A stretch of 53,389 bases of DNA from Candidatus Fermentibacteraceae bacterium (GCA_041686025.1 JAWLEP010000020.1:1-53389), one strand, 5' to 3'; counted from the stretch's first letter, positions 1 to 53,389 are shown. The notes: generated from the letters alone by a model not told the origin. Program-made: numbers and translations.

Positions 1-1
1 C

Positions 2-358
2 GTATCCGTCCTCTGCCCGGTGATATCCTCCCGTCCGGCGGAGGGACGGGCCGTACTGTACGGCGGGGCCGTGCACTTGTCAAAAGAGTACTTGACACTA
101 GACGGTACCCGCGTCTACGGCGCCCTGGCCTCCCCGGACTCCGCCTCCCCGTTCGAGCCGGACCTCTCGCTGCCGCTGGTGCGTCTGTCCCAGGAGCACG
201 GCGTGGTCGGCGCGCCGGGGGCCGGGCTCCGGGTGGGCGATCTGGTGAGCGTGGTGCCGGTGCATTCCTGCCTGGCCTGCGACCTCTACTCGGAGTACAT
301 GCTGCAGGAGGGTGGCGGAGTGGGGCGGATGGCCTCCTGCAGGGCCGGGGGAGGCTGA
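2..358 (+). CDS. C-terminal part of a PLP-dependent alanine-racemase-fold enzyme (D-serine dehydratase / D-threonine aldolase-like); 5' end outside the window
   Basis: Frame open from base 2. Motifs 'LSQEHG' and 'LRVGDLVSVVPVHSCL' are typical of the DSD1/D-TA C-terminal domain. Confidence 0.75.
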   Translation, partial: VSVLCPVISSRPAEGRAVLYGGAVHLSKEYLTLDGTRVYGALASPDSASPFEPDLSLPLVRLSQEHGVVGAPGAGLRVGDLVSVVPVHSCLACDLYSEYMLQEGGGVGRMASCRAGGG

Positions 359-368
359 CGCCGAGCCT

Positions 369-396
369 TTCAGACCGGGCCGGGCTTCTGTATAAT
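369..396 (+). promoter_or_regulatory. Putative sigma70 promoter for the der operon
   Basis: TTCAGA-16 nt-TATAAT (perfect -10 at 391-396) in the short AT-richer gap before der. Confidence 0.5.
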
Positions 397-437
397 TCCC
401 CATTCGACGCCGCGCCCGCAGAGGGTCTGCCGCACAG

Positions 438-1763
438 ATGGAGGGGGCTCGCTTGACCATACCAACGGTGGCGGTGGTGGGGAGGGTCAACGTAGGAAAG
501 TCGGCCTTCTTCAACCGCCTCGTAGGAAGACGAAACGCCATAGTCGACGACGCCCCGGGCGTCACGCGAGACCGCAACATGGACACCTGCGTCTGGGGGG
601 GCAGGACGTTCTTCGTGGTGGACACCGGTGGCCTGGCCCCGGGCACGGAGGACCCCATGCAGGACTCCATCGAGCGACAGGTGCGCCTGGCGGTGGCGGA
701 CGCAGACGCGGTCGTGCTGGTGACGGACGTCACCCAGGGCGTCCACCCCTTCGACCAGACGGCGGCGGGTCTGGTGCGGCGGTCGGGGCTGCCCTTCTTC
801 CTGGCGGTGAACAAGGTGGACAACCAGCGGCGCGAGGAGCTGGTGGTGGACTTCTACAGCCTGGGCCTGGGAGACCCCTGGCCGGTGAGCTCGCTGCACG
901 GCAGGGGGGTGGGAGACCTGCTGGACGCCGTGGTGCAGTCGCTTCCCGGGGAGGAAGGGGAGGAGCCCGCCGGCGCCGGGGGGGAGCTGAACCTGGCCGT
1001 GGTGGGCAGGCCCAACGTGGGCAAGAGCTCCATCGTGAACCGGCTCTGCGGCAGCGAGCGCTGCCTGGTCACCCCGGAGGCCGGGACCACCCGCGACTCC
1101 ACCGACACGGTCCTGGAGCACGATGGCAGGCGGGTCCGCCTGGTGGACACCGCCGGCCTCCGCCGCAGGTCGCGCAGGATGGAGGACGTGGAGTACTACA
1201 GCACCGTGAGGGCCTGGCGGTCCATGAGCGTTGCCGACGTGGTGCTGGTGGTGCTGGACGGGGCCGAGTACCCCACGCAGCAGGACCTCCGCATCGCGGG
1301 AAAGGCCTGGGAGCTGGGCAAGGGGCTGGTCTTCGGCGTCAACAAGGTGGACCTGGGCCTGGACCGGGACCTCTGGAGGGAGGCCATCAGGGAGCGGTTC
1401 GCCCCGGCCAGGTGGATTCCCGTGATGTTCCACTCGGCCCTGACCGGCAAGGGCATGGACCAGGTGATACCCACGGTGCTGCGGGTGGGCCACCGCAGGG
1501 AGGCCGACATAAGGACCTCCACGGTGAACGAGAAGCTGAGGCAGGCGGTGGAGCGGGTGCAGCCCCCCGCCCCCAGGGGACGCCCCGTGCGCTTCTTCTA
1601 CGCCACCCAGGTGGGCGGCCGTCCCCCCAAGCTGCTGGTGTTCGTCAACCGGCCCGGGGACATACCCGAGAACTACCGGCGCTACATTGAGAACAGCCTC
1701 CGGGAGGTGCTGGAGATGGACGGAGTGCCCCTCAAGGTGCTCTACAGGGCCCGGAAGCACTGA
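438..1763 (+). CDS. der: Ribosome biogenesis GTPase Der (EngA)
   Basis: Two tandem GTPase domains (GRVNVGKS, GVTRD, DTGG, NKVD; GRPNVGKS, GTTRD, DTAG, NKVD) plus a C-terminal KH-like domain. Start may be TTG at 453. Confidence 0.97.
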   Translation: MEGARLTIPTVAVVGRVNVGKSAFFNRLVGRRNAIVDDAPGVTRDRNMDTCVWGGRTFFVVDTGGLAPGTEDPMQDSIERQVRLAVADADAVVLVTDVTQGVHPFDQTAAGLVRRSGLPFFLAVNKVDNQRREELVVDFYSLGLGDPWPVSSLHGRGVGDLLDAVVQSLPGEEGEEPAGAGGELNLAVVGRPNVGKSSIVNRLCGSERCLVTPEAGTTRDSTDTVLEHDGRRVRLVDTAGLRRRSRRMEDVEYYSTVRAWRSMSVADVVLVVLDGAEYPTQQDLRIAGKAWELGKGLVFGVNKVDLGLDRDLWREAIRERFAPARWIPVMFHSALTGKGMDQVIPTVLRVGHRREADIRTSTVNEKLRQAVERVQPPAPRGRPVRFFYATQVGGRPPKLLVFVNRPGDIPENYRRYIENSLREVLEMDGVPLKVLYRARKH

Positions 1764-2365
1764 TGGAGTCGGCGGCGGTTCTGGCCGGATCCTTCCTGGC
1801 GGGGTCGATCCCCTTCTCCTGGCTGCTGGGAAGGTTGCGGGGCACGGACATCAGGAGGAAGGGCTCGGGGAACGTGGGGGCCACCAACCTCCTGCGGACC
1901 TGCGGGACGGGCACAGGCGTGGCCGGGCTGGTGCTGGACGCCCTGAAGGGGGCGGCTCCGGTGACCGCCGCCATGGCCCTGGGCCTCTCCGGGCCGGTGC
2001 AGGCGGCCTGCGCGGTACTGGCGGTGCTGGGCCACGTCCTCACCCCCTGGCTGGGCTTCCGCGGCGGCAAGGGGGTGGCCACAGCAATGGGGGCCCTCCT
2101 GGTGCTGGCCACGTGGCCGGTGCTGGCGGCGCTGGGGGTTTTCGCCGCGGTGCTGGCGCTGTCGGGGTACGTCTCCCTGGCCTCCATCTGCGCCGCGGTG
2201 TCCCTGGTGCCCGCGTCGCTGCTCCTGATGCCCGGAGGCCACAACCTGGCCGTCCACGTGGTCTGCGGCCTGGTGGCCGCGCTGGTGGTGGTCCGGCACC
2301 TGGGCAACATCCGCCGGCTGCTGCGGGGCGAGGAGTCCAGGTTCTCCCCGGGGAGGGAGCGATGA
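1763..2365 (+). CDS. plsY: Glycerol-3-phosphate acyltransferase PlsY
   Basis: GSIPF, DIR.KGSGNVGATN, D.LKG, GH...W.GFRGGKGVAT and RH.GNI.RLL.G.E motifs; usual position after der. Confidence 0.96.
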   Translation: MESAAVLAGSFLAGSIPFSWLLGRLRGTDIRRKGSGNVGATNLLRTCGTGTGVAGLVLDALKGAAPVTAAMALGLSGPVQAACAVLAVLGHVLTPWLGFRGGKGVATAMGALLVLATWPVLAALGVFAAVLALSGYVSLASICAAVSLVPASLLLMPGGHNLAVHVVCGLVAALVVVRHLGNIRRLLRGEESRFSPGRER

Positions 2366-3141
2366 CCACCTCACCGGCCGGAACCTGGCTGCTGCTGCGA
2401 AGCCTGGTGGTGAAGGACCTGAAGGTCCGCTACAAGAGGTCGGTGCTGGGCTTCTTCTGGTTCCTCCTCAAGCCCCTGTTCAGCATGGTGGTCTACACCA
2501 TCGTATTCACCCGGATCATCCGGTTCGGCGGGGAGATAGAGCACTTCTCCCTGTTCCTGCTCACCGGCCTGCTGCCCTGGAACTTCTTCAGCGCCTCCCT
2601 GAACTCCTCCACCCGCTCCCTGCTGGACAACACCCGGCTTATAAGGAGCGTCTACTTCCCCCGGACCACTCTGCCGGTGGCGGAGGTGGTGGCCAACTCC
2701 GTCCACCTGGCCCTGGCCCTGTGCGTTCTGGAAGCCGCCCTGATCGCCTTCGGCCACTACCCCGGGCCCTCGCTGCTCCTGGTGATCCCCGCCACCCTGA
2801 TGTTGATGGCCATGGTCTCCGGCATGGGCATGATCCTGGCGGTGGGCAACGTGTTCTACCGGGACGTGGCCCAGCTGGTGGAGGTCCTGCTGCTGGCATG
2901 GTTCTACGCCTCCCCCATCATCTATCCGCTGGGGAAGGGCCTGGTGCCGGCCGCGGTGGAGAGCGCGGTGCGCTTCAACCCCCTCTCCGGCCTGCTCTCC
3001 ATCTTCCACTCCTGCCTCTACGAGGGCGGATGGCCCCCGGCGTGGGCCTGGCTGTCCCTGGTGGGGTGGACCCTGTTCTTCGTTCTGGTGGGAACGGCCG
3101 TGTTCCGGAGGGCCGAGCCGGTGGTTGTGAAGGAGCTGTGA
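2362..3141 (+). CDS. wzm: ABC-2 polysaccharide export permease (Wzm-like)
   Basis: ATG overlaps the plsY stop (ATGA). 'DLKVRYKRSVLGFFW', 'FYRDV', 'WFYASPIIYP', 'NPL'; about six hydrophobic segments. Confidence 0.92.
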   Translation: MTTSPAGTWLLLRSLVVKDLKVRYKRSVLGFFWFLLKPLFSMVVYTIVFTRIIRFGGEIEHFSLFLLTGLLPWNFFSASLNSSTRSLLDNTRLIRSVYFPRTTLPVAEVVANSVHLALALCVLEAALIAFGHYPGPSLLLVIPATLMLMAMVSGMGMILAVGNVFYRDVAQLVEVLLLAWFYASPIIYPLGKGLVPAAVESAVRFNPLSGLLSIFHSCLYEGGWPPAWAWLSLVGWTLFFVLVGTAVFRRAEPVVVKEL

Positions 3142-4340
3142 TGGCGGCGCCGGGTACCGTGGAGTTCCGGGACGTGGCCCTGGACTACCGGATATACCAC
3201 GACCGCACACTGAGCCTGATGGAGTCGGTGATGAACCTCTTCGGAAGGAGCAGCAGCAGCGAGACCTTCCGGGCCCTGGACGGCCTGACCTTCGCGGTGG
3301 CCCCCGGGGAGTCGGTGGCCATCATCGGCCCCAACGGCGCCGGGAAGTCCACCACGCTGAAGCTCCTGGCCGGGATCTACGAGCCCACGTCCGGAACCGT
3401 ATCGTCGGTGGGCCGCACGGCCTCGCTGCTGGACCTGGGGGTGGGGTTCCACCCCGAGCTCACCGGGGCGGAGAACGTCTACCTCAACGGCGCGCTGCTG
3501 GGCCTGGGCAGGGCCAGGATGGAGGAGCTGCTGCCGGAGATAGCGGAGTTCGCTCAGCTGGAGCGGTTCATGGACAGCCCGGTGAAGTACTACTCGTCGG
3601 GGATGTTCATGCGGCTGGGCTTCAGCCTGGCCACCTCGGTGGACCCGGACATACTGCTGGTGGACGAGGTGCTGGCGGTGGGGGACGCCTCCTTCCAGTC
3701 CCGCTGCTACGACAGGATCTACAGCTACAGGGGCTCGGGCCGGACCATCGTCTTCGTCTCCCACGACATGGAGGCGGTCTCCCGGCTGTGCGGGCGGGTG
3801 ATATGGCTGGACCGGGGGAAGGTGGTCCGTGACGGAAGCCCCGGGGAGGTGCTGCCGGAGTACCTGTCCAGCTCCAGCCGCCGGAGGGCGGAGGACGGGA
3901 GCGTGGCCCCGCGGGAGTGGGGCTCCCGGGAGGTCTGGTTCGACAGGGTGGAGCTCACCGATTCCACGGGGACCCCCCGGCGGCGGTTCCGGGCGGGGGA
4001 GAGGCTGCTGGTGAGAGCCCTGATAAGGGCCCGGGGCGGGGAGAGGGTGGAGGACATCGTCTGGGGCTTCTCCATACACCGCACCGACGGGGAGACCGTG
4101 GTGGGGGTGAACAACCTGGAGCTCAACCGCCCCCTGCTGACGGTGGAGGGCAGCCTGGAGGCGGAGCTGGAGATAGGCCTGGAGGTGCCCGAGCCGGGAA
4201 ACTACCTGCTGGGGCTGGCCCTCACCGATCCGGTGCGCAGGCGCGACTACCACTGGCTCGACTACCACTTCCCCCTGGAGCTGCTGGGGCCGCGCCGTAC
4301 CGAGCCGGTGAGGCTGGTGGACGCCGAGTGGCGCTGGTAG
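3141..4340 (+). CDS. wzt: ABC polysaccharide export ATPase (Wzt-like) with C-terminal carbohydrate-binding domain
   Basis: GPNGAGKST, GFHPELTG.EN, YSSGM, DEVLAVGD..F, VSH; a ~150-aa Ig-like Wzt_C extension starting near 'WGSREVWF'. Confidence 0.93.
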   Translation: MAAPGTVEFRDVALDYRIYHDRTLSLMESVMNLFGRSSSSETFRALDGLTFAVAPGESVAIIGPNGAGKSTTLKLLAGIYEPTSGTVSSVGRTASLLDLGVGFHPELTGAENVYLNGALLGLGRARMEELLPEIAEFAQLERFMDSPVKYYSSGMFMRLGFSLATSVDPDILLVDEVLAVGDASFQSRCYDRIYSYRGSGRTIVFVSHDMEAVSRLCGRVIWLDRGKVVRDGSPGEVLPEYLSSSSRRRAEDGSVAPREWGSREVWFDRVELTDSTGTPRRRFRAGERLLVRALIRARGGERVEDIVWGFSIHRTDGETVVGVNNLELNRPLLTVEGSLEAELEIGLEVPEPGNYLLGLALTDPVRRRDYHWLDYHFPLELLGPRRTEPVRLVDAEWRW

Positions 4341-5656
4341 ACCGCGGCGGCCCCCGACTCTGGGTCCCCCTGCTGGCCCTGGCCGTGATCCTGCCCCGGA
4401 TGGCATTCTTCGGCTTCCTGGGGGGTGCGCTGCCGGCGCCCCCCCGAGACCAGGAGCTCTACATCCGGCTTGCCGGCAGGATCGCCGGGGGGGAGGGGCT
4501 GTCCTTCTCCCCCGACGAGGCCGCGGCCAAGTACGGCAGGGTTCCGGACAACGTAGTGGGCCAGTCCTGGAGCGGCACCGAGAACCTGGTCTTCGGCATG
4601 GTGCCCGCCGGGGAGCCCACCGCCGCGGTGGAGCCGGGGTATCCGGTGCTCCTGGCCCTGGCCTTCGCCCTGCTGGGGCCGGTGAGCGGCGGGGTCTTCC
4701 TGCTGAACACCCTCTTCTTCCTGGCCGGTGCCTTCGCGGTGCGGCTGCTGGTGGCCGGCAGATGGGGGGAGCGGACGGCCAACCTGGCCGCCTTCCTCTG
4801 GGCCCTCTACCCGCCCTTCGTCTACTACACGGCCTACGCCATGACCGAGGCGGTCCACATATCCCTGCTGGCCGTGGTGCTGGCGCTGGCCGACCGGGCC
4901 GGGGGTAGACCGTGGTGGGCGGCGGGAGCGGGAGCGGCCCTGGGCGCGCTCTGCCTGGTGCGGGCCACCGCCCTGCTGATACTGCCCTTCCTATGCGGCT
5001 GGGTCCTGTGGCGCGTCCGGCGCGGCCGGAGCCTCCGCCCGGCGCTGGGCCGGACGGCCCTGATGGCCGTGGCCTTCATGGCGATGATGGTCCCCTGGAT
5101 GGCCCGCAACGCCTCCGCCCTGGGAGAACCGGTCCTGATGCCCACCAAGGGCTCGCTGAACATCTGGATGCGAAGCAATCCGGAGGCCCTGGAGCTGGAG
5201 GGGATCGGACTGCCCGGATGGGTGGAGGAGAGCATCGTCAACCGGCGGCTGCTGGAGTACCCCGACCTTCCCGCCGACGCCGGAGAGCTGGCCCGCAGCG
5301 AGGCCCTGGGGGACAGGGCCATGGACTTCGCCCTCTCCAACCCGGTGCTCATGGCCTGGCTGGTGCCCCTTCGCCTGGGGGCCTTCATGGACCCCTCCCC
5401 GGCGGGGGGCGCCGCCGGAATGGCCCAGCTGCTGCTCTTCGGCGGCCTGATGCTGCTGGGCAGCGCCGGCCTCTACCTCCACCGCCGCACCCCCACCGCG
5501 CAGCTGCTGGCCCTCTGCTTCGTGGCCTACGCCCTGGTCCATTCCCTGGCCCACGGCGGGGTGCGGTACAGGTTGCCGGTGGAGACCGTTATGATCGTGG
5601 GAACCGCTCTGCTGGCCTCGAGGTTGCTGTGGGGAAACGGAAGGGAATCGGCGTGA
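4328..5656 (+). CDS. GT-C fold membrane glycosyltransferase (ArnT/PMT-like), copy 1
   Basis: Multi-TM protein with 'DQELY', 'PGYP', 'MTE', 'VRAT', 'PWMARN' and 'RYRLP'. Start placed at GTG 4328, overlapping the end of wzt. Confidence 0.8.
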   Translation: MALVDRGGPRLWVPLLALAVILPRMAFFGFLGGALPAPPRDQELYIRLAGRIAGGEGLSFSPDEAAAKYGRVPDNVVGQSWSGTENLVFGMVPAGEPTAAVEPGYPVLLALAFALLGPVSGGVFLLNTLFFLAGAFAVRLLVAGRWGERTANLAAFLWALYPPFVYYTAYAMTEAVHISLLAVVLALADRAGGRPWWAAGAGAALGALCLVRATALLILPFLCGWVLWRVRRGRSLRPALGRTALMAVAFMAMMVPWMARNASALGEPVLMPTKGSLNIWMRSNPEALELEGIGLPGWVEESIVNRRLLEYPDLPADAGELARSEALGDRAMDFALSNPVLMAWLVPLRLGAFMDPSPAGGAAGMAQLLLFGGLMLLGSAGLYLHRRTPTAQLLALCFVAYALVHSLAHGGVRYRLPVETVMIVGTALLASRLLWGNGRESA

Positions 5657-7029
5657 GACGGAGGCCCGGGAGGATACTGCTGGTGTTTCCGGAGACTCGC
5701 TACCCCTCGGGGCAGCCGCCCCTGGGGCTGGCCATGCTCTCCGCCGTGGCCCGCCGAAGGGGTGGGGAGACCGCCGCCTGCGACATGTCCTTCCTGAAGC
5801 ATCCCTTCCGTACACTGCGCCGCCAGCTTGCGGAGATGCGGCCGGACACCGTGGGCATCTCCATACTGACCCCCCAGCTGGCGGACGCCGCAAGGGCCGC
5901 GGAGATCGTGCGGGAGGCGGCGCCGGAGGCATTTCTCGTCTGCGGAGGACCCCACGCCACGGTGATGCCCGAGGACACCATGGCCCGAACCGGGGCCGAC
6001 CTGGTCTACTCCGGGGAGGCCGAGGGGGCCCTGGCCCTTCTGATGGACGGCGCCGATCCCGCCGGGATCCCCGGGGCATGCCTGCCCGAGGGCGACGGCT
6101 GCCGCAGGACGCCCGGCCTCCTCCTGGCCGAGGACCTCGACCGGCTGCCCCTGCCCGACCGCTCCATCTTCGACATGGAGAGCTACTTCTCCAGCTGGTA
6201 CTCCATGGACCGGGTGGACCCGCGGCTTCGGGGGACCTCCGTGATGGCCACCAGGGGCTGCCCCTTCTCCTGTACCTTCTGCCAGCCCACCCTCAGCGAG
6301 ATCTTCGGGAAGACGATGCGCAAGCGCTCCCCGGAGGGAATAACCGACGAGCTGGAGCAGCTGAAGCGGGACTACGGCATAGACGCCTTCATGTTCGAGG
6401 ACTCCACCTTCGTGGTGGACGCCGGCTGGGTGCACGAGATCTGCGACCTGATGCTCTCCCGGCAGACGGGGCTGCGCTGGTGCTGCAACGTCCGGGCCGA
6501 CCTGCTGCAGCCCGAGCTGCTGGACCACATGGTGGAGGCCGGCCTCTCCAAGATCAACATGGGCGTGGAGTCCGCCTCCCAGCGGGTCCTGGACGACATC
6601 TACAACAAGGGCATAACCGTGGAGGGCGTACGCAGGGCCCTGGCGATGGCCAAGGAGCGGGGGGTATACGTGCAGGGCTACTTCATGCTCGGCGCCCCCG
6701 GGGAGACCCGGGAGGAGATGGAGCGCACCATCCGCTTCGCCTCCTCCGAGCCCTTCGACGACGCGGTTTTCGACATCACCACCCCCTTCCCCCATACCTA
6801 CCTGTGGGAGAAGACGAAGGACCTGATCAGGGGGGACTACGAGGAGTTCGACTGCTTCCACCGGTCCGTATACGAGCTGGAGGGCTTCGACCCCCGGGAG
6901 ATAGAGAGGATGAAGAAGCGGGCTTTCTGGCGCTTCTACGCCCATCCATCCAGGATCCTGCGCACCATCCGCACCGTCCTGGGCCCCCGCAACCTCCGGC
7001 GGACGCTGCTGAAGGCCCGGAGGGTATAG
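5653..7029 (+). CDS. B12-binding-domain radical SAM protein, copy 1
   Basis: GTG overlaps the upstream stop (GTGA). N-terminal 'PPLGLAML...GGPHAT' cobalamin-binding-like domain, CPFSCTFC, 'GVESAS', 'FMLG.PGET'. Confidence 0.92.
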   Translation: MRRRPGRILLVFPETRYPSGQPPLGLAMLSAVARRRGGETAACDMSFLKHPFRTLRRQLAEMRPDTVGISILTPQLADAARAAEIVREAAPEAFLVCGGPHATVMPEDTMARTGADLVYSGEAEGALALLMDGADPAGIPGACLPEGDGCRRTPGLLLAEDLDRLPLPDRSIFDMESYFSSWYSMDRVDPRLRGTSVMATRGCPFSCTFCQPTLSEIFGKTMRKRSPEGITDELEQLKRDYGIDAFMFEDSTFVVDAGWVHEICDLMLSRQTGLRWCCNVRADLLQPELLDHMVEAGLSKINMGVESASQRVLDDIYNKGITVEGVRRALAMAKERGVYVQGYFMLGAPGETREEMERTIRFASSEPFDDAVFDITTPFPHTYLWEKTKDLIRGDYEEFDCFHRSVYELEGFDPREIERMKKRAFWRFYAHPSRILRTIRTVLGPRNLRRTLLKARRV

Positions 7030-7030
7030 G

Positions 7031-7783
7031 ATGGCCTCCGCCACGGTGACCGTCACCATGGACGACGCCGGCGCGGACCCCGCGGTGAACGGTGCCCTGG
7101 CCCGCTGCCTGGAGGCCGGGGCCCTGGACTGCGTCAGCGTCATGGCCTCCGGCAGGCACTGGGAGGAGGCCTGCGACATGGCGGGGGAGTCGGGCCTGCC
7201 CGTCTCCGTGCACCTGAACTGCGTCGAGCCCCCCTTCCTGACCGATTCCGACTTTCCCGGCGGCATACTCTCCTGGACCCTCTACGCCTCCTCCCTGGCT
7301 CCCGCTGCCCGCAGGGAGTGGAGGATGCAGATCGAGCGGCTCCTCTCCCGGGGTCTGATGCTCACCAGGATGGACGGCCACAGGCACCTGCACCACCTGC
7401 CCCCGCTGCGGGAGGCGGCCCTGGACCTGGCCGAGGAGTACGGAATCCGCATCGTCCGGGCAGCGGTGGTTCCCCCCGGGGACGGGGGCCTGCGGGGCCT
7501 CTACCTGCGCCGTCTGGGCAGGCGGCTGGCCGAAGGGGCCCGGGCAAGGGGCCTGGCGGCCACCTCGCTGATGCTGGGCTTCGGCCGCAGCGGCCGGGTG
7601 GGAAAGCGCTACCTGCAGAGGGCCGAGCGGCTCCTGGACTCTGCGGGGCTGTCCGGCGACGACGAGGTGGAGCTGGTGATGCACCCGGCGCTGAGGCCGG
7701 TATGGAGCGGGGGACAGCCGGAGGAGCTCTCACTTCTCACATCAGATTGGTACGGGCAATGGTCACGTCGCAACAGAGGCTGA
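7031..7783 (+). CDS. YdjC/ChbG/HpnK-family carbohydrate deacetylase
   Basis: 'MDDAG', 'VHLN', 'DGHRHLH' and 'ELVMHP' motifs of the YdjC family. Confidence 0.85.
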   Translation: MASATVTVTMDDAGADPAVNGALARCLEAGALDCVSVMASGRHWEEACDMAGESGLPVSVHLNCVEPPFLTDSDFPGGILSWTLYASSLAPAARREWRMQIERLLSRGLMLTRMDGHRHLHHLPPLREAALDLAEEYGIRIVRAAVVPPGDGGLRGLYLRRLGRRLAEGARARGLAATSLMLGFGRSGRVGKRYLQRAERLLDSAGLSGDDEVELVMHPALRPVWSGGQPEELSLLTSDWYGQWSRRNRG

Positions 7784-9129
7784 CCCGGGCGCTGCTGCTG
7801 CTGGCCCTGCTGGCCAGGGTGTTCGTGGGCCTCCTTGCCGCCCGGGGCGTGTTCCTTCTGGGGGAGGGGAGGATGCAGGCGGCCCTGGCGGGCAGGATGA
7901 TGGAGGGCGAGGGCTTCTCCATTCCCCGGGAGATGCTCTATCCCGACATCCCTCCGGAGCGCAGCAACCCCCTGCTGGAGAGGACGTTCGAGTTCTACCG
8001 GGAGGTGGACGGCTTCTACGGGGTCCTGAGGCCGGAGAGGCCCACCACCTTCCTGGTGCCGGGGTATCCGGTCTTCCTCTGCGGGGTGTACGCCGTGTTC
8101 GGGGTGGGGAGCCACCTGGCGGTGAGGCTGGTCCAGCTCCTGCTGGGAATGGTCACCGTGGCCCTGGGCCTGGCCCTGGCCCGCCGCTTCCTCTCCGGCA
8201 GGCGGTACGCCCTGGCCGGGCTCTTCATCGCCCTGGACCCCTTCGAGCTGTACTACGAGGCCATTCCCGCCACCCAGGCGCTGTTCAGCCTTCTGTTCAT
8301 CGGCGGGCTGCTGCTCTCGCTGCGCCTGATCCGCAGGCCGGGATGGAAGGAGGGCCTGGCCGCCGGCCTGGTGTGGGCCGCGGCCTTCTACGTGCGCCCC
8401 GCCGCCCTGCCCGTCTTCCTGTGGACGGTTCCGGTGGTCCTGGCCGCCGGCCGGCTCTCTGGGAGGTCCATAGCCGGCTCGGCGGTGGTCCTGGGGGTCT
8501 TCTTCGCCGCCATGGTCCCCTGGATGGCCAGGAACCACAGGGTCTCGGGCAGGGCGATCCTGCTGCCCACGCAGGGGGGGGTGCAGCTGTGGGAGGCGGC
8601 CGGCCGGCCTCTCACCGACCATTTCCAGGACGAGACCAGGGGGGCCAGGACCCTCTACGGCCCCACCAGAAGCTACTGGATCGACAGGGTGGAGTCCCGC
8701 CGGCTGGCGGAGTTCCCGGAGTTCACCGAAGAGAGCGAATGGTACAGGGACAGCGTTCTCTACAGCAGGATGACCCGGTTCATCGGCCGGAACCCCGTCT
8801 ACTACCTGCACACCATGCTGCTGCGGTTCGCCGAGTTCTTCAAGCCCTTCCCGCTGAACGTATTCTCGCCCGTCTACGTTCTGGCCGGGCTACTGGGGTT
8901 CTTCTGGGTGACGGTGTTCGCCGGGGCGGGGTCGATACTGGCCGCCCTCCGGCGCGGCCCCGGCGGCTTCTACCTGGCCACCTCCGTGTGGGGATACGCC
9001 CTGATGCACCTGATCACCATCTCCGGGACGCCCCACAGGGTGGCCATCGACTTCCCGCTGATGGTGCTGGCCACCATGGGCCTGGCCCACGCCTGGCGAC
9101 GGCTGCGGGCCGGAAGGCGGGAGCATTGA
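7759..9129 (+). CDS. GT-C fold membrane glycosyltransferase (ArnT/PMT-like), copy 2
   Basis: Multi-TM protein with 'PGYP', 'VRP' and 'MVPWMARN...LPTQG', shared with copy 1. Start ATG 7759. Confidence 0.8.
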   Translation: MVTSQQRLTRALLLLALLARVFVGLLAARGVFLLGEGRMQAALAGRMMEGEGFSIPREMLYPDIPPERSNPLLERTFEFYREVDGFYGVLRPERPTTFLVPGYPVFLCGVYAVFGVGSHLAVRLVQLLLGMVTVALGLALARRFLSGRRYALAGLFIALDPFELYYEAIPATQALFSLLFIGGLLLSLRLIRRPGWKEGLAAGLVWAAAFYVRPAALPVFLWTVPVVLAAGRLSGRSIAGSAVVLGVFFAAMVPWMARNHRVSGRAILLPTQGGVQLWEAAGRPLTDHFQDETRGARTLYGPTRSYWIDRVESRRLAEFPEFTEESEWYRDSVLYSRMTRFIGRNPVYYLHTMLLRFAEFFKPFPLNVFSPVYVLAGLLGFFWVTVFAGAGSILAALRRGPGGFYLATSVWGYALMHLITISGTPHRVAIDFPLMVLATMGLAHAWRRLRAGRREH

Positions 9130-10139
9130 CCCGGACCCTGCTGGTGAAGACCCACGCCTTCGGGGACGCGCTGCTGTCCACCCCGGCCGCCGCCGGCCTG
9201 GTGGAGGCCGGGCACAGTGTTACGGTACTGGCCGGACCCTCCTCGCTTCCGGTGTGGGAGCGGATGCCGGGCCTCGCAGCGGTGCGGACCGCGCCCTCCC
9301 CTCCGCAGGGCCCCCTGGGCGCGCTGCACCTGGCGGCATGGACCCTGCGGGCGCGGGCGAGCTTCCGCGGCTTCCACCGGGTGGTCTACCTGGGCCGGTC
9401 GCCGGCGGTGAGGAGGTGGCTGCGGTTCCTCACCGGGGCCGCCATGCGCAGCGGCGGGGATGAGCCGCTGGGGGACTGGGAGACGGTCTTTCCGCAGCGG
9501 GAGGGGGAGCTGGCCTCCGCCGCCTTCGGGCGAATGGCGGGAGTGGAGCCGGACTCCCTGACCCCCCGCTTTCCCCTGGCCCCCGGGGAGATGGAGCGGG
9601 CCCGGAAGAGGCTGGGGGGCGGCGATTGGCTGGCCGTGGCCCCCGGGGGAGGCGACAACCCCCGCGACAGCGTGGCCGAGAAGCGCTGGGCCCCGGGCCG
9701 GTTCGCCGGGGTTTGCCGCGCGGTGATGGACCGTGGAATCCGGGTGGTGCTGCTGGGAGGGCCGCGGGACGCCGGGGCCGCCTCACGGGTGGAGGCCGAG
9801 GCCCCGGGGGTCCTGAACCTCACGGGGACCACCGGATGGGGCGAGACCGCCGCCCTGACGGCGGCGGCCGGCAGGTTCCTGGGGGTGGACAGCGGGCCCG
9901 CCCACCTGGCCACGGCGGTGGGGGCCGGCGCTGTGGTGATGTTCGGGCCCACCGCACCCGACTGCCTCTACGCGCCTGGCCTGGTGCGGCCGGTGCTGTC
10001 GGCTGCGGAGTGTGCGCCCTGCTACGCCAACATGCCCTTCCCCGGCTGCCCCCGGGGGGGCGGCTGCATGGAGATGATCACCGCGGACATGGTTCTGGAG
10101 GCCCTGGCCCCGATCCTCGGCGGAGGTAGCGGAGAATGA
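9126..10139 (+). CDS. Glycosyltransferase family 9 (heptosyltransferase-like)
   Basis: TTG overlaps the upstream stop. 'FGDALLSTP', 'KRW', 'DSGPAHLA', 'FGPT' and a C-terminal CxPC...C...C cluster. Confidence 0.88.
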   Translation: MTRTLLVKTHAFGDALLSTPAAAGLVEAGHSVTVLAGPSSLPVWERMPGLAAVRTAPSPPQGPLGALHLAAWTLRARASFRGFHRVVYLGRSPAVRRWLRFLTGAAMRSGGDEPLGDWETVFPQREGELASAAFGRMAGVEPDSLTPRFPLAPGEMERARKRLGGGDWLAVAPGGGDNPRDSVAEKRWAPGRFAGVCRAVMDRGIRVVLLGGPRDAGAASRVEAEAPGVLNLTGTTGWGETAALTAAAGRFLGVDSGPAHLATAVGAGAVVMFGPTAPDCLYAPGLVRPVLSAAECAPCYANMPFPGCPRGGGCMEMITADMVLEALAPILGGGSGE

Positions 10140-11587
10140 GGGTCCTGATGCTCAACCCCCCCTTCCTGCCGGGCTACAGCAGGGGCCAGCGCAGCCCGGC
10201 GGTTACCCGCAGCGGGACGCTCTACTACCCCATCTGGCTCTCCTACGCCGCGGGAGCCCTGGAGCAGGCGGGCCACGAGGTGCTGCTGCTGGACGCGCCG
10301 GCTGCGGAGCTGGATCGGGAGGCGGTCATGGACAGGGCCCGGAAATTCGCCCCGGACCTGGCGGTGGTGGAGACCTCCACCCCCTCCATCTGCTCCGACG
10401 CCGCCATGGCCGACAGCCTGGCCGCCGTGGCGGAGGAGGTGCTGCTGGTGGGGACCCACCCCGCGGCCCTGCCGGAGGCGACCGTGCAGCTGGGGAAGAG
10501 GTTCTCGGGGGTGGTGACCGGCGAGTACGAGATGCCGCTGCTGGGGGTCTGCGAGGCCATTCAGTCCGGCAGCAGCCTTAGGAACGTGCCGGGCCTCTGC
10601 CTCAGGGAGGGTGAGGAGACGGTGCTAACCGGTCCCGGGGAGCTGGTGGAGGACCCGGACTCCCTGCCCTGGGTGAGCCGGGTCTACGCCCGCCACCTGC
10701 CCATCGAGCGCTACAACAACCCCAACGCCCTTCACCCGCAGGTGATGATAATGGGCGGGCGGGGCTGCCCCTTCGGCTGCAGCTTCTGCGTCTTCCCCCA
10801 GACCCTCACCGGAAGGCGGCTCCGCCGGCGCTCGGTGGAGGACATCGTGGGGGAGGTGCTCTGGGTCCAGGAGAACCTGCCGCAGGTGCGGGCCGTCTTC
10901 TTCGAGGACGACACCATCTCCGCCGACAGGGAGCGGCTGCGCAGGCTGGCCGCGGAGATGCTCCGGCGGGGAGTGGAGGTCTCCTGGACGGCCAACATGC
11001 GCGCGGACGTGGACTACGAGACCCTCCGCGCCTGCCGCGAGGCCGGCCTGAGGACCGTCTGCGTGGGTTTCGAGAGCGGAAGCCCCGGGCAGCTGCGGAA
11101 CATGGGCAAGGGCATAGACCCCGGGACCATGCGCCGCTTCGCCCGGGACGCCAGGCGGGCGGGGGTGCTCGTTCACGGCTGCTTCATGGTGGGCATCCGC
11201 GGGGAGACCCGCGAGACCATGCGCCAGACGCTGGAGCTGGCCCTGGAGCTGGACCCCGACACCGCGCAGTTCTACCCCCTGATGGTCTACCCGGGCACCC
11301 GCGCCTACCGCGAGGCCCGGGAGGACGGCAACCTCATACCCTCCACATGGCGGGACTGGCTGGACGCGGAGGGTCTGCACAGCTGCGTGGTGCGCACGGG
11401 TGAGCTGTCGGCTGCGGAGCTGGTGGAGTTCTGTGACTACGCCCGGCGGCGCTTCTACCTCCGGCCGCGCTACATTCTGCGCAAGCTGCTGGCCAGCCTT
11501 CGCGACTCCGACGAGAGGCACCGGACGCTGAAGGCCTTCGGGACGTTCTGGCGCCACCTGGTCCGCAGGCGCAGGGCGCGAGGGTGA
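10136..11587 (+). CDS. B12-binding-domain radical SAM protein, HpnJ-like, copy 2
   Basis: 'LNPPF...RSPAVTRSGTLYYPIWL' N-terminus resembles HpnJ-type enzymes; CPFGCSFC, 'FFEDD', 'VGFESG', 'YPGT'. Confidence 0.9.
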   Translation: MRVLMLNPPFLPGYSRGQRSPAVTRSGTLYYPIWLSYAAGALEQAGHEVLLLDAPAAELDREAVMDRARKFAPDLAVVETSTPSICSDAAMADSLAAVAEEVLLVGTHPAALPEATVQLGKRFSGVVTGEYEMPLLGVCEAIQSGSSLRNVPGLCLREGEETVLTGPGELVEDPDSLPWVSRVYARHLPIERYNNPNALHPQVMIMGGRGCPFGCSFCVFPQTLTGRRLRRRSVEDIVGEVLWVQENLPQVRAVFFEDDTISADRERLRRLAAEMLRRGVEVSWTANMRADVDYETLRACREAGLRTVCVGFESGSPGQLRNMGKGIDPGTMRRFARDARRAGVLVHGCFMVGIRGETRETMRQTLELALELDPDTAQFYPLMVYPGTRAYREAREDGNLIPSTWRDWLDAEGLHSCVVRTGELSAAELVEFCDYARRRFYLRPRYILRKLLASLRDSDERHRTLKAFGTFWRHLVRRRRARG

Positions 11588-12552
11588 CCGGGCCGGTGCC
11601 TGCCGCGTCGGTGGTGGTGCCCGCGCTTCCGGGGAACGCCGCGGCCCGGGAGTGCCTCCGGGCGCTGAACGGACAGACCGTCCGGGGCGGCCTGCAGCTG
11701 GTGCTCTCTCTGGACGGCAGGGGCGGCTCCCCGGCGGCGGAGCTGGCGGACCTGGTTGTGGAGGGGCCCCACGGCGGACCGGCGGCGGCCAGGAACAGGG
11801 GGTGGAGGTCGGCGGCGGCGGGGATTATTCTATTCACCGATGCGGACTGCCTCCCCGAGCCGGACTGGGCCCAGCGGATGATGGAGTCGCTGCAGGAAGG
11901 GGCCGACGCCGCCAAGGGGGTCTACAGCCACGGCGGCGACAGGGTCGTCCAGCGGCTGGCCCAGGTGGAGTTCGAGGAGCGCTACGCCTTGCTCAGCAGG
12001 GGGGAAACCATAGACATTGTCGACACCTACTCCGCCGGCTACCGCCGGGAGGCCCTGGAGAGGGTGGGGGGATTCGACGAGGGCTTTCCGGTGCCCGACC
12101 ACGAGGACGTGGACCTGAGCTACCGGCTGGCGGAGGCCGGCTTCTCCATGGTCTTCGCCCCCCTGGCCCGGGTGGCGCATGCCCATCCGCCCACCTGGGG
12201 CGACTACGCCAGGCTGAAGTTCTCCCGCGGCCGCTGGAGGGCGCGGGTGCTGAGGAGGTTTCCCTCCCGGGCCTCCGGAGACGGCTACACGCCCCTGGCG
12301 ATGCGGGCTCAGATACTGATGGCGGCTGCGCTGCCGATGGCGGCTCTGTCGGCCGCTCTCGCCCCGGCGGCCACCGTGGCGGCCTATGCGGGCCTGTGGG
12401 CCCTCACCTCTCTGCCCCTCTTTCTCAGAGCCCTCCGCCACGATCCCCCGGTGGCCCCGCTGGTGCCCGTCTTCTGCGCCGTCCGGGCCTTCGCCCTGGC
12501 CGGCGGTCTGGCCGCCGGCGCTTTCAGGGAGGCGGCATGCTGGCGCCGGTAA
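11584..12552 (+). CDS. Glycosyltransferase family 2 with C-terminal TM helices
   Basis: 'AAARNRG', 'FTDADC' (DxD), 'GGFDE.F...EDVDLSYRL'. Confidence 0.9.
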   Translation: MTGPVPAASVVVPALPGNAAARECLRALNGQTVRGGLQLVLSLDGRGGSPAAELADLVVEGPHGGPAAARNRGWRSAAAGIILFTDADCLPEPDWAQRMMESLQEGADAAKGVYSHGGDRVVQRLAQVEFEERYALLSRGETIDIVDTYSAGYRREALERVGGFDEGFPVPDHEDVDLSYRLAEAGFSMVFAPLARVAHAHPPTWGDYARLKFSRGRWRARVLRRFPSRASGDGYTPLAMRAQILMAAALPMAALSAALAPAATVAAYAGLWALTSLPLFLRALRHDPPVAPLVPVFCAVRAFALAGGLAAGAFREAACWRR

Positions 12553-13928
12553 GGAAGTCCGACCGCGTGCTGATAGTGTTCCTGGCCGCAGCCGACCTGC
12601 TGGCCATACCCCTGGCCTTCCTGCTCACGTGGTGGCTGCGCACCGGGGCCCTGGCCGGCCCCCTGCCGGCCTTCCACCACGTGTTCGCCGACTACCTTCT
12701 CGCCCTGCCCGTGGTGGCCGTTCTGTGGATGGTCTGCTGGGGCCGCAACGGCCTCTACCGCCCCATGCGGTCCACAACGGGCATGGAGCGGATACAGAGG
12801 CTCTTGAAGGCCGCCTTCGCGCTGGCGGTGTCCATGATGGCGGCCAGCTACCTGGTCAAGAGGGACTACTCCCGCCTGATGCTCTTCATGTTCGTGTTCA
12901 CGTCGGTGCCCATGTCGCTGCTCCTTCGGGCCCCGGCCAGGTGGCTGGCCGAGAGGCTGGCGCCCATACGCTCGGTGCCCAGGATCCTGGTGGTGGGAAG
13001 CGGGGAGGTGGCCGCGAGGGTACTGAAGACGCTGCAGCAGCTCCCCGCTCCCCCTCCGGAGCTGGTGGGGGTGCTCACCGACGACCCGGAGATCCAGGGA
13101 GAGGCCTTCCACGGGGCGGAGGTCCTGGGGAGGGTCAGCGAGCTGCGCAGGCTGGCGGTGAGCCTCAAGGTGGACGAGGTCTTCTTCGCCTCACCCAACC
13201 TGGACCGCTCGCGGGTGCTGGACCTGATCAGCTCGGTTAAGGGCCGCGACATCCACTACCGCATGGTCACCGACCTCTTCGAGATAGCCACCGGCACCAC
13301 CAGCCTCGACGACATGGCCCGCCTGCCGATAGTGGAGATAGGCTACGGGAAGCCCGGCTTCCTGTACCGCTTCCTCAAGCGAACCATAGACTTGGTGGTC
13401 TCCCTTCTGCTTCTGGCGGTACTGGCTCCCCTGTTCGCCCTGGTCTGGGTACTGCTGCGGATAACGGCGGAGGGCTCGCCCATCTTCCGGCAGAGGAGGG
13501 TGGGCCTGGCGGGCAAGGAGTTCACCCTGCTGAAGTTCAGGACCATGGTGCCGGACGCCGACGAGTACGAGGTGGCGCCCATGGAGAAGGACGACCCCAG
13601 GGTGACTGCGGTGGGCGGCTTCCTGCGCAGGACAAGCCTGGACGAGCTTCCCCAGCTGGTCAATGTCTTCCGGGGGGAGATGAGCCTGGTGGGCCCCCGG
13701 CCGGAGATGCCCTTCATCGTGGACAAGTACAACCGATGGCAGCTGCGCAGGCTGGACGTCAGGCCGGGAATTACCGGTCTGTGGCAGATAATGGGCAGGA
13801 AGGACTTGCCGCTGCACGAGAACATCGAGTACGATTTCTACTATATCCGCAACCAGTCGCTGATGCTGGATTTTGCTATATTGCTGCGAACCGTGCTTAT
13901 CATTCTCAAGGGCAGGGGGGCCTACTGA
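12537..13928 (+). CDS. Polyprenyl glycosylphosphotransferase (WcaJ/WbaP-like initiating sugar transferase)
   Basis: N-terminal TMs, a CoA-binding-like segment, and C-terminal 'KFRTM', 'DDPRVT', 'SLDELPQL', 'MSLVGPRP', 'PGITG.WQ'. Confidence 0.94.
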   Translation: MLAPVRKSDRVLIVFLAAADLLAIPLAFLLTWWLRTGALAGPLPAFHHVFADYLLALPVVAVLWMVCWGRNGLYRPMRSTTGMERIQRLLKAAFALAVSMMAASYLVKRDYSRLMLFMFVFTSVPMSLLLRAPARWLAERLAPIRSVPRILVVGSGEVAARVLKTLQQLPAPPPELVGVLTDDPEIQGEAFHGAEVLGRVSELRRLAVSLKVDEVFFASPNLDRSRVLDLISSVKGRDIHYRMVTDLFEIATGTTSLDDMARLPIVEIGYGKPGFLYRFLKRTIDLVVSLLLLAVLAPLFALVWVLLRITAEGSPIFRQRRVGLAGKEFTLLKFRTMVPDADEYEVAPMEKDDPRVTAVGGFLRRTSLDELPQLVNVFRGEMSLVGPRPEMPFIVDKYNRWQLRRLDVRPGITGLWQIMGRKDLPLHENIEYDFYYIRNQSLMLDFAILLRTVLIILKGRGAY

Positions 13929-15445
13929 TGAACGAGGATGCGTCCGGCCCCATCTTTCGGGACTCCCCCATAGGCATGCTGGTGGTCCGGGAGGGCAGGG
14001 TAACCCTGGCCAATGCCGAGGCCATCCGCTTCCTGGGGGCCTCCTCCGCAGACGACGTGGCGGGCAAGCGCCTGGAGCAGGTGATTCCGGTGGACCTCCG
14101 CTCCCGGTCCAGCCTGCTTCCGGCACTGGACCGGCTGGCCCCCGGGGACATCCGGTCCTTCGAGAGGGAGCTGGCCCTTCCGGGAGCCGTCTACACCCCG
14201 GTGACCATCCGCGCCACCTGCCTGGAGGGGGGCATGAAGCTGCTGTGCCTCCTGGACAACTCCGAGGTCAGCGACCTCAAGCGGTCGCTCTTCGAGAGCG
14301 AGGAGCGCAGAAGGGCGCTGCTCTCGTGCCTGGACGCCCCCGTCCTGGGAATCGACGGCGACTACCGCATCATGTGGGCCAGCCGGGGGGCCGCCCAGAA
14401 GGCTGGGGTCAACACCCATGAGATGGTGGGCAGGCTGTGCTACCGTGTCCTGCGGTCGCGGGTGAAGCCCTGCCGGGGCTGTCCGGCGCCGCTGGCCACC
14501 GCAGGCTCCGGCCCGGCCACCGGACAGGTGGAGAGCGGCTCTGCCAGTGTCAGGGTGGTGGCAACCGCCGTGCGGGGGTCGGAAGGCTACAGGTCCGGAA
14601 GCGTGCTCTACTGCCCCGACGAGGCCTCCGAGCGCAGCTCCCCGGGAGGGGACGGCGGCGTGGCTCAGCTGGCCCCGGACTACTACATCGCTCCCGCCTG
14701 GCAGGACGTCCTTCTGCTGCGGCTGGACCGCGGCCACAAGGTGCTGTCCTGGCTGGCGCCCCGCAGGGGGCCCGGCAGGAAGGCGGCCCTGGCCGTGAAG
14801 AGGCAGGTGCCTCTGGCCGAGCTGTTCGAGCCCGGTTCCCGCCAGTCGGTTACCGATGCCCTGCGGCTTCTGGAGAGCCCGGGAGACTCCGCTTCCGCCA
14901 GAGCCATAAGGCTGGGAGGAATAGAGGCCTCGGCCACCATGATCGCCCACTCCGATGGAGCCCTGGTTCTGGTGGGATGCATGGAAGGCGGCACTCCCGG
15001 GGACGGGTCAGGCCTCAGCCTGACGCAGGTGGCCCGGCAGGCGGCCGGGGAGCTGGAGAGAGCCCTGGGCCAGCCGGTGGAGCTGCGTATCGAAGAAGAG
15101 GATGACGAAGACGGCATCTCCCGGGTGGAGACGGACATGAGCATTCTGGAGGCCTTCCGGCGGATAGGCAGGACCCCGCCGCAGGGCTTCGGACGCATGG
15201 GCCTGAAGCTGGTCCTGGGTCGTCTGCAGCTGGAGCGGCCCATGCACGACCTCAGCCCGGGCAGCTACATAGGACTGCATCTCACCAACCGGGACGACGG
15301 GGACCCCATGGAGCCCCCGCCCGACGGGCACATAAGGTCGATGCCGCTGGAATCGGAGCCGGAGGGAAGGATTCTGGTGAGCGCGGTCTCCAGCGATGTG
15401 CATTCCTACACTGTAGTGCTGCCCGATCGGAAGGGAGGCCGGTGA
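13928..15445 (+). CDS. Multi-PAS protein with a degenerate histidine-kinase-like C-terminus
   Basis: PAS signatures 'IFRDSPIGML...ANAEA' and 'LLSCLDAPVLGID...GRLCY...PCRGCP'. The C-terminal 'LSPGSYI' and 'GRILVS...YTVVLP' recall HATPase_c, but the H, N, G1, F and G2 boxes are not recognisable. Confidence 0.65.
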   Translation: MNEDASGPIFRDSPIGMLVVREGRVTLANAEAIRFLGASSADDVAGKRLEQVIPVDLRSRSSLLPALDRLAPGDIRSFERELALPGAVYTPVTIRATCLEGGMKLLCLLDNSEVSDLKRSLFESEERRRALLSCLDAPVLGIDGDYRIMWASRGAAQKAGVNTHEMVGRLCYRVLRSRVKPCRGCPAPLATAGSGPATGQVESGSASVRVVATAVRGSEGYRSGSVLYCPDEASERSSPGGDGGVAQLAPDYYIAPAWQDVLLLRLDRGHKVLSWLAPRRGPGRKAALAVKRQVPLAELFEPGSRQSVTDALRLLESPGDSASARAIRLGGIEASATMIAHSDGALVLVGCMEGGTPGDGSGLSLTQVARQAAGELERALGQPVELRIEEEDDEDGISRVETDMSILEAFRRIGRTPPQGFGRMGLKLVLGRLQLERPMHDLSPGSYIGLHLTNRDDGDPMEPPPDGHIRSMPLESEPEGRILVSAVSSDVHSYTVVLPDRKGGR

Positions 15446-15452
15446 TAGAAGC

Positions 15453-16142
15453 ATGATACGGGTGATCGGAGATGATCCCGGGGTTACCAGGGACATAGTA
15501 TCGATGATACAGGGTGCCGGCGGGGAGGACGCGGCGGCCGGACCACCGGAGGAAGCGGAGCCCATGCCCTCGCTTCTGGTGGCCCATGGAATCGACTCCA
15601 TACGTTCGGTCTGCGGTCTTGTGAACCATCGTGGAGAGTACTTCCAGCCCTTTCTGGGGCTTGTCGGCTCGATGGAGGAGGCCGAGAAGGCCAGAGACTG
15701 CGGAGTAAGCGACGTCGTGTTCTACCCGACGGGCAGAGAGGAGCTGGTCTACAGGGCTGTCAAAATAATGGGCGACAGCGTGTTCAGGCTTGGTGACGCA
15801 GTTGCCGCCAGACACCTCATCCGCTTTCTCGTCGCCTGGTCGCATCGCTACAACTCCAACTTCAGCGTCATGAGGTTCACATGGCCGGGTGATGACAAGA
15901 CAGCGCTCAGGGACCTGGCGCTGGACCTGATGATCAACCTCAGGCTCTCCGACCATCTCTGCAGGCTCTCCAACGGAGATCTTGTAGCGCTTATGCCCGA
16001 GACCAGCCGGGAGCAGGCAACCATCGCCCTGGAGAGGCTCAGGCGAACTATCCCGGCGGTGGCCGACGGGGAGCTGAAGGTCTGCTTCGATGGCGGAGGC
16101 TTCGGAGACCTGACCGCCGAGGAGCTCCTGGAGAGGCTCTGA
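15453..16142 (+). CDS. Degenerate receiver domain + degenerate GGDEF domain protein
   Basis: 'IRVIGDD', 'GVSDVVFYP...EELVYR' (REC-like); 'RYNSNFSV', 'LRLSDHLCRLSNGDLVALMPET...ALERLR' (GGDEF-like). Confidence 0.7.
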   Translation: MIRVIGDDPGVTRDIVSMIQGAGGEDAAAGPPEEAEPMPSLLVAHGIDSIRSVCGLVNHRGEYFQPFLGLVGSMEEAEKARDCGVSDVVFYPTGREELVYRAVKIMGDSVFRLGDAVAARHLIRFLVAWSHRYNSNFSVMRFTWPGDDKTALRDLALDLMINLRLSDHLCRLSNGDLVALMPETSREQATIALERLRRTIPAVADGELKVCFDGGGFGDLTAEELLERL

Positions 16143-16969
16143 TGGCTGTAATCCAGACCGGACTGTTAATTTCGCTTCTTGCGTCGCCCGCGGTACCGTC
16201 CCGGCATGCCATGGGGGTGTCCCCCTACTCCTGGGCCGACGACCCCGGCGCCTGGATGAAGGCACCGGCCTGCCTGGTGCGGGCCGAGGTATGGGAGGTG
16301 GGAGCCTTCGGCTCGGTGGGCAACCTGGAGTCCGAAGCCGACTGGACGGAGGACCTCTCCGGAACGCTGGCGGCGGTGGGTCCGGCGGGTTCGCTCTACG
16401 CGGGAGCGGTCCTGGGAGGCTCGGGGGGGCAGGCCGACACCCTCGGCGGCCGGGTGGCGGCGGCCCTGCTGCTCACCGGCGATCCCGTCTCGTTCATGGA
16501 GGGTTTCTTCGGCCCCTCGGTCTCCGTAGGGGCGGCCCTGGCAACCAGGAGGATGTCCGAAGGCGACGGCGCGGGGGGGGAGGTGCTCGTGTCCGGCTCG
16601 GCGCAGGTGGCCTTCTTTCCCACCTTCTGCATCGGGCTGGGAGCAAGGCCCTCCAGGGTTGCCGCCTGGGGCCCGGACTCCCTGCGGTCCGGGGACTCCT
16701 ACGGCGGGGTGGGGGCTTCGTGCACCTACATATTCGGCCGGGAGCTGCGGGGCCATCTCGGATTCGGCGGAGACGGTGCTTCGGTGGGCGCGGACCTCAA
16801 GGTCTCGGACCTGCTGACGGTGATGGCCGGAACCGACGGGAGCTTCTGGGGCTGCGGTCTCTCGGCGTCCGCAGGCCGGATCACGGCCGACTACGGCCTC
16901 AGGCTCACCGATGCGTCCGCGTCCCATTCCGCGGGCCTGTGGCTGAAGATGGGGGAGGCATCATGGTAG
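16142..16969 (+). CDS. Exported hypothetical protein, probably outer-membrane beta-barrel (PorV-like pattern)
   Basis: N-terminal signal-like segment, 'RHAMG...PA', alternating beta-strand pattern, C-terminal 'ITADYG...HSAGL'. Confidence 0.45.
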   Translation: MAVIQTGLLISLLASPAVPSRHAMGVSPYSWADDPGAWMKAPACLVRAEVWEVGAFGSVGNLESEADWTEDLSGTLAAVGPAGSLYAGAVLGGSGGQADTLGGRVAAALLLTGDPVSFMEGFFGPSVSVGAALATRRMSEGDGAGGEVLVSGSAQVAFFPTFCIGLGARPSRVAAWGPDSLRSGDSYGGVGASCTYIFGRELRGHLGFGGDGASVGADLKVSDLLTVMAGTDGSFWGCGLSASAGRITADYGLRLTDASASHSAGLWLKMGEASW

Positions 16970-18189
16970 CCGTCCTGGTCCTGGGCCTGCTGGCGGCGCA
17001 GCCCGACAGCTCCGGCCCCGACGTCCACGTAGGCGGGCTGGTGTACGGAAGGGCCTCCTCGGACGTGAACGGAGGCGAGCTGCGTCTCGACGACTGGGAG
17101 CACAGGACCAGGCTGCGCCTGGAGGCGCGCTGGGGCGACGGGCTCTCGGCGCTGGCCGAGCCTTCCGTAAGCGGCGACAGCCTGGAGACGGGGATGGACC
17201 GGCTTCTGATCACGGCCAGGCTGCCCGGGACCCCCTGGCTGGGCGGAGAGGTCTTTCACGGGTGCCGCCAGCCGTTCCTTCCGGGTCTGGGACGTCCCTG
17301 GCTCGACCTCACCGACACCGAAGCCGACTCCCTCTCGGGCATGTCGCTGACCGCCGGGGGATTTCTGGGCTTCCGGGGATCCTACTCGGTCTACCGTCCC
17401 TTCTCCGGAGACACCGCATCCTACGCCATGGTCCGGGCTCCATGGGCCGGACTGGGCACCTTCCGGGCCTACAGGTACACCAGGCACCACGCGGGCGGCA
17501 GCCTGGAGTACGATGCCCTGGAGGGCTGGCTGTCGGTCCGCAGGGTCGCCCCCTGGGCCTACCTGCTGCGCAGCAGGAACAGCGATGAGGGGTGGGCGGC
17601 CGGGATGCAGCTTCGGGGAATGGGGCTGAGGCCCTCGCTGGATCTCCGGCTGGAGGTGGTCCCGGAGGCCCACCTGGCGGGCGACGGCCTACTGCCCGGA
17701 ACCGGCGGCATGCAGCCCGGCCAGAGGTCGGCGGGGCTGAGGCTGTCCATGCGCTCCCTGCAGCGGTCGGTCTCGGCATGGGCCTACGGCAGGATCGGTT
17801 TCGAGGATATTGTACAGGACTCGGCGGGCCTGGGCGCCTACATGCTCAGCGAGGCCGACATCGAGTACACGCTCCGGGCGGGTGTCCCCGAGCAGGGAGA
17901 CGCTGCAGTCCGTCTGGACGCCGACCTGAGAAGGCCCCTGGCGGGAGCGGGTGCGGGCCTTCACCTGGTGGGCGACAGCCTGAGGGTGGCCGGCAGGGCC
18001 TCCTACACGCCGCGGCCCGACGTTCACGGGACCATGGAGCTCTCCGGGTCGCCTTCGGGCAGCATCGACCCGGCAGGCGAGCTGGCCGCCCGGGTGGCTG
18101 CGGGTGCGGTATCCGGAGGGCTGTCGCTGCTGTGGGAGGACGGAGAGGTATCCATGGGAGTCGACCTGGTGGCGGAGGTGATGCAGTGA
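16963..18189 (+). CDS. Exported hypothetical protein, beta-strand rich (possible porin)
   Basis: ATG 16963 after GGAGG; short hydrophobic N-terminus; many amphipathic beta-strand-like segments; coupled to both neighbours. Confidence 0.45.
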   Translation: MVAVLVLGLLAAQPDSSGPDVHVGGLVYGRASSDVNGGELRLDDWEHRTRLRLEARWGDGLSALAEPSVSGDSLETGMDRLLITARLPGTPWLGGEVFHGCRQPFLPGLGRPWLDLTDTEADSLSGMSLTAGGFLGFRGSYSVYRPFSGDTASYAMVRAPWAGLGTFRAYRYTRHHAGGSLEYDALEGWLSVRRVAPWAYLLRSRNSDEGWAAGMQLRGMGLRPSLDLRLEVVPEAHLAGDGLLPGTGGMQPGQRSAGLRLSMRSLQRSVSAWAYGRIGFEDIVQDSAGLGAYMLSEADIEYTLRAGVPEQGDAAVRLDADLRRPLAGAGAGLHLVGDSLRVAGRASYTPRPDVHGTMELSGSPSGSIDPAGELAARVAAGAVSGGLSLLWEDGEVSMGVDLVAEVMQ

Positions 18190-18557
18190 GGTACGCCGGA
18201 GCGGCCGTCTTCGCCGCAATCCTGCTCCTGGTATCCTGTGCCGCCCTGACCCCCGCCGGCCGGCCGGAGGACGGGGCCGTTCTGCGGCTCTACCGGCCCG
18301 GGGCGGCAAAGGTGCAGGTGGTGGGGGACTGGAACGACTGGGGCGGTACCCTGGTTCCCGGCGGCGTCCTGGACCCCGATGCGGGTCTCATGGAGCGGGA
18401 GGGGGACGGCTGGTGGACGGCCAGCCCGCGGCCGGGCAGGGGGAGGTACAGGTACGCCTTCGTCGTGGACGGCTCGCTGTGGATCCCCGATCCCCGAAAC
18501 CCCGAGACCGCCTTCTTCGGAGACCGTCGGGTCTCCGTCCTGGTGACAGACGAGTAG
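18186..18557 (+). CDS. Lipoprotein with CBM48/AMPK-beta glycogen-binding domain
   Basis: Lipobox 'LVSC'; 'AAKVQVVGDWNDW', 'G.W', 'GRYRYAFVVDG..WIPDP.NP'. Confidence 0.85.
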   Translation: MRYAGAAVFAAILLLVSCAALTPAGRPEDGAVLRLYRPGAAKVQVVGDWNDWGGTLVPGGVLDPDAGLMEREGDGWWTASPRPGRGRYRYAFVVDGSLWIPDPRNPETAFFGDRRVSVLVTDE

Positions 18558-18590
18558 CCGCGGCAGAACGTCGCTGAGAGGTGAGCGCTT

Positions 18591-19658
18591 TTGGCCAAGG
18601 TAAGCTTCAGAGGTGTCAGCAAGGTATTCGACGGGGACGTGGTGGCGCTCTCCGACTTCCATCTGGAAGTGGAGGAGGGGGAGTTCCTGGTTCTGGTGGG
18701 CCCCAGCGGGTGCGGCAAGTCCACCACCCTGCGCATACTGGCGGGACTGGAGACTCCCACCGAGGGCAGGGTGTTCATAGGCAGCGAGGACGTAACCGGG
18801 GTCAGGCCCCAGGACCGGGACATAGCCATGGTCTTCCAGAACTACGCCCTCTACCCGCACATGACGGTGTACGACAACATGGCCTTCGGCCTGAAGATGA
18901 GGAAGACGCCGGATGATAGGATCGACCGCTTTGTCAGGGAGGCGGCCGACATACTGGGACTGGAGCCCTACCTGGACCGCAGGCCCAGGGCTCTGTCGGG
19001 GGGTCAGAGGCAGCGGGTGGCCGTGGGCCGGGCCATCGTCCGTCACCCCGCGGCCTTCCTGTTCGACGAACCGCTGTCCAACCTCGACGCCAAGCTGCGG
19101 GTGCAGATGAGGAGCGAGCTCAGCCGCATACACCAGAAGCTGGGAACCACCATGCTCTACGTCACCCACGACCAGGCCGAGGCCATGACGCTGGGGGACA
19201 GGATCGTGGTCCTCAAGGACGGCGTGGTGCAGCAGGTGGACACCCCGCTGAGCCTCTACGACCGCCCCGACAACGTTTTCGTGGCCGGCTTCATCGGCAG
19301 CCCGGCCATGAACTTTCTCGGAGTGGAGCTGGACTCCCGGGGCTCGGCTTCCACCGACGGGGGCGCCCGGGTGGGGACCTTTCCCGACGCGCCGGGACCG
19401 GGCAGGATGACCCTGGGGGTGAGGCCCGAGGACGTGGACCTGGAGGAGGACGGACCCCTGCCGGCGGAGGTGGAGGTGGTGGAGACCCTGGGCAACGAGA
19501 AGATAGTCTACATGCGCACAGGGGACGTGGAGCTGGTGGCCAGGATCGAGCCGGACGTCCGGGTGAGTCCCGGGGACAGCGTCCGGGCGGCGCTGCGGAT
19601 CCCCCGCTGCCACCTTTTCGACCCCGATACCGCCAGGAGGGTGGGAGTCGGGGCATGA
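18591..19658 (+). CDS. Carbohydrate ABC transporter ATP-binding subunit (MalK/MsmX/UgpC family)
   Basis: GPSGCGKST, 'MVFQNYALYPHM', LSGGQ, 'DEPLSNLD', 'FVAGFIGSPAMN', C-terminal TOBE domain. Confidence 0.95.
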   Translation: MAKVSFRGVSKVFDGDVVALSDFHLEVEEGEFLVLVGPSGCGKSTTLRILAGLETPTEGRVFIGSEDVTGVRPQDRDIAMVFQNYALYPHMTVYDNMAFGLKMRKTPDDRIDRFVREAADILGLEPYLDRRPRALSGGQRQRVAVGRAIVRHPAAFLFDEPLSNLDAKLRVQMRSELSRIHQKLGTTMLYVTHDQAEAMTLGDRIVVLKDGVVQQVDTPLSLYDRPDNVFVAGFIGSPAMNFLGVELDSRGSASTDGGARVGTFPDAPGPGRMTLGVRPEDVDLEEDGPLPAEVEVVETLGNEKIVYMRTGDVELVARIEPDVRVSPGDSVRAALRIPRCHLFDPDTARRVGVGA

Positions 19659-20740
19659 TATTCGTCGCGTACGCCTTTCTCATAGCCCTGATCGTGGCCG
19701 TGCTGGTGACTCCCCTGGCCCGGAGGCTCTCCATCCGCACCGGCATGATGGACCGGCCCCGCGGCAGGAAGCGTCACCGCCTGGCTACGCCGCTTCTGGG
19801 TGGCCTGGCCCTCTTCGTCTCCTTCGGGGTCACCATAGGGCTGGGCCTGGCCCTGTGGCCCGGTCTCTCCGAGGGCCCCGTGGCCGATACGCCTCTGAAC
19901 TGGGAGTCCCTGGGCTACATGGTCCTGGGGGGCGGCCTGCTGATGTGCCTCACCGGCCTGCTGGACGACGTGCTGGACCTGAGCCCCGTCTGGAAGCTGG
20001 TTCTGCACACCCTCGCCGCCCTGCTGGTGGGTGCCTACTTCCTGGTGCAGGGGGCGCAGGTGAGGCTCTTTCTGGAGGGCAGCTGGACCCTGCTGGCGGC
20101 CCCCCTCACCATCTTCTGGCTGGTGCTGATGACCAACTCCATGAACCTGCTGGACCACGCCGACGGCCTGGCGTCCGGCATCGCCGCCATCGCCAGCGGT
20201 TTCCTGGCGGTGAGCAACGTGCTGGTGGCCAACTACGCGGTGGCCTTCATAGCCGCGGCAATCACCGGGGCCTGCCTGGGCTTTCTGGTGTACAACCGCA
20301 ATCCCGCCTCCATATTCATGGGGGACAGCGGCAGCAACCTCCTGGGCTTCATGCTGGGCCTGATAGCCGTGCTGGGAGTCTACACCCCCATGGGGGGGAT
20401 ACGGGAGCTGGCGGTGCTCACCCCGCTGCTGATCCTGGCGGTGCCGCTGGTGGACACGGCCATGGTCCTGCTGTACAGATGGAAGCGCGGCGAGCCGCTG
20501 CTGAAGGGGGACCGGAACCATCTGGCCCACAGGCTGATGCGCATAGGCTTCAGCCCCCTGGCGGCGGTGAACATGCTCTACGTGATCGGCGTCATGATGG
20601 GCACGCTGGCCATGCTGCTTCCCACGCTCAAGCCCTACCAGGCGGTTCTGGTCTTCATCCACGCCGCGGCGGTGGTGGGAGTCATCTCCTACTTCATCCA
20701 CAAGGCGGAAGCGGTCGGAGGCGGCGATGAGCGGGCCTGA
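19655..20740 (+). CDS. Undecaprenyl-phosphate HexNAc-1-phosphate transferase (WecA/TagO-like, MraY family)
   Basis: 'D.P.GRK.H..ATP.LGG', 'GLLDD', 'NSMNLLDHADGL', 'PASIFMGDSG', 'DRNHLAHRL'. Confidence 0.93.
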   Translation: MIFVAYAFLIALIVAVLVTPLARRLSIRTGMMDRPRGRKRHRLATPLLGGLALFVSFGVTIGLGLALWPGLSEGPVADTPLNWESLGYMVLGGGLLMCLTGLLDDVLDLSPVWKLVLHTLAALLVGAYFLVQGAQVRLFLEGSWTLLAAPLTIFWLVLMTNSMNLLDHADGLASGIAAIASGFLAVSNVLVANYAVAFIAAAITGACLGFLVYNRNPASIFMGDSGSNLLGFMLGLIAVLGVYTPMGGIRELAVLTPLLILAVPLVDTAMVLLYRWKRGEPLLKGDRNHLAHRLMRIGFSPLAAVNMLYVIGVMMGTLAMLLPTLKPYQAVLVFIHAAAVVGVISYFIHKAEAVGGGDERA

Positions 20741-23738
20741 TCCCGCACGGGCCCCATCGTCCGCGCAGCGGTGGGTCCTGCTGGTGTGTCTGTCGCTGAC
20801 CCTGCTGGCGGTGCTGTTCGGCCTGCAGACCAACAGCAGAAGCAGCATACTGATCAAGGAGACGGCCTACATCCTGGGCGCTCTGGCCATCTGCCTGTCG
20901 GTGGCCGTGCTGGGCCTTGCCGGCAGGCTGCGGGTGGCGCCGAGGCTGGGGACGGTCCAGCTCGTCCTCCTGGCGGCCATACTGGTCATGGGACCGGCGC
21001 ACATGCTGGCCGGCGGGGGATCGGTTAACACCCCCTTCAACTCCGCCTCGCTTCTGGCCCTGTCAGCCATTGCACTGGCTCTCGCCCTCCTGGGGGACAG
21101 ATGGGTGCGGGACCGGCTGGTTCTGGTGCTCCTGGCCGCCGGCGGGCTGGTCTGCCTCTACGCCCTGCTGCAGTGGCAGGGGGTGCAGCTGTTCAGCTGG
21201 GACCGGGCTCTGGCCAGGTCCGGCAGGGTCTCCGGGTCGCTGGGCAATCCCAACCTCATGGGAAGCCTGGCGGCGGTGCTGCCCATGGTGGCCCTGGGAT
21301 ACATGATCTACCGCAGGCTCCCGCCGGCGCTGCTGATACCGGCCTCCGCCGCTGCGGTGACGGTCTCGGGGCTGGCCATAGTTGCCAGCGGCACCCGGGG
21401 GAGCCTGATGGGTCTGGGCGCCGGCCTTCTGGCCCTTGCGGTGCTCCGGGCCCGGCGGGCGGGGCGGAGGGCCATGATCCTCCTGGGCCTGCTGCTGGTT
21501 CTGGGGCTGCTGGTGGTATACCTGCCCATGCAGGACCGCTTCGGGGAGCTGGCCGGGGGCGATGGCGGAACCCTGACTGTCAGGCGGGTCATCTGGAGCG
21601 GGGCCTTCCGCGCCTTCCTGGACCGGCCCATCCTCGGATGGGGGCCGGGGAGCTTCCAGAAGGTGTTCCCGGCGTACAGGAGTCCCGCCTACCGCCTGAT
21701 GGGGGTCAGCCACAACACCCTGCACGCCCACTGCGAGTACCTGGAGATGCTGCTGGACACGGGTCTGCTGGGGGCCATTCTGTGGGCGGGCCTGGCCGCA
21801 TCGCTCATGGTCCGCCGCAGGCGCGCGGGAGGCGTGGATGCCATGACCGTGGGAATCGTCGCGGCGATGCTGGGTCTGGGCGGCGAGGCGCTGGTCTCCG
21901 TGGCGGTCAGGTGGGCCCCCTCCGCCATGGTGCTGGCCCTGCTGGCGGGCATGGCCATGATCTGCGGCCGGGAGGGCTCCGTCACCTGGCGAAGGGTGCC
22001 CCGGCCGGCGTCGCTTGCGGCGCTGGTCCCTGCGGCCCTGCTGGTGGTGTCGGTGCCCATCTACATCGGCGGCATGAGCGCCGGCAGGCTCCTCTTCCGG
22101 GCGAAGAACGTGCACCTCGCCCGGGCGGAGCCCGCCATGAGCCAGGCCACCGGCATGGCCTCCAGATGGCTGGCCACCGGGAATCCCACCCTGGCCTCCC
22201 GGGCCATGGACCGCTGGAACGAGGGACGGGTATCGGCCGACAGCGCCGTCTACTACTGCCAGCGATGCGTGGAGGCCAATCCCGCCGACCTGGGCGGCTG
22301 GTACGCCCTGGGCAGCGGCTACCTCACCAGGGCCATAGTGGCCAGCCCCAACAGCACAGCCATGAACAGGCTTCTCGAGGAGCCCGGGGGCATGGAGAGA
22401 GACACCGCGCTGGAGCGGGACATGACGCAGAGGGCGCTGGAGGCCTACCGGCATCTTCGGACGCTGGCCCCCGACTACGCCGAGGTCCACAACAACCTGG
22501 CCCTGGTCCACACCAGGCTGGACAACCTGGACTCGGCCATGGTCTACATGCACAACGCATACGGGCTCCACGCCCACCGCAGGACCGACTACTACATGCA
22601 GGTCAACGACCTGGGCCCGATTCTGGACAGCTTCTGGGCGTGGCGCATCTACCTGGCCCACCGGATTCCCTTCGCCGCCGGCCCGGAGGATGGACGCGAA
22701 GACAAGCTTCCCGGGTACCGGAGGGACATAATGCAGACCGTGGCCTTCCTGGCCCAGCGCTACCCCCGGAGGGCGGACTCCCTGGCCCGGATGGCGGCGG
22801 AGATCTGCAGCAGCCGGGAAGTGGACATACTGGGGGACGACCCGGAGGGGGTCCTTCTGAGGGTGGCGGCCAGGGAGAGGCTGGCCATGAGGGCCGACAG
22901 CCTGCTGGCCGCAGGCGACGCGGCGGGGGCGGCAGCCCTGCTGGACACCATTCCCCCCGAAGGGCGGATTCCTGGCATGGCGGTCTCCGTGGTTTCGGCC
23001 AGGGTCGGGCAGGGTGACCGGGTGTCGGCGCTCAGCGGGTACCTTACCCTCCTCATGTACCACAACAGCGCGCACCTCGGGCGGACGTGGATGGGGACCC
23101 GGGCGTTCGGGGATCTGGTTGCGGCCTCGTCTGCGAAGGCGGGCGATCCGGGATGGTGGGAGCCCGTCAGGGCCGGCAGCATTCTCATGCTCTACGCCGA
23201 CCGGGAGCTGTCGAGTCTCGGCGGGCTGGCCCGGGGTGAGTTCTCCCGGTCCACCGCAGACAGCGTGGCCGCCCTGCTGGAGCGCCGCTGGGCCGGGCTG
23301 GGCGGGCCGGAGTTCTGCATGGAGAGGGAGGATGGCCGGACACCGTGGCTGGAGGGCGGCATGCTGGCCTTGGTTCCTGCGGCCCTGGACAGCCTGTGCG
23401 CCGCGTCCGACTCCGCATCTCCCGCAGCGGAAGAGGCGCACGCGGCCAGGATCGAGCTGGCCTACGCCGTCCTGTCCACACAGATGTGGACCTCCCCCTA
23501 CATGACCCAGGGCCAGGTGGACTCGCTCATCTCCTGGGCGGCCCCTTCGGTGCGGTGGCTGGCGGACTCCCTGGGCGGGGAGCGCTACGGCGACCGGCTC
23601 GGCCGCAGGTTCAGGCTGGTGGACGAAGAGCTGGCGGGCCTGGTGCCGGTGGCCAACCGGGCCGGCATGGAGGCTCTGCGGAACTGGTTCTCCGACGCCG
23701 AGACCGCGCGGCAGGGCCCTCCGGAGATCCGGCCCTGA
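20727..23738 (+). CDS. O-antigen ligase (Wzy_C) family membrane protein with TPR-like and long C-terminal extension
   Basis: 'RVSGSLGNPN', 'SGTRG', 'R..IW', 'P.LGWGPG.F', 'HAHCEYL'; TPR-like 'LAPDYAEVHNNLA'. Confidence 0.85.
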   Translation: MSGPDPARAPSSAQRWVLLVCLSLTLLAVLFGLQTNSRSSILIKETAYILGALAICLSVAVLGLAGRLRVAPRLGTVQLVLLAAILVMGPAHMLAGGGSVNTPFNSASLLALSAIALALALLGDRWVRDRLVLVLLAAGGLVCLYALLQWQGVQLFSWDRALARSGRVSGSLGNPNLMGSLAAVLPMVALGYMIYRRLPPALLIPASAAAVTVSGLAIVASGTRGSLMGLGAGLLALAVLRARRAGRRAMILLGLLLVLGLLVVYLPMQDRFGELAGGDGGTLTVRRVIWSGAFRAFLDRPILGWGPGSFQKVFPAYRSPAYRLMGVSHNTLHAHCEYLEMLLDTGLLGAILWAGLAASLMVRRRRAGGVDAMTVGIVAAMLGLGGEALVSVAVRWAPSAMVLALLAGMAMICGREGSVTWRRVPRPASLAALVPAALLVVSVPIYIGGMSAGRLLFRAKNVHLARAEPAMSQATGMASRWLATGNPTLASRAMDRWNEGRVSADSAVYYCQRCVEANPADLGGWYALGSGYLTRAIVASPNSTAMNRLLEEPGGMERDTALERDMTQRALEAYRHLRTLAPDYAEVHNNLALVHTRLDNLDSAMVYMHNAYGLHAHRRTDYYMQVNDLGPILDSFWAWRIYLAHRIPFAAGPEDGREDKLPGYRRDIMQTVAFLAQRYPRRADSLARMAAEICSSREVDILGDDPEGVLLRVAARERLAMRADSLLAAGDAAGAAALLDTIPPEGRIPGMAVSVVSARVGQGDRVSALSGYLTLLMYHNSAHLGRTWMGTRAFGDLVAASSAKAGDPGWWEPVRAGSILMLYADRELSSLGGLARGEFSRSTADSVAALLERRWAGLGGPEFCMEREDGRTPWLEGGMLALVPAALDSLCAASDSASPAAEEAHAARIELAYAVLSTQMWTSPYMTQGQVDSLISWAAPSVRWLADSLGGERYGDRLGRRFRLVDEELAGLVPVANRAGMEALRNWFSDAETARQGPPEIRP

Positions 23739-23768
23739 CCCGACCGTTCCTTTCGGGGTGCCGGGCAC

Positions 23769-23797
23769 TTGCCAAGGGGCCTCTTTCGCTATAGTAT
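23769..23797 (+). promoter_or_regulatory. Putative sigma70 promoter of the rimP-nusA-infB operon
   Basis: TTGCCA-17 nt-TAGTAT. Confidence 0.6.
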
Positions 23798-23826
23798 TCG
23801 CATGAATACACTTTGGCGATCCGCTG

Positions 23827-23856
23827 AAAGTGGGGTTCACCCCCACTTTATTTTTT
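23827..23856 (+). terminator. rimP-leader intrinsic terminator/attenuator
   Basis: AAAGTGGGG-TTCAC-CCCCACTTT hairpin followed by ATTTTTT, between the promoter and rimP; the GTGGG..CCCAC hairpin is typical of rimP leaders. Confidence 0.8.
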
Positions 23857-23931
23857 GAATAGGGAGTAATCCTTCTTCTGCGGAGCCCGAAGAAGGCGAA
23901 GGCGCCACAGAGTGCGAGACGGGAGAGGAAG

Positions 23932-24354
23932 ATGGAGCTGGAGGACATCCGCGGGGAGATAGAGGAGCTGGCCGACCAGGCCGACCTCCTTGTGGTGGAC
24001 CTGGTAACCGCCGGCTCGGAAAGAAGGCGGCTGTTGAGGATCCTGGTGGACAGGCCGGGCAGGGTTACGGTGGGCGAGTGCGCCGATCTGTCCCGGCGCG
24101 TACAGGACCTCCTGGACTCCCGCATACCGGAGAGCGAGCCCTACCTGCTGGAGGTGAGCTCTCCCGGAATAGGCAGGGAGCTGACCACTCCGGTGGACTG
24201 GAGAAGAACCGTGGGCAGGGTGCTGCGCGTGGAGCTGGACGACGGCGAGGTTTTCGAAGCGGAGCTGGCCGATTACGACGGCACCTGCCTTTCCTTTCCC
24301 GACGGCCGCATCGTGCCCACAGATCTCATACGGAAGGCAAAAGAGGTGATCTAG
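23932..24354 (+). CDS. rimP: Ribosome maturation factor RimP
   Basis: 'LRILVD', 'C..LSR', 'YLLEVSSPGIGR.L'; position upstream of nusA. Confidence 0.95.
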   Translation: MELEDIRGEIEELADQADLLVVDLVTAGSERRRLLRILVDRPGRVTVGECADLSRRVQDLLDSRIPESEPYLLEVSSPGIGRELTTPVDWRRTVGRVLRVELDDGEVFEAELADYDGTCLSFPDGRIVPTDLIRKAKEVI

Positions 24355-24420
24355 CCCCCGGTGCCGCGTTCGGCGCCGGAGAGGCCCTGAGGACATGCAA
24401 GGAGACACGGGGAGACGGAA

Positions 24421-25806
24421 GTGGTTGATTTCGAGAGAATAGACGCGCTGGCCAGGCTGGTGCGCGAGAAGGGCGTGAACCGGGAGATCCTGCTGAACAG
24501 CCTGCATCGCGGGCTGGAGCGGGCCACCGAGAAGGAGTACGGCACGCCGCAGGAGATCAAGGTGACCTGGGACCAGGACTCCGGAGACATCAAGATCCAG
24601 GCCCTCAAGACAGTGGTGGAGAAGGTGGACCCGGACAGGGCGCACCTGGAGATAACCCCCGCCCGGGCGAAGAAGTACGATTCGGAGGCCGGAATCGGGG
24701 ATCAGGTGGCCGTGCCCATACGCATATCCGACTTCGGCCGCTCGTCGGTGAACATGTTCCGGCAGGAGTTCCTCTCCCTGGTGAAGGGGGCCGAGCGGGA
24801 GCAGGTATACAAGGAGTTCATAGACCGGGTGGGGGAGATAATACCCCGCTGCCGCGTCCAGCAGGTCTACCGCAGCCGCATACTGGTGCAGGTGGCCGGC
24901 CGCGTGGAGGGCATAGTCCCGGTGGCCGAGAGGGCCCGCTACGAGATGTACGACCAGGGCGAGTCCATCACCCCCGTTCTCATCGAGGTCAGGTCCCCGG
25001 AGTCCAGCGAGCCCCAGCTGGTGCTCAGCAGGGCTACCCCGCTGCTGATACAGAAGCTCTTCGAGCGGGAGGCTCCGGAGATAGAGGAGGGCGTCGTAGA
25101 GATAAGGGCCATCGCCAGGGAAGCGGGCGTAAGGACCAAGATCGCCGTGGCCAGCAACGACTTCAAGGTTGACGCGGTAGGCACCTTCGTCGGTTCGAAG
25201 GGCAGCCGGGTGCAGGCGGTGATGCGGGAGCTCAGCGGCGAGCGGATAGACGTGGTCCCCTGGACCCTGGACAAGACCGTCCTGGCCACCCACGCCCTGC
25301 TTCCGGCCACGGTGATGCACGTGGAGATAGAGCGCTATATCGACCCGGAGACCGGCGAGGAGAAGGAGCACATGATCGCCGTGGTCCCCGACGACGAGCT
25401 GTCTCTGGCCATAGGCAAGCACGGGCACAACGTCCGTCTCGCCGGCAGGCTGGTGGGTTATCGCATAGACGCCATGACCCAGAGCGAGTGGACCGAGCGC
25501 CGCCGCTGGGAGGAGGCCCGCCATGTCGACCTCTCCGAGATCGAGTGCGTAAGCGACGCTCTGCGGGAGCGGCTGAGGCTTGCGGGTTTCGATACCGCCA
25601 ACAGGGTGGTGGAGGCCGATATAGACGAGCTCTCCGACGTAAAGGGCATAGGCCCGGTTACCCTCAAGAAGCTGCTGGCGGAGGCGGAGGAGAAGGTGGC
25701 CCGCCGCGAGGAGACGGTGAGCATGGAGATGGAGAGGCAGCGGCTGGAGAAGGAGCTTGAAGAGGCGCAGGAGGACGAGGAGTCCGAAGGCGCCGATGAC
25801 GAATAG
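24421..25806 (+). CDS. nusA: Transcription termination factor NusA
   Basis: 'FGR', S1 domain, 'LSR', 'AREAG.RTKIAV', 'GERIDVV', 'LAIGK.G.NVRLA..L.G..ID', C-terminal HhH and acidic tail. Confidence 0.97.
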   Translation: MVDFERIDALARLVREKGVNREILLNSLHRGLERATEKEYGTPQEIKVTWDQDSGDIKIQALKTVVEKVDPDRAHLEITPARAKKYDSEAGIGDQVAVPIRISDFGRSSVNMFRQEFLSLVKGAEREQVYKEFIDRVGEIIPRCRVQQVYRSRILVQVAGRVEGIVPVAERARYEMYDQGESITPVLIEVRSPESSEPQLVLSRATPLLIQKLFEREAPEIEEGVVEIRAIAREAGVRTKIAVASNDFKVDAVGTFVGSKGSRVQAVMRELSGERIDVVPWTLDKTVLATHALLPATVMHVEIERYIDPETGEEKEHMIAVVPDDELSLAIGKHGHNVRLAGRLVGYRIDAMTQSEWTERRRWEEARHVDLSEIECVSDALRERLRLAGFDTANRVVEADIDELSDVKGIGPVTLKKLLAEAEEKVARREETVSMEMERQRLEKELEEAQEDEESEGADDE

Positions 25807-25834
25807 ATCATGCGAGGAACGATCACGGAAGTAG

Positions 25835-27991
25835 GTGGTAAGCTTGGCTAAGTCAGGTTCTTCGAAAAAGAAGAGGGTGTACGAGCTGGCCCGGGAGCTC
25901 AACCTCTCCAGCGAGGCTCTGCTGAAGGTGCTCAAGGAGCTGAACATAACCGTAAAGAGCCACATGAGCACTCTGACCGAGGAGGAGTGCGAGAAGGTCC
26001 GCAAGCGCTACGAGCGCGAGAAGCAGAAGGCGCGCAGCCGGGGCGCCCGCAGCAAGAAGAGGCGCAAGCCCCGCAAGAAGAAGGTACCCACGAAGGCCGA
26101 GGCCGAGAAGGCGGTCAAGGACACCCTGGCCAAGATGGACGCCAAGCGGACGCGCAGGAAGAAGAAGAAGCGCCGCAAGTACAAGGAGGAGAAGCAGGAG
26201 CGCCACGAGAAGAAGCAGGAGACCGACGAGGAGGACTCCACCATCCGCATCACGGAGTTCACCAGCCCCTCCGAGCTCTCCGACCAGATCGGCGTCTCCC
26301 TGAACAAGGTCATAGCCAAGTGCCTGGAGCTGGGGGTCATGGCCACCGCCAACCAGCGCCTGGACATGGATACGCTCACCCTCCTGGCCGCGGAGTTCGG
26401 CTACGAGGTGGAGAAGGTCGCCGAGTACGGGGCCGAGAGGCTGGAGGAGAAGCGGCAGGAGAAGAGCGAGCACGAGGTCCCCAGGGCCCCGGTGGTGACC
26501 ATCATGGGCCATGTGGACCATGGAAAGACCGCCCTGCTGGACCACATCCGCTCCACCAACGTGGTGGCCAGCGAGTCCGGCGGGATCACCCAGCACGTAG
26601 GTGCCTCGGTTGCCCGACTCGACGAGATGGGCGAGGACACGGTCACCTTCATCGACACCCCGGGTCACGAGGCGTTCACCGCCATGCGCACCAGGGGCGC
26701 GCAGGTCACCGACATAGTGGTTCTGGTGGTGGCAGCGGACAGCCGCGTGATGCCCCAGACCGAGGAGGCCATCGATCACGCCCGGGCGGCGGATGTCCCC
26801 ATCGTGGTGGCCATCAGCAAGATGGACCTCTCCACCGCCAACCCCGACTTCATCAAGCAGGATCTGGCCAACCGCAACATCCTGGTGGAGGAGTACGGCG
26901 GCGAGGTGCTCTGCTCGGAAGTATCCGCCATGACCGGGGAGGGCGTGGACGACCTGCTGGAGAAGATCGTCCTGCAGGCGGAGATGCTGGAGCTCACCGC
27001 CTACCCGGAGCGGCCGGCAAGGGGCACGGTGCTGGAGGGCAAGGTTGACCCCAGGAGGGGCAGCGTTGTGAACCTCCTGGTCCAGGACGGAACCCTCCAC
27101 GAGGGCGACTACTTCGTGGCCGGCCAGTACCGGGGCAGGGTCCGCGCCATCTACGACGAGAAGGACAACGAGCTGGAAGAGGTGGGCCCCAGCATGCCGG
27201 CCCAGATACTGGGCTCCTCGGGAGTGCCCGAGGCCGGGGACTCCTTCACCACCGTGGACAGCGAGCAGGAGGCCAAGGAGGTCAGCCGCCGCCGGCAGAT
27301 GGTGGAGCGCGAGCGGGACCTGCAGTCCCGTCAGCACATGACCCTGGAGGACTTCTGGAAGGCCACCGAGGAGGGCGAGGGAGTGCTTCGCCTCATCGTG
27401 AAGGCCGACGTGCAGGGAACGGCCGAGGCCATAGTGGACACCCTGACCAGGATGGGGACCGACGAGGTCTCCGTGGACATCATCCGCAGCGGTGCCGGCG
27501 GCATAACCGAGGGGGACGTGATGCTGGCCGCCGCCTCCGACGCCGTGATACTGGGATTCCGGGTGAGGCCCGACGGCCGGGCCCGCGAGAAGGCTTCCTC
27601 CATGGGTGTGGAGATCAACACGTTCAACGTGATCTACGACGTGGAGGACACCGTTCACAAGGCCCTCTCCGGCCTCCTGGCCCCCGAGGAGAAGGAGGAG
27701 TTCCTGGGCTCTGCCGAAGTGAGGCAGATCTTCAAGGTCCCCAAGGTGGGCAACATCGCCGGGAGCTACGTGGTGGGCGGAGTCATCAAGCGCAACGCCA
27801 AGGCCCGGCTGGTGCGCAACGGCGTGGAGGTCTGGAACGGCAACATCTCCTCGCTGAAGCGCTTCCAGGAGGACCGCCGCGAGGTGGCCGCCGGCTACGA
27901 GTGCGGCATCGGCCTGGAGGGTTACAACGACCTGAAGGTCGGCGACATCATAGAGTGCTACACCGTGGTCAAGGTGGCCCGGGAGCTTTAG
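25835..27991 (+). CDS. infB: Translation initiation factor IF-2
   Basis: 'RVYELAREL', 'MGHVDHGKT', 'GGITQH', 'DTPGHEAF', 'KADVQG', 'ECGI'. True start may be TTG 25844. Confidence 0.98.
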
Positions 27992-27997
27992 GACGCC

Positions 27998-28342
27998 ATG
28001 GACAGAAGAAGAGCGGCCCGGCTCAGCGGGCAGATAAAGCGCGAGATCGCCTCGATACTGGTCCGGGAGATCAAGGACCCCCGCCTGGGCTTCGTGTCGG
28101 TGGTCAGGGTGAGCCTCTCCCAGGACGGGACCCATGCCCGGGTGTACTACTCTACCATGGGCACCGAGGAGGAGCGCCGGGAGAGCTGTGAGGCCATGGA
28201 GTCCGCCAAGCCCTACATAAGGCGCCTCCTGGCCGACAGGATACGCATGAGGAGCGTGCCGGAGCTCCACCTGATCCACGACCACTCCATCGAGGAGGGC
28301 GAGCGGGTCCTGCGGATAATACGCTCCCTGGAGGACGACTGA
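27998..28342 (+). CDS. rbfA: Ribosome-binding factor A
   Basis: 'IKDPRL', 'V.LS.D..HARVY', 'R.VPEL...D.SIE.G'. Confidence 0.96.
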   Translation: MDRRRAARLSGQIKREIASILVREIKDPRLGFVSVVRVSLSQDGTHARVYYSTMGTEEERRESCEAMESAKPYIRRLLADRIRMRSVPELHLIHDHSIEEGERVLRIIRSLEDD

Positions 28343-28343
28343 C

Positions 28344-29213
28344 TTGAGCGGCGGACCCCCAGTCGAGGGCGCGGTATATCTGCTGGACAAGCCCCGGGGG
28401 CTCACCTCCCGGAAGGCGGCCGCAGAGGTGGCCGGGGCCTGGGACTTCGACAAGTTCGGGCACGGCGGAACGCTGGACCCCGACGCCACCGGGGTGCTGC
28501 TGGTGCTTCTGGGCAGGGCCACCAGGCTCTCCCGCTTCCTTACCGGCCACGGCAAGCGCTACCTCTTCGACGTTGTCCTGGGGAGCGCCACCGACACCGA
28601 CGACGCCACCGGGACGGTGGTCCGGGAGTCCGCCCCGGGCCAGGGGCCGCCGGACAGGGAGAGACTGGATGAGATCCTGGCCGCATTCACCGGCGAGTTC
28701 CAGCAGCGGCCCCCCAGCTTCTCCGCGGTCAGGGTGGACGGGAAAAGGGCCTTCAGGGCCGCCCGCGAGGGAGAGGCCCTGGAGCTGCCGGCCAAGCCGG
28801 TGCAGGCCCGCGACTGGGCGGTGAGAAGCCTGGGCCGCGACAGGATCTCGCTGGAGGTGACAGTCTCCTCGGGGACCTACGTCCGCTCGCTGGCGCGGGA
28901 CATCGGAGAGGCCCTGGGCTCTGCGGCCCACGCCGCCGACATCAGGAGGCTCAGCGTGGGCGAGTTCCGGGTGGAGGAGTGCTCGCCAGAGCCCCGCAGC
29001 CCGGATTCGCTGCTCACCATGGCCGGAGCCATGAGGGGTTTCCCGTCGGTGCGGCTCGGCGGCCGAAGCCTGGTGAGCGTACGGCACGGCATGACGGTTC
29101 CGGCCAGCGTTTCCGGAACCGCGGCGGTGCTGGGCCCCGGCGAAGCGCTGGTGGCGGTGGGAGAGGCCGACGGCACTGCGGTGCGCCCCATCTGCGTGCT
29201 GAGGCCGCTGTAG
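28344..29213 (+). CDS. truB: tRNA pseudouridine(55) synthase TruB
   Basis: 'DKP.G.TS', '[14 protein letters not shown]', 'PP.FSAV.VDGKR', '[11 protein letters not shown]'. Confidence 0.96.
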
Positions 29214-29215
29214 GC

Positions 29216-30064
29216 ATGCACCGGACAATCGCCCTGGGGAGCTTCGACGGTCTACACCTGGGGCACAGGGAGGTGATCCGGAGGGCGGCCGAGGAGGGTC
29301 CGGCAGCAGTGGTCTGCTTCGAGCCGGTGCCCAGACAGTACTTCCGGACGCATCCCTGCCCCATGAGGCTCACCACCTCCATGGAGAGGCTGGCCCTTCT
29401 GCGGGAGCAGGGGGCGGACATGCTGGTGTGGCCCTTCGACCGGGATACGGCCTCCCTGGAGCCCGGGGAGTTCCTGGACCGGGTGGCCGCGGGGTGCGTT
29501 CGGGTGGTGGCCGGCTACGACTTCCACTTCGGCCGCGGAAGGTCGGGGGGACCGGACCTCCTTCGGGAGTGGTGTCGCCAACGGGGCGTGGAAGCTGTTA
29601 TAGTTGGGGCTGTTCGAAAAGACGGCTCCCCTGTGAAGAGCCGGAGGATACGGCGGATGCTCCGCGAGGGCGATACAATCGGCGCTTCCGGCCTGCTGGG
29701 GCGCGACTACGGCGTCCGGGGGCCGGTGGCCCGGGGAAAGGGCCACGGCAGGAAGCTGGGGTTCCGGACACTGAACGTGAGGACCCCGGGGCCGAAGCTG
29801 CTGCCCGCCGAAGGCAGCTACGCGGCAAGGTTGCGGACGGACGAAGGCACATGGGACGGAGCCGCCTTCGTGCCAGAGGGGGCGAGGAGCCTGCTGGAGG
29901 TCCACATCCCCGGTTTCGACGGCGTCCCCTACGGCGCCGTCGTCGAGGTGGAGCTGGGCCCGTTCCTGGCCCCGCCCCGGGAGGGACTGGATGTGGGCGA
30001 GTTGAGAAGCAAGATAGCCACAGAGGTGGAGAAAGCGATGGAGGTCTGCAGGAGATGGCGATAA
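29216..30064 (+). CDS. ribF: Bifunctional riboflavin kinase / FAD synthetase (kinase domain divergent)
   Basis: '[10 protein letters not shown]', 'GYDFHFG', 'G.G.GRKLGF', 'LEVH'; position after truB. Confidence 0.9.
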
Positions 30065-30324
30065 CGCCTCAGAGAAAGGCCGAGCTGGTGGAGCAGTTCG
30101 GCGGTGACGCCCGGGACACGGGCAGGACTGAGGTCCAGATAGCGATACTCACCGACAGGATCGGAGAGCTCACCGACCACAGCAAGCGGCACCCCGGGGA
30201 CCATGACAGCCGCCGGGGCCTGCTGCAGCTGGTGGGAAAGAGGAGAAAGCTGCTGGACTACCTCAAGAACAAGGAAATTGAGAGGTACCGCGACGTAATA
30301 GAGAAGCTGGGACTGAGACGATAG
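30055..30324 (+). CDS. rpsO: 30S ribosomal protein S15
   Basis: 89 aa; 'DTG.TEVQIA.LT', 'HP.DH.SRRGLL.LVGKRR.LL.YL', 'LGLRR'. Confidence 0.98.
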
Positions 30325-30428
30325 CAGAGATGGGAAGCGGTTTTCGGCAGAGGGCCGGAGGCTTGGCACCCTGCCCGGGGCACACGGCCGCGGGCAACAC
30401 AAACGAAGAAACGGCAGGATAGAACAGA

Positions 30429-32528
30429 ATGGCAATGAAACTGGAAAAGACAATCGCAGGGCGCAAGCTGACGATAGAGACCGGACGGATGGCCAAGCAG
30501 GCCCACGGCGCGGTCTTCGTACAGTACGGCGAGTCAGCCGTGCTGGTAGCGGCCACGTCGGAGATGGAGCCGAAGGACCTTCCGTTCTTCCCTCTGACCA
30601 TAGAGTACCGCGAGAGAACCTACGCCGCCGGCAAGATACCCGGAGGCTTCTTCAAGAGAGAGGGCCGGCCCAGCGACAAGGAGGTCCTCACCGCGAGGAT
30701 GATAGACCGGCCGCTGCGCCCGCTCTTCCCGAAGGGCTACATGAACGAGACCCAGGTCTACTGCCTGGCGCTGAGCTCCGACGGGGAGAACGACCCGGCC
30801 CTGCTGGGAATGATCGGCGCCTCGGCTTCGCTGATGGTCTCGGACATCCCCTGGGACGGACCCGTATCCCCCATGAAGGTGGGCCGCGTGGACGGCGAGC
30901 TGATGCTCAACCCCACCACCACCCAGATGGAGGAGAGCGACCTGGACCTGGTGGTCTCGGTCAGGGGCGGCGACGTGGTCATGATGGAGGGCGACGCCCG
31001 GGAGCTTCCCGAGGACGTGGTCCTGGAGGCCATCGAGATGGCCGTGGAAGAGGCCGCGAAGATCAACGAGATGCAGGAGGAGATGGCCCGGGCGGAGGCT
31101 CCCCCCAAGAGGGACTTCCAGTTCCACGAGGTCCGAGAGGGTCTTCAGGAGGCGGTCACTCCCATCGTGGAGGAGGAGCTGGAGAAGGTCTACGGCAGGC
31201 CGGAGAAGCAGGCCATGGCCGAGGCCATCAAGCGGGCGAAGGAGCGGATCGACGGGGATCTGGCCGGGCGCTTCGGCGCCGCCGATGACGAGAAGCTCTG
31301 GAAGAAGGACGTCTCCATCTGCGTAACCGAGGCGGAGAAGGGCTACGTCAGGCGCAGGCTGCTGAAGGACAGGGCCCGCTACGACGGCCGGACCCCCGAC
31401 CAGGTGCGTCAGATCACCTGCGAGGTGGGCGTCCTTCCCAGGACCCACGGGTCGGCGATGTTCACCCGTGGCGAGACGCAGGCCCTGGTGGCCGCCACCC
31501 TGGGAGGCTCCCGTGACGAGCAGCGGGTGGACGCCCTGCTGGGAGAGTACCAGAAGAGCTTCATGCTCCACTACAACTTCCCGCCGTTCAGTGTGGGCGA
31601 GTGCCGCCCCATTCGCGGCCCCGGCCGCAGGGAGAAGGGCCACGGCCACCTGGCCGAGACCGCCCTCAAGCCGGTGATGCCCGAGGACTTCAACTACACC
31701 GTACGGGTGGTTTCCGACATACTGGAGTCCAACGGGTCCTCCTCGCAGGCAACCGTCTGCGGCGGATCGCTGTGCCTGATGGACGCCGGAATACCCATAG
31801 CCAGGCACGTTGCGGGAATAGCCCTGGGCCTGGTCACCGACGGCGACAGCTACATCGTCCTCTCCGACATCGCCGGAGCCGAGGACCATCTGGGCGACAT
31901 GGACCTGAAGATAGCCGGGTCCGACCGCGGCATAACGGCCATTCAGATGGACCTGAAGGTGGAGGGCATCTCCCGCAAGGTCCTGGGAGAGGCCTTCGAG
32001 CAGTCCCGCCGCAACCGGATGGAGATACTCAAGTGCATGACGGCCGCCATAGCGGCCCCGCGGGAGAGCCTCAGTCCGCATGCCCCGCGCATAACCACCG
32101 TGCAGGTGGACAAGGACAAGATCGGCAAGATCATCGGCCCCGGCGGCAAGAACATACGCCGCATAACCGATGAGAGCGGGGCGGAGGTCAACATAGACGA
32201 CGACGGCGTGGTGACCGTCCTCTCCAACGACGCCGCGGCGGCGGAGAAGGCCGTGGAGATGATCGAGGCCTGCGCCGGCAAGGTGAAGCTGGACACGGTC
32301 TACCACGGCAAGGTGGTCAGCGTGATGAACTACGGCGCCTTCGTGGAGCTGGTGCCCGGCACCGACGGCCTGGTTCACGTCAGCGAGCTGAAGAAGGAGC
32401 GGGTCAGGCACCCCTCCGACGTTGTCAGCATAGGCGACAGGGTCTGGGTCAAGGTCAAGAAGGTCCGTGACGACGGCAAGATAGACCTGACCATGAAGGA
32501 CGTGAAGGACGAGGAGAAGACCGACTAG
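30429..32528 (+). CDS. pnp: Polyribonucleotide nucleotidyltransferase (PNPase)
   Basis: 'GKIPGGFFKREG', 'RTHGS..FTRGETQ', 'ESNGSSS', 'DHLGDMD', KH and S1 domains. Confidence 0.98.
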   Translation: MAMKLEKTIAGRKLTIETGRMAKQAHGAVFVQYGESAVLVAATSEMEPKDLPFFPLTIEYRERTYAAGKIPGGFFKREGRPSDKEVLTARMIDRPLRPLFPKGYMNETQVYCLALSSDGENDPALLGMIGASASLMVSDIPWDGPVSPMKVGRVDGELMLNPTTTQMEESDLDLVVSVRGGDVVMMEGDARELPEDVVLEAIEMAVEEAAKINEMQEEMARAEAPPKRDFQFHEVREGLQEAVTPIVEEELEKVYGRPEKQAMAEAIKRAKERIDGDLAGRFGAADDEKLWKKDVSICVTEAEKGYVRRRLLKDRARYDGRTPDQVRQITCEVGVLPRTHGSAMFTRGETQALVAATLGGSRDEQRVDALLGEYQKSFMLHYNFPPFSVGECRPIRGPGRREKGHGHLAETALKPVMPEDFNYTVRVVSDILESNGSSSQATVCGGSLCLMDAGIPIARHVAGIALGLVTDGDSYIVLSDIAGAEDHLGDMDLKIAGSDRGITAIQMDLKVEGISRKVLGEAFEQSRRNRMEILKCMTAAIAAPRESLSPHAPRITTVQVDKDKIGKIIGPGGKNIRRITDESGAEVNIDDDGVVTVLSNDAAAAEKAVEMIEACAGKVKLDTVYHGKVVSVMNYGAFVELVPGTDGLVHVSELKKERVRHPSDVVSIGDRVWVKVKKVRDDGKIDLTMKDVKDEEKTD

Positions 32529-32531
32529 GGC

Positions 32532-32990
32532 ATGAGCGACGAGCCCCTTCGAATACGGGTGGAGGTCCTTCCCCACGGGAAGGGCCTCGACCTGCCCGCC
32601 TACGCCACCGACGGCGCAAGCGGCGCCGACCTGCGGGCGGCGGTGGACGCCCCGGTCTCGATCCCGCCGGGGGAGAGGCGGACGGTGCCCACCGGCATAA
32701 GGGTCGCCGTGCCCCCGGGGCACGAGTGGCAGATAAGGCCCCGCAGCGGCCTGGCCGCCCGGAAGGGCGTGACGGTGCTGAACGCTCCGGGCACGGTGGA
32801 TGCCGACTACAGGGGCGAGGTGAAGGTCATACTGGTGAACCTCGGCGATGCCCCCGTAGAGATCGTGAGGGGGGAGAGAATCGCCCAGGCGGTCCTGGCC
32901 AGTGTCGAGAGGGCGGTCATGCAGAGCACCGACAGCCTGCCGGAGTCCGGCCGCGGAAGCGGAGGCTTCGGCCACACGGGCCGACATTGA
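32532..32990 (+). CDS. dut: dUTP diphosphatase
   Basis: 'GADL', 'RPRSGLA', '[10 protein letters not shown]', 'ERIAQ', 'RG.GGFGHTG'. Confidence 0.97.
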
Positions 32991-33460
32991 GGGCGGCGGT
33001 TCTGGCGGCGGCCTCGCTGCTGGCCCTGGGCTGCGCCTACAGCGTGCGCGGAAACCTCCCCGCCCACATCCAGTCGGTGCGGGTGGAGCGCTTCCGGAGC
33101 ATGGCCACCGAGTACGGCCTCGACCAGGAGCTCACCGCCACCGTCACCGAAAGGCTTGTGGAGGACGGAAGGCTGGCCGTGGTCACCTCCTCCCCCGATG
33201 CCAGCCTCAGCGGCACGGTCACCAGCTTCGACAGGTCGGCCTACTCATACACCTCCTCGGAGAGCGTGGAGGAGTACCGGCTGCTGATATCCATCTCCGC
33301 GGAGCTGGTGGACCTCACCACCGAGGAGAAGATGCTGGACGAGCAGATACGGGAGTGGATAACCTACTCCCCCGAAGAGGAGAGCTTCGCAGACGCCAAG
33401 GCCCGTCTGCTGGACATAGCCGCCGACGAGGTGGTCAGGGCGGCGCTGTCGGGCTGGTAG
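32987..33460 (+). CDS. lptE: LPS-assembly lipoprotein LptE family
   Basis: TTG overlaps the dut stop; lipobox 'LALGC-AY'; 'LP.HI.SV.V..F', 'DA.L.G.V', terminal 'W'. Confidence 0.75.
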
Positions 33461-33507
33461 CCCACCGGGGCGGGCCATTACCGCTGTCGCGGAACGATAC
33501 CGGAAGG

Positions 33508-33888
33508 ATGCAGATGAGGAGAATCGGAGCCATAGACTTTGGATGTCTCTTCACCGGTGCGCTGGTGCTTCTGGTTCTCGTCATGGGGTGGAAGCTCCTG
33601 GACTTCCTGATCCTCAGGCCCGCCTCCGTGAAGGGTGAGATCAACGACATCTACGACGAGGTGAGGCTGATCGACAACCCGGCCACCCGCTGGCAGAACT
33701 TCAAGCAGGGGTGGAGGGTGATGGTCAGGGAGACCGACAACGAGATCATCCGCGCCAATCCCCACAACATCCACGTGACCTCGAACCAGGACAGCATCTA
33801 CTTCGACTACTCGGACTCACTCTGCTTCCCAATGCTTGGCTCCTGGAACAGGGAGTTCGTCGTCAAGCGGCTGTTCAGCAGACAGTGA
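33508..33888 (+). CDS. Hypothetical single-TM protein with a pilin-like N-terminus
   Basis: 'RRIG-AIDFGCLF' followed by a hydrophobic helix; host-like codon usage. Confidence 0.55.
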   Translation: MQMRRIGAIDFGCLFTGALVLLVLVMGWKLLDFLILRPASVKGEINDIYDEVRLIDNPATRWQNFKQGWRVMVRETDNEIIRANPHNIHVTSNQDSIYFDYSDSLCFPMLGSWNREFVVKRLFSRQ

Positions 33889-33909
33889 CCGACGGGAAAG
33901 AGGCCGGCC

Positions 33910-34098
33910 TTGAGCATCGTTGAGCACTGGCGGGACCGTCATCCGCGGCACGGCGGGAGTGGGCGCCTGCTGCTCTACATCATCCTGCTGATAGCCGTGA
34001 TCCTGGTGATAGCCAGGGGCGAGTCCGCCATAGAGAGCTTCGCCCGGATCTTCATGGGATCCGGGGAGGAGCGGACCACGGAGGAGGCAGGCCCCTGA
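33910..34098 (+). CDS. Small single-TM hypothetical protein
   Basis: 62 aa; AAGAGG upstream of TTG; one hydrophobic helix 'LLLYIILLIAVILVI'. Confidence 0.6.
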   Translation: MSIVEHWRDRHPRHGGSGRLLLYIILLIAVILVIARGESAIESFARIFMGSGEERTTEEAGP

Positions 34099-34973
34099 GC
34101 TCCGTCATCGAGGTTTTCGACGGTCATGTGGACACGCTGCTCCGCCTGGGGGACCCGGACGACTTCCGCACGGGCGCCGGGACCCACGCGGACGGTCCCC
34201 GCTGCAGGGAAGCCGGCGTGCGCGACCTGGTCGGCGCCGTCTGCGCCGAGGGGGAGAGCGACTGGAGGCGGGCCCTGGACCGGGGAATGAAGAGCTGGCG
34301 CGCCCTCAGGGACATGGAGCGCCCCCGTCTCCATCTGATGCTGGAGGGAGCGGAGCCCCTGGCCCGGCTGGACGACCCCGAGCCGATACTGGAGGGCCTG
34401 GAGATGGCCACGCTGACCTGGAACCCGGCAAACAGCCTGGCCGGAGGAGTGCAGTCGGACTCCGGCCTCACCGCCGAGGGCAGGAGCTGGGTGAGGCGGC
34501 TGGAGTCCCTGGGGGTGCTGCTGGACGTGTCCCACCTCTGCGCCAGGTCCCGGCGGGACCTGCTGTCCGTGGCCGAAGGCCCCGTGGTGGCCTCGCACAG
34601 CAACGCCGCAGGGCTCTGCGACCATCCCAGGAACCTTCCGGACGCCGACATCCGTGAGCTGGCCGGGCGGGGAGGCCTGGTGGGCATCACCTTCGTACCC
34701 TCGTTCCTGGGCGGGGACGCCGGGATGGATACCGTCATGGACCATCTGTCATATGTGGCCGACCTTGTGGGCACCGAAGCGGTTGCCTTCGGCAGCGATT
34801 TCGACGGCATCGGCCGCCTTCCCCGGGACATCGAGGGCTGCCAGTCCTGGCCCGGGGTGCTGGAGGCCATGGCCGAGAAGGGCTTCACAGACGAAGAGAT
34901 CAGGGCGGTGGCCGCGGACAACTGGCGGCGCCTGCTGGGATCGGAAGACAGCGAAAGGGGCGGTAGCTCATGA
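34095..34973 (+). CDS. Membrane dipeptidase (peptidase M19 family)
   Basis: 'DGHVD' metal motif just after a proposed CTG start; 'LEG', 'LTWN', 'DVSH', 'SHSN', 'HPRN', 'GSDFDG', 'NW.R'. Confidence 0.9.
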   Translation: MSSVIEVFDGHVDTLLRLGDPDDFRTGAGTHADGPRCREAGVRDLVGAVCAEGESDWRRALDRGMKSWRALRDMERPRLHLMLEGAEPLARLDDPEPILEGLEMATLTWNPANSLAGGVQSDSGLTAEGRSWVRRLESLGVLLDVSHLCARSRRDLLSVAEGPVVASHSNAAGLCDHPRNLPDADIRELAGRGGLVGITFVPSFLGGDAGMDTVMDHLSYVADLVGTEAVAFGSDFDGIGRLPRDIEGCQSWPGVLEAMAEKGFTDEEIRAVAADNWRRLLGSEDSERGGSS

Positions 34974-35758
34974 GGCTTGCTTTTGCACTGGGGGCGGCTG
35001 TGATGGCCGCCGCCTGCGCGCAGACGCCGTTCGAGTTCGACGTGGTCCGGCAGCTCATAGAGGGGGAGCCCCACATTAGCGTCCTCCGCATAGAGATCCT
35101 GCCGGACACCCCGGTGGAGGGAGAGACCACCCTCAGCCTGTCGGCACGGGCCGGCCTCTACATCCGCAGCCGGGACAACCGCATCTACCCCGACTCCCAG
35201 ACCGCCCGGGACGTGGTATTCTCCGGGGCACTTCACTACCAGGCCGCCGCGCCCAGGGACAGGCTGGCCCGCATACTCGAAGTGGTGTCCTCCAACCTCC
35301 GGCGCTACCCGGGCATAGGTGCCGACCACCTGGAGCTGGACTTCGTCTCCGGCGACGACATGAGCTGGCTGAGGCTCCGGCTGCCCATGAGCCTGGTGGA
35401 TTCCTACGTGCGGGAGGGAACCCCCGAGATAGAGCTCTGGAAGAGGGCAGAAATCTGGAGCGCCGAGGTGGGTACCTGCACCTTCCCCCTGGAGGTGGAG
35501 CCCCCCCCTCCGCTGGCGGGTGAGGTCTCCGCACCGGATACCGTGACCATCCTCCGGTACCCGGTGGCCACCAGGCACGCCTGGAAGTCGGCCATTCTGC
35601 CCGGCTGGGGCCAGCTGGCCTCCGGACGGGGCGTCGGCTGGATCAACCTGGCGGTGGAGGCCGGAGGCGTGGCCCTCCTGGCGACCGAAGAATACAGGGA
35701 GGCCGGCGCCGCGGTGCTGGCCACCAACCATCTGATCAGCATCATGGACCTCCTCTAG
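34970..35758 (+). CDS. Hypothetical lipoprotein with a C-terminal DUF5683-like motif
   Basis: Lipobox-like 'AAAC'; C-terminal 'AWKSAILPGWGQ'. Confidence 0.6.
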   Translation: MRLAFALGAAVMAAACAQTPFEFDVVRQLIEGEPHISVLRIEILPDTPVEGETTLSLSARAGLYIRSRDNRIYPDSQTARDVVFSGALHYQAAAPRDRLARILEVVSSNLRRYPGIGADHLELDFVSGDDMSWLRLRLPMSLVDSYVREGTPEIELWKRAEIWSAEVGTCTFPLEVEPPPPLAGEVSAPDTVTILRYPVATRHAWKSAILPGWGQLASGRGVGWINLAVEAGGVALLATEEYREAGAAVLATNHLISIMDLL

Positions 35759-35779
35759 AGCAACGAAGGGAGCTCCCCC

Positions 35780-36085
35780 ATGAAGACTGTTTCGCTCGCG
35801 CTCTTTCTGGTGGGCATACTGATGTGGACCGGGGCGTTCTTCTTCGGCCCCGACAGCGAGTTCTGGCGCTTCGGCCTCTACGGCGCCATCGCCCTGGCCG
35901 GTGGCGTCCTCTTCTACCTCCTGGTGTTCATCACCCCGGGGGCCGACGCCAGCATGCCCAGGCGCAGGCACCGCGGCCCCACACGGAAGTGCAGGATCTG
36001 CGGCCGCCCGGCGCTGCCCGACTCCGACCTGTGCCGCTACCATGCCGAGGAGCAGGGCACACTGGTCAGCAAGGACGATTTCTGA
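35780..36085 (+). CDS. Small two-TM protein with a C-terminal CxxC...CxxH zinc finger
   Basis: Two hydrophobic helices, then 'CRICGRPALPDSDLCRYH'. Confidence 0.7.
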   Translation: MKTVSLALFLVGILMWTGAFFFGPDSEFWRFGLYGAIALAGGVLFYLLVFITPGADASMPRRRHRGPTRKCRICGRPALPDSDLCRYHAEEQGTLVSKDDF

Positions 36086-37101
36086 GCCTTCCCCGACTGG
36101 GCCGGAGGGCCCTGGCCGGACTTCTCGCGGCCTCGGCCCTGGCGGCCTTCGCCCTCCGTCTGCTCTGCGGGGACGGCGCACCGCCGCCGCAGCGGCACAG
36201 CAATGCCTTTCCCGCCATGGGCACCATGGCCAGCATCATCGTCTACTGTCCGCCGGATACCGCCGATGTCCTCCTGGAGGAGGCCCAGAGGCTGGTCCAC
36301 GACCTTGACCGCAGTCTCAGCGCCTACGAAGACGGCCGGCTGGGCCTGCTGAACGAGCTGGGCCGGGCATCCCTGGACGACGCCGATCTCAGGGCCATGG
36401 TCACCGCCTCGGACAGCCTGCAGAGGATCACCGGAGGCGCATTCGATCCCACAACCGGCGGCCTGGTGCGTCTGTGGGGCTTTCCCGCCAGCCCGGCGGT
36501 GCCCGCCGGCGGAGAGATCGACTCGGTTCTCGGCCTCACCGGCTGGGAGCGGCTGGTGAGCGTCTCCTCCGACTCGGTAGTGATGGCCCCGGGGGTAACC
36601 GTGGACTTCGGGGCCGCGGCCAAGGGCTACGCCGCGGACCGCGCGTACACGGCCCTGATGGACATGGGCGCCTCCGCCGCCCTTGTGGAGATCGGGGGGG
36701 AGGTCCGCTGCGGCTCCCGGCCGGGCTTCGGGAAGGTCTGGACCGTAGGCATCCGGCATCCTCGCGACGGCGGCCTCCTGGACACCGTACGGGTGGAGCA
36801 GGGGGCCCTGGCCACCTCGGGGGACTACGAGTGCTTCTTCATCGACCCCGCCGGCCGCAGGCTCTCGCACATCATCGACCCCTCCAGCGGACACCCGGCG
36901 CAGAACGCGGTGTCCGCCTCCGTCCTCGCCCGAAGCTGCGTGGTGGCGGACGCCGTGGCCACCGCGCTGGTCATAGGGGGACGGGAGCTGGCGGATTCCT
37001 TGCCGGAGGGCCTGGTACGGGCTATCCTGATAGTGGAAGACGATGATGACGGTATTCGAGTCGGGAGGAGGGGAGAATGGCAAGACAGCCCCAATGGGTA
37101 A
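36082..37101 (+). CDS. apbE: FAD:protein FMN transferase ApbE
   Basis: 'AMGT', 'GAFDPT', 'DFGAAAKGYA.D', 'EIGGE', 'W.VGI.HP', 'ATSGDYE', 'HIIDP', 'ADA.AT'. Start proposed at CTG 36082. Confidence 0.93.
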   Translation: MSLPRLGRRALAGLLAASALAAFALRLLCGDGAPPPQRHSNAFPAMGTMASIIVYCPPDTADVLLEEAQRLVHDLDRSLSAYEDGRLGLLNELGRASLDDADLRAMVTASDSLQRITGGAFDPTTGGLVRLWGFPASPAVPAGGEIDSVLGLTGWERLVSVSSDSVVMAPGVTVDFGAAAKGYAADRAYTALMDMGASAALVEIGGEVRCGSRPGFGKVWTVGIRHPRDGGLLDTVRVEQGALATSGDYECFFIDPAGRRLSHIIDPSSGHPAQNAVSASVLARSCVVADAVATALVIGGRELADSLPEGLVRAILIVEDDDDGIRVGRRGEWQDSPNG

Positions 37102-38084
37102 AGCCCGAGGACGGAGGCTGGCGCTGCACACTGTGTCCCCAGGCGTGTCTCTGGACCGGTGAGACCCCCCTGGGCCTCTGCAGGGTGCGGGGGCTGGTGG
37201 ACGGCCGGCCGGCGCTGCCGGGCTACGGGCAGTGCGTCTCCCTGGCCATCGATCCCATAGAGAAGAAGCCCCTTTACCACTTCCTTCCCGGAAGCAGCAT
37301 ACTCTCCACCGGGCCCGCCGGGTGCAACCTCAGCTGCGCCTTCTGCCAGAACTGGACCATCTCCCAGGACGACGGAGCGCCCACCAGGTACGTGGCCCCG
37401 CAGGACCTTGCGGACATGGCCCTCAGCAGGGGAAGCGGCGGAGTGGCCTTCACCTACACCGAGCCCACCATCTGGTTCGAGTACATAGAGGACACCGCGC
37501 CCCTGGTCAGGGAGAGGGGGGGAGTGGTGGTGATGGTGTCCAACGGCTACGTGAGCCCGAAGCCCCTGAAGCGCTACCTGGAGCTATCCGACGCCTGGAA
37601 CGTGGACCTGAAGGCATGGACCGACGGATTCTACAGCAGGCTGTGCGGAGGACGCCTGAAGCCGGTACTCAGAACCATCAGGACCATAGCCGACAGCTCC
37701 GCGCACCTGGAGGTAACCCTCCTGATAATCCCCGGCGAGAACGACAGTCCCGAGGAGTGGGACGGCATGGCCTCGTGGCTGGCGGACAACGCCGGACCCG
37801 AGGTGCCCGTCCACCTCTCGCGGTACTTTCCCAACTACCGGCACGACGGGGAGGTGACCCCGGAGTCCATGCTGGCCGAGGCCAGGGAGGTCTTCGCCCA
37901 GAGGCTGCACCACGTCTACATCGGCAACGTGGCCGGTGGAGTGAGAGACACTGTCTGCCCCGGCTGCGGCCAGGTGCTGGTCAGACGCCGCGGCTACCAG
38001 GGCAGGACGGTGGGCGTGCAGGACGGCAGGTGCGCTTCCTGCGGCGCGGAGGTCTCGGTTGTCGACCGGATCGAGAGGGAATAG
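37077..38084 (+). CDS. amrS: AmmeMemoRadiSam system radical SAM enzyme
   Basis: N-terminal CxxCP..C...GLC.VR, 'DPIEKKPLYHF.PG', CNLSCAFCQNW.IS, 'AFTYTEP', 'VDLK', 'HLSRYFP', 'YIGN', C-terminal CP.C...C..C. Confidence 0.93.
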   Translation: MARQPQWVKPEDGGWRCTLCPQACLWTGETPLGLCRVRGLVDGRPALPGYGQCVSLAIDPIEKKPLYHFLPGSSILSTGPAGCNLSCAFCQNWTISQDDGAPTRYVAPQDLADMALSRGSGGVAFTYTEPTIWFEYIEDTAPLVRERGGVVVMVSNGYVSPKPLKRYLELSDAWNVDLKAWTDGFYSRLCGGRLKPVLRTIRTIADSSAHLEVTLLIIPGENDSPEEWDGMASWLADNAGPEVPVHLSRYFPNYRHDGEVTPESMLAEAREVFAQRLHHVYIGNVAGGVRDTVCPGCGQVLVRRRGYQGRTVGVQDGRCASCGAEVSVVDRIERE

Positions 38085-38475
38085 CCCCCGGCCGGACCGG
38101 GCGCGCCGCTACCCCTGGATCCGGCCCCTGGATCCCCTTCTGGTCCTGGCGGGCCTTGTGCCCCTGGTGCTGGGCATTACCGCCGGAGGCGCCGCCCCCG
38201 GCGGCAGAATGGAGCTGGTCTGGCCCGCAGGCTCGGACACCATCAGCCTGTCCCGCGACACCGTCGTATCGCTTCCCGGCCAGCTGGGACCGGTGAGGGT
38301 GGAGGTCACCGACGGCAGGGCCAGGATCGCCCGGTCGCCCTGTCCCGGCCAGGACTGCGTGCGGGCAGGCTGGCTGGAGAGCACCGGGGACATGTCCGTC
38401 TGCATGCCCTCGGGAGTGCTCATCCGCGTCATCGGTACCGCCGAAGGCGGGGGCCCCGACGCGCTGACCTACTGA
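38059..38475 (+). CDS. NusG domain II (Lin0431/DUF1312-like) membrane-anchored protein
   Basis: One TM, then 'VEV.DG.ARI..SPCPGQDCV..GWL...GD..VCMP'. Confidence 0.85.
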   Translation: MSTGSRGNSPRPDRARRYPWIRPLDPLLVLAGLVPLVLGITAGGAAPGGRMELVWPAGSDTISLSRDTVVSLPGQLGPVRVEVTDGRARIARSPCPGQDCVRAGWLESTGDMSVCMPSGVLIRVIGTAEGGGPDALTY

Positions 38476-38494
38476 GCCGGCCGCTGCGGTCGGG

Positions 38495-39175
38495 TCAGCG
38501 TTCTGCCCCCGGCCAGTCGCGCACTATGACCTGCGGCGCGCCGAACACGTACGGCGCCACCTGGTAGGGGGAGAAGTCCACGCGAAAGCCTCTGACCCCT
38601 CGGCCCGAGTCCGGCAACGGAAGCAGCGCCTTGTAGTTGGAGGGCTCGGGAAGGGTGCCCTCCACGATCCAGCTGCTGTCGGAGTCCAGCCGGTCCAGAA
38701 GCGTGTCCCGCACGGCGGCTGCGAAGGCGGCGAAGTCCGCGGAGTCCCCGAGCATGGAGACAGGATCGATGAAGCCCTCCCGGCGGCTGTAGACCCAGGA
38801 GCTGCTCCAGTTCATGCCGTGGGCGCCCCCCTCGTACGCGTAGATATGAGCCATCAGGCACACCAGACCGTCTGGAGAGGGCTCGCGGCGGAAGCGGATC
38901 TCCATCTCCCAGGGCACCGGGCTGCCGTCAACCTCCCCGAGACGTCCGAAGAACGGTTCCAGGAAACCCCGTGCGAACTCCACCAGCGTGTCTCCGATGG
39001 CCGGGACCTCGTACGCCACCTGAGGATACTCCACGGTGACGGTGTACATGTGCCCCGAGTCCGCCCAGAACGCCGGGCCGTCCGGCGGCCCGTACGGAAC
39101 CACGTCACGTCCGGCAGCGTCCGAGCCAGCCGGCAGACCGACGGCCATCAGCAGAGTCAAAGCAGATCTGATCAT
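38495..39175 (-). CDS. Exported RsiV/PdaC-like (DUF3298/DUF4163) protein
   Basis: GGAGGAG RBS before ATG 39175; signal peptide; 'Y.Y.GGAHG' and 'F.PYQVAPY..G' motifs. Confidence 0.8.
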   Translation of the reverse strand: MIRSALTLLMAVGLPAGSDAAGRDVVPYGPPDGPAFWADSGHMYTVTVEYPQVAYEVPAIGDTLVEFARGFLEPFFGRLGEVDGSPVPWEMEIRFRREPSPDGLVCLMAHIYAYEGGAHGMNWSSSWVYSRREGFIDPVSMLGDSADFAAFAAAVRDTLLDRLDSDSSWIVEGTLPEPSNYKALLPLPDSGRGVRGFRVDFSPYQVAPYVFGAPQVIVRDWPGAER

Positions 39176-39447
39176 ACAGACTCCTCCGTCTGAAACCCGA
39201 TTCAAGCACGATTGTGCATTCGAGTTCGTGTCTCCATCTCCCCCTTGGCATTATCGATCTTGCGACAGCCCCAAAGATACGATCTCGGCCGAATCAGGCA
39301 AAGCACGAGTAATCAATGAATTGTGACAATACTGGTGACTTGGGACGGATTCTTGTCAAGGGGTTGAACACCTCTCAGGACGGGGTACAATTACAGTAGA
39401 GCCGTCCAAGGGAGTTCTGTGGAGAGCACAGGTTTGCGCGCCAGAGC

Positions 39448-39470
39448 GGGCGGGGGCTTTGCCCCCGCCC
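39448..39470. terminator. Perfect 10-bp GC hairpin downstream of the aminotransferase gene
   Basis: GGGCGGGGGC-TTT-GCCCCCGCCC; no clear U-tract on either strand. Confidence 0.55.
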
Positions 39471-39490
39471 ATCCCGCATTACGGGCCGGT

Positions 39491-40690
39491 TCAGCCCTCG
39501 AAGCGCCGCAGCCCCTCCTTCAGTATGGCCAGGGCCTTCCGCATGCTGTCCTCGTTGAGCACGTAGGCTATCCGGATCTCGTCCTTGCCCAGCCCCGGCG
39601 TGGCGTAGAAGCCCGCCGCCGGCGCCACCATGGTGGTCTCTTCGTTCACCGAGAAGTCCGAGAGCATCCAGGAGGCGAAGACGTCGCTGTCCTCAACCGG
39701 TATGCGGATGGTGGCGTAGAAGGCTCCCTCGGGCTTGAGGAAGAAGACTCCCTCCGCGTCGGCCAGCTCCTCCATGAGCACGTCCCTGCGGCTCTGGTAG
39801 GTGCTCACCATCCCGTCGAAGTACTCCCGGCTGAGGGAGCCGTAGATGGCGGCGGCCCCGTACTGGGCCAGCGTGGGGGGGCAGAGCCTGGCCTGGGCGA
39901 ACTTCATCATTCCCGCCATCAGCTCGGAGTTGCGGGTGACTATGTCACCCAGACGCGCTCCGCAGGAGCTGAATCGCTTGGAGATGGAGTCCATGACCAC
40001 GGTCCTGTCCTCCAGCCCGGGAAGCTCCAGGACCGACCTGTGGGTGCGGCCGTCGAAGGTGAAGTCCCGGTACACCTCGTCGGCGAGGAGGTAGAGGTCG
40101 TTGTCGCCGACCACCGCGCCCAGCATGTCCAGCTCCTCGCTGCGGAGGACGGTGCCGGTGGGGTTGTTGGGGTTGCAGATCAGCACCGCCCTGGTGCGGT
40201 CGGTGATCTTGTCCTCGATCACCTCCCGGCCGGGCAGGTGGAAGCCGGCCTCCACCTCCGAGGTGATGGGAACCAGCTTCACCCCGGCTATGGTGGCGAA
40301 GCCGTTGTAGTTGGTGTAGAAGGGCTCGAAGCAGACGATCTCGTCGCCGGGGTCGCAGGTGGCCAGCATGGCGAACACCACCGCCTCCGAGCCCCCGGTT
40401 GTGATCAGTATCTCATCGGTGTCCAGCTGTATGCCGTCCCGGCCGTAGTAGCCCCGAATTGCCTCCCGCAGCTGCGGTATTCCCTGGCTGGGGCCGTAGG
40501 CCAGCACCTCCGGCGTGTTGTCCCGTACCGCCTCCCAGAACCCCGGCGGCGTGTGTATGTCCGGCTGGCCTATGTTCAGGTGGTACACGTGCTTCCCCGC
40601 TGCCTTGGCCCGGTCGGCTATCCCGGCCAGCTTGCGGATGGGAGAGGCCTGTATCCGGCGCGCCCTCTCGCTGATCCTCGGCTTGGACAA
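39491..40690 (-). CDS. PLP-dependent aminotransferase class I/II (aspartate aminotransferase-like)
   Basis: 'LNIGQPD', 'GGSEA', 'NPNNPTG', 'DEVY', 'SISKRFS.CG.RLG', 'PEGAFY', 'IRIAY'. Confidence 0.95.
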   Translation of the reverse strand: MSKPRISERARRIQASPIRKLAGIADRAKAAGKHVYHLNIGQPDIHTPPGFWEAVRDNTPEVLAYGPSQGIPQLREAIRGYYGRDGIQLDTDEILITTGGSEAVVFAMLATCDPGDEIVCFEPFYTNYNGFATIAGVKLVPITSEVEAGFHLPGREVIEDKITDRTRAVLICNPNNPTGTVLRSEELDMLGAVVGDNDLYLLADEVYRDFTFDGRTHRSVLELPGLEDRTVVMDSISKRFSSCGARLGDIVTRNSELMAGMMKFAQARLCPPTLAQYGAAAIYGSLSREYFDGMVSTYQSRRDVLMEELADAEGVFFLKPEGAFYATIRIPVEDSDVFASWMLSDFSVNEETTMVAPAAGFYATPGLGKDEIRIAYVLNEDSMRKALAILKEGLRRFEG

Positions 40691-40834
40691 TCTGGGCTCC
40701 CTTCTCCGGTCCCGGGCCGGGAGCCCTGCTGGTACCCGGCCCGGGAGATTTGTATTGTTTGTTGTGGCTGGCAGAGACCAGCGTTACATAGTACCTATAC
40801 CATTACCATCTAACGGGGGCAAAGAGGAGGGCGG

Positions 40835-41617
40835 ATGCGCATCCGGACAGTGGAGCATCCCATAGACCGCGGCCCGGACGAGATCTTGGGGCGATACCTG
40901 GAGAGCGCGGTGCTGGAGCCGGTTCCGGACGCATGCGTATTCCCCGAGCTCTTCACAGTGGGATACGTCCTCGACCAGCTTCCGGAACTGGCGCTGGACC
41001 CCGGCGAGCCCGAAGAGCTGCCCTTCCCGTCCCTGGCCGCCGAGTACGGCATGTGGCTGATACCGGGCACCTTTCCGGTGAGGACGGAAGCCGGCATCGT
41101 GAACCGGCTGCACGTATACTCGCCCCGGGGAGACCTGGCCCACACCACCGAGAAGGTCCATCTCTTCGGCCAGATGGGCGAGGACAGGGTCTTCGGCGGC
41201 GGCCGGCCGGGAGGTACCTTCGATATGGACGGAGTCACAGCAGGGGCCATCGTATGCTACGACCTGCGGTTTCCCGAGCTGGCTCGCTCGCTGGCCCTGG
41301 ACGGCTGCAGGATCATGTTCGTACCCGCCCAGTGGCCCGCATCCCGGAGGGGGCTGTTCAGGTGCCTTCTCAGGGCGCGCTCGGCGGAGTCGCAGACCTT
41401 CACCGTGGGCTGCAACCTGGGCGGGTCCCACCTGGGCGTGGACTTCTGCGGCGGCGGGGCCGTGGCCCGTCCCTCCGGGGAGCTTCTGGATTCCGAGGAG
41501 GTGGAAGAGGGGGTCCGTGACTATCTCGTGGACCCGTCGGAGGTGGAAGAGATGAGACGCAAGCTCAGCTGCATCGAAGACAGAAGGCCCGACACCTACG
41601 GGAGCGGATGGCGATGA
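40835..41617 (+). CDS. Carbon-nitrogen hydrolase (nitrilase family, omega-amidase-like)
   Basis: Catalytic triad motifs 'FPELF', 'KVHLF', 'CYDLRFPEL'; 'PAQWP', 'ARS.E.Q'. Confidence 0.9.
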   Translation: MRIRTVEHPIDRGPDEILGRYLESAVLEPVPDACVFPELFTVGYVLDQLPELALDPGEPEELPFPSLAAEYGMWLIPGTFPVRTEAGIVNRLHVYSPRGDLAHTTEKVHLFGQMGEDRVFGGGRPGGTFDMDGVTAGAIVCYDLRFPELARSLALDGCRIMFVPAQWPASRRGLFRCLLRARSAESQTFTVGCNLGGSHLGVDFCGGGAVARPSGELLDSEEVEEGVRDYLVDPSEVEEMRRKLSCIEDRRPDTYGSGWR

Positions 41618-42708
41618 ACAACGACGAAATCGGAACCACCAGGCTCTGGACATTCTCTGTGACCGCACTGGCCTTCATAGCCATCATCGCCGTTATGAAG
41701 CTGGCCAGCGTGGTGCTGGTTCCCCTCACCGTGGCCTTCTTCCTCACCCTGGTGCTCACCCCCCTGGTGGACAGGGTGTCCGAGGCCACCGACAGCTTCT
41801 TCTGCGGGATGCAGCGGAGGATGGGGCGCCCGGAAGTCTCGGAGAAGTCGGCCCTGGCCACCTTCTTCTCCATACTGTTCGTACTTCTGATACTGGCCTT
41901 CGTGCTGTTCATCGCCTACATGCTGGTCAACGGCCAGATCCGAATGATAGCCAACAACCGCGAGGAGATATCCAGCCGGATCATCCAGCCGATTCAGAGC
42001 TGGCTGCAGCAGAACAGGGTCCTGCGGGCGGAGGGTGAGAGCGCCAGCGGCGACATGGGCCGGGCCCTGCAGTCGGTATGGGCGCACCTTCCCGGCGCCG
42101 CCGGACCCATCATCTCATGGTTATCCACCTTCTCTTTCGTGCTGTTCCTGACAACGTTCATGATGTTGGGCCGCAGGAGGATATCCGAGAGCTTCCGGGA
42201 CAGGATACCCGGCAGCAGGCTCAAGGTCTGGTGGCGGGTCAGGGAGCGGGCGGAGAGGCTCACCAGGCGTTTCCTCCTCACCAAGCTGATCACCAGCAGC
42301 ATAACCGGAGTGGCCCTCGGGCTGTTCCTGCTGCTGTGGCTGGAGCCCTCCTACGCCATGCTCTGGGGCTTCGTGGGGTTCCTGCTGAACTTCGTTCCCA
42401 TCTACGGGTCCCTGCTGGCGGGCGCCATGGCCGTCCTCTGGACCTTCTCCATGCACGGCCTGTCCAGCTGGCCCACCATACCGGGCATTCTGGCCATCAA
42501 CCTGCTGGTATCCAACGCACTGGAGCCCAAGCTCATGGACTTCCGCCTCCCCATAGGCCCGGTGAACATCCTGGTGGGCGTCATCTTCTGGGGCTGGCTG
42601 TGGGGAGGGTGGGGCGTGCTGATGGCTGTCCCCATACTCATAGTAATGCGGGTTGTTGTTGAGGAGTACTTCAAGAGCAGCATAATCTCGGTCCTTATGG
42701 AAGCATAG
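41608..42708 (+). CDS. AI-2E family (PerM-like) transporter
   Basis: Multi-TM protein; 'LNFVP..G', 'N.LEPK', 'WG.LWG.WG..MAVP'. Confidence 0.9.
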   Translation: MAMNNDEIGTTRLWTFSVTALAFIAIIAVMKLASVVLVPLTVAFFLTLVLTPLVDRVSEATDSFFCGMQRRMGRPEVSEKSALATFFSILFVLLILAFVLFIAYMLVNGQIRMIANNREEISSRIIQPIQSWLQQNRVLRAEGESASGDMGRALQSVWAHLPGAAGPIISWLSTFSFVLFLTTFMMLGRRRISESFRDRIPGSRLKVWWRVRERAERLTRRFLLTKLITSSITGVALGLFLLLWLEPSYAMLWGFVGFLLNFVPIYGSLLAGAMAVLWTFSMHGLSSWPTIPGILAINLLVSNALEPKLMDFRLPIGPVNILVGVIFWGWLWGGWGVLMAVPILIVMRVVVEEYFKSSIISVLMEA

Positions 42709-42718
42709 AGGTAGAGAC

Positions 42719-45064
42719 ATGAGAATTGCGTTCGCTGTACTACTGGCCGCCTGCTGGATGCTGCAGGCGGAGACGATGCAGGTGGAGGTGGACTGCTCAG
42801 CCGCCCTGGAACCCGGGGTCCGGCGGACGCCCATGGGGCAGGTGCTGGACGTCGAGGGGATGGTGCCCTCCGCTGAGCCCGGAGCCCCCCTGCTGCCGGT
42901 GATGCCGGTTCAGGTGCTCCTGCCTCCGGGAATGAGGGCGGTTTCCGTAACTGTGGTGGAGGCGCGGCGAGAGGTTGTCGAGCATTACGGCGACCCCAAG
43001 CCGGCCCAGCACGGAGTTCCCCTGAGCAGGCCGGAAGATTTCGTTCCCACGGAGCTCAGCCCCGTGGCTGCCCGCAGCGCCGCGGAGCTGCCCCTGGCCA
43101 GCCTTGCCGGTCAGGGCACCCTCATGGGCTACCCGGTGGCGGACGTGCTGATAAGGCCCTTCCGCTGGGATCCGGAACGGGAAGCCCTCATGGTTGCGGC
43201 ACCATCGATTATGGAGCTGGAGCTGGCTCCCGGCGGCCGGGTACCCCCGGCCCGGGGAGCGGAGGGCAGCCGCGCCGCACGGAATGTGGTGGCCTCTTCG
43301 GTGGCCAATCCCCAGGCGCTGGCGGCCTATCCGACGTCGCCGGCCGTCGACCTTCCCTGGGGCGAGTACCTGATAGTCACCACCGAGGAGCTGGAGGCCG
43401 CCTTCGAGCCGCTGGCGGAGTACAAGACCGTCAAGGGCATCCCGGCGGCCATAGTGAACATGAGCTACATCTCCGACGCCTACTCCGGCGTCGACGAGGC
43501 CCAGAGCCTGCGCTTCTTCCTGCGGGACATCTACGACGGAAGCCCTCCCACCTATGTGCTATTGGCGGGCGACACCCCCGACGTCCCCCACAGGGAGTGC
43601 TGGTCAACGGCGGAGGGCCTCACCGGCGAGTTCGCCGCGGACCTCTACTTCCAGGACATGAACGACACCGCCCCCGGGGTGGACCTGTGGGACGCCGACG
43701 GCGACGGCACGTGGGGCGAGATCGGCGAGGACGTGATGGACTACCATCCCGACTACATACTGGGCCGGGCGCCCGTGGAGACGGTCTCTCAGGCGGAAAC
43801 CTTCGTGGACAAGGCAATGACCTGGGAGGACGGCCCGGACACCGACGCCTGGTACACGTCCATGGGCTTCACCACCGGAGTACTCTGGACCAGCCCCTAC
43901 TGCCCGGGCTCCGCCGGCAAGGAGAAGGTGGACACCCTTTACACCCCGGACTGGTGGCAGATAGAGAAGCACTACGAGAGCGAGGGGACCCAGAGCTACG
44001 CCCTCACCATGGACATGCTCAACCGGGGGATGCAGCTGGTGAACCACGCCGGCCACGGAAGCGAGACCTACGTGTCCATCGGCACCGGAGGCCTGAGCAA
44101 CTCCGACTTCGAGGGCCTCACCAACATCTCCCAGTACGGCAGGCCCTCCATCTGGAACACCATCGCCTGTCTGTCGGGGTCCTTCGACACCGGCACCTGC
44201 CTGGGAGAGGCGTGGATCCGCTCCGAGAACGGCGGCGGCTTCTGCATGATGAACGCCCACTACGGCTGGGGCGAGCCATCCGACCCGGGCAATCAGTGGA
44301 GTGAGCTGGTGGACCAGGAGTTCTTCGCCAAGTTCTTCACCGAGGACATGTACCTGCTGGGCGAGGCCCACGCCATGGCCAAGGACGAGTTCATACCCCT
44401 GATACCCAGCGACACCCACTACGACTGGATAAACAAGGCCCTCAACCTCTTTGGCGACCCGGAGCTTCCCATGTACAGCGCAGCGCCCGCCGGCGACCTG
44501 CAGATGGACGTACCCGACGAGATACCCTCGGGCACCGCCACAGTGGATGTCTCCGTCACCGACGACAACGGAGCCGTCGACGGCGCCAGGGTCTGCCTGA
44601 TGCAGGGGCCGTGGTCGGAGACCGTCGCCTACGCCGTTGACTACACCGACGCCTCCGGCCAGGCATCCATAACCGCCGACTTCGCCGAGACCCCCGACTC
44701 CGTGCTGGTCACCGCCTGGGCCCGCAACCACTCGCCCGTTACGGTGGCAGTTCCCATTGGGCAGCAGGGAGTGGGGGAGAGCGGTTCCGGCACCGAACGC
44801 ATGTTCTACCTCTCCGCGCCCAGCTGCAACCCGGCCGCGGCGCCGGTGAGCTTCGGCTGGGGCAGCGGCATGCGCACAGCCGAGCTGTCCGTCTACGACC
44901 TCAGCGGCCGCAGGATAGCAGTTCTGGGCCGGGGGCTGGACGGCACGGGCACCACCTCCTGGGACCTGACCAGCGGCAACGGCGAACCTGTGCCCAGCGG
45001 CGTCTACATGGTGCGGCTGTCCAGTACCCGCACCGCCACCAGGCGCCTGGTGGTGATCAGATGA
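42719..45064 (+). CDS. C25-family (gingipain-like) cysteine peptidase with propeptide and C-terminal T9SS/FlgD-like domain
   Basis: Signal peptide; propeptide 'PGAP.LP'; 'YLIVT', 'YVLL.GD', 'D.YF', 'GR.P'; dyad 'NHAGHG' / 'TIAC'; 'L.GDP'; tail 'VYDLSGRR...WD...G..VPSGVY..RL'. Confidence 0.9.
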   Translation: MRIAFAVLLAACWMLQAETMQVEVDCSAALEPGVRRTPMGQVLDVEGMVPSAEPGAPLLPVMPVQVLLPPGMRAVSVTVVEARREVVEHYGDPKPAQHGVPLSRPEDFVPTELSPVAARSAAELPLASLAGQGTLMGYPVADVLIRPFRWDPEREALMVAAPSIMELELAPGGRVPPARGAEGSRAARNVVASSVANPQALAAYPTSPAVDLPWGEYLIVTTEELEAAFEPLAEYKTVKGIPAAIVNMSYISDAYSGVDEAQSLRFFLRDIYDGSPPTYVLLAGDTPDVPHRECWSTAEGLTGEFAADLYFQDMNDTAPGVDLWDADGDGTWGEIGEDVMDYHPDYILGRAPVETVSQAETFVDKAMTWEDGPDTDAWYTSMGFTTGVLWTSPYCPGSAGKEKVDTLYTPDWWQIEKHYESEGTQSYALTMDMLNRGMQLVNHAGHGSETYVSIGTGGLSNSDFEGLTNISQYGRPSIWNTIACLSGSFDTGTCLGEAWIRSENGGGFCMMNAHYGWGEPSDPGNQWSELVDQEFFAKFFTEDMYLLGEAHAMAKDEFIPLIPSDTHYDWINKALNLFGDPELPMYSAAPAGDLQMDVPDEIPSGTATVDVSVTDDNGAVDGARVCLMQGPWSETVAYAVDYTDASGQASITADFAETPDSVLVTAWARNHSPVTVAVPIGQQGVGESGSGTERMFYLSAPSCNPAAAPVSFGWGSGMRTAELSVYDLSGRRIAVLGRGLDGTGTTSWDLTSGNGEPVPSGVYMVRLSSTRTATRRLVVIR

Positions 45065-45447
45065 GGGCTGCGGCGGCGGTCACCGCCCTGATCCTAGTCG
45101 CGACGGTATCCCTGGGATCCGGCTGCGAGTCGGGGCAGGCGGACGGGCTGTCGAACCGCTGGAAGCTCAACGAGTGCAGGGCCAACATGAACACCCTGGC
45201 CACGGACCAGGCCCTCTACATGCTCATCACCGGCGAGTGGACCGGCTCGATGGCCAAGCTGGACAGCATAGGCAAGAGAAGACAGGCGCTGGTCTGCCCC
45301 TCGTGCCGGAGCGGGTATGCAATCGACCTCTACGACGGCGGATACATCATCCACTGCCCAGTGGAGGAGCACGGCTCTGTGGACACCGGAGTACCCAGCT
45401 GGGGAGAGCGGCCGGTGGCCGCAACGGATGAACCGGGAAGCCGATAG
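45061..45447 (+). CDS. Hypothetical exported Cys-rich protein (pseudopilin-like head)
   Basis: Signal with possible lipobox 'GSGC'; 'ECRANM..L...Q..Y', 'CPSC..GY', 'I.CP..EHG'. Confidence 0.6.
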   Translation: MRAAAAVTALILVATVSLGSGCESGQADGLSNRWKLNECRANMNTLATDQALYMLITGEWTGSMAKLDSIGKRRQALVCPSCRSGYAIDLYDGGYIIHCPVEEHGSVDTGVPSWGERPVAATDEPGSR

Positions 45448-45453
45448 ACGGCC

Positions 45454-45481
45454 TTGACGGTGAGGCAGGATTACTTATGAT
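45454..45481 (+). promoter_or_regulatory. Putative promoter of tRNA-Ala
   Basis: TTGACG-16 nt-TATGAT, 15 nt upstream of the tRNA. Confidence 0.65.
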
Positions 45482-45496
45482 GGCCGTGCTTTCAGA

Positions 45497-45573
45497 GGGG
45501 CTGTAGCTCAGTTGGTATGAGCACTTGACTGGCAGTCAAGGGGTCACGGGTTCGACTCCCGTCAGCTCCACCA
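45497..45573 (+). tRNA. tRNA-Ala (anticodon GGC)
   Basis: GGGGCTG/CAGCTCC acceptor stem with G3-U70; anticodon arm CTTGA-CTGGCAG-TCAAG; TTCGA T-loop; encoded CCA. Confidence 0.97.
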
Positions 45574-45578
45574 CGGCG

Positions 45579-45607
45579 GAACGGCGGCGGCTCTGCCGTC
45601 GCCGTTC
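45579..45607 (+). terminator. Hairpin immediately downstream of tRNA-Ala
   Basis: GAACGGCGGCGGC-TCT-GCCGTCGCCGTTC; 13-bp stem with one G-U pair and a weak U tail. Confidence 0.6.
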
Positions 45608-45641
45608 TTCGATGACAGACCCTAATGGAAAAACCGGGGAC

Positions 45642-45670
45642 TTGCGCAGGAGCAAAGCATCTTCTATCTT
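45642..45670 (+). promoter_or_regulatory. Putative promoter of the HU-bS22-yfcE unit
   Basis: TTGCGC-17 nt-TATCTT. Confidence 0.45.
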
Positions 45671-45756
45671 CAGTGCTCCCAAAGCGGTATCGAGTAGTGA
45701 CAGCGTGTTTGAATCATCGGGGCAGGCCACATCAGTTCTGTACTGAGGAGGAACAA

Positions 45757-46044
45757 ATGACCAAGGCCGATATCGTATCCAACATCTCCGAAGCAATCGA
45801 CGACAAGGATCTTACCAAGAAGCAGGTGGGCGCCGTCGTTGACCAGTTCTTCGAAGAGGTCCGCAAGGCTCTCTACGCCCACAACCACATAGAGATTCGC
45901 GGATTCGGCACGTTCAAGGTTGTGGAGAGAAGCAAGCGGATGGCCCGCAATCCCCGCACCAAGGAGCCCGTGGTCGTTCCCAGGCGCCATGTCCCCGTAT
46001 TCAAGCCCTCCAAGGCAGTCAAGGACAAGGTAGCGAAGAAGTAG
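45757..46044 (+). CDS. hup: HU/IHF family DNA-binding protein
   Basis: GAGGAGG RBS; 'MTKADIV', 'IEIRGFGTF', 'ARNPRT', 'P.FKPS'. Confidence 0.93.
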   Translation: MTKADIVSNISEAIDDKDLTKKQVGAVVDQFFEEVRKALYAHNHIEIRGFGTFKVVERSKRMARNPRTKEPVVVPRRHVPVFKPSKAVKDKVAKK

Positions 46045-46063
46045 CAGAGAGGGTGGGGTAAAA

Positions 46064-46159
46064 GTGCCCAGCGGAAAGAAGAAAAAGAGAAAGAAGATAG
46101 CCAGGCACAAGCGCAAGAAGAGGCGCCGGGCCAACCGTCACAAGAAGAAGAAAGTCTAG
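46064..46159 (+). CDS. 30S ribosomal protein bS22 (mS38/COX24-like basic peptide); not in the ORF track
   Basis: GTG..TAG, 31 aa MPSGKKKKRKKIARHKRKKRRRANRHKKKKV, matching the Bacteroidota-type 'MPSGKK...HKRKKR.R.NRHKKK' pattern; fills the HU-yfcE gap. Confidence 0.88.
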   Translation: MPSGKKKKRKKIARHKRKKRRRANRHKKKKV

Positions 46160-46642
46160 TTGAGAATAGCGATTCTCTCGGACACGCACATCCCGACTCG
46201 GCTGTCCGACATTCCCGGCAAGGTATACGAGGTCTGCGGCGACGCAGACCTCGTTCTCCATGCCGGCGATCATGTCCAGAAGAGCGTCATCACCGACCTG
46301 GAGCGAATAGCCCCGGTCAAGGTGGTCCAGGGCAACATGGATGGCCCGGAGCTTGCCCACCTGCCGGAGAGACTATGCCTTGAACTGGAGGGCTTCCGCC
46401 TCTGCATGGCCCACGGCAGCGGCGCCCCCTTCAAACTGGAGAAGCGCGTCCTATCCTGGTTCAGCCACCGGAACCCCGATATCGTGGTCTTCGGCCACAC
46501 CCACAGCTACATGGAGAAGACCATCGAAGGCACCCTGGTTCTCAATCCGGGCGCCGTATGCGCAAGCAGCGGCAAACGAACCATGATGGAGCTCATCCTC
46601 CAGGAGGGGAAGCCTCCCCGAACAAGTCGAATCGACTTCTGA
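46160..46642 (+). CDS. YfcE/MJ0936-family metallophosphoesterase
   Basis: 'SDTH', 'HAGD', 'GNMD', 'HG', 'FGHTH', 'NPG'. Confidence 0.93.
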   Translation: MRIAILSDTHIPTRLSDIPGKVYEVCGDADLVLHAGDHVQKSVITDLERIAPVKVVQGNMDGPELAHLPERLCLELEGFRLCMAHGSGAPFKLEKRVLSWFSHRNPDIVVFGHTHSYMEKTIEGTLVLNPGAVCASSGKRTMMELILQEGKPPRTSRIDF

Positions 46643-46659
46643 CACAACGGCCTGAGTGC

Positions 46660-46688
46660 TTGTCTTCAACCCCCATTTGGAGTATCAT
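46660..46688 (+). promoter_or_regulatory. Putative promoter of tRNA-Arg
   Basis: TTGTCT-17 nt-TATCAT. Confidence 0.55.
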
Positions 46689-46721
46689 TCTTCCCCGAAT
46701 CTGACATTTCCGGCCTATGGT

Positions 46722-46797
46722 GCCCCCGTAGCTCAGCTGGATAGAGCACCGGCCTCCGGAGCCGGGTGCATGGGTTCGAATCCCGTCGGGGGTACCA
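46722..46797 (+). tRNA. tRNA-Arg (anticodon CCG)
   Basis: GCCCCCG/CGGGGGT acceptor stem; anticodon arm CCGGC-CTCCGGA-GCCGG; TTCGAAT T-loop; encoded CCA. Confidence 0.97.
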
Positions 46798-46871
46798 GTT
46801 TCCCAATTGCATACCCAGCATTGACATAGCTAACTACTTCTCCATAAGCTCTATGCGGAGGGAGGAGTGCC

Positions 46872-49160
46872 ATGATGATATACGCCATCCTGTTTATGGT
46901 CATAGGATCCTATCCGGATACCATCTCTTACAGAGCCGTGTTTGCCGACAGCCAGCTTACCTTTGAGACGATTCAGGATTTTGACCTGGTAACCTTGGAC
47001 AATGCTCAACACATCAGAAATTGTGGGTATCCGGCACTTCCCTGTAAGACCTACCTCTTTGTGATTCCTGCCGGCTCCCGAATAGCGAACGTGGACTATG
47101 CGATTCTGGACAGTAGTTCGATAGATGGTACGTATGAAATCTGGCCTGCTCAGCACTCCATTCCGATTTCGTGGGATGACTCAATCCCTGCAACTGACCC
47201 GGATTCCGCAATATATGGACTTGCCTTCAACTGGCCTGATCGAGTTGCACAGGGAAGTCAGATAGGAGAAATTGACGTTACTGAGTTAGCCAGGGTGGAT
47301 GTGTTCCCCGTTGCATGGAATCCCCAGACAGGGCGACTTACCCTTCGGGAAGAGATCGATATAGACATCATCCTCACGGCCGATACGCTCCCTGCACCTT
47401 CGCCAGTCACCATGACTCACAGATTCTGGGACCGTCGGCTAGAGTGGTTATCGGATCTGGTCGAGAACGACGACGATATCGCGACCTATTCAACGGCTTC
47501 CAACCTTGTAGACGAGAACAGCCGCGATACCGATGGAGTCCCCGATGCAGTGGACTGCATGATCCTGACACGAGATGCCTGGGCTGATTCATGGCAGCCA
47601 CTTGTTGACTGGAACATCAAGCGCGGTCTCTATACCGAGGTTCTTACGCTGGAGGAGATATCGATCCGCGCGGGTGTTGACTGGGATGCAGGCGAAGACT
47701 GGCTTGAGACTATCCGGAACTGTATTCGTTGGCAGCATGCGCAGAAGGGAGTTCATTACTTCCTTCTTGGCACGGACGCCACGGACTATTCTGAGGGGTC
47801 TCCTAGCGAAAATGAAGTCCCCATGAGGTATTGTGAACTCTATGTATGGCTTCCTGGTGAATTCAACCATGCTGATACGGACTGGTACTACGCCTGCCTC
47901 AGCCCCCTTTGGGATTGGCAGACCAATGACAATCCAGACTGGGGTGAATACCATCCATCGGATCCTGCACAGAACGACTGGATGGACATGCTCCCGGAGG
48001 TGGCTGTAGGACGTATCCCCGTCCACAACTCTCTCGAGGCCCATGATGCAGCGGTACAGTCGGTAGCATATCAGAGGCATGAGCATGGATCGGCCGACCC
48101 AGGTGCTGACCTTCTGGTCGTAAGCGCCAATGTTGAACGAAATCAGGAGAACGTGGAGTTCCCCATGACGTGGGAGCACCTTCAGGAGATAGTCTCGGTA
48201 GTTCCATCATACATTAGCAGGCAATGGCTGGCAGAAGAGGGGAATCAGATTCCTGAAGCCGATCCTATTAGTCCCACGGCTGTAAGAGAATGTCTGGATG
48301 GTACCACTGCTGGGAGTGGCTACTATAGGGCCAACTTCGGGGGACATGGAGGAGCAGAATGGATAGCGGCAAATGCTACGGGCATGCCGGGATCGGACAA
48401 GGTATATGATGATGATCTGCGAGGGCTTGGTGGCGACGACGGCATGTACTGCACCGGCCACGCCTTCAACTGTCTGACTGGAAGATTCATAACCCCCGAT
48501 CCCGATGTTCCCGTTTCAATTGCCGAGACCTGGGTCGGTGCTGACCTGAACCTCGATGAAGCTCCACTTGGGCCGGCATACACTGGCAACTCCATAGGTG
48601 GACTTGATTATCCAGAGCCTGGCGCAAGCTCTTCACACAAGCTCAATCGCTGGATACTCGAAGGTCTCTATTCAGGAGGACCTGCCGAGGGTGGTGCGTG
48701 GGGTATTGGTGATGTCCTGTGCCATGCAAAGACGATCTACTCCCGTGATTATCTGGGCGATGCGTATCCGACTCAGATTCCCGATCCCATAGAGATAGGT
48801 TACGAAGCATGGGAGCCCATGTGGGATCTGAAAGGGTGCAACCTCGCCGGGGATCCGGCGATGCCCATTTGGGTACGCGAGCCCTGGGGATGGACATCAA
48901 TTTATCCATCTACTGTCGAATGTCCCGCTCAGTTTACCATACAGGTGGAGACCGGCGGTGGTGTAGCTCTTGAGGGAGTACGCGTATGCCTGATGATGCG
49001 GTCCCAGCGGGGCTTTGAAATCTACGAAAGGGGCTTTACGGACGCATCGGGCGAGTACTCAACCAGGCTGGAGCCTTCTTTCTCCGGAACCATGTTCGTT
49101 ACCCTGACCAAGCAAGGCCATATGCCCGATGAGGGCGAGGTGAGTCTGCTAGTTGATTAG
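46872..49160 (+). CDS. Second C25-family (gingipain-like) cysteine peptidase, no C-terminal sorting domain
   Basis: GGAGGAG RBS; propeptide 'GYPALP'; 'YFLLG.D', 'TDWYYACL', 'VGRIP'; dyad 'NFGGHG' / 'AFNC'; 'NL.GDP'; ends with the Ig-like C25_C domain. Confidence 0.85.
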   Translation: MMIYAILFMVIGSYPDTISYRAVFADSQLTFETIQDFDLVTLDNAQHIRNCGYPALPCKTYLFVIPAGSRIANVDYAILDSSSIDGTYEIWPAQHSIPISWDDSIPATDPDSAIYGLAFNWPDRVAQGSQIGEIDVTELARVDVFPVAWNPQTGRLTLREEIDIDIILTADTLPAPSPVTMTHRFWDRRLEWLSDLVENDDDIATYSTASNLVDENSRDTDGVPDAVDCMILTRDAWADSWQPLVDWNIKRGLYTEVLTLEEISIRAGVDWDAGEDWLETIRNCIRWQHAQKGVHYFLLGTDATDYSEGSPSENEVPMRYCELYVWLPGEFNHADTDWYYACLSPLWDWQTNDNPDWGEYHPSDPAQNDWMDMLPEVAVGRIPVHNSLEAHDAAVQSVAYQRHEHGSADPGADLLVVSANVERNQENVEFPMTWEHLQEIVSVVPSYISRQWLAEEGNQIPEADPISPTAVRECLDGTTAGSGYYRANFGGHGGAEWIAANATGMPGSDKVYDDDLRGLGGDDGMYCTGHAFNCLTGRFITPDPDVPVSIAETWVGADLNLDEAPLGPAYTGNSIGGLDYPEPGASSSHKLNRWILEGLYSGGPAEGGAWGIGDVLCHAKTIYSRDYLGDAYPTQIPDPIEIGYEAWEPMWDLKGCNLAGDPAMPIWVREPWGWTSIYPSTVECPAQFTIQVETGGGVALEGVRVCLMMRSQRGFEIYERGFTDASGEYSTRLEPSFSGTMFVTLTKQGHMPDEGEVSLLVD

Positions 49161-50601
49161 GACAGGTCTTTCCCTGCTTCTAACGCTGCCGGCAACTGCT
49201 TCGGCCGACTTCGTCTTCGGCCCAGAGATTGGAATAGACACCCACCCCGAAGCACCCACAGCAATGACGGATGTGGTCAGGACTGTGGAGGGCAGGTTTG
49301 TAACCATCTGGGATGGCAGCGGCATACTGAGTGCCTACTCGGACGATTTCGGGCAGACTTGGAGCTACAAGACTTCGGTCAGTGATCCCGAAGCATATGC
49401 GGAGAACTTTCCCAAGGTTACGGATGACTCCCTTGGCAATCTGTATGCAGTATGGCACGATTGCCGTGGTCCAGAGCCCTACGCTATCTATTTCAGCCGC
49501 TCTCTGGACGGAGGCGAGACCTGGCTATGGCCCAACGTCGAGGTAACCGATGACGGAGGATACGGAGAATGTCCAAGCATAGCCTCCAATGCCGACGGGT
49601 CCCGTTTGGTTACGGTCTTCAATCTCCCCGATGGTCCCTATCGAGCATATGCCAGCTACTCGACAGACGGTGGAATGACCTGGTCCGCCGATACTCCTGT
49701 AGGCGATGTGATATCTGCCGGTCAGTACTATCCCGTTGTTGAGCACACTGGCGAAGATCGGTTCACCGCTATATGGCTCGATAAGCGCGATACCGAAACC
49801 TACGTCTACTGCTCTGTCTCAGAGGATGGAGGGGAGACATGGGTTCAGCCCAATATCCCGGTCCCCTGTGGAGGACATAGTCCCGCTGCCTACAGCCTCG
49901 ATCTTCATTATGACGGCTCTTTTCTGCATGCATACTGGATAGAGCAGTACTGGACTGATGCATCAGTATATGAGGTCTTCTATTCCCAATCACGGGATGG
50001 TGGATATGCTTGGCTTGAAGAGCCAGTGCGGATAGATCCCGGAGGAACAGGTTTGTTTCGGAAGAAAGGGGGCATTTGGGCATCGAATCCCGAAGCCATC
50101 TATGCAGCTTGGGTTTCTGGTTTGGGTTACACCCGACATGCGGTCTGCTCAGCCAGCTCGGACTCGGGCAAGACATGGAGTGAGCCGATGATAGCAAATC
50201 CTGAAAGTGCTGAGGCCTGGTTCTGCGATATCTATGGCGACATTGCCTCCAGAGAGATTCTAATGACCTGGAACAACCAGGACAATCAACACATCAAATG
50301 CGCTCACGGCTACGATGATACAGGGATAGAGCAGGAAGAGGCTCCTCCGTTCAGCTTTAGTGTATCTGAGAATCCCTTTCACGCCTCGGTACGGATAATG
50401 ATCGAAGGAGAAGAGCATCCTGACCTGCTGGAGGTCTTCGACCTTTCAGGGAGGCGGCTGACCGGTCTGCATCCTCACAGCGATAGCACCTTCATATGGG
50501 AGGGTACGGATTCATCGGGGGATGAGGTCCCAGCGGGCGCTTATATCATCCGAGGAATCTGTGAGGGCGGAATGTCTGCTATCAGGGTCGTGAAGCTGTA
50601 G
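49153..50601 (+). CDS. Secreted BNR/Asp-box beta-propeller (sialidase-like fold) with C-terminal T9SS/FlgD-like domain
   Basis: Signal peptide; six Asp-boxes (SDDFGQTW, SLDGGETW, STDGGMTW, SEDGGETW, SRDGGYAW, SSDSGKTW); tail 'NPF...VFDLSGRR...WEG.D..G..VP.G.Y..R'. Confidence 0.88.
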   Translation: MIRTGLSLLLTLPATASADFVFGPEIGIDTHPEAPTAMTDVVRTVEGRFVTIWDGSGILSAYSDDFGQTWSYKTSVSDPEAYAENFPKVTDDSLGNLYAVWHDCRGPEPYAIYFSRSLDGGETWLWPNVEVTDDGGYGECPSIASNADGSRLVTVFNLPDGPYRAYASYSTDGGMTWSADTPVGDVISAGQYYPVVEHTGEDRFTAIWLDKRDTETYVYCSVSEDGGETWVQPNIPVPCGGHSPAAYSLDLHYDGSFLHAYWIEQYWTDASVYEVFYSQSRDGGYAWLEEPVRIDPGGTGLFRKKGGIWASNPEAIYAAWVSGLGYTRHAVCSASSDSGKTWSEPMIANPESAEAWFCDIYGDIASREILMTWNNQDNQHIKCAHGYDDTGIEQEEAPPFSFSVSENPFHASVRIMIEGEEHPDLLEVFDLSGRRLTGLHPHSDSTFIWEGTDSSGDEVPAGAYIIRGICEGGMSAIRVVKL

Positions 50602-50621
50602 CCCTTCTCAAACTTGGCAGC

Positions 50622-50945
50622 TCACGTATGGTGATATCCTGCTTCGCCAGCAGTCCCCCACTCCTCCATCTCCCCGAGCTTCTCCTCCGGCAGCTTCAGC
50701 AGGCAGAGCCACTGCGTGATTCTGTCGTACGAGACGCCATGCCGTTCGGCAAGCTGTATTCTGTCCAGCCCTAAGCGGACCATTTCGGCGTGAAGCTCCC
50801 GCGCATAAGTGACCGGGTTGCGGTATCGCTTCTTCCTGCGGGGACGATTCCTGACATCAGGACGCCTTGCTGTGACCGAATACGAGCCCCAACTTTGTTT
50901 TAGACTGGAGAGGTACTCGGTTCTCGAGCCGAATGCGCTCTTTCC
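50622..50945 (-). pseudogene. Relic ParB-like helix-turn-helix gene
   Basis: Open minus-strand frame encoding 'KRYRNPVTYAREL...QLAERHGVSYDRITQWLCLLKLPEE'; no suitable upstream start codon and an apparently frameshifted tail. Confidence 0.55.
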
Positions 50946-51257
50946 TCATATATTATACGCTATCAAGAGAACGTAAATCTGCTTCCATTACCGCCTTGCA
51001 CTAGACAGGGGCAGATCAGCGATTTTGAGGCGGGTAGAAACGAGTAAGATAGAGACTTAATCATGCCGATAAGGCCCTTCTCAGTTGGGCCATCCGGCCG
51101 ATCCAAGCCATCAGCGGTTTCCAAGTAGAGATCATCAGGGGTACCAGATTTCTAAACGTATCCAGTTTGCCCACCCAATAGCGCTATTTTAGAACTAGTA
51201 CAGAATTTTTCAACGCATCAACTACGGGGTCCTGTAGTTCAGGACTGATTTCTTTAG

Positions 51258-51857
51258 TGTCCCCGAACGGGGATGGGTGAAACCCCTCGTCTTTAGGCGA
51301 AGCCTTCAGGGGGCTTGCAGTATTGTATATTGGGGTCATGGATGGCTACCGGAGTGGATCTCATAAAGTATACCGACTGCACTACCATTTCATCTTCATT
51401 CCGAAATACCGCAAGCCGGTGTTGCGTAATGAGGTTGGTCATCGAGTGCGCGAGTTGGTCCGAGAGATATGTCGTAGCCGGGACATAATCATCGTCAAGG
51501 GTCATATCCGTCCAGATCATATACACTTACTGTTGAGCGTACCGCCGAAGTATTCTCCGAGCCAAGTGATCCAGGCCATCAAGGGCAAGACATCGCATCA
51601 TCTTCTTCAGGATTTTCGGACCCTGCGTCGTGAGTTCTGGGGTCGACATTTCTGGGCGCGTGGGTACTTCGTAGCATCGAGTGGGAACGTTACGGACGAA
51701 GTGATAGCGGAGTATATAGAGAATCAGGATGTCGAGCCCCAGAACGACGAGAACTTCAAGATCACCGAGTGATGGCCTGGGAGCTTGGCGAGGTCTTTAG
51801 GCGACTTTAGTCGCCCACCGAACCCACCGCCTTTAGGCGGTGGCGGTCAGTTATTCA
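51258..51857 (+). mobile_element. IS200/IS605-family element (tnpA only)
   Basis: tnpA flanked by TTTA-loop hairpins (TCGTC-TTTA-GGCGA 51287-51300; GGCGAC-TTTA-GTCGCC 51800-51815; CCACCGCC-TTTA-GGCGGTGG 51824-51843). Ends inferred at TTAG| and TTCA|. Confidence 0.8.
51338..51772 (+). CDS. tnpA: IS200/IS605 Y1 (HUH) transposase TnpA
   Basis: 'YHFIF.PKYR', 'DHIH' HUH motif, 'KGKTS', 'FWARGYF', 'YIENQ' catalytic Tyr helix. Confidence 0.96.
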   Translation: MDGYRSGSHKVYRLHYHFIFIPKYRKPVLRNEVGHRVRELVREICRSRDIIIVKGHIRPDHIHLLLSVPPKYSPSQVIQAIKGKTSHHLLQDFRTLRREFWGRHFWARGYFVASSGNVTDEVIAEYIENQDVEPQNDENFKITE

Positions 51858-51892
51858 ATCCATTATACAACTCATATTGTATTGGGAGCGTG

Positions 51893-51982
51893 ATGAAGAA
51901 GAACTCTTGCCCTTCATGCGGTGCTTCTATCGAGATCGACTCCAATCACTGTGACTATTGCGGTTCAGCACTTGTATCCTGA
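51893..51982 (+). pseudogene. Zinc-ribbon protein N-terminus truncated by the IS1634 insertion
   Basis: GGGAG RBS; MKKNSCPSCGASIEIDSNHCDYCGSALV; the stop is supplied by the putative IS end CCTGA. Confidence 0.65.
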
Positions 51983-53389
51983 ATTCCCGCCTAAGTTATA
52001 CCTACGCTGGCGGTGAGATGTCGAAGGCCCTGTAGATATCCTTCTGCTTCCTGGTCAGGGGAAAGAGAATCCGCCTGTCGTCGATGACCTGTGTCCGCAG
52101 CTTCTCCAGCGTACGGATCAGCTCCTTCATGGTCATCTTCTCGTAAAGCCCCTTCTGCAGCATCGTGTGATGTATGCGCGACAGCATGATGAGTGCGATG
52201 AAGCCCACAAACACCTTGCTCTCCATGGCCTCCTGGGAGTGGACCCGCAGCCGGTCCAGCCCAAGGCTGCCCTTCAGCCGCATGAAGCCCTTCTCGACGA
52301 CGTCCTTCGCCCTGTAGATCCCGATTGCCTCAGCGGCATCGCTTACGTGATTGCTGACCGTCACCAGCCAGCCGGCGCGGGCCAGCTCACGCTCCACTAC
52401 GTCCTCTCGGACGTTGACGGTGTAGCCGCTCTCCCGCTTCTGCGAGCGGCGGATGATCAGGTATCGCTCGTACTGCTTCTTAAGCAGGCCGTTGTCCGGA
52501 TCGGCCTCGGCCGCCTCGACCAGCTTTCGCACATGCCCATACAGGCTGTTCTTCACCGCCGCGGCCTTCATGTCGTTGTAGAACACGTGGACGTACAGCT
52601 TCCGCCCCTTCGACCAGGCACGCTCCTTCGAGACGCCCCGCAGGATGTCGGCCCCGCTCACTATCGTGTTCCTGAGGGTGTCGATCCTCCCCCGCTCCGC
52701 CTCCAGCTGCCTCTTCGCAAAGCCCATCGTCATCGGCAGCGACATCAGGAACCGGGTGTTCTCCCTGCGCAGCAGGCCGTTGATGTTACTGCGGCTGGTA
52801 AAACCCTTGTCCATCACCACCAGGATGTTCTCATCGCCTCGGGGACCAAGCTGGCCCATCGTCGTCTCCAGGGTGCTGACGTCCCTGATGCTGCCACTGT
52901 ACACGGTCATCCGCACCGGCAGATGCGTCTGCTGACCCATGAGCATGCAGAGGTTGACCTGCGGCAGCCTGTCCCCGCTGCGGTTGTACCCCCACTCAAC
53001 GTCGTCTATCAGCTCCGACCACGAGGAGACGCTGGTTATGTCCAGAGCCAGGTACTCCCGCTCACTGCGGTAACCGGCCCAGCTGCCGTAGAACCGCTCC
53101 CTGTCCTCGGCCGTGATCGACCGCAGCAGCTCGCTTATCCGCTGTGAGCTCATCGTGCCCACACCGTCGATATCGCTGCCCTCCACCCAGTCGGCGCAGT
53201 AGGACACGGGTTCTCCACAGCAGACCAGATAGGACGCCAGCGCAAAGATCCGCTCGTGCAGCGAAGGGAACGCACCACGCAGTACCTCGCCCAGACCGAT
53301 GTCCCTCGCTATGCCCCGCAGCAGATGGACCATCCCCGTACGGACTATCGCAGACCGCCTTACATCCTCCACGCTGAACTCCGGAGTTA
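51978..53389 (-). mobile_element. IS1634-family insertion sequence (partial)
   Basis: Transposase gene; putative terminus CCTGAATTCCCGCC.. at 51978, where composition changes. The other end is outside the window. Confidence 0.8.
52002..53387 (-). CDS. IS1634-family DDE transposase (5' end outside the window)
   Basis: 'LDITSVSS', 'GYNR..D.LPQ.NL', 'G...D', 'VMDKGF.S', 'Y..KD.VEK.F..LK', 'RVHS'. Frame open to the window edge. Confidence 0.92.
   Translation of the reverse strand, partial: TPEFSVEDVRRSAIVRTGMVHLLRGIARDIGLGEVLRGAFPSLHERIFALASYLVCCGEPVSYCADWVEGSDIDGVGTMSSQRISELLRSITAEDRERFYGSWAGYRSEREYLALDITSVSSWSELIDDVEWGYNRSGDRLPQVNLCMLMGQQTHLPVRMTVYSGSIRDVSTLETTMGQLGPRGDENILVVMDKGFTSRSNINGLLRRENTRFLMSLPMTMGFAKRQLEAERGRIDTLRNTIVSGADILRGVSKERAWSKGRKLYVHVFYNDMKAAAVKNSLYGHVRKLVEAAEADPDNGLLKKQYERYLIIRRSQKRESGYTVNVREDVVERELARAGWLVTVSNHVSDAAEAIGIYRAKDVVEKGFMRLKGSLGLDRLRVHSQEAMESKVFVGFIALIMLSRIHHTMLQKGLYEKMTMKELIRTLEKLRTQVIDDRRILFPLTRKQKDIYRAFDISPPA

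Follow-up and report, generated by a model that had tools for sequence, protein, structure and literature searches.

A conserved eight-gene envelope-glycan run in Candidatus Fermentibacteraceae likely joins two radical SAM modules, one of them close to HpnJ

The window, the whole 53,389-nucleotide stretch of DNA analysed, contains an eight-gene run on the plus strand with its core at 4328–12552, and with wzm/wzt and the gene for a WcaJ-type glycosylphosphotransferase at its flanks (Table 1). From plsY to the WcaJ-type gene each junction is either an overlap of 1–25 nt or a 1-nt gap. A preliminary description of this DNA had listed a tightly coupled series of these genes, in this order, between wzm/wzt and a WcaJ-like initiator, and all of this is borne out. 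The host is an uncultured anaerobic bacterium. An RNA run covers the entire window with contigs approximately 95% alike; DNA carry-over is possible and this coverage is hence not evidence of transcription.

Table 1. Genes of the run and its immediate context, with window coordinates and principal matches.
Gene and predicted product	Coordinates	Strand	Basis
wzm, ABC-2 glycan exporter permease (context)	2362..3141	+	PF01061; NF050109 below cut-off
wzt, ABC ATPase with C-terminal Wzt_C carbohydrate-binding domain (context)	3141..4340	+	PF00005 and PF14524, 49.6 bits
GT-C1, membrane glycosyltransferase, Module A	4328..5656	+	PMT_2 weak; conserved first-loop Asp41
rSAM1, class B radical SAM, Module A, likely C-methyltransferase	5653..7029	+	PF02310 and PF04055
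YdjC-family deacetylase (predicted), metal site intact	7031..7783	+	PF04794, 119 bits
GT-C2, GT-C1 paralogue, Module A	7759..9129	+	PMT_2; GT-C fold model; conserved first-loop Glu36
GT9, heptosyltransferase-like, Module B	9126..10139	+	PF01075, 70 bits
rSAM2, Module B, uncharacterised family sister to or containing HpnJ	10136..11587	+	TIGR03471, 347.8 bits
GT2, Module B, membrane GT-A, minimal hyaluronan/cellulose-synthase-like fold	11584..12552	+	Model and motifs
WcaJ/WbaP-type polyprenyl-phosphate glycosylphosphotransferase (context)	12537..13928	+	TIGR03025, 396.8 bits, above cut-off

The eight-gene order is conserved beyond chance. Of the 32 loci fetched from Ca. Fermentibacterota relatives, 20 have all eight genes in this order (counting L048, where the order was established by tblastn), and the synteny thus recurs in other genomes, as the preliminary description had proposed to check. 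The remaining loci comprise one with seven genes and a truncated WcaJ gene, five that are rearranged, and six that end at a contig or fetch boundary within the run. In five relatives other than G006, the genes absent from the run turned up at other sites and are thus not lost; gene loss was likewise rejected for G010, G016, G022 and G023, where the genes have moved. In six relatives of genus g9 wzm/wzt do not lie directly upstream, and wzt is located elsewhere in three of the four genus-g9 genomes searched. The genome has three paralogues of the WcaJ-type gene, this one included. The run likely joins two gene modules that are separate elsewhere, rather than encoding one pathway: Module A likely consists of GT-C1, rSAM1 and GT-C2 together with an unlinked carrier loader of the ArnC/DPM type, and Module B likely consists of GT9, rSAM2 and GT2. 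A literature search for a description of the system found nothing (subscription papers and bioRxiv supplements were outside its scope).

GT9 contains the conserved motifs FGD and DSG-AH, and GT2 contains D, DxD, ED and KFxRGxW motifs. The predicted GT2 model (pLDDT 96.4) has PcManGT (PDB 6yv7; E 5.5e-12) as its top Foldseek match and aligns with hyaluronan synthase at Z 26.4 (rmsd 3.1, 306 aligned). Among solved chains, only that of PcManGT, which we take to work on a lipid-linked glycan, covers GT2 profile positions 2–239 in one stretch; solved ArnC, GtrB and DPMS chains match positions 1–118 only. These three are also absent from the best 50 rows of fold matches, which alone excludes nothing, and at ~20% identity to PcManGT and the hyaluronan and cellulose synthases the fold does not reveal donor or acceptor. 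GT2 has no match at E≤0.001 to the ArnC, AglJ or PpgS families and none to the HpnI family (TIGR03472), and BLAST against annotated HpnI reaches E 0.01 at best. By sequence family GT2 is neither LgmA/ArnC-type nor HpnI, and on that basis it was rejected as an undecaprenyl-phosphate (Und-P) loader.

Among the families tested, rSAM2 is by sequence the nearest relative of HpnJ. The HpnJ family model is its best match, although the cut-off of 577.6 bits is not reached; BchE is next at 133 bits, and identity to annotated HpnJ is 34% over the full length. In a 29-row tree with a reference set of three HpnJ rows, one methylase identified by context and no Cds, the rSAM2 family and the HpnJ rows form a clade with 100/100 support and a stem of 0.88. 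Of the two radical SAM proteins, which the preliminary description had suggested placing against HpnJ and methylases, rSAM2 thus groups with HpnJ and rSAM1 falls outside, as does the MoeK5-like methylase. The same clade has SH-aLRT support of 100 in an 83-row tree, and HpnJ is either sister to or nested within the rSAM2 family (support 75/81). A search for the family yields 4537 matches at E≤1e-60 among 8000 scored, a number that probably includes true HpnJ and is not used as family size.

Both radical SAM proteins had been described as B12 enzymes, which holds for rSAM1 by its motifs and is uncertain for rSAM2. Cobalamin-binding motifs (G-x-S, GG and GE; PMC9204698) were aligned onto both through TokK, whose lower-axial W76 aligns to Pro in each and does not discriminate between them. 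In rSAM1, Radical_SAM and B12-binding Pfam matches are both above cut-off, the cysteines C203, C207 and C210 (CX3CX2C) are invariant in 24 orthologues, and the pocket motifs are present as G/S-x-S/T, GG and GE (the latter two in 7/7 rows). No NCBIfam family scores above cut-off (HpnJ, 150.2 bits). The motifs make cobalamin dependence of rSAM1 well supported; the enzyme is likely a C-methyltransferase. rSAM2 also matches Radical_SAM above cut-off, but most of the 45 rows of its family have V-x-D/E at the G-x-S position, GG is replaced by VG in 40 of the 45, and Asp or Glu takes the place of the cobalamin-tail-binding serine in 43. HpnJ resembles the family at these sites (V-x-H and V/I-G). rSAM2 retains one Gly and the Glu of GE, and OxsB likewise has a single Gly there.

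By analogy with HpnJ, rSAM2 would likely ring-contract a membrane glycoside. The kinship nevertheless leaves its reaction unfixed because in a published network HpnJ falls together with Fom3 and MoeK5, both of them methylases (PMC9204698). With rSAM2 scoring 47.1 for B12-binding PF02310 against a cut-off of 32.1, and a family member on a Lawsonia plasmid sitting among methyltransferases, both radical SAM proteins could be MoeK5-like methyltransferases that make C-methyl branched sugars, with the modules unchanged. Most class B enzymes are indeed methylases. However, 25 residues are specific to the rSAM2 family and HpnJ, the branch that unites them excludes the MoeK5-like protein, and the cobalamin-tail serine is replaced, making this reading unlikely.

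The rSAM2 family also has AprD4 as its best sequence match among solved structures (E 7.8e-36), a dehydratase that does not bind cobalamin (PMC12931638). Together with DUF362-ferredoxin genes near rSAM2 in 29 of 80 outside loci and recurrent molybdopterin oxidoreductase genes, this is consistent with a different radical reaction on a sugar that needs no cobalamin, for instance diol dehydration of the AprD4 type to a deoxysugar, with neighbours as redox partners. The AprD4 model scores rSAM2 at only 86.6 bits against 347.8 for HpnJ, however, and there is no reductase partner within the operon; we regard such chemistry as quite improbable.

In the 80 outside loci, rSAM2 is paired with the same synthase-fold GT2 subfamily in 45 (as the adjacent gene in 37), across many phyla and in archaea (L114 and L132). 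GT9 is nearby in 36, lipid A acyltransferase-like genes in 17, WcaJ in 12, a GT-C of the window's family in two, wzm/wzt in one and YdjC in none, although YdjC occurs somewhere in 11 of 51 genomes. wzm/wzt and WcaJ are thus dispensable as neighbours. The archaeal pairs, the scarcity of WcaJ and its truncation in one relative, and the action of both HpnJ and Cds on lipid glycosides would fit a Module B whose product is a membrane glycerolipid with a calditol-like cyclitol as its head group, GT9, WcaJ and wzm/wzt being mere neighbours. This is decidedly unlikely, as the GT9 and acyltransferase-like neighbours, and an O-antigen-ligase-domain gene following the Module B GT2 in G077 and G083, point to LPS-type glycans. 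No kinship is detectable between the window's Wzy_C/TPR protein and the Wzy_C protein beside Module B in G077 (E 0.1).

Squalene-hopene cyclase (shc) was not found in any of the 35 genomes with the same gene order, which include a single-contig assembly; the preliminary description had seen no hopanoid genes nearby and had proposed this genome-wide check. shc is present in 7 of 50 outside genomes searched (covering 50 of the 80 loci). A hopanoid explanation was rejected on these counts.

The candidate loader of Module A is an ArnC/DPM-type GT2 gene on a contig other than the window's (G000:C8:14776-15576; ArnC model E 2e-18, below cut-off), single-copy in 33 of 35 same-order genomes. It is likely linked to the GT-Cs and rSAM1 because of synteny in a second lineage and co-loss in one relative. 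The second lineage, whose members are closely related (G077, G083 and, from a metagenome, locus L172), has the order ArnC-like GT2, GT-C1 orthologue (278–283 bits), rSAM1 orthologue (609–624 bits), ArnC-like GT2, YdjC and class B radical SAM; metagenome locus L171 has the rSAM1-loader-YdjC portion. GT9-rSAM2-GT2 is located apart from this cassette in G077 and G083, which have 36–40 PMT_2 matches. The best G000 matches of the second-lineage loaders are on C8 and C13, with C13 almost tied; reciprocally, the two best matches of the C8 gene in G077, and likewise in G083, are exactly these loaders (orthology at ~40% identity). In G006 (95% complete) the C8 loader, GT-C1, GT-C2 and rSAM1 are all missing through deletions at three sites in gap-free DNA, a single event in a single genome, and YdjC-GT9-rSAM2-GT2-WcaJ, six other PMT_2 matches and lpxC are retained. 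rSAM1-like proteins also occur in G065 (501 bits) and G053 (432 bits) without the Module A cassette. An AglJ/PpgS-like gene (G000:C45:8646-9446) was rejected as loader, being patchy and absent even where the GT-Cs are present (among others in G002, G003, G007, G013 and G016). The GtrA flippase profile (PF04138) has no match in five genomes and is positive in 8 of 14 controls. lpxC, lpxB and waaA are present in the genome, and lipid A is thus available.

GT-C1 and GT-C2 (442 and 456 aa; 28% identity) score 24.3 bits, just missing the cut-off of 26.1, and 34.9 bits respectively against PMT_2, and neither matches an NCBIfam family. The predicted GT-C2 model (pLDDT 93.1) has the GT-C fold, with ArnT (Z 23.1, rmsd 4.1, 314 aligned), Pmt4 (23.0) and Pmt1/2 (22.8) tied as matches and STT3 at 22.1; the fold thus does not place the Module A GT-Cs nearer to ArnT than to the protein O-mannosyltransferases. 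A GT-C profile finds no solved structure by sequence, and an Atlas search returns only uncharacterised PMT_2 clusters. The metal-site residues of YdjC (D11, D12, H61, H117 and H121) are invariant in 26 rows. Its module membership is ambiguous and uncertain: it is intact in G006, where the GT-Cs and rSAM1 are absent, and the second-lineage YdjCs adjoin Module A genes yet do not group with that of the window.

The preliminary description had merged two logics in one pathway, in which the operon GT2 would load GlcNAc onto Und-P, YdjC deacetylate it, a radical SAM contract or methylate it, and the GT-Cs transfer it. The coupling of all genes in a conserved run, the position of YdjC between the GT-Cs and the presence of both modules in G077 and G083 are consistent with this. 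However, GT2 has a synthase-type fold and no ArnC match, a separate ArnC-type loader tracks the GT-Cs, and the modules are lost and moved independently, as in G006. In the outside loci, rSAM2 with GT2 lacks YdjC in 80/80 and a GT-C of the window's family in 78/80. Lacking a ring oxygen, a carbocyclic sugar is no glycosyl donor, so ring contraction cannot precede GT-C transfer; a single route is on these grounds highly improbable. Of the proposed HpnI/J/K likeness, the kinship of rSAM2 with HpnJ is upheld; GT2 is not HpnI, and YdjC scores 65 bits against the HpnK cut-off of 232.6. Of the proposed LgmABC-like route, a carrier-loader/GT-C system with a radical SAM appears to exist, with a loader other than the operon GT2.

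We tentatively favour, at a little under an even chance, a reading in which Module A likely C-methylates an Und-P-borne sugar, which the GT-Cs would pass on to an acceptor outside the cytoplasm, while the sugar that the Module B GT2 would add to a membrane acceptor likely undergoes ring contraction. In Module A, the C8 GT2 would load a monosaccharide onto Und-P, YdjC may de-N-acetylate it, rSAM1 would C-methylate the lipid-linked or nucleotide sugar with the help of SAM and cobalamin, a flippase would move it across the membrane, and GT-C1 and GT-C2, judging from their fold, would hand it to lipid A, an LPS glycan or a protein as acceptor in the periplasm. In Module B, WcaJ probably primes the acceptor, and with GT9 would build a short lipid-linked glycan, unless the acceptor is the LPS inner core; the synthase-fold GT2 would then attach a hexose or HexNAc through a true glycosidic bond, rSAM2 would abstract H5 and reclose the ring to a cyclopentitol ether, the course suggested for HpnJ and calditol synthase, and the product may leave as a terminal cap, possibly via Wzm/Wzt. 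The products of the two modules probably share one envelope layer, and this would account for the joining of the modules in one run. A broader version is somewhat unlikely: that the rSAM2 family is a large and old group of glycoside ring-contractases capping envelope glycans or lipids with cyclitol ethers across many bacterial phyla and in archaea, possibly cobalamin-free and with HpnJ a specialised offshoot, and that rSAM1 makes a C-methyl amino sugar on Und-P within a loader/GT-C system.

The run resembles HpnI/HpnK/HpnJ in the full-length homology of rSAM2, the membrane GT2 as next gene and a YdjC in the run, and differs in that all matches are below cut-off or missing, shc is lacking, and the rSAM2 family usually has no nearby YdjC. 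Module A shares an ArnC/PgfS-type GT2, a YdjC and GT-C-fold transferases with Bordetella LgmABC, Francisella FlmF/NaxD/FlmK (both presumably loader/deacetylase/GT-C sets) and Pgf, and differs in its conserved class B radical SAM, its unlinked loader and the lack of a GtrA match. LgmB adds GlcN to lipid A (PMC11401268), and Streptococcus mutans PgfS/PgfM1/PgfM2 combine one loader with two GT-C paralogues, as Module A does (bioRxiv 2024.05.05.592596). MoeK5 is likewise a class B enzyme among glycosyltransferases acting on a lipid-linked glycan and shares the G-x-S and GG motifs with rSAM1, but serves an antibiotic (moenomycin) pathway without a GT-C. The protein compared (L146, S. clavuligerus pSCL4) was recognised from its neighbouring genes, in part through what we take to be the moe gene order, and groups with neither rSAM1 nor rSAM2. 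For Sulfolobus calditol synthase (Cds), one source proposes that a hexose on a lipid is radically ring-contracted with no prior deacetylation, bases the ring contraction by HpnJ and Cds on knockouts, and calls the HpnJ mechanism unexplored (PMC13459092). By that description Cds would fit an rSAM2 family mostly without YdjC, but acts on GDGT lipids.

As a hopanoid-free family that is sister to or contains HpnJ and has a fixed partner in GT2, the rSAM2 family provides many soluble enzymes, possibly with simpler substrates, for testing radical ring contraction and its need for cobalamin. Module A is a defined set (loader, YdjC, radical enzyme and two GT-Cs) open to in vitro rebuilding, and predicts radical tailoring of an Und-P sugar, of which our literature searches found no description. 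Unusual surface sugars are predicted for the phylum Ca. Fermentibacterota, which according to one report can make up as much as 8% of biomass in anaerobic digesters (PMC5030696), and G006 provides a natural loss-of-module comparison.

The genes lying between the Wzm/Wzt exporter genes and a WcaJ-type polyprenyl-phosphate glycosylphosphotransferase gene in the window, contig C20 of a 2.70 Mb genome of 94.75% completeness, are tightly packed, with junctions that either overlap or leave a 1-base gap. The parts of the run belong to known kinds. The analysis establishes its gene content, folds and catalytic-type residues and a division into two separable modules; no hopanoid cyclase was found. Module A contains GT-C1, rSAM1 and GT-C2, together with a probable unlinked ArnC/DPM-type loader on contig C8 (14776-15576); Module B contains GT9, rSAM2 and GT2; and YdjC, whose metal ligands are kept, could serve either. 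The preliminary description had merged these into one route in which GT2, YdjC, a radical SAM enzyme and a GT-C act on a lipid-linked amino sugar; the two-module architecture is, in our judgement, probable.

Genes of the run and its immediate upstream flank
Gene	Position	Strand	Remark
der, then plsY	upstream of wzm	+	gene order
wzm	2362-3141	+	
wzt	3141-4340	+	with Wzt_C
GT-C1	4328-5656	+	
rSAM1	5653-7029	+	
YdjC	7031-7783	+	
GT-C2	7759-9129	+	
GT9	9126-10139	+	
rSAM2	10136-11587	+	
GT2	11584-12552	+	
WcaJ-type PGT	12537-13928	+	

The synteny recurs, with the complete eight-gene order in 20 of the 32 relatives' loci fetched; the other 12 include one with a truncated WcaJ, six cut by ends and five that are rearranged. 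An rSAM2 orthologue (59-80% identity) is present in 33 of 34 same-order relatives, in one of them as contig-split pieces, and in G025 (80% complete) the rSAM2 paralogue alone was seen. Some genes of the run are broken: only a piece of WcaJ remains in G031, while the WcaJ of G033 and the YdjC of G027 are each split (L025:12028-12282; L048:11920-13118; L051:6528-7218). These breaks may be either genuine or sequencing errors. Squalene-hopene cyclase was searched for in 35 same-order genomes, and none was found. The lpxC, lpxB and waaA genes are present, in agreement with the description of the phylum Ca. Fermentibacterota as diderm-LPS (PMC5030696).

The separation of the modules is seen in relative G006 (95% complete), which is without GT-C1, rSAM1 and GT-C2 and keeps an intact YdjC together with GT9, rSAM2, GT2, WcaJ and wzm/wzt. 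When 35 whole genomes were searched, strong GT-C matches, rSAM1 and YdjC each turned up in 34, and in five relatives (G002, G010, G016, G022 and G023) the genes missing from the run are relocated elsewhere. Outside the phylum, rSAM1-like proteins occur in 4 of 51 genomes and in metagenome loci. Two genomes labelled Acidobacteriota (G077 and G083) and metagenome locus L172 have a cassette with, in this order, an ArnC-like GT2, GT-C1 and rSAM1 orthologues, a further ArnC-like GT2, YdjC and another class B radical SAM gene, and in both genomes GT9-rSAM2-GT2 with an O-antigen-ligase-domain gene lies away from it. At L174 an ArnC/PgfS-like GT2 adjoins a more distant rSAM1 relative, and no cassette was found in G065 and G053, which carry rSAM1-like proteins, or in L173.

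Since the cassette of this second lineage includes ArnC-like loaders, a loader was predicted elsewhere in the source genome, where contigs C8 and C13 hold the best matches. When the C8 gene is compared with G077 and G083, its two top matches are the pair of loaders in the cassette, its identification as a loader being made at ~40% identity. Of 35 genomes, 33 have one copy of it, and it is missing in G006 and G034 (77% complete). In G006 it has been excised, in gap-free DNA, from the start of a GT4/GT2 operon that is intact in all other respects, and six PMT_2 matches and lpxC are retained; four genes at three sites were thus lost jointly in G006, a single instance of such a loss. A gene upstream of the loader, named flavin-reductase-like from sequence, is gone from this site in G006 along with it (L291:8068-8771 in G006 versus L278:3461-5577); its product could supply electrons to a radical enzyme, and it is not adjacent to the loader in three other relatives. 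The loader is followed by a conserved operon (C8:15575-25025; L278:5576-15026) that encodes three GT4s, one GT2 and a pair of large membrane proteins and may build the polymer exported by Wzm/Wzt.

Within Module A, GT-C1 and GT-C2 are paralogues (28% identical), and the first outer loop of each carries a conserved acidic residue (D41 and E36 respectively). The GT-C2 model (pLDDT 93.1) matches ArnT (Z 23.1), Pmt4 (23.0) and Pmt1/2 (22.8) equally, which speaks to the fold and not to the acceptor. Three class B models unrelated to one another give rSAM1 150-154 bits, and it keeps the G-x-S, GG and GE cobalamin motifs. A carrier loader, a deacetylase and a GT-C make up the Bordetella LgmABC and Francisella FlmF/NaxD/FlmK systems. 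Module A would resemble LgmABC or PgfS/PgfM1/PgfM2 as a carrier-loader/GT-C system (PMC11401268; bioRxiv 2024.05.05.592596) with an added radical step, most likely C-methylation.

None of the parts qualified as a member of the HpnI, HpnJ or HpnK families. The best family of rSAM2 is HpnJ (347.8 bits versus a cut-off of 577.6; BchE is second at 133), and a full-length comparison with annotated HpnJ gives 34% identity. In a tree of 29 proteins, which has no calditol synthase (Cds) and as its sole methylase a MoeK5-like protein identified by gene context, the rSAM2 family joins three HpnJ rows (100/100; branch length 0.88), with rSAM1, five other genome paralogues and the MoeK5-like protein outside. 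A quick tree of 83 rows gives the same grouping, and 25 residues that the rSAM2 family shares with HpnJ are rare in the remaining rows; in rSAM2 and HpnJ, the cobalamin motif G-x-S is lost and GG mostly lost. In a published network, two methylases, Fom3 and MoeK5, share a group with HpnJ (PMC9204698), which limits what the tree says about the reaction.

GT2 matched neither HpnI nor ArnC in a family-profile search. The D, DxD, ED and KFxRGxW motifs are kept in a 59-member alignment and the membrane part is C-terminal. PcManGT is the first Foldseek match of the model (pLDDT 96.4), and structural alignment gives hyaluronan synthase (Z 26.4, rmsd 3.1, 306 aligned), cellulose synthase (21.9) and PcManGT (21.5). 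This modelled architecture suggests an enzyme glycosylating a membrane-held hydroxyl, unlike known Und-P loaders.

Contraction of a sugar ring takes out the ring oxygen; a contracted product therefore could not be a GT-C donor and must be an end product, which supports the split between modules. In Module B a membrane-bound acceptor would be glycosylated and rSAM2 would then likely contract the sugar ring, on the model of the reaction proposed for HpnJ and Cds (PMC13459092). Each module's reaction is given roughly even chances, and the whole account of two modules with their reactions, slightly less. A literature search of titles and abstract openings returned no description of the rSAM2 family and no radical enzyme in a loader/GT-C system.

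Neighbourhoods outside the phylum were counted within up to 10 kb for the best 80 of 586 GTDB loci (Nitrospirota, Planctomycetota, Desulfobacterota, Fibrobacterota, Chloroflexota and archaea), many of them on short contigs and with kin that do not count as independent. The same GT2 subfamily is near rSAM2 in 45 of these 80 (the immediate next gene in 37), and in 10 the gene that follows is a different or split GT2. GT9 is nearby in 36, a DUF362-ferredoxin gene in 29, a lipid A acyltransferase-like gene in 17, a WcaJ-type gene in 12, a GT-C of the GT-C1/GT-C2 family in two, wzm in one and YdjC in none. Among the outside rSAM2 genomes searched, 7 of 50 have shc (six above cut-off) and 11 of 51 any YdjC. 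In Nitrospirota, Desulfobacterota and Planctomycetota (L061-L110) rSAM2 is often immediately preceded by the DUF362-ferredoxin gene, and a molybdopterin oxidoreductase often lies downstream of GT2; in Fibrobacterota loci the gene on the upstream side is thioredoxin-like. An rSAM2-family member on a Lawsonia intracellularis plasmid (L141:9531-10994; 42%) neighbours methyltransferases, heptose-pathway-like genes and GT2s.

Within its 2.7 Mb the source genome carries ten radical SAM genes of class B type (C3, C11, C20 ×2, C28 ×2, C45 ×3 and C66), the C45 cluster having its own AglJ/PpgS-like GT2. On C3, the stretch 61740-65800 (L054:8740-12801) holds a second rSAM2-family gene with 46% identity; after it come a membrane GT2 of another sort, which matches the HpnI model weakly (50.8 bits), and another WcaJ-type gene; this paralogue is in most relatives, with a WcaJ-type gene after it in 6/6 of their loci fetched.

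Directly 3′ of WcaJ in the window (13928-16142) are a PAS-domain protein gene, whose synteny is kept in several relatives, and the gene of a small protein that matches GGDEF weakly. At 19655-23738 a WecA/MraY-family gene is followed by one for a 1003-aa protein with an O-antigen-ligase domain and TPR, which might act on the exported glycan as a ligase or as a protein glycosyltransferase. The 3′ end (42719-53372) falls from ~0.68 GC to 0.52-0.58 past 45 kb and encodes two C25 (gingipain-family) peptidases, a BNR-repeat protein and two transposases.
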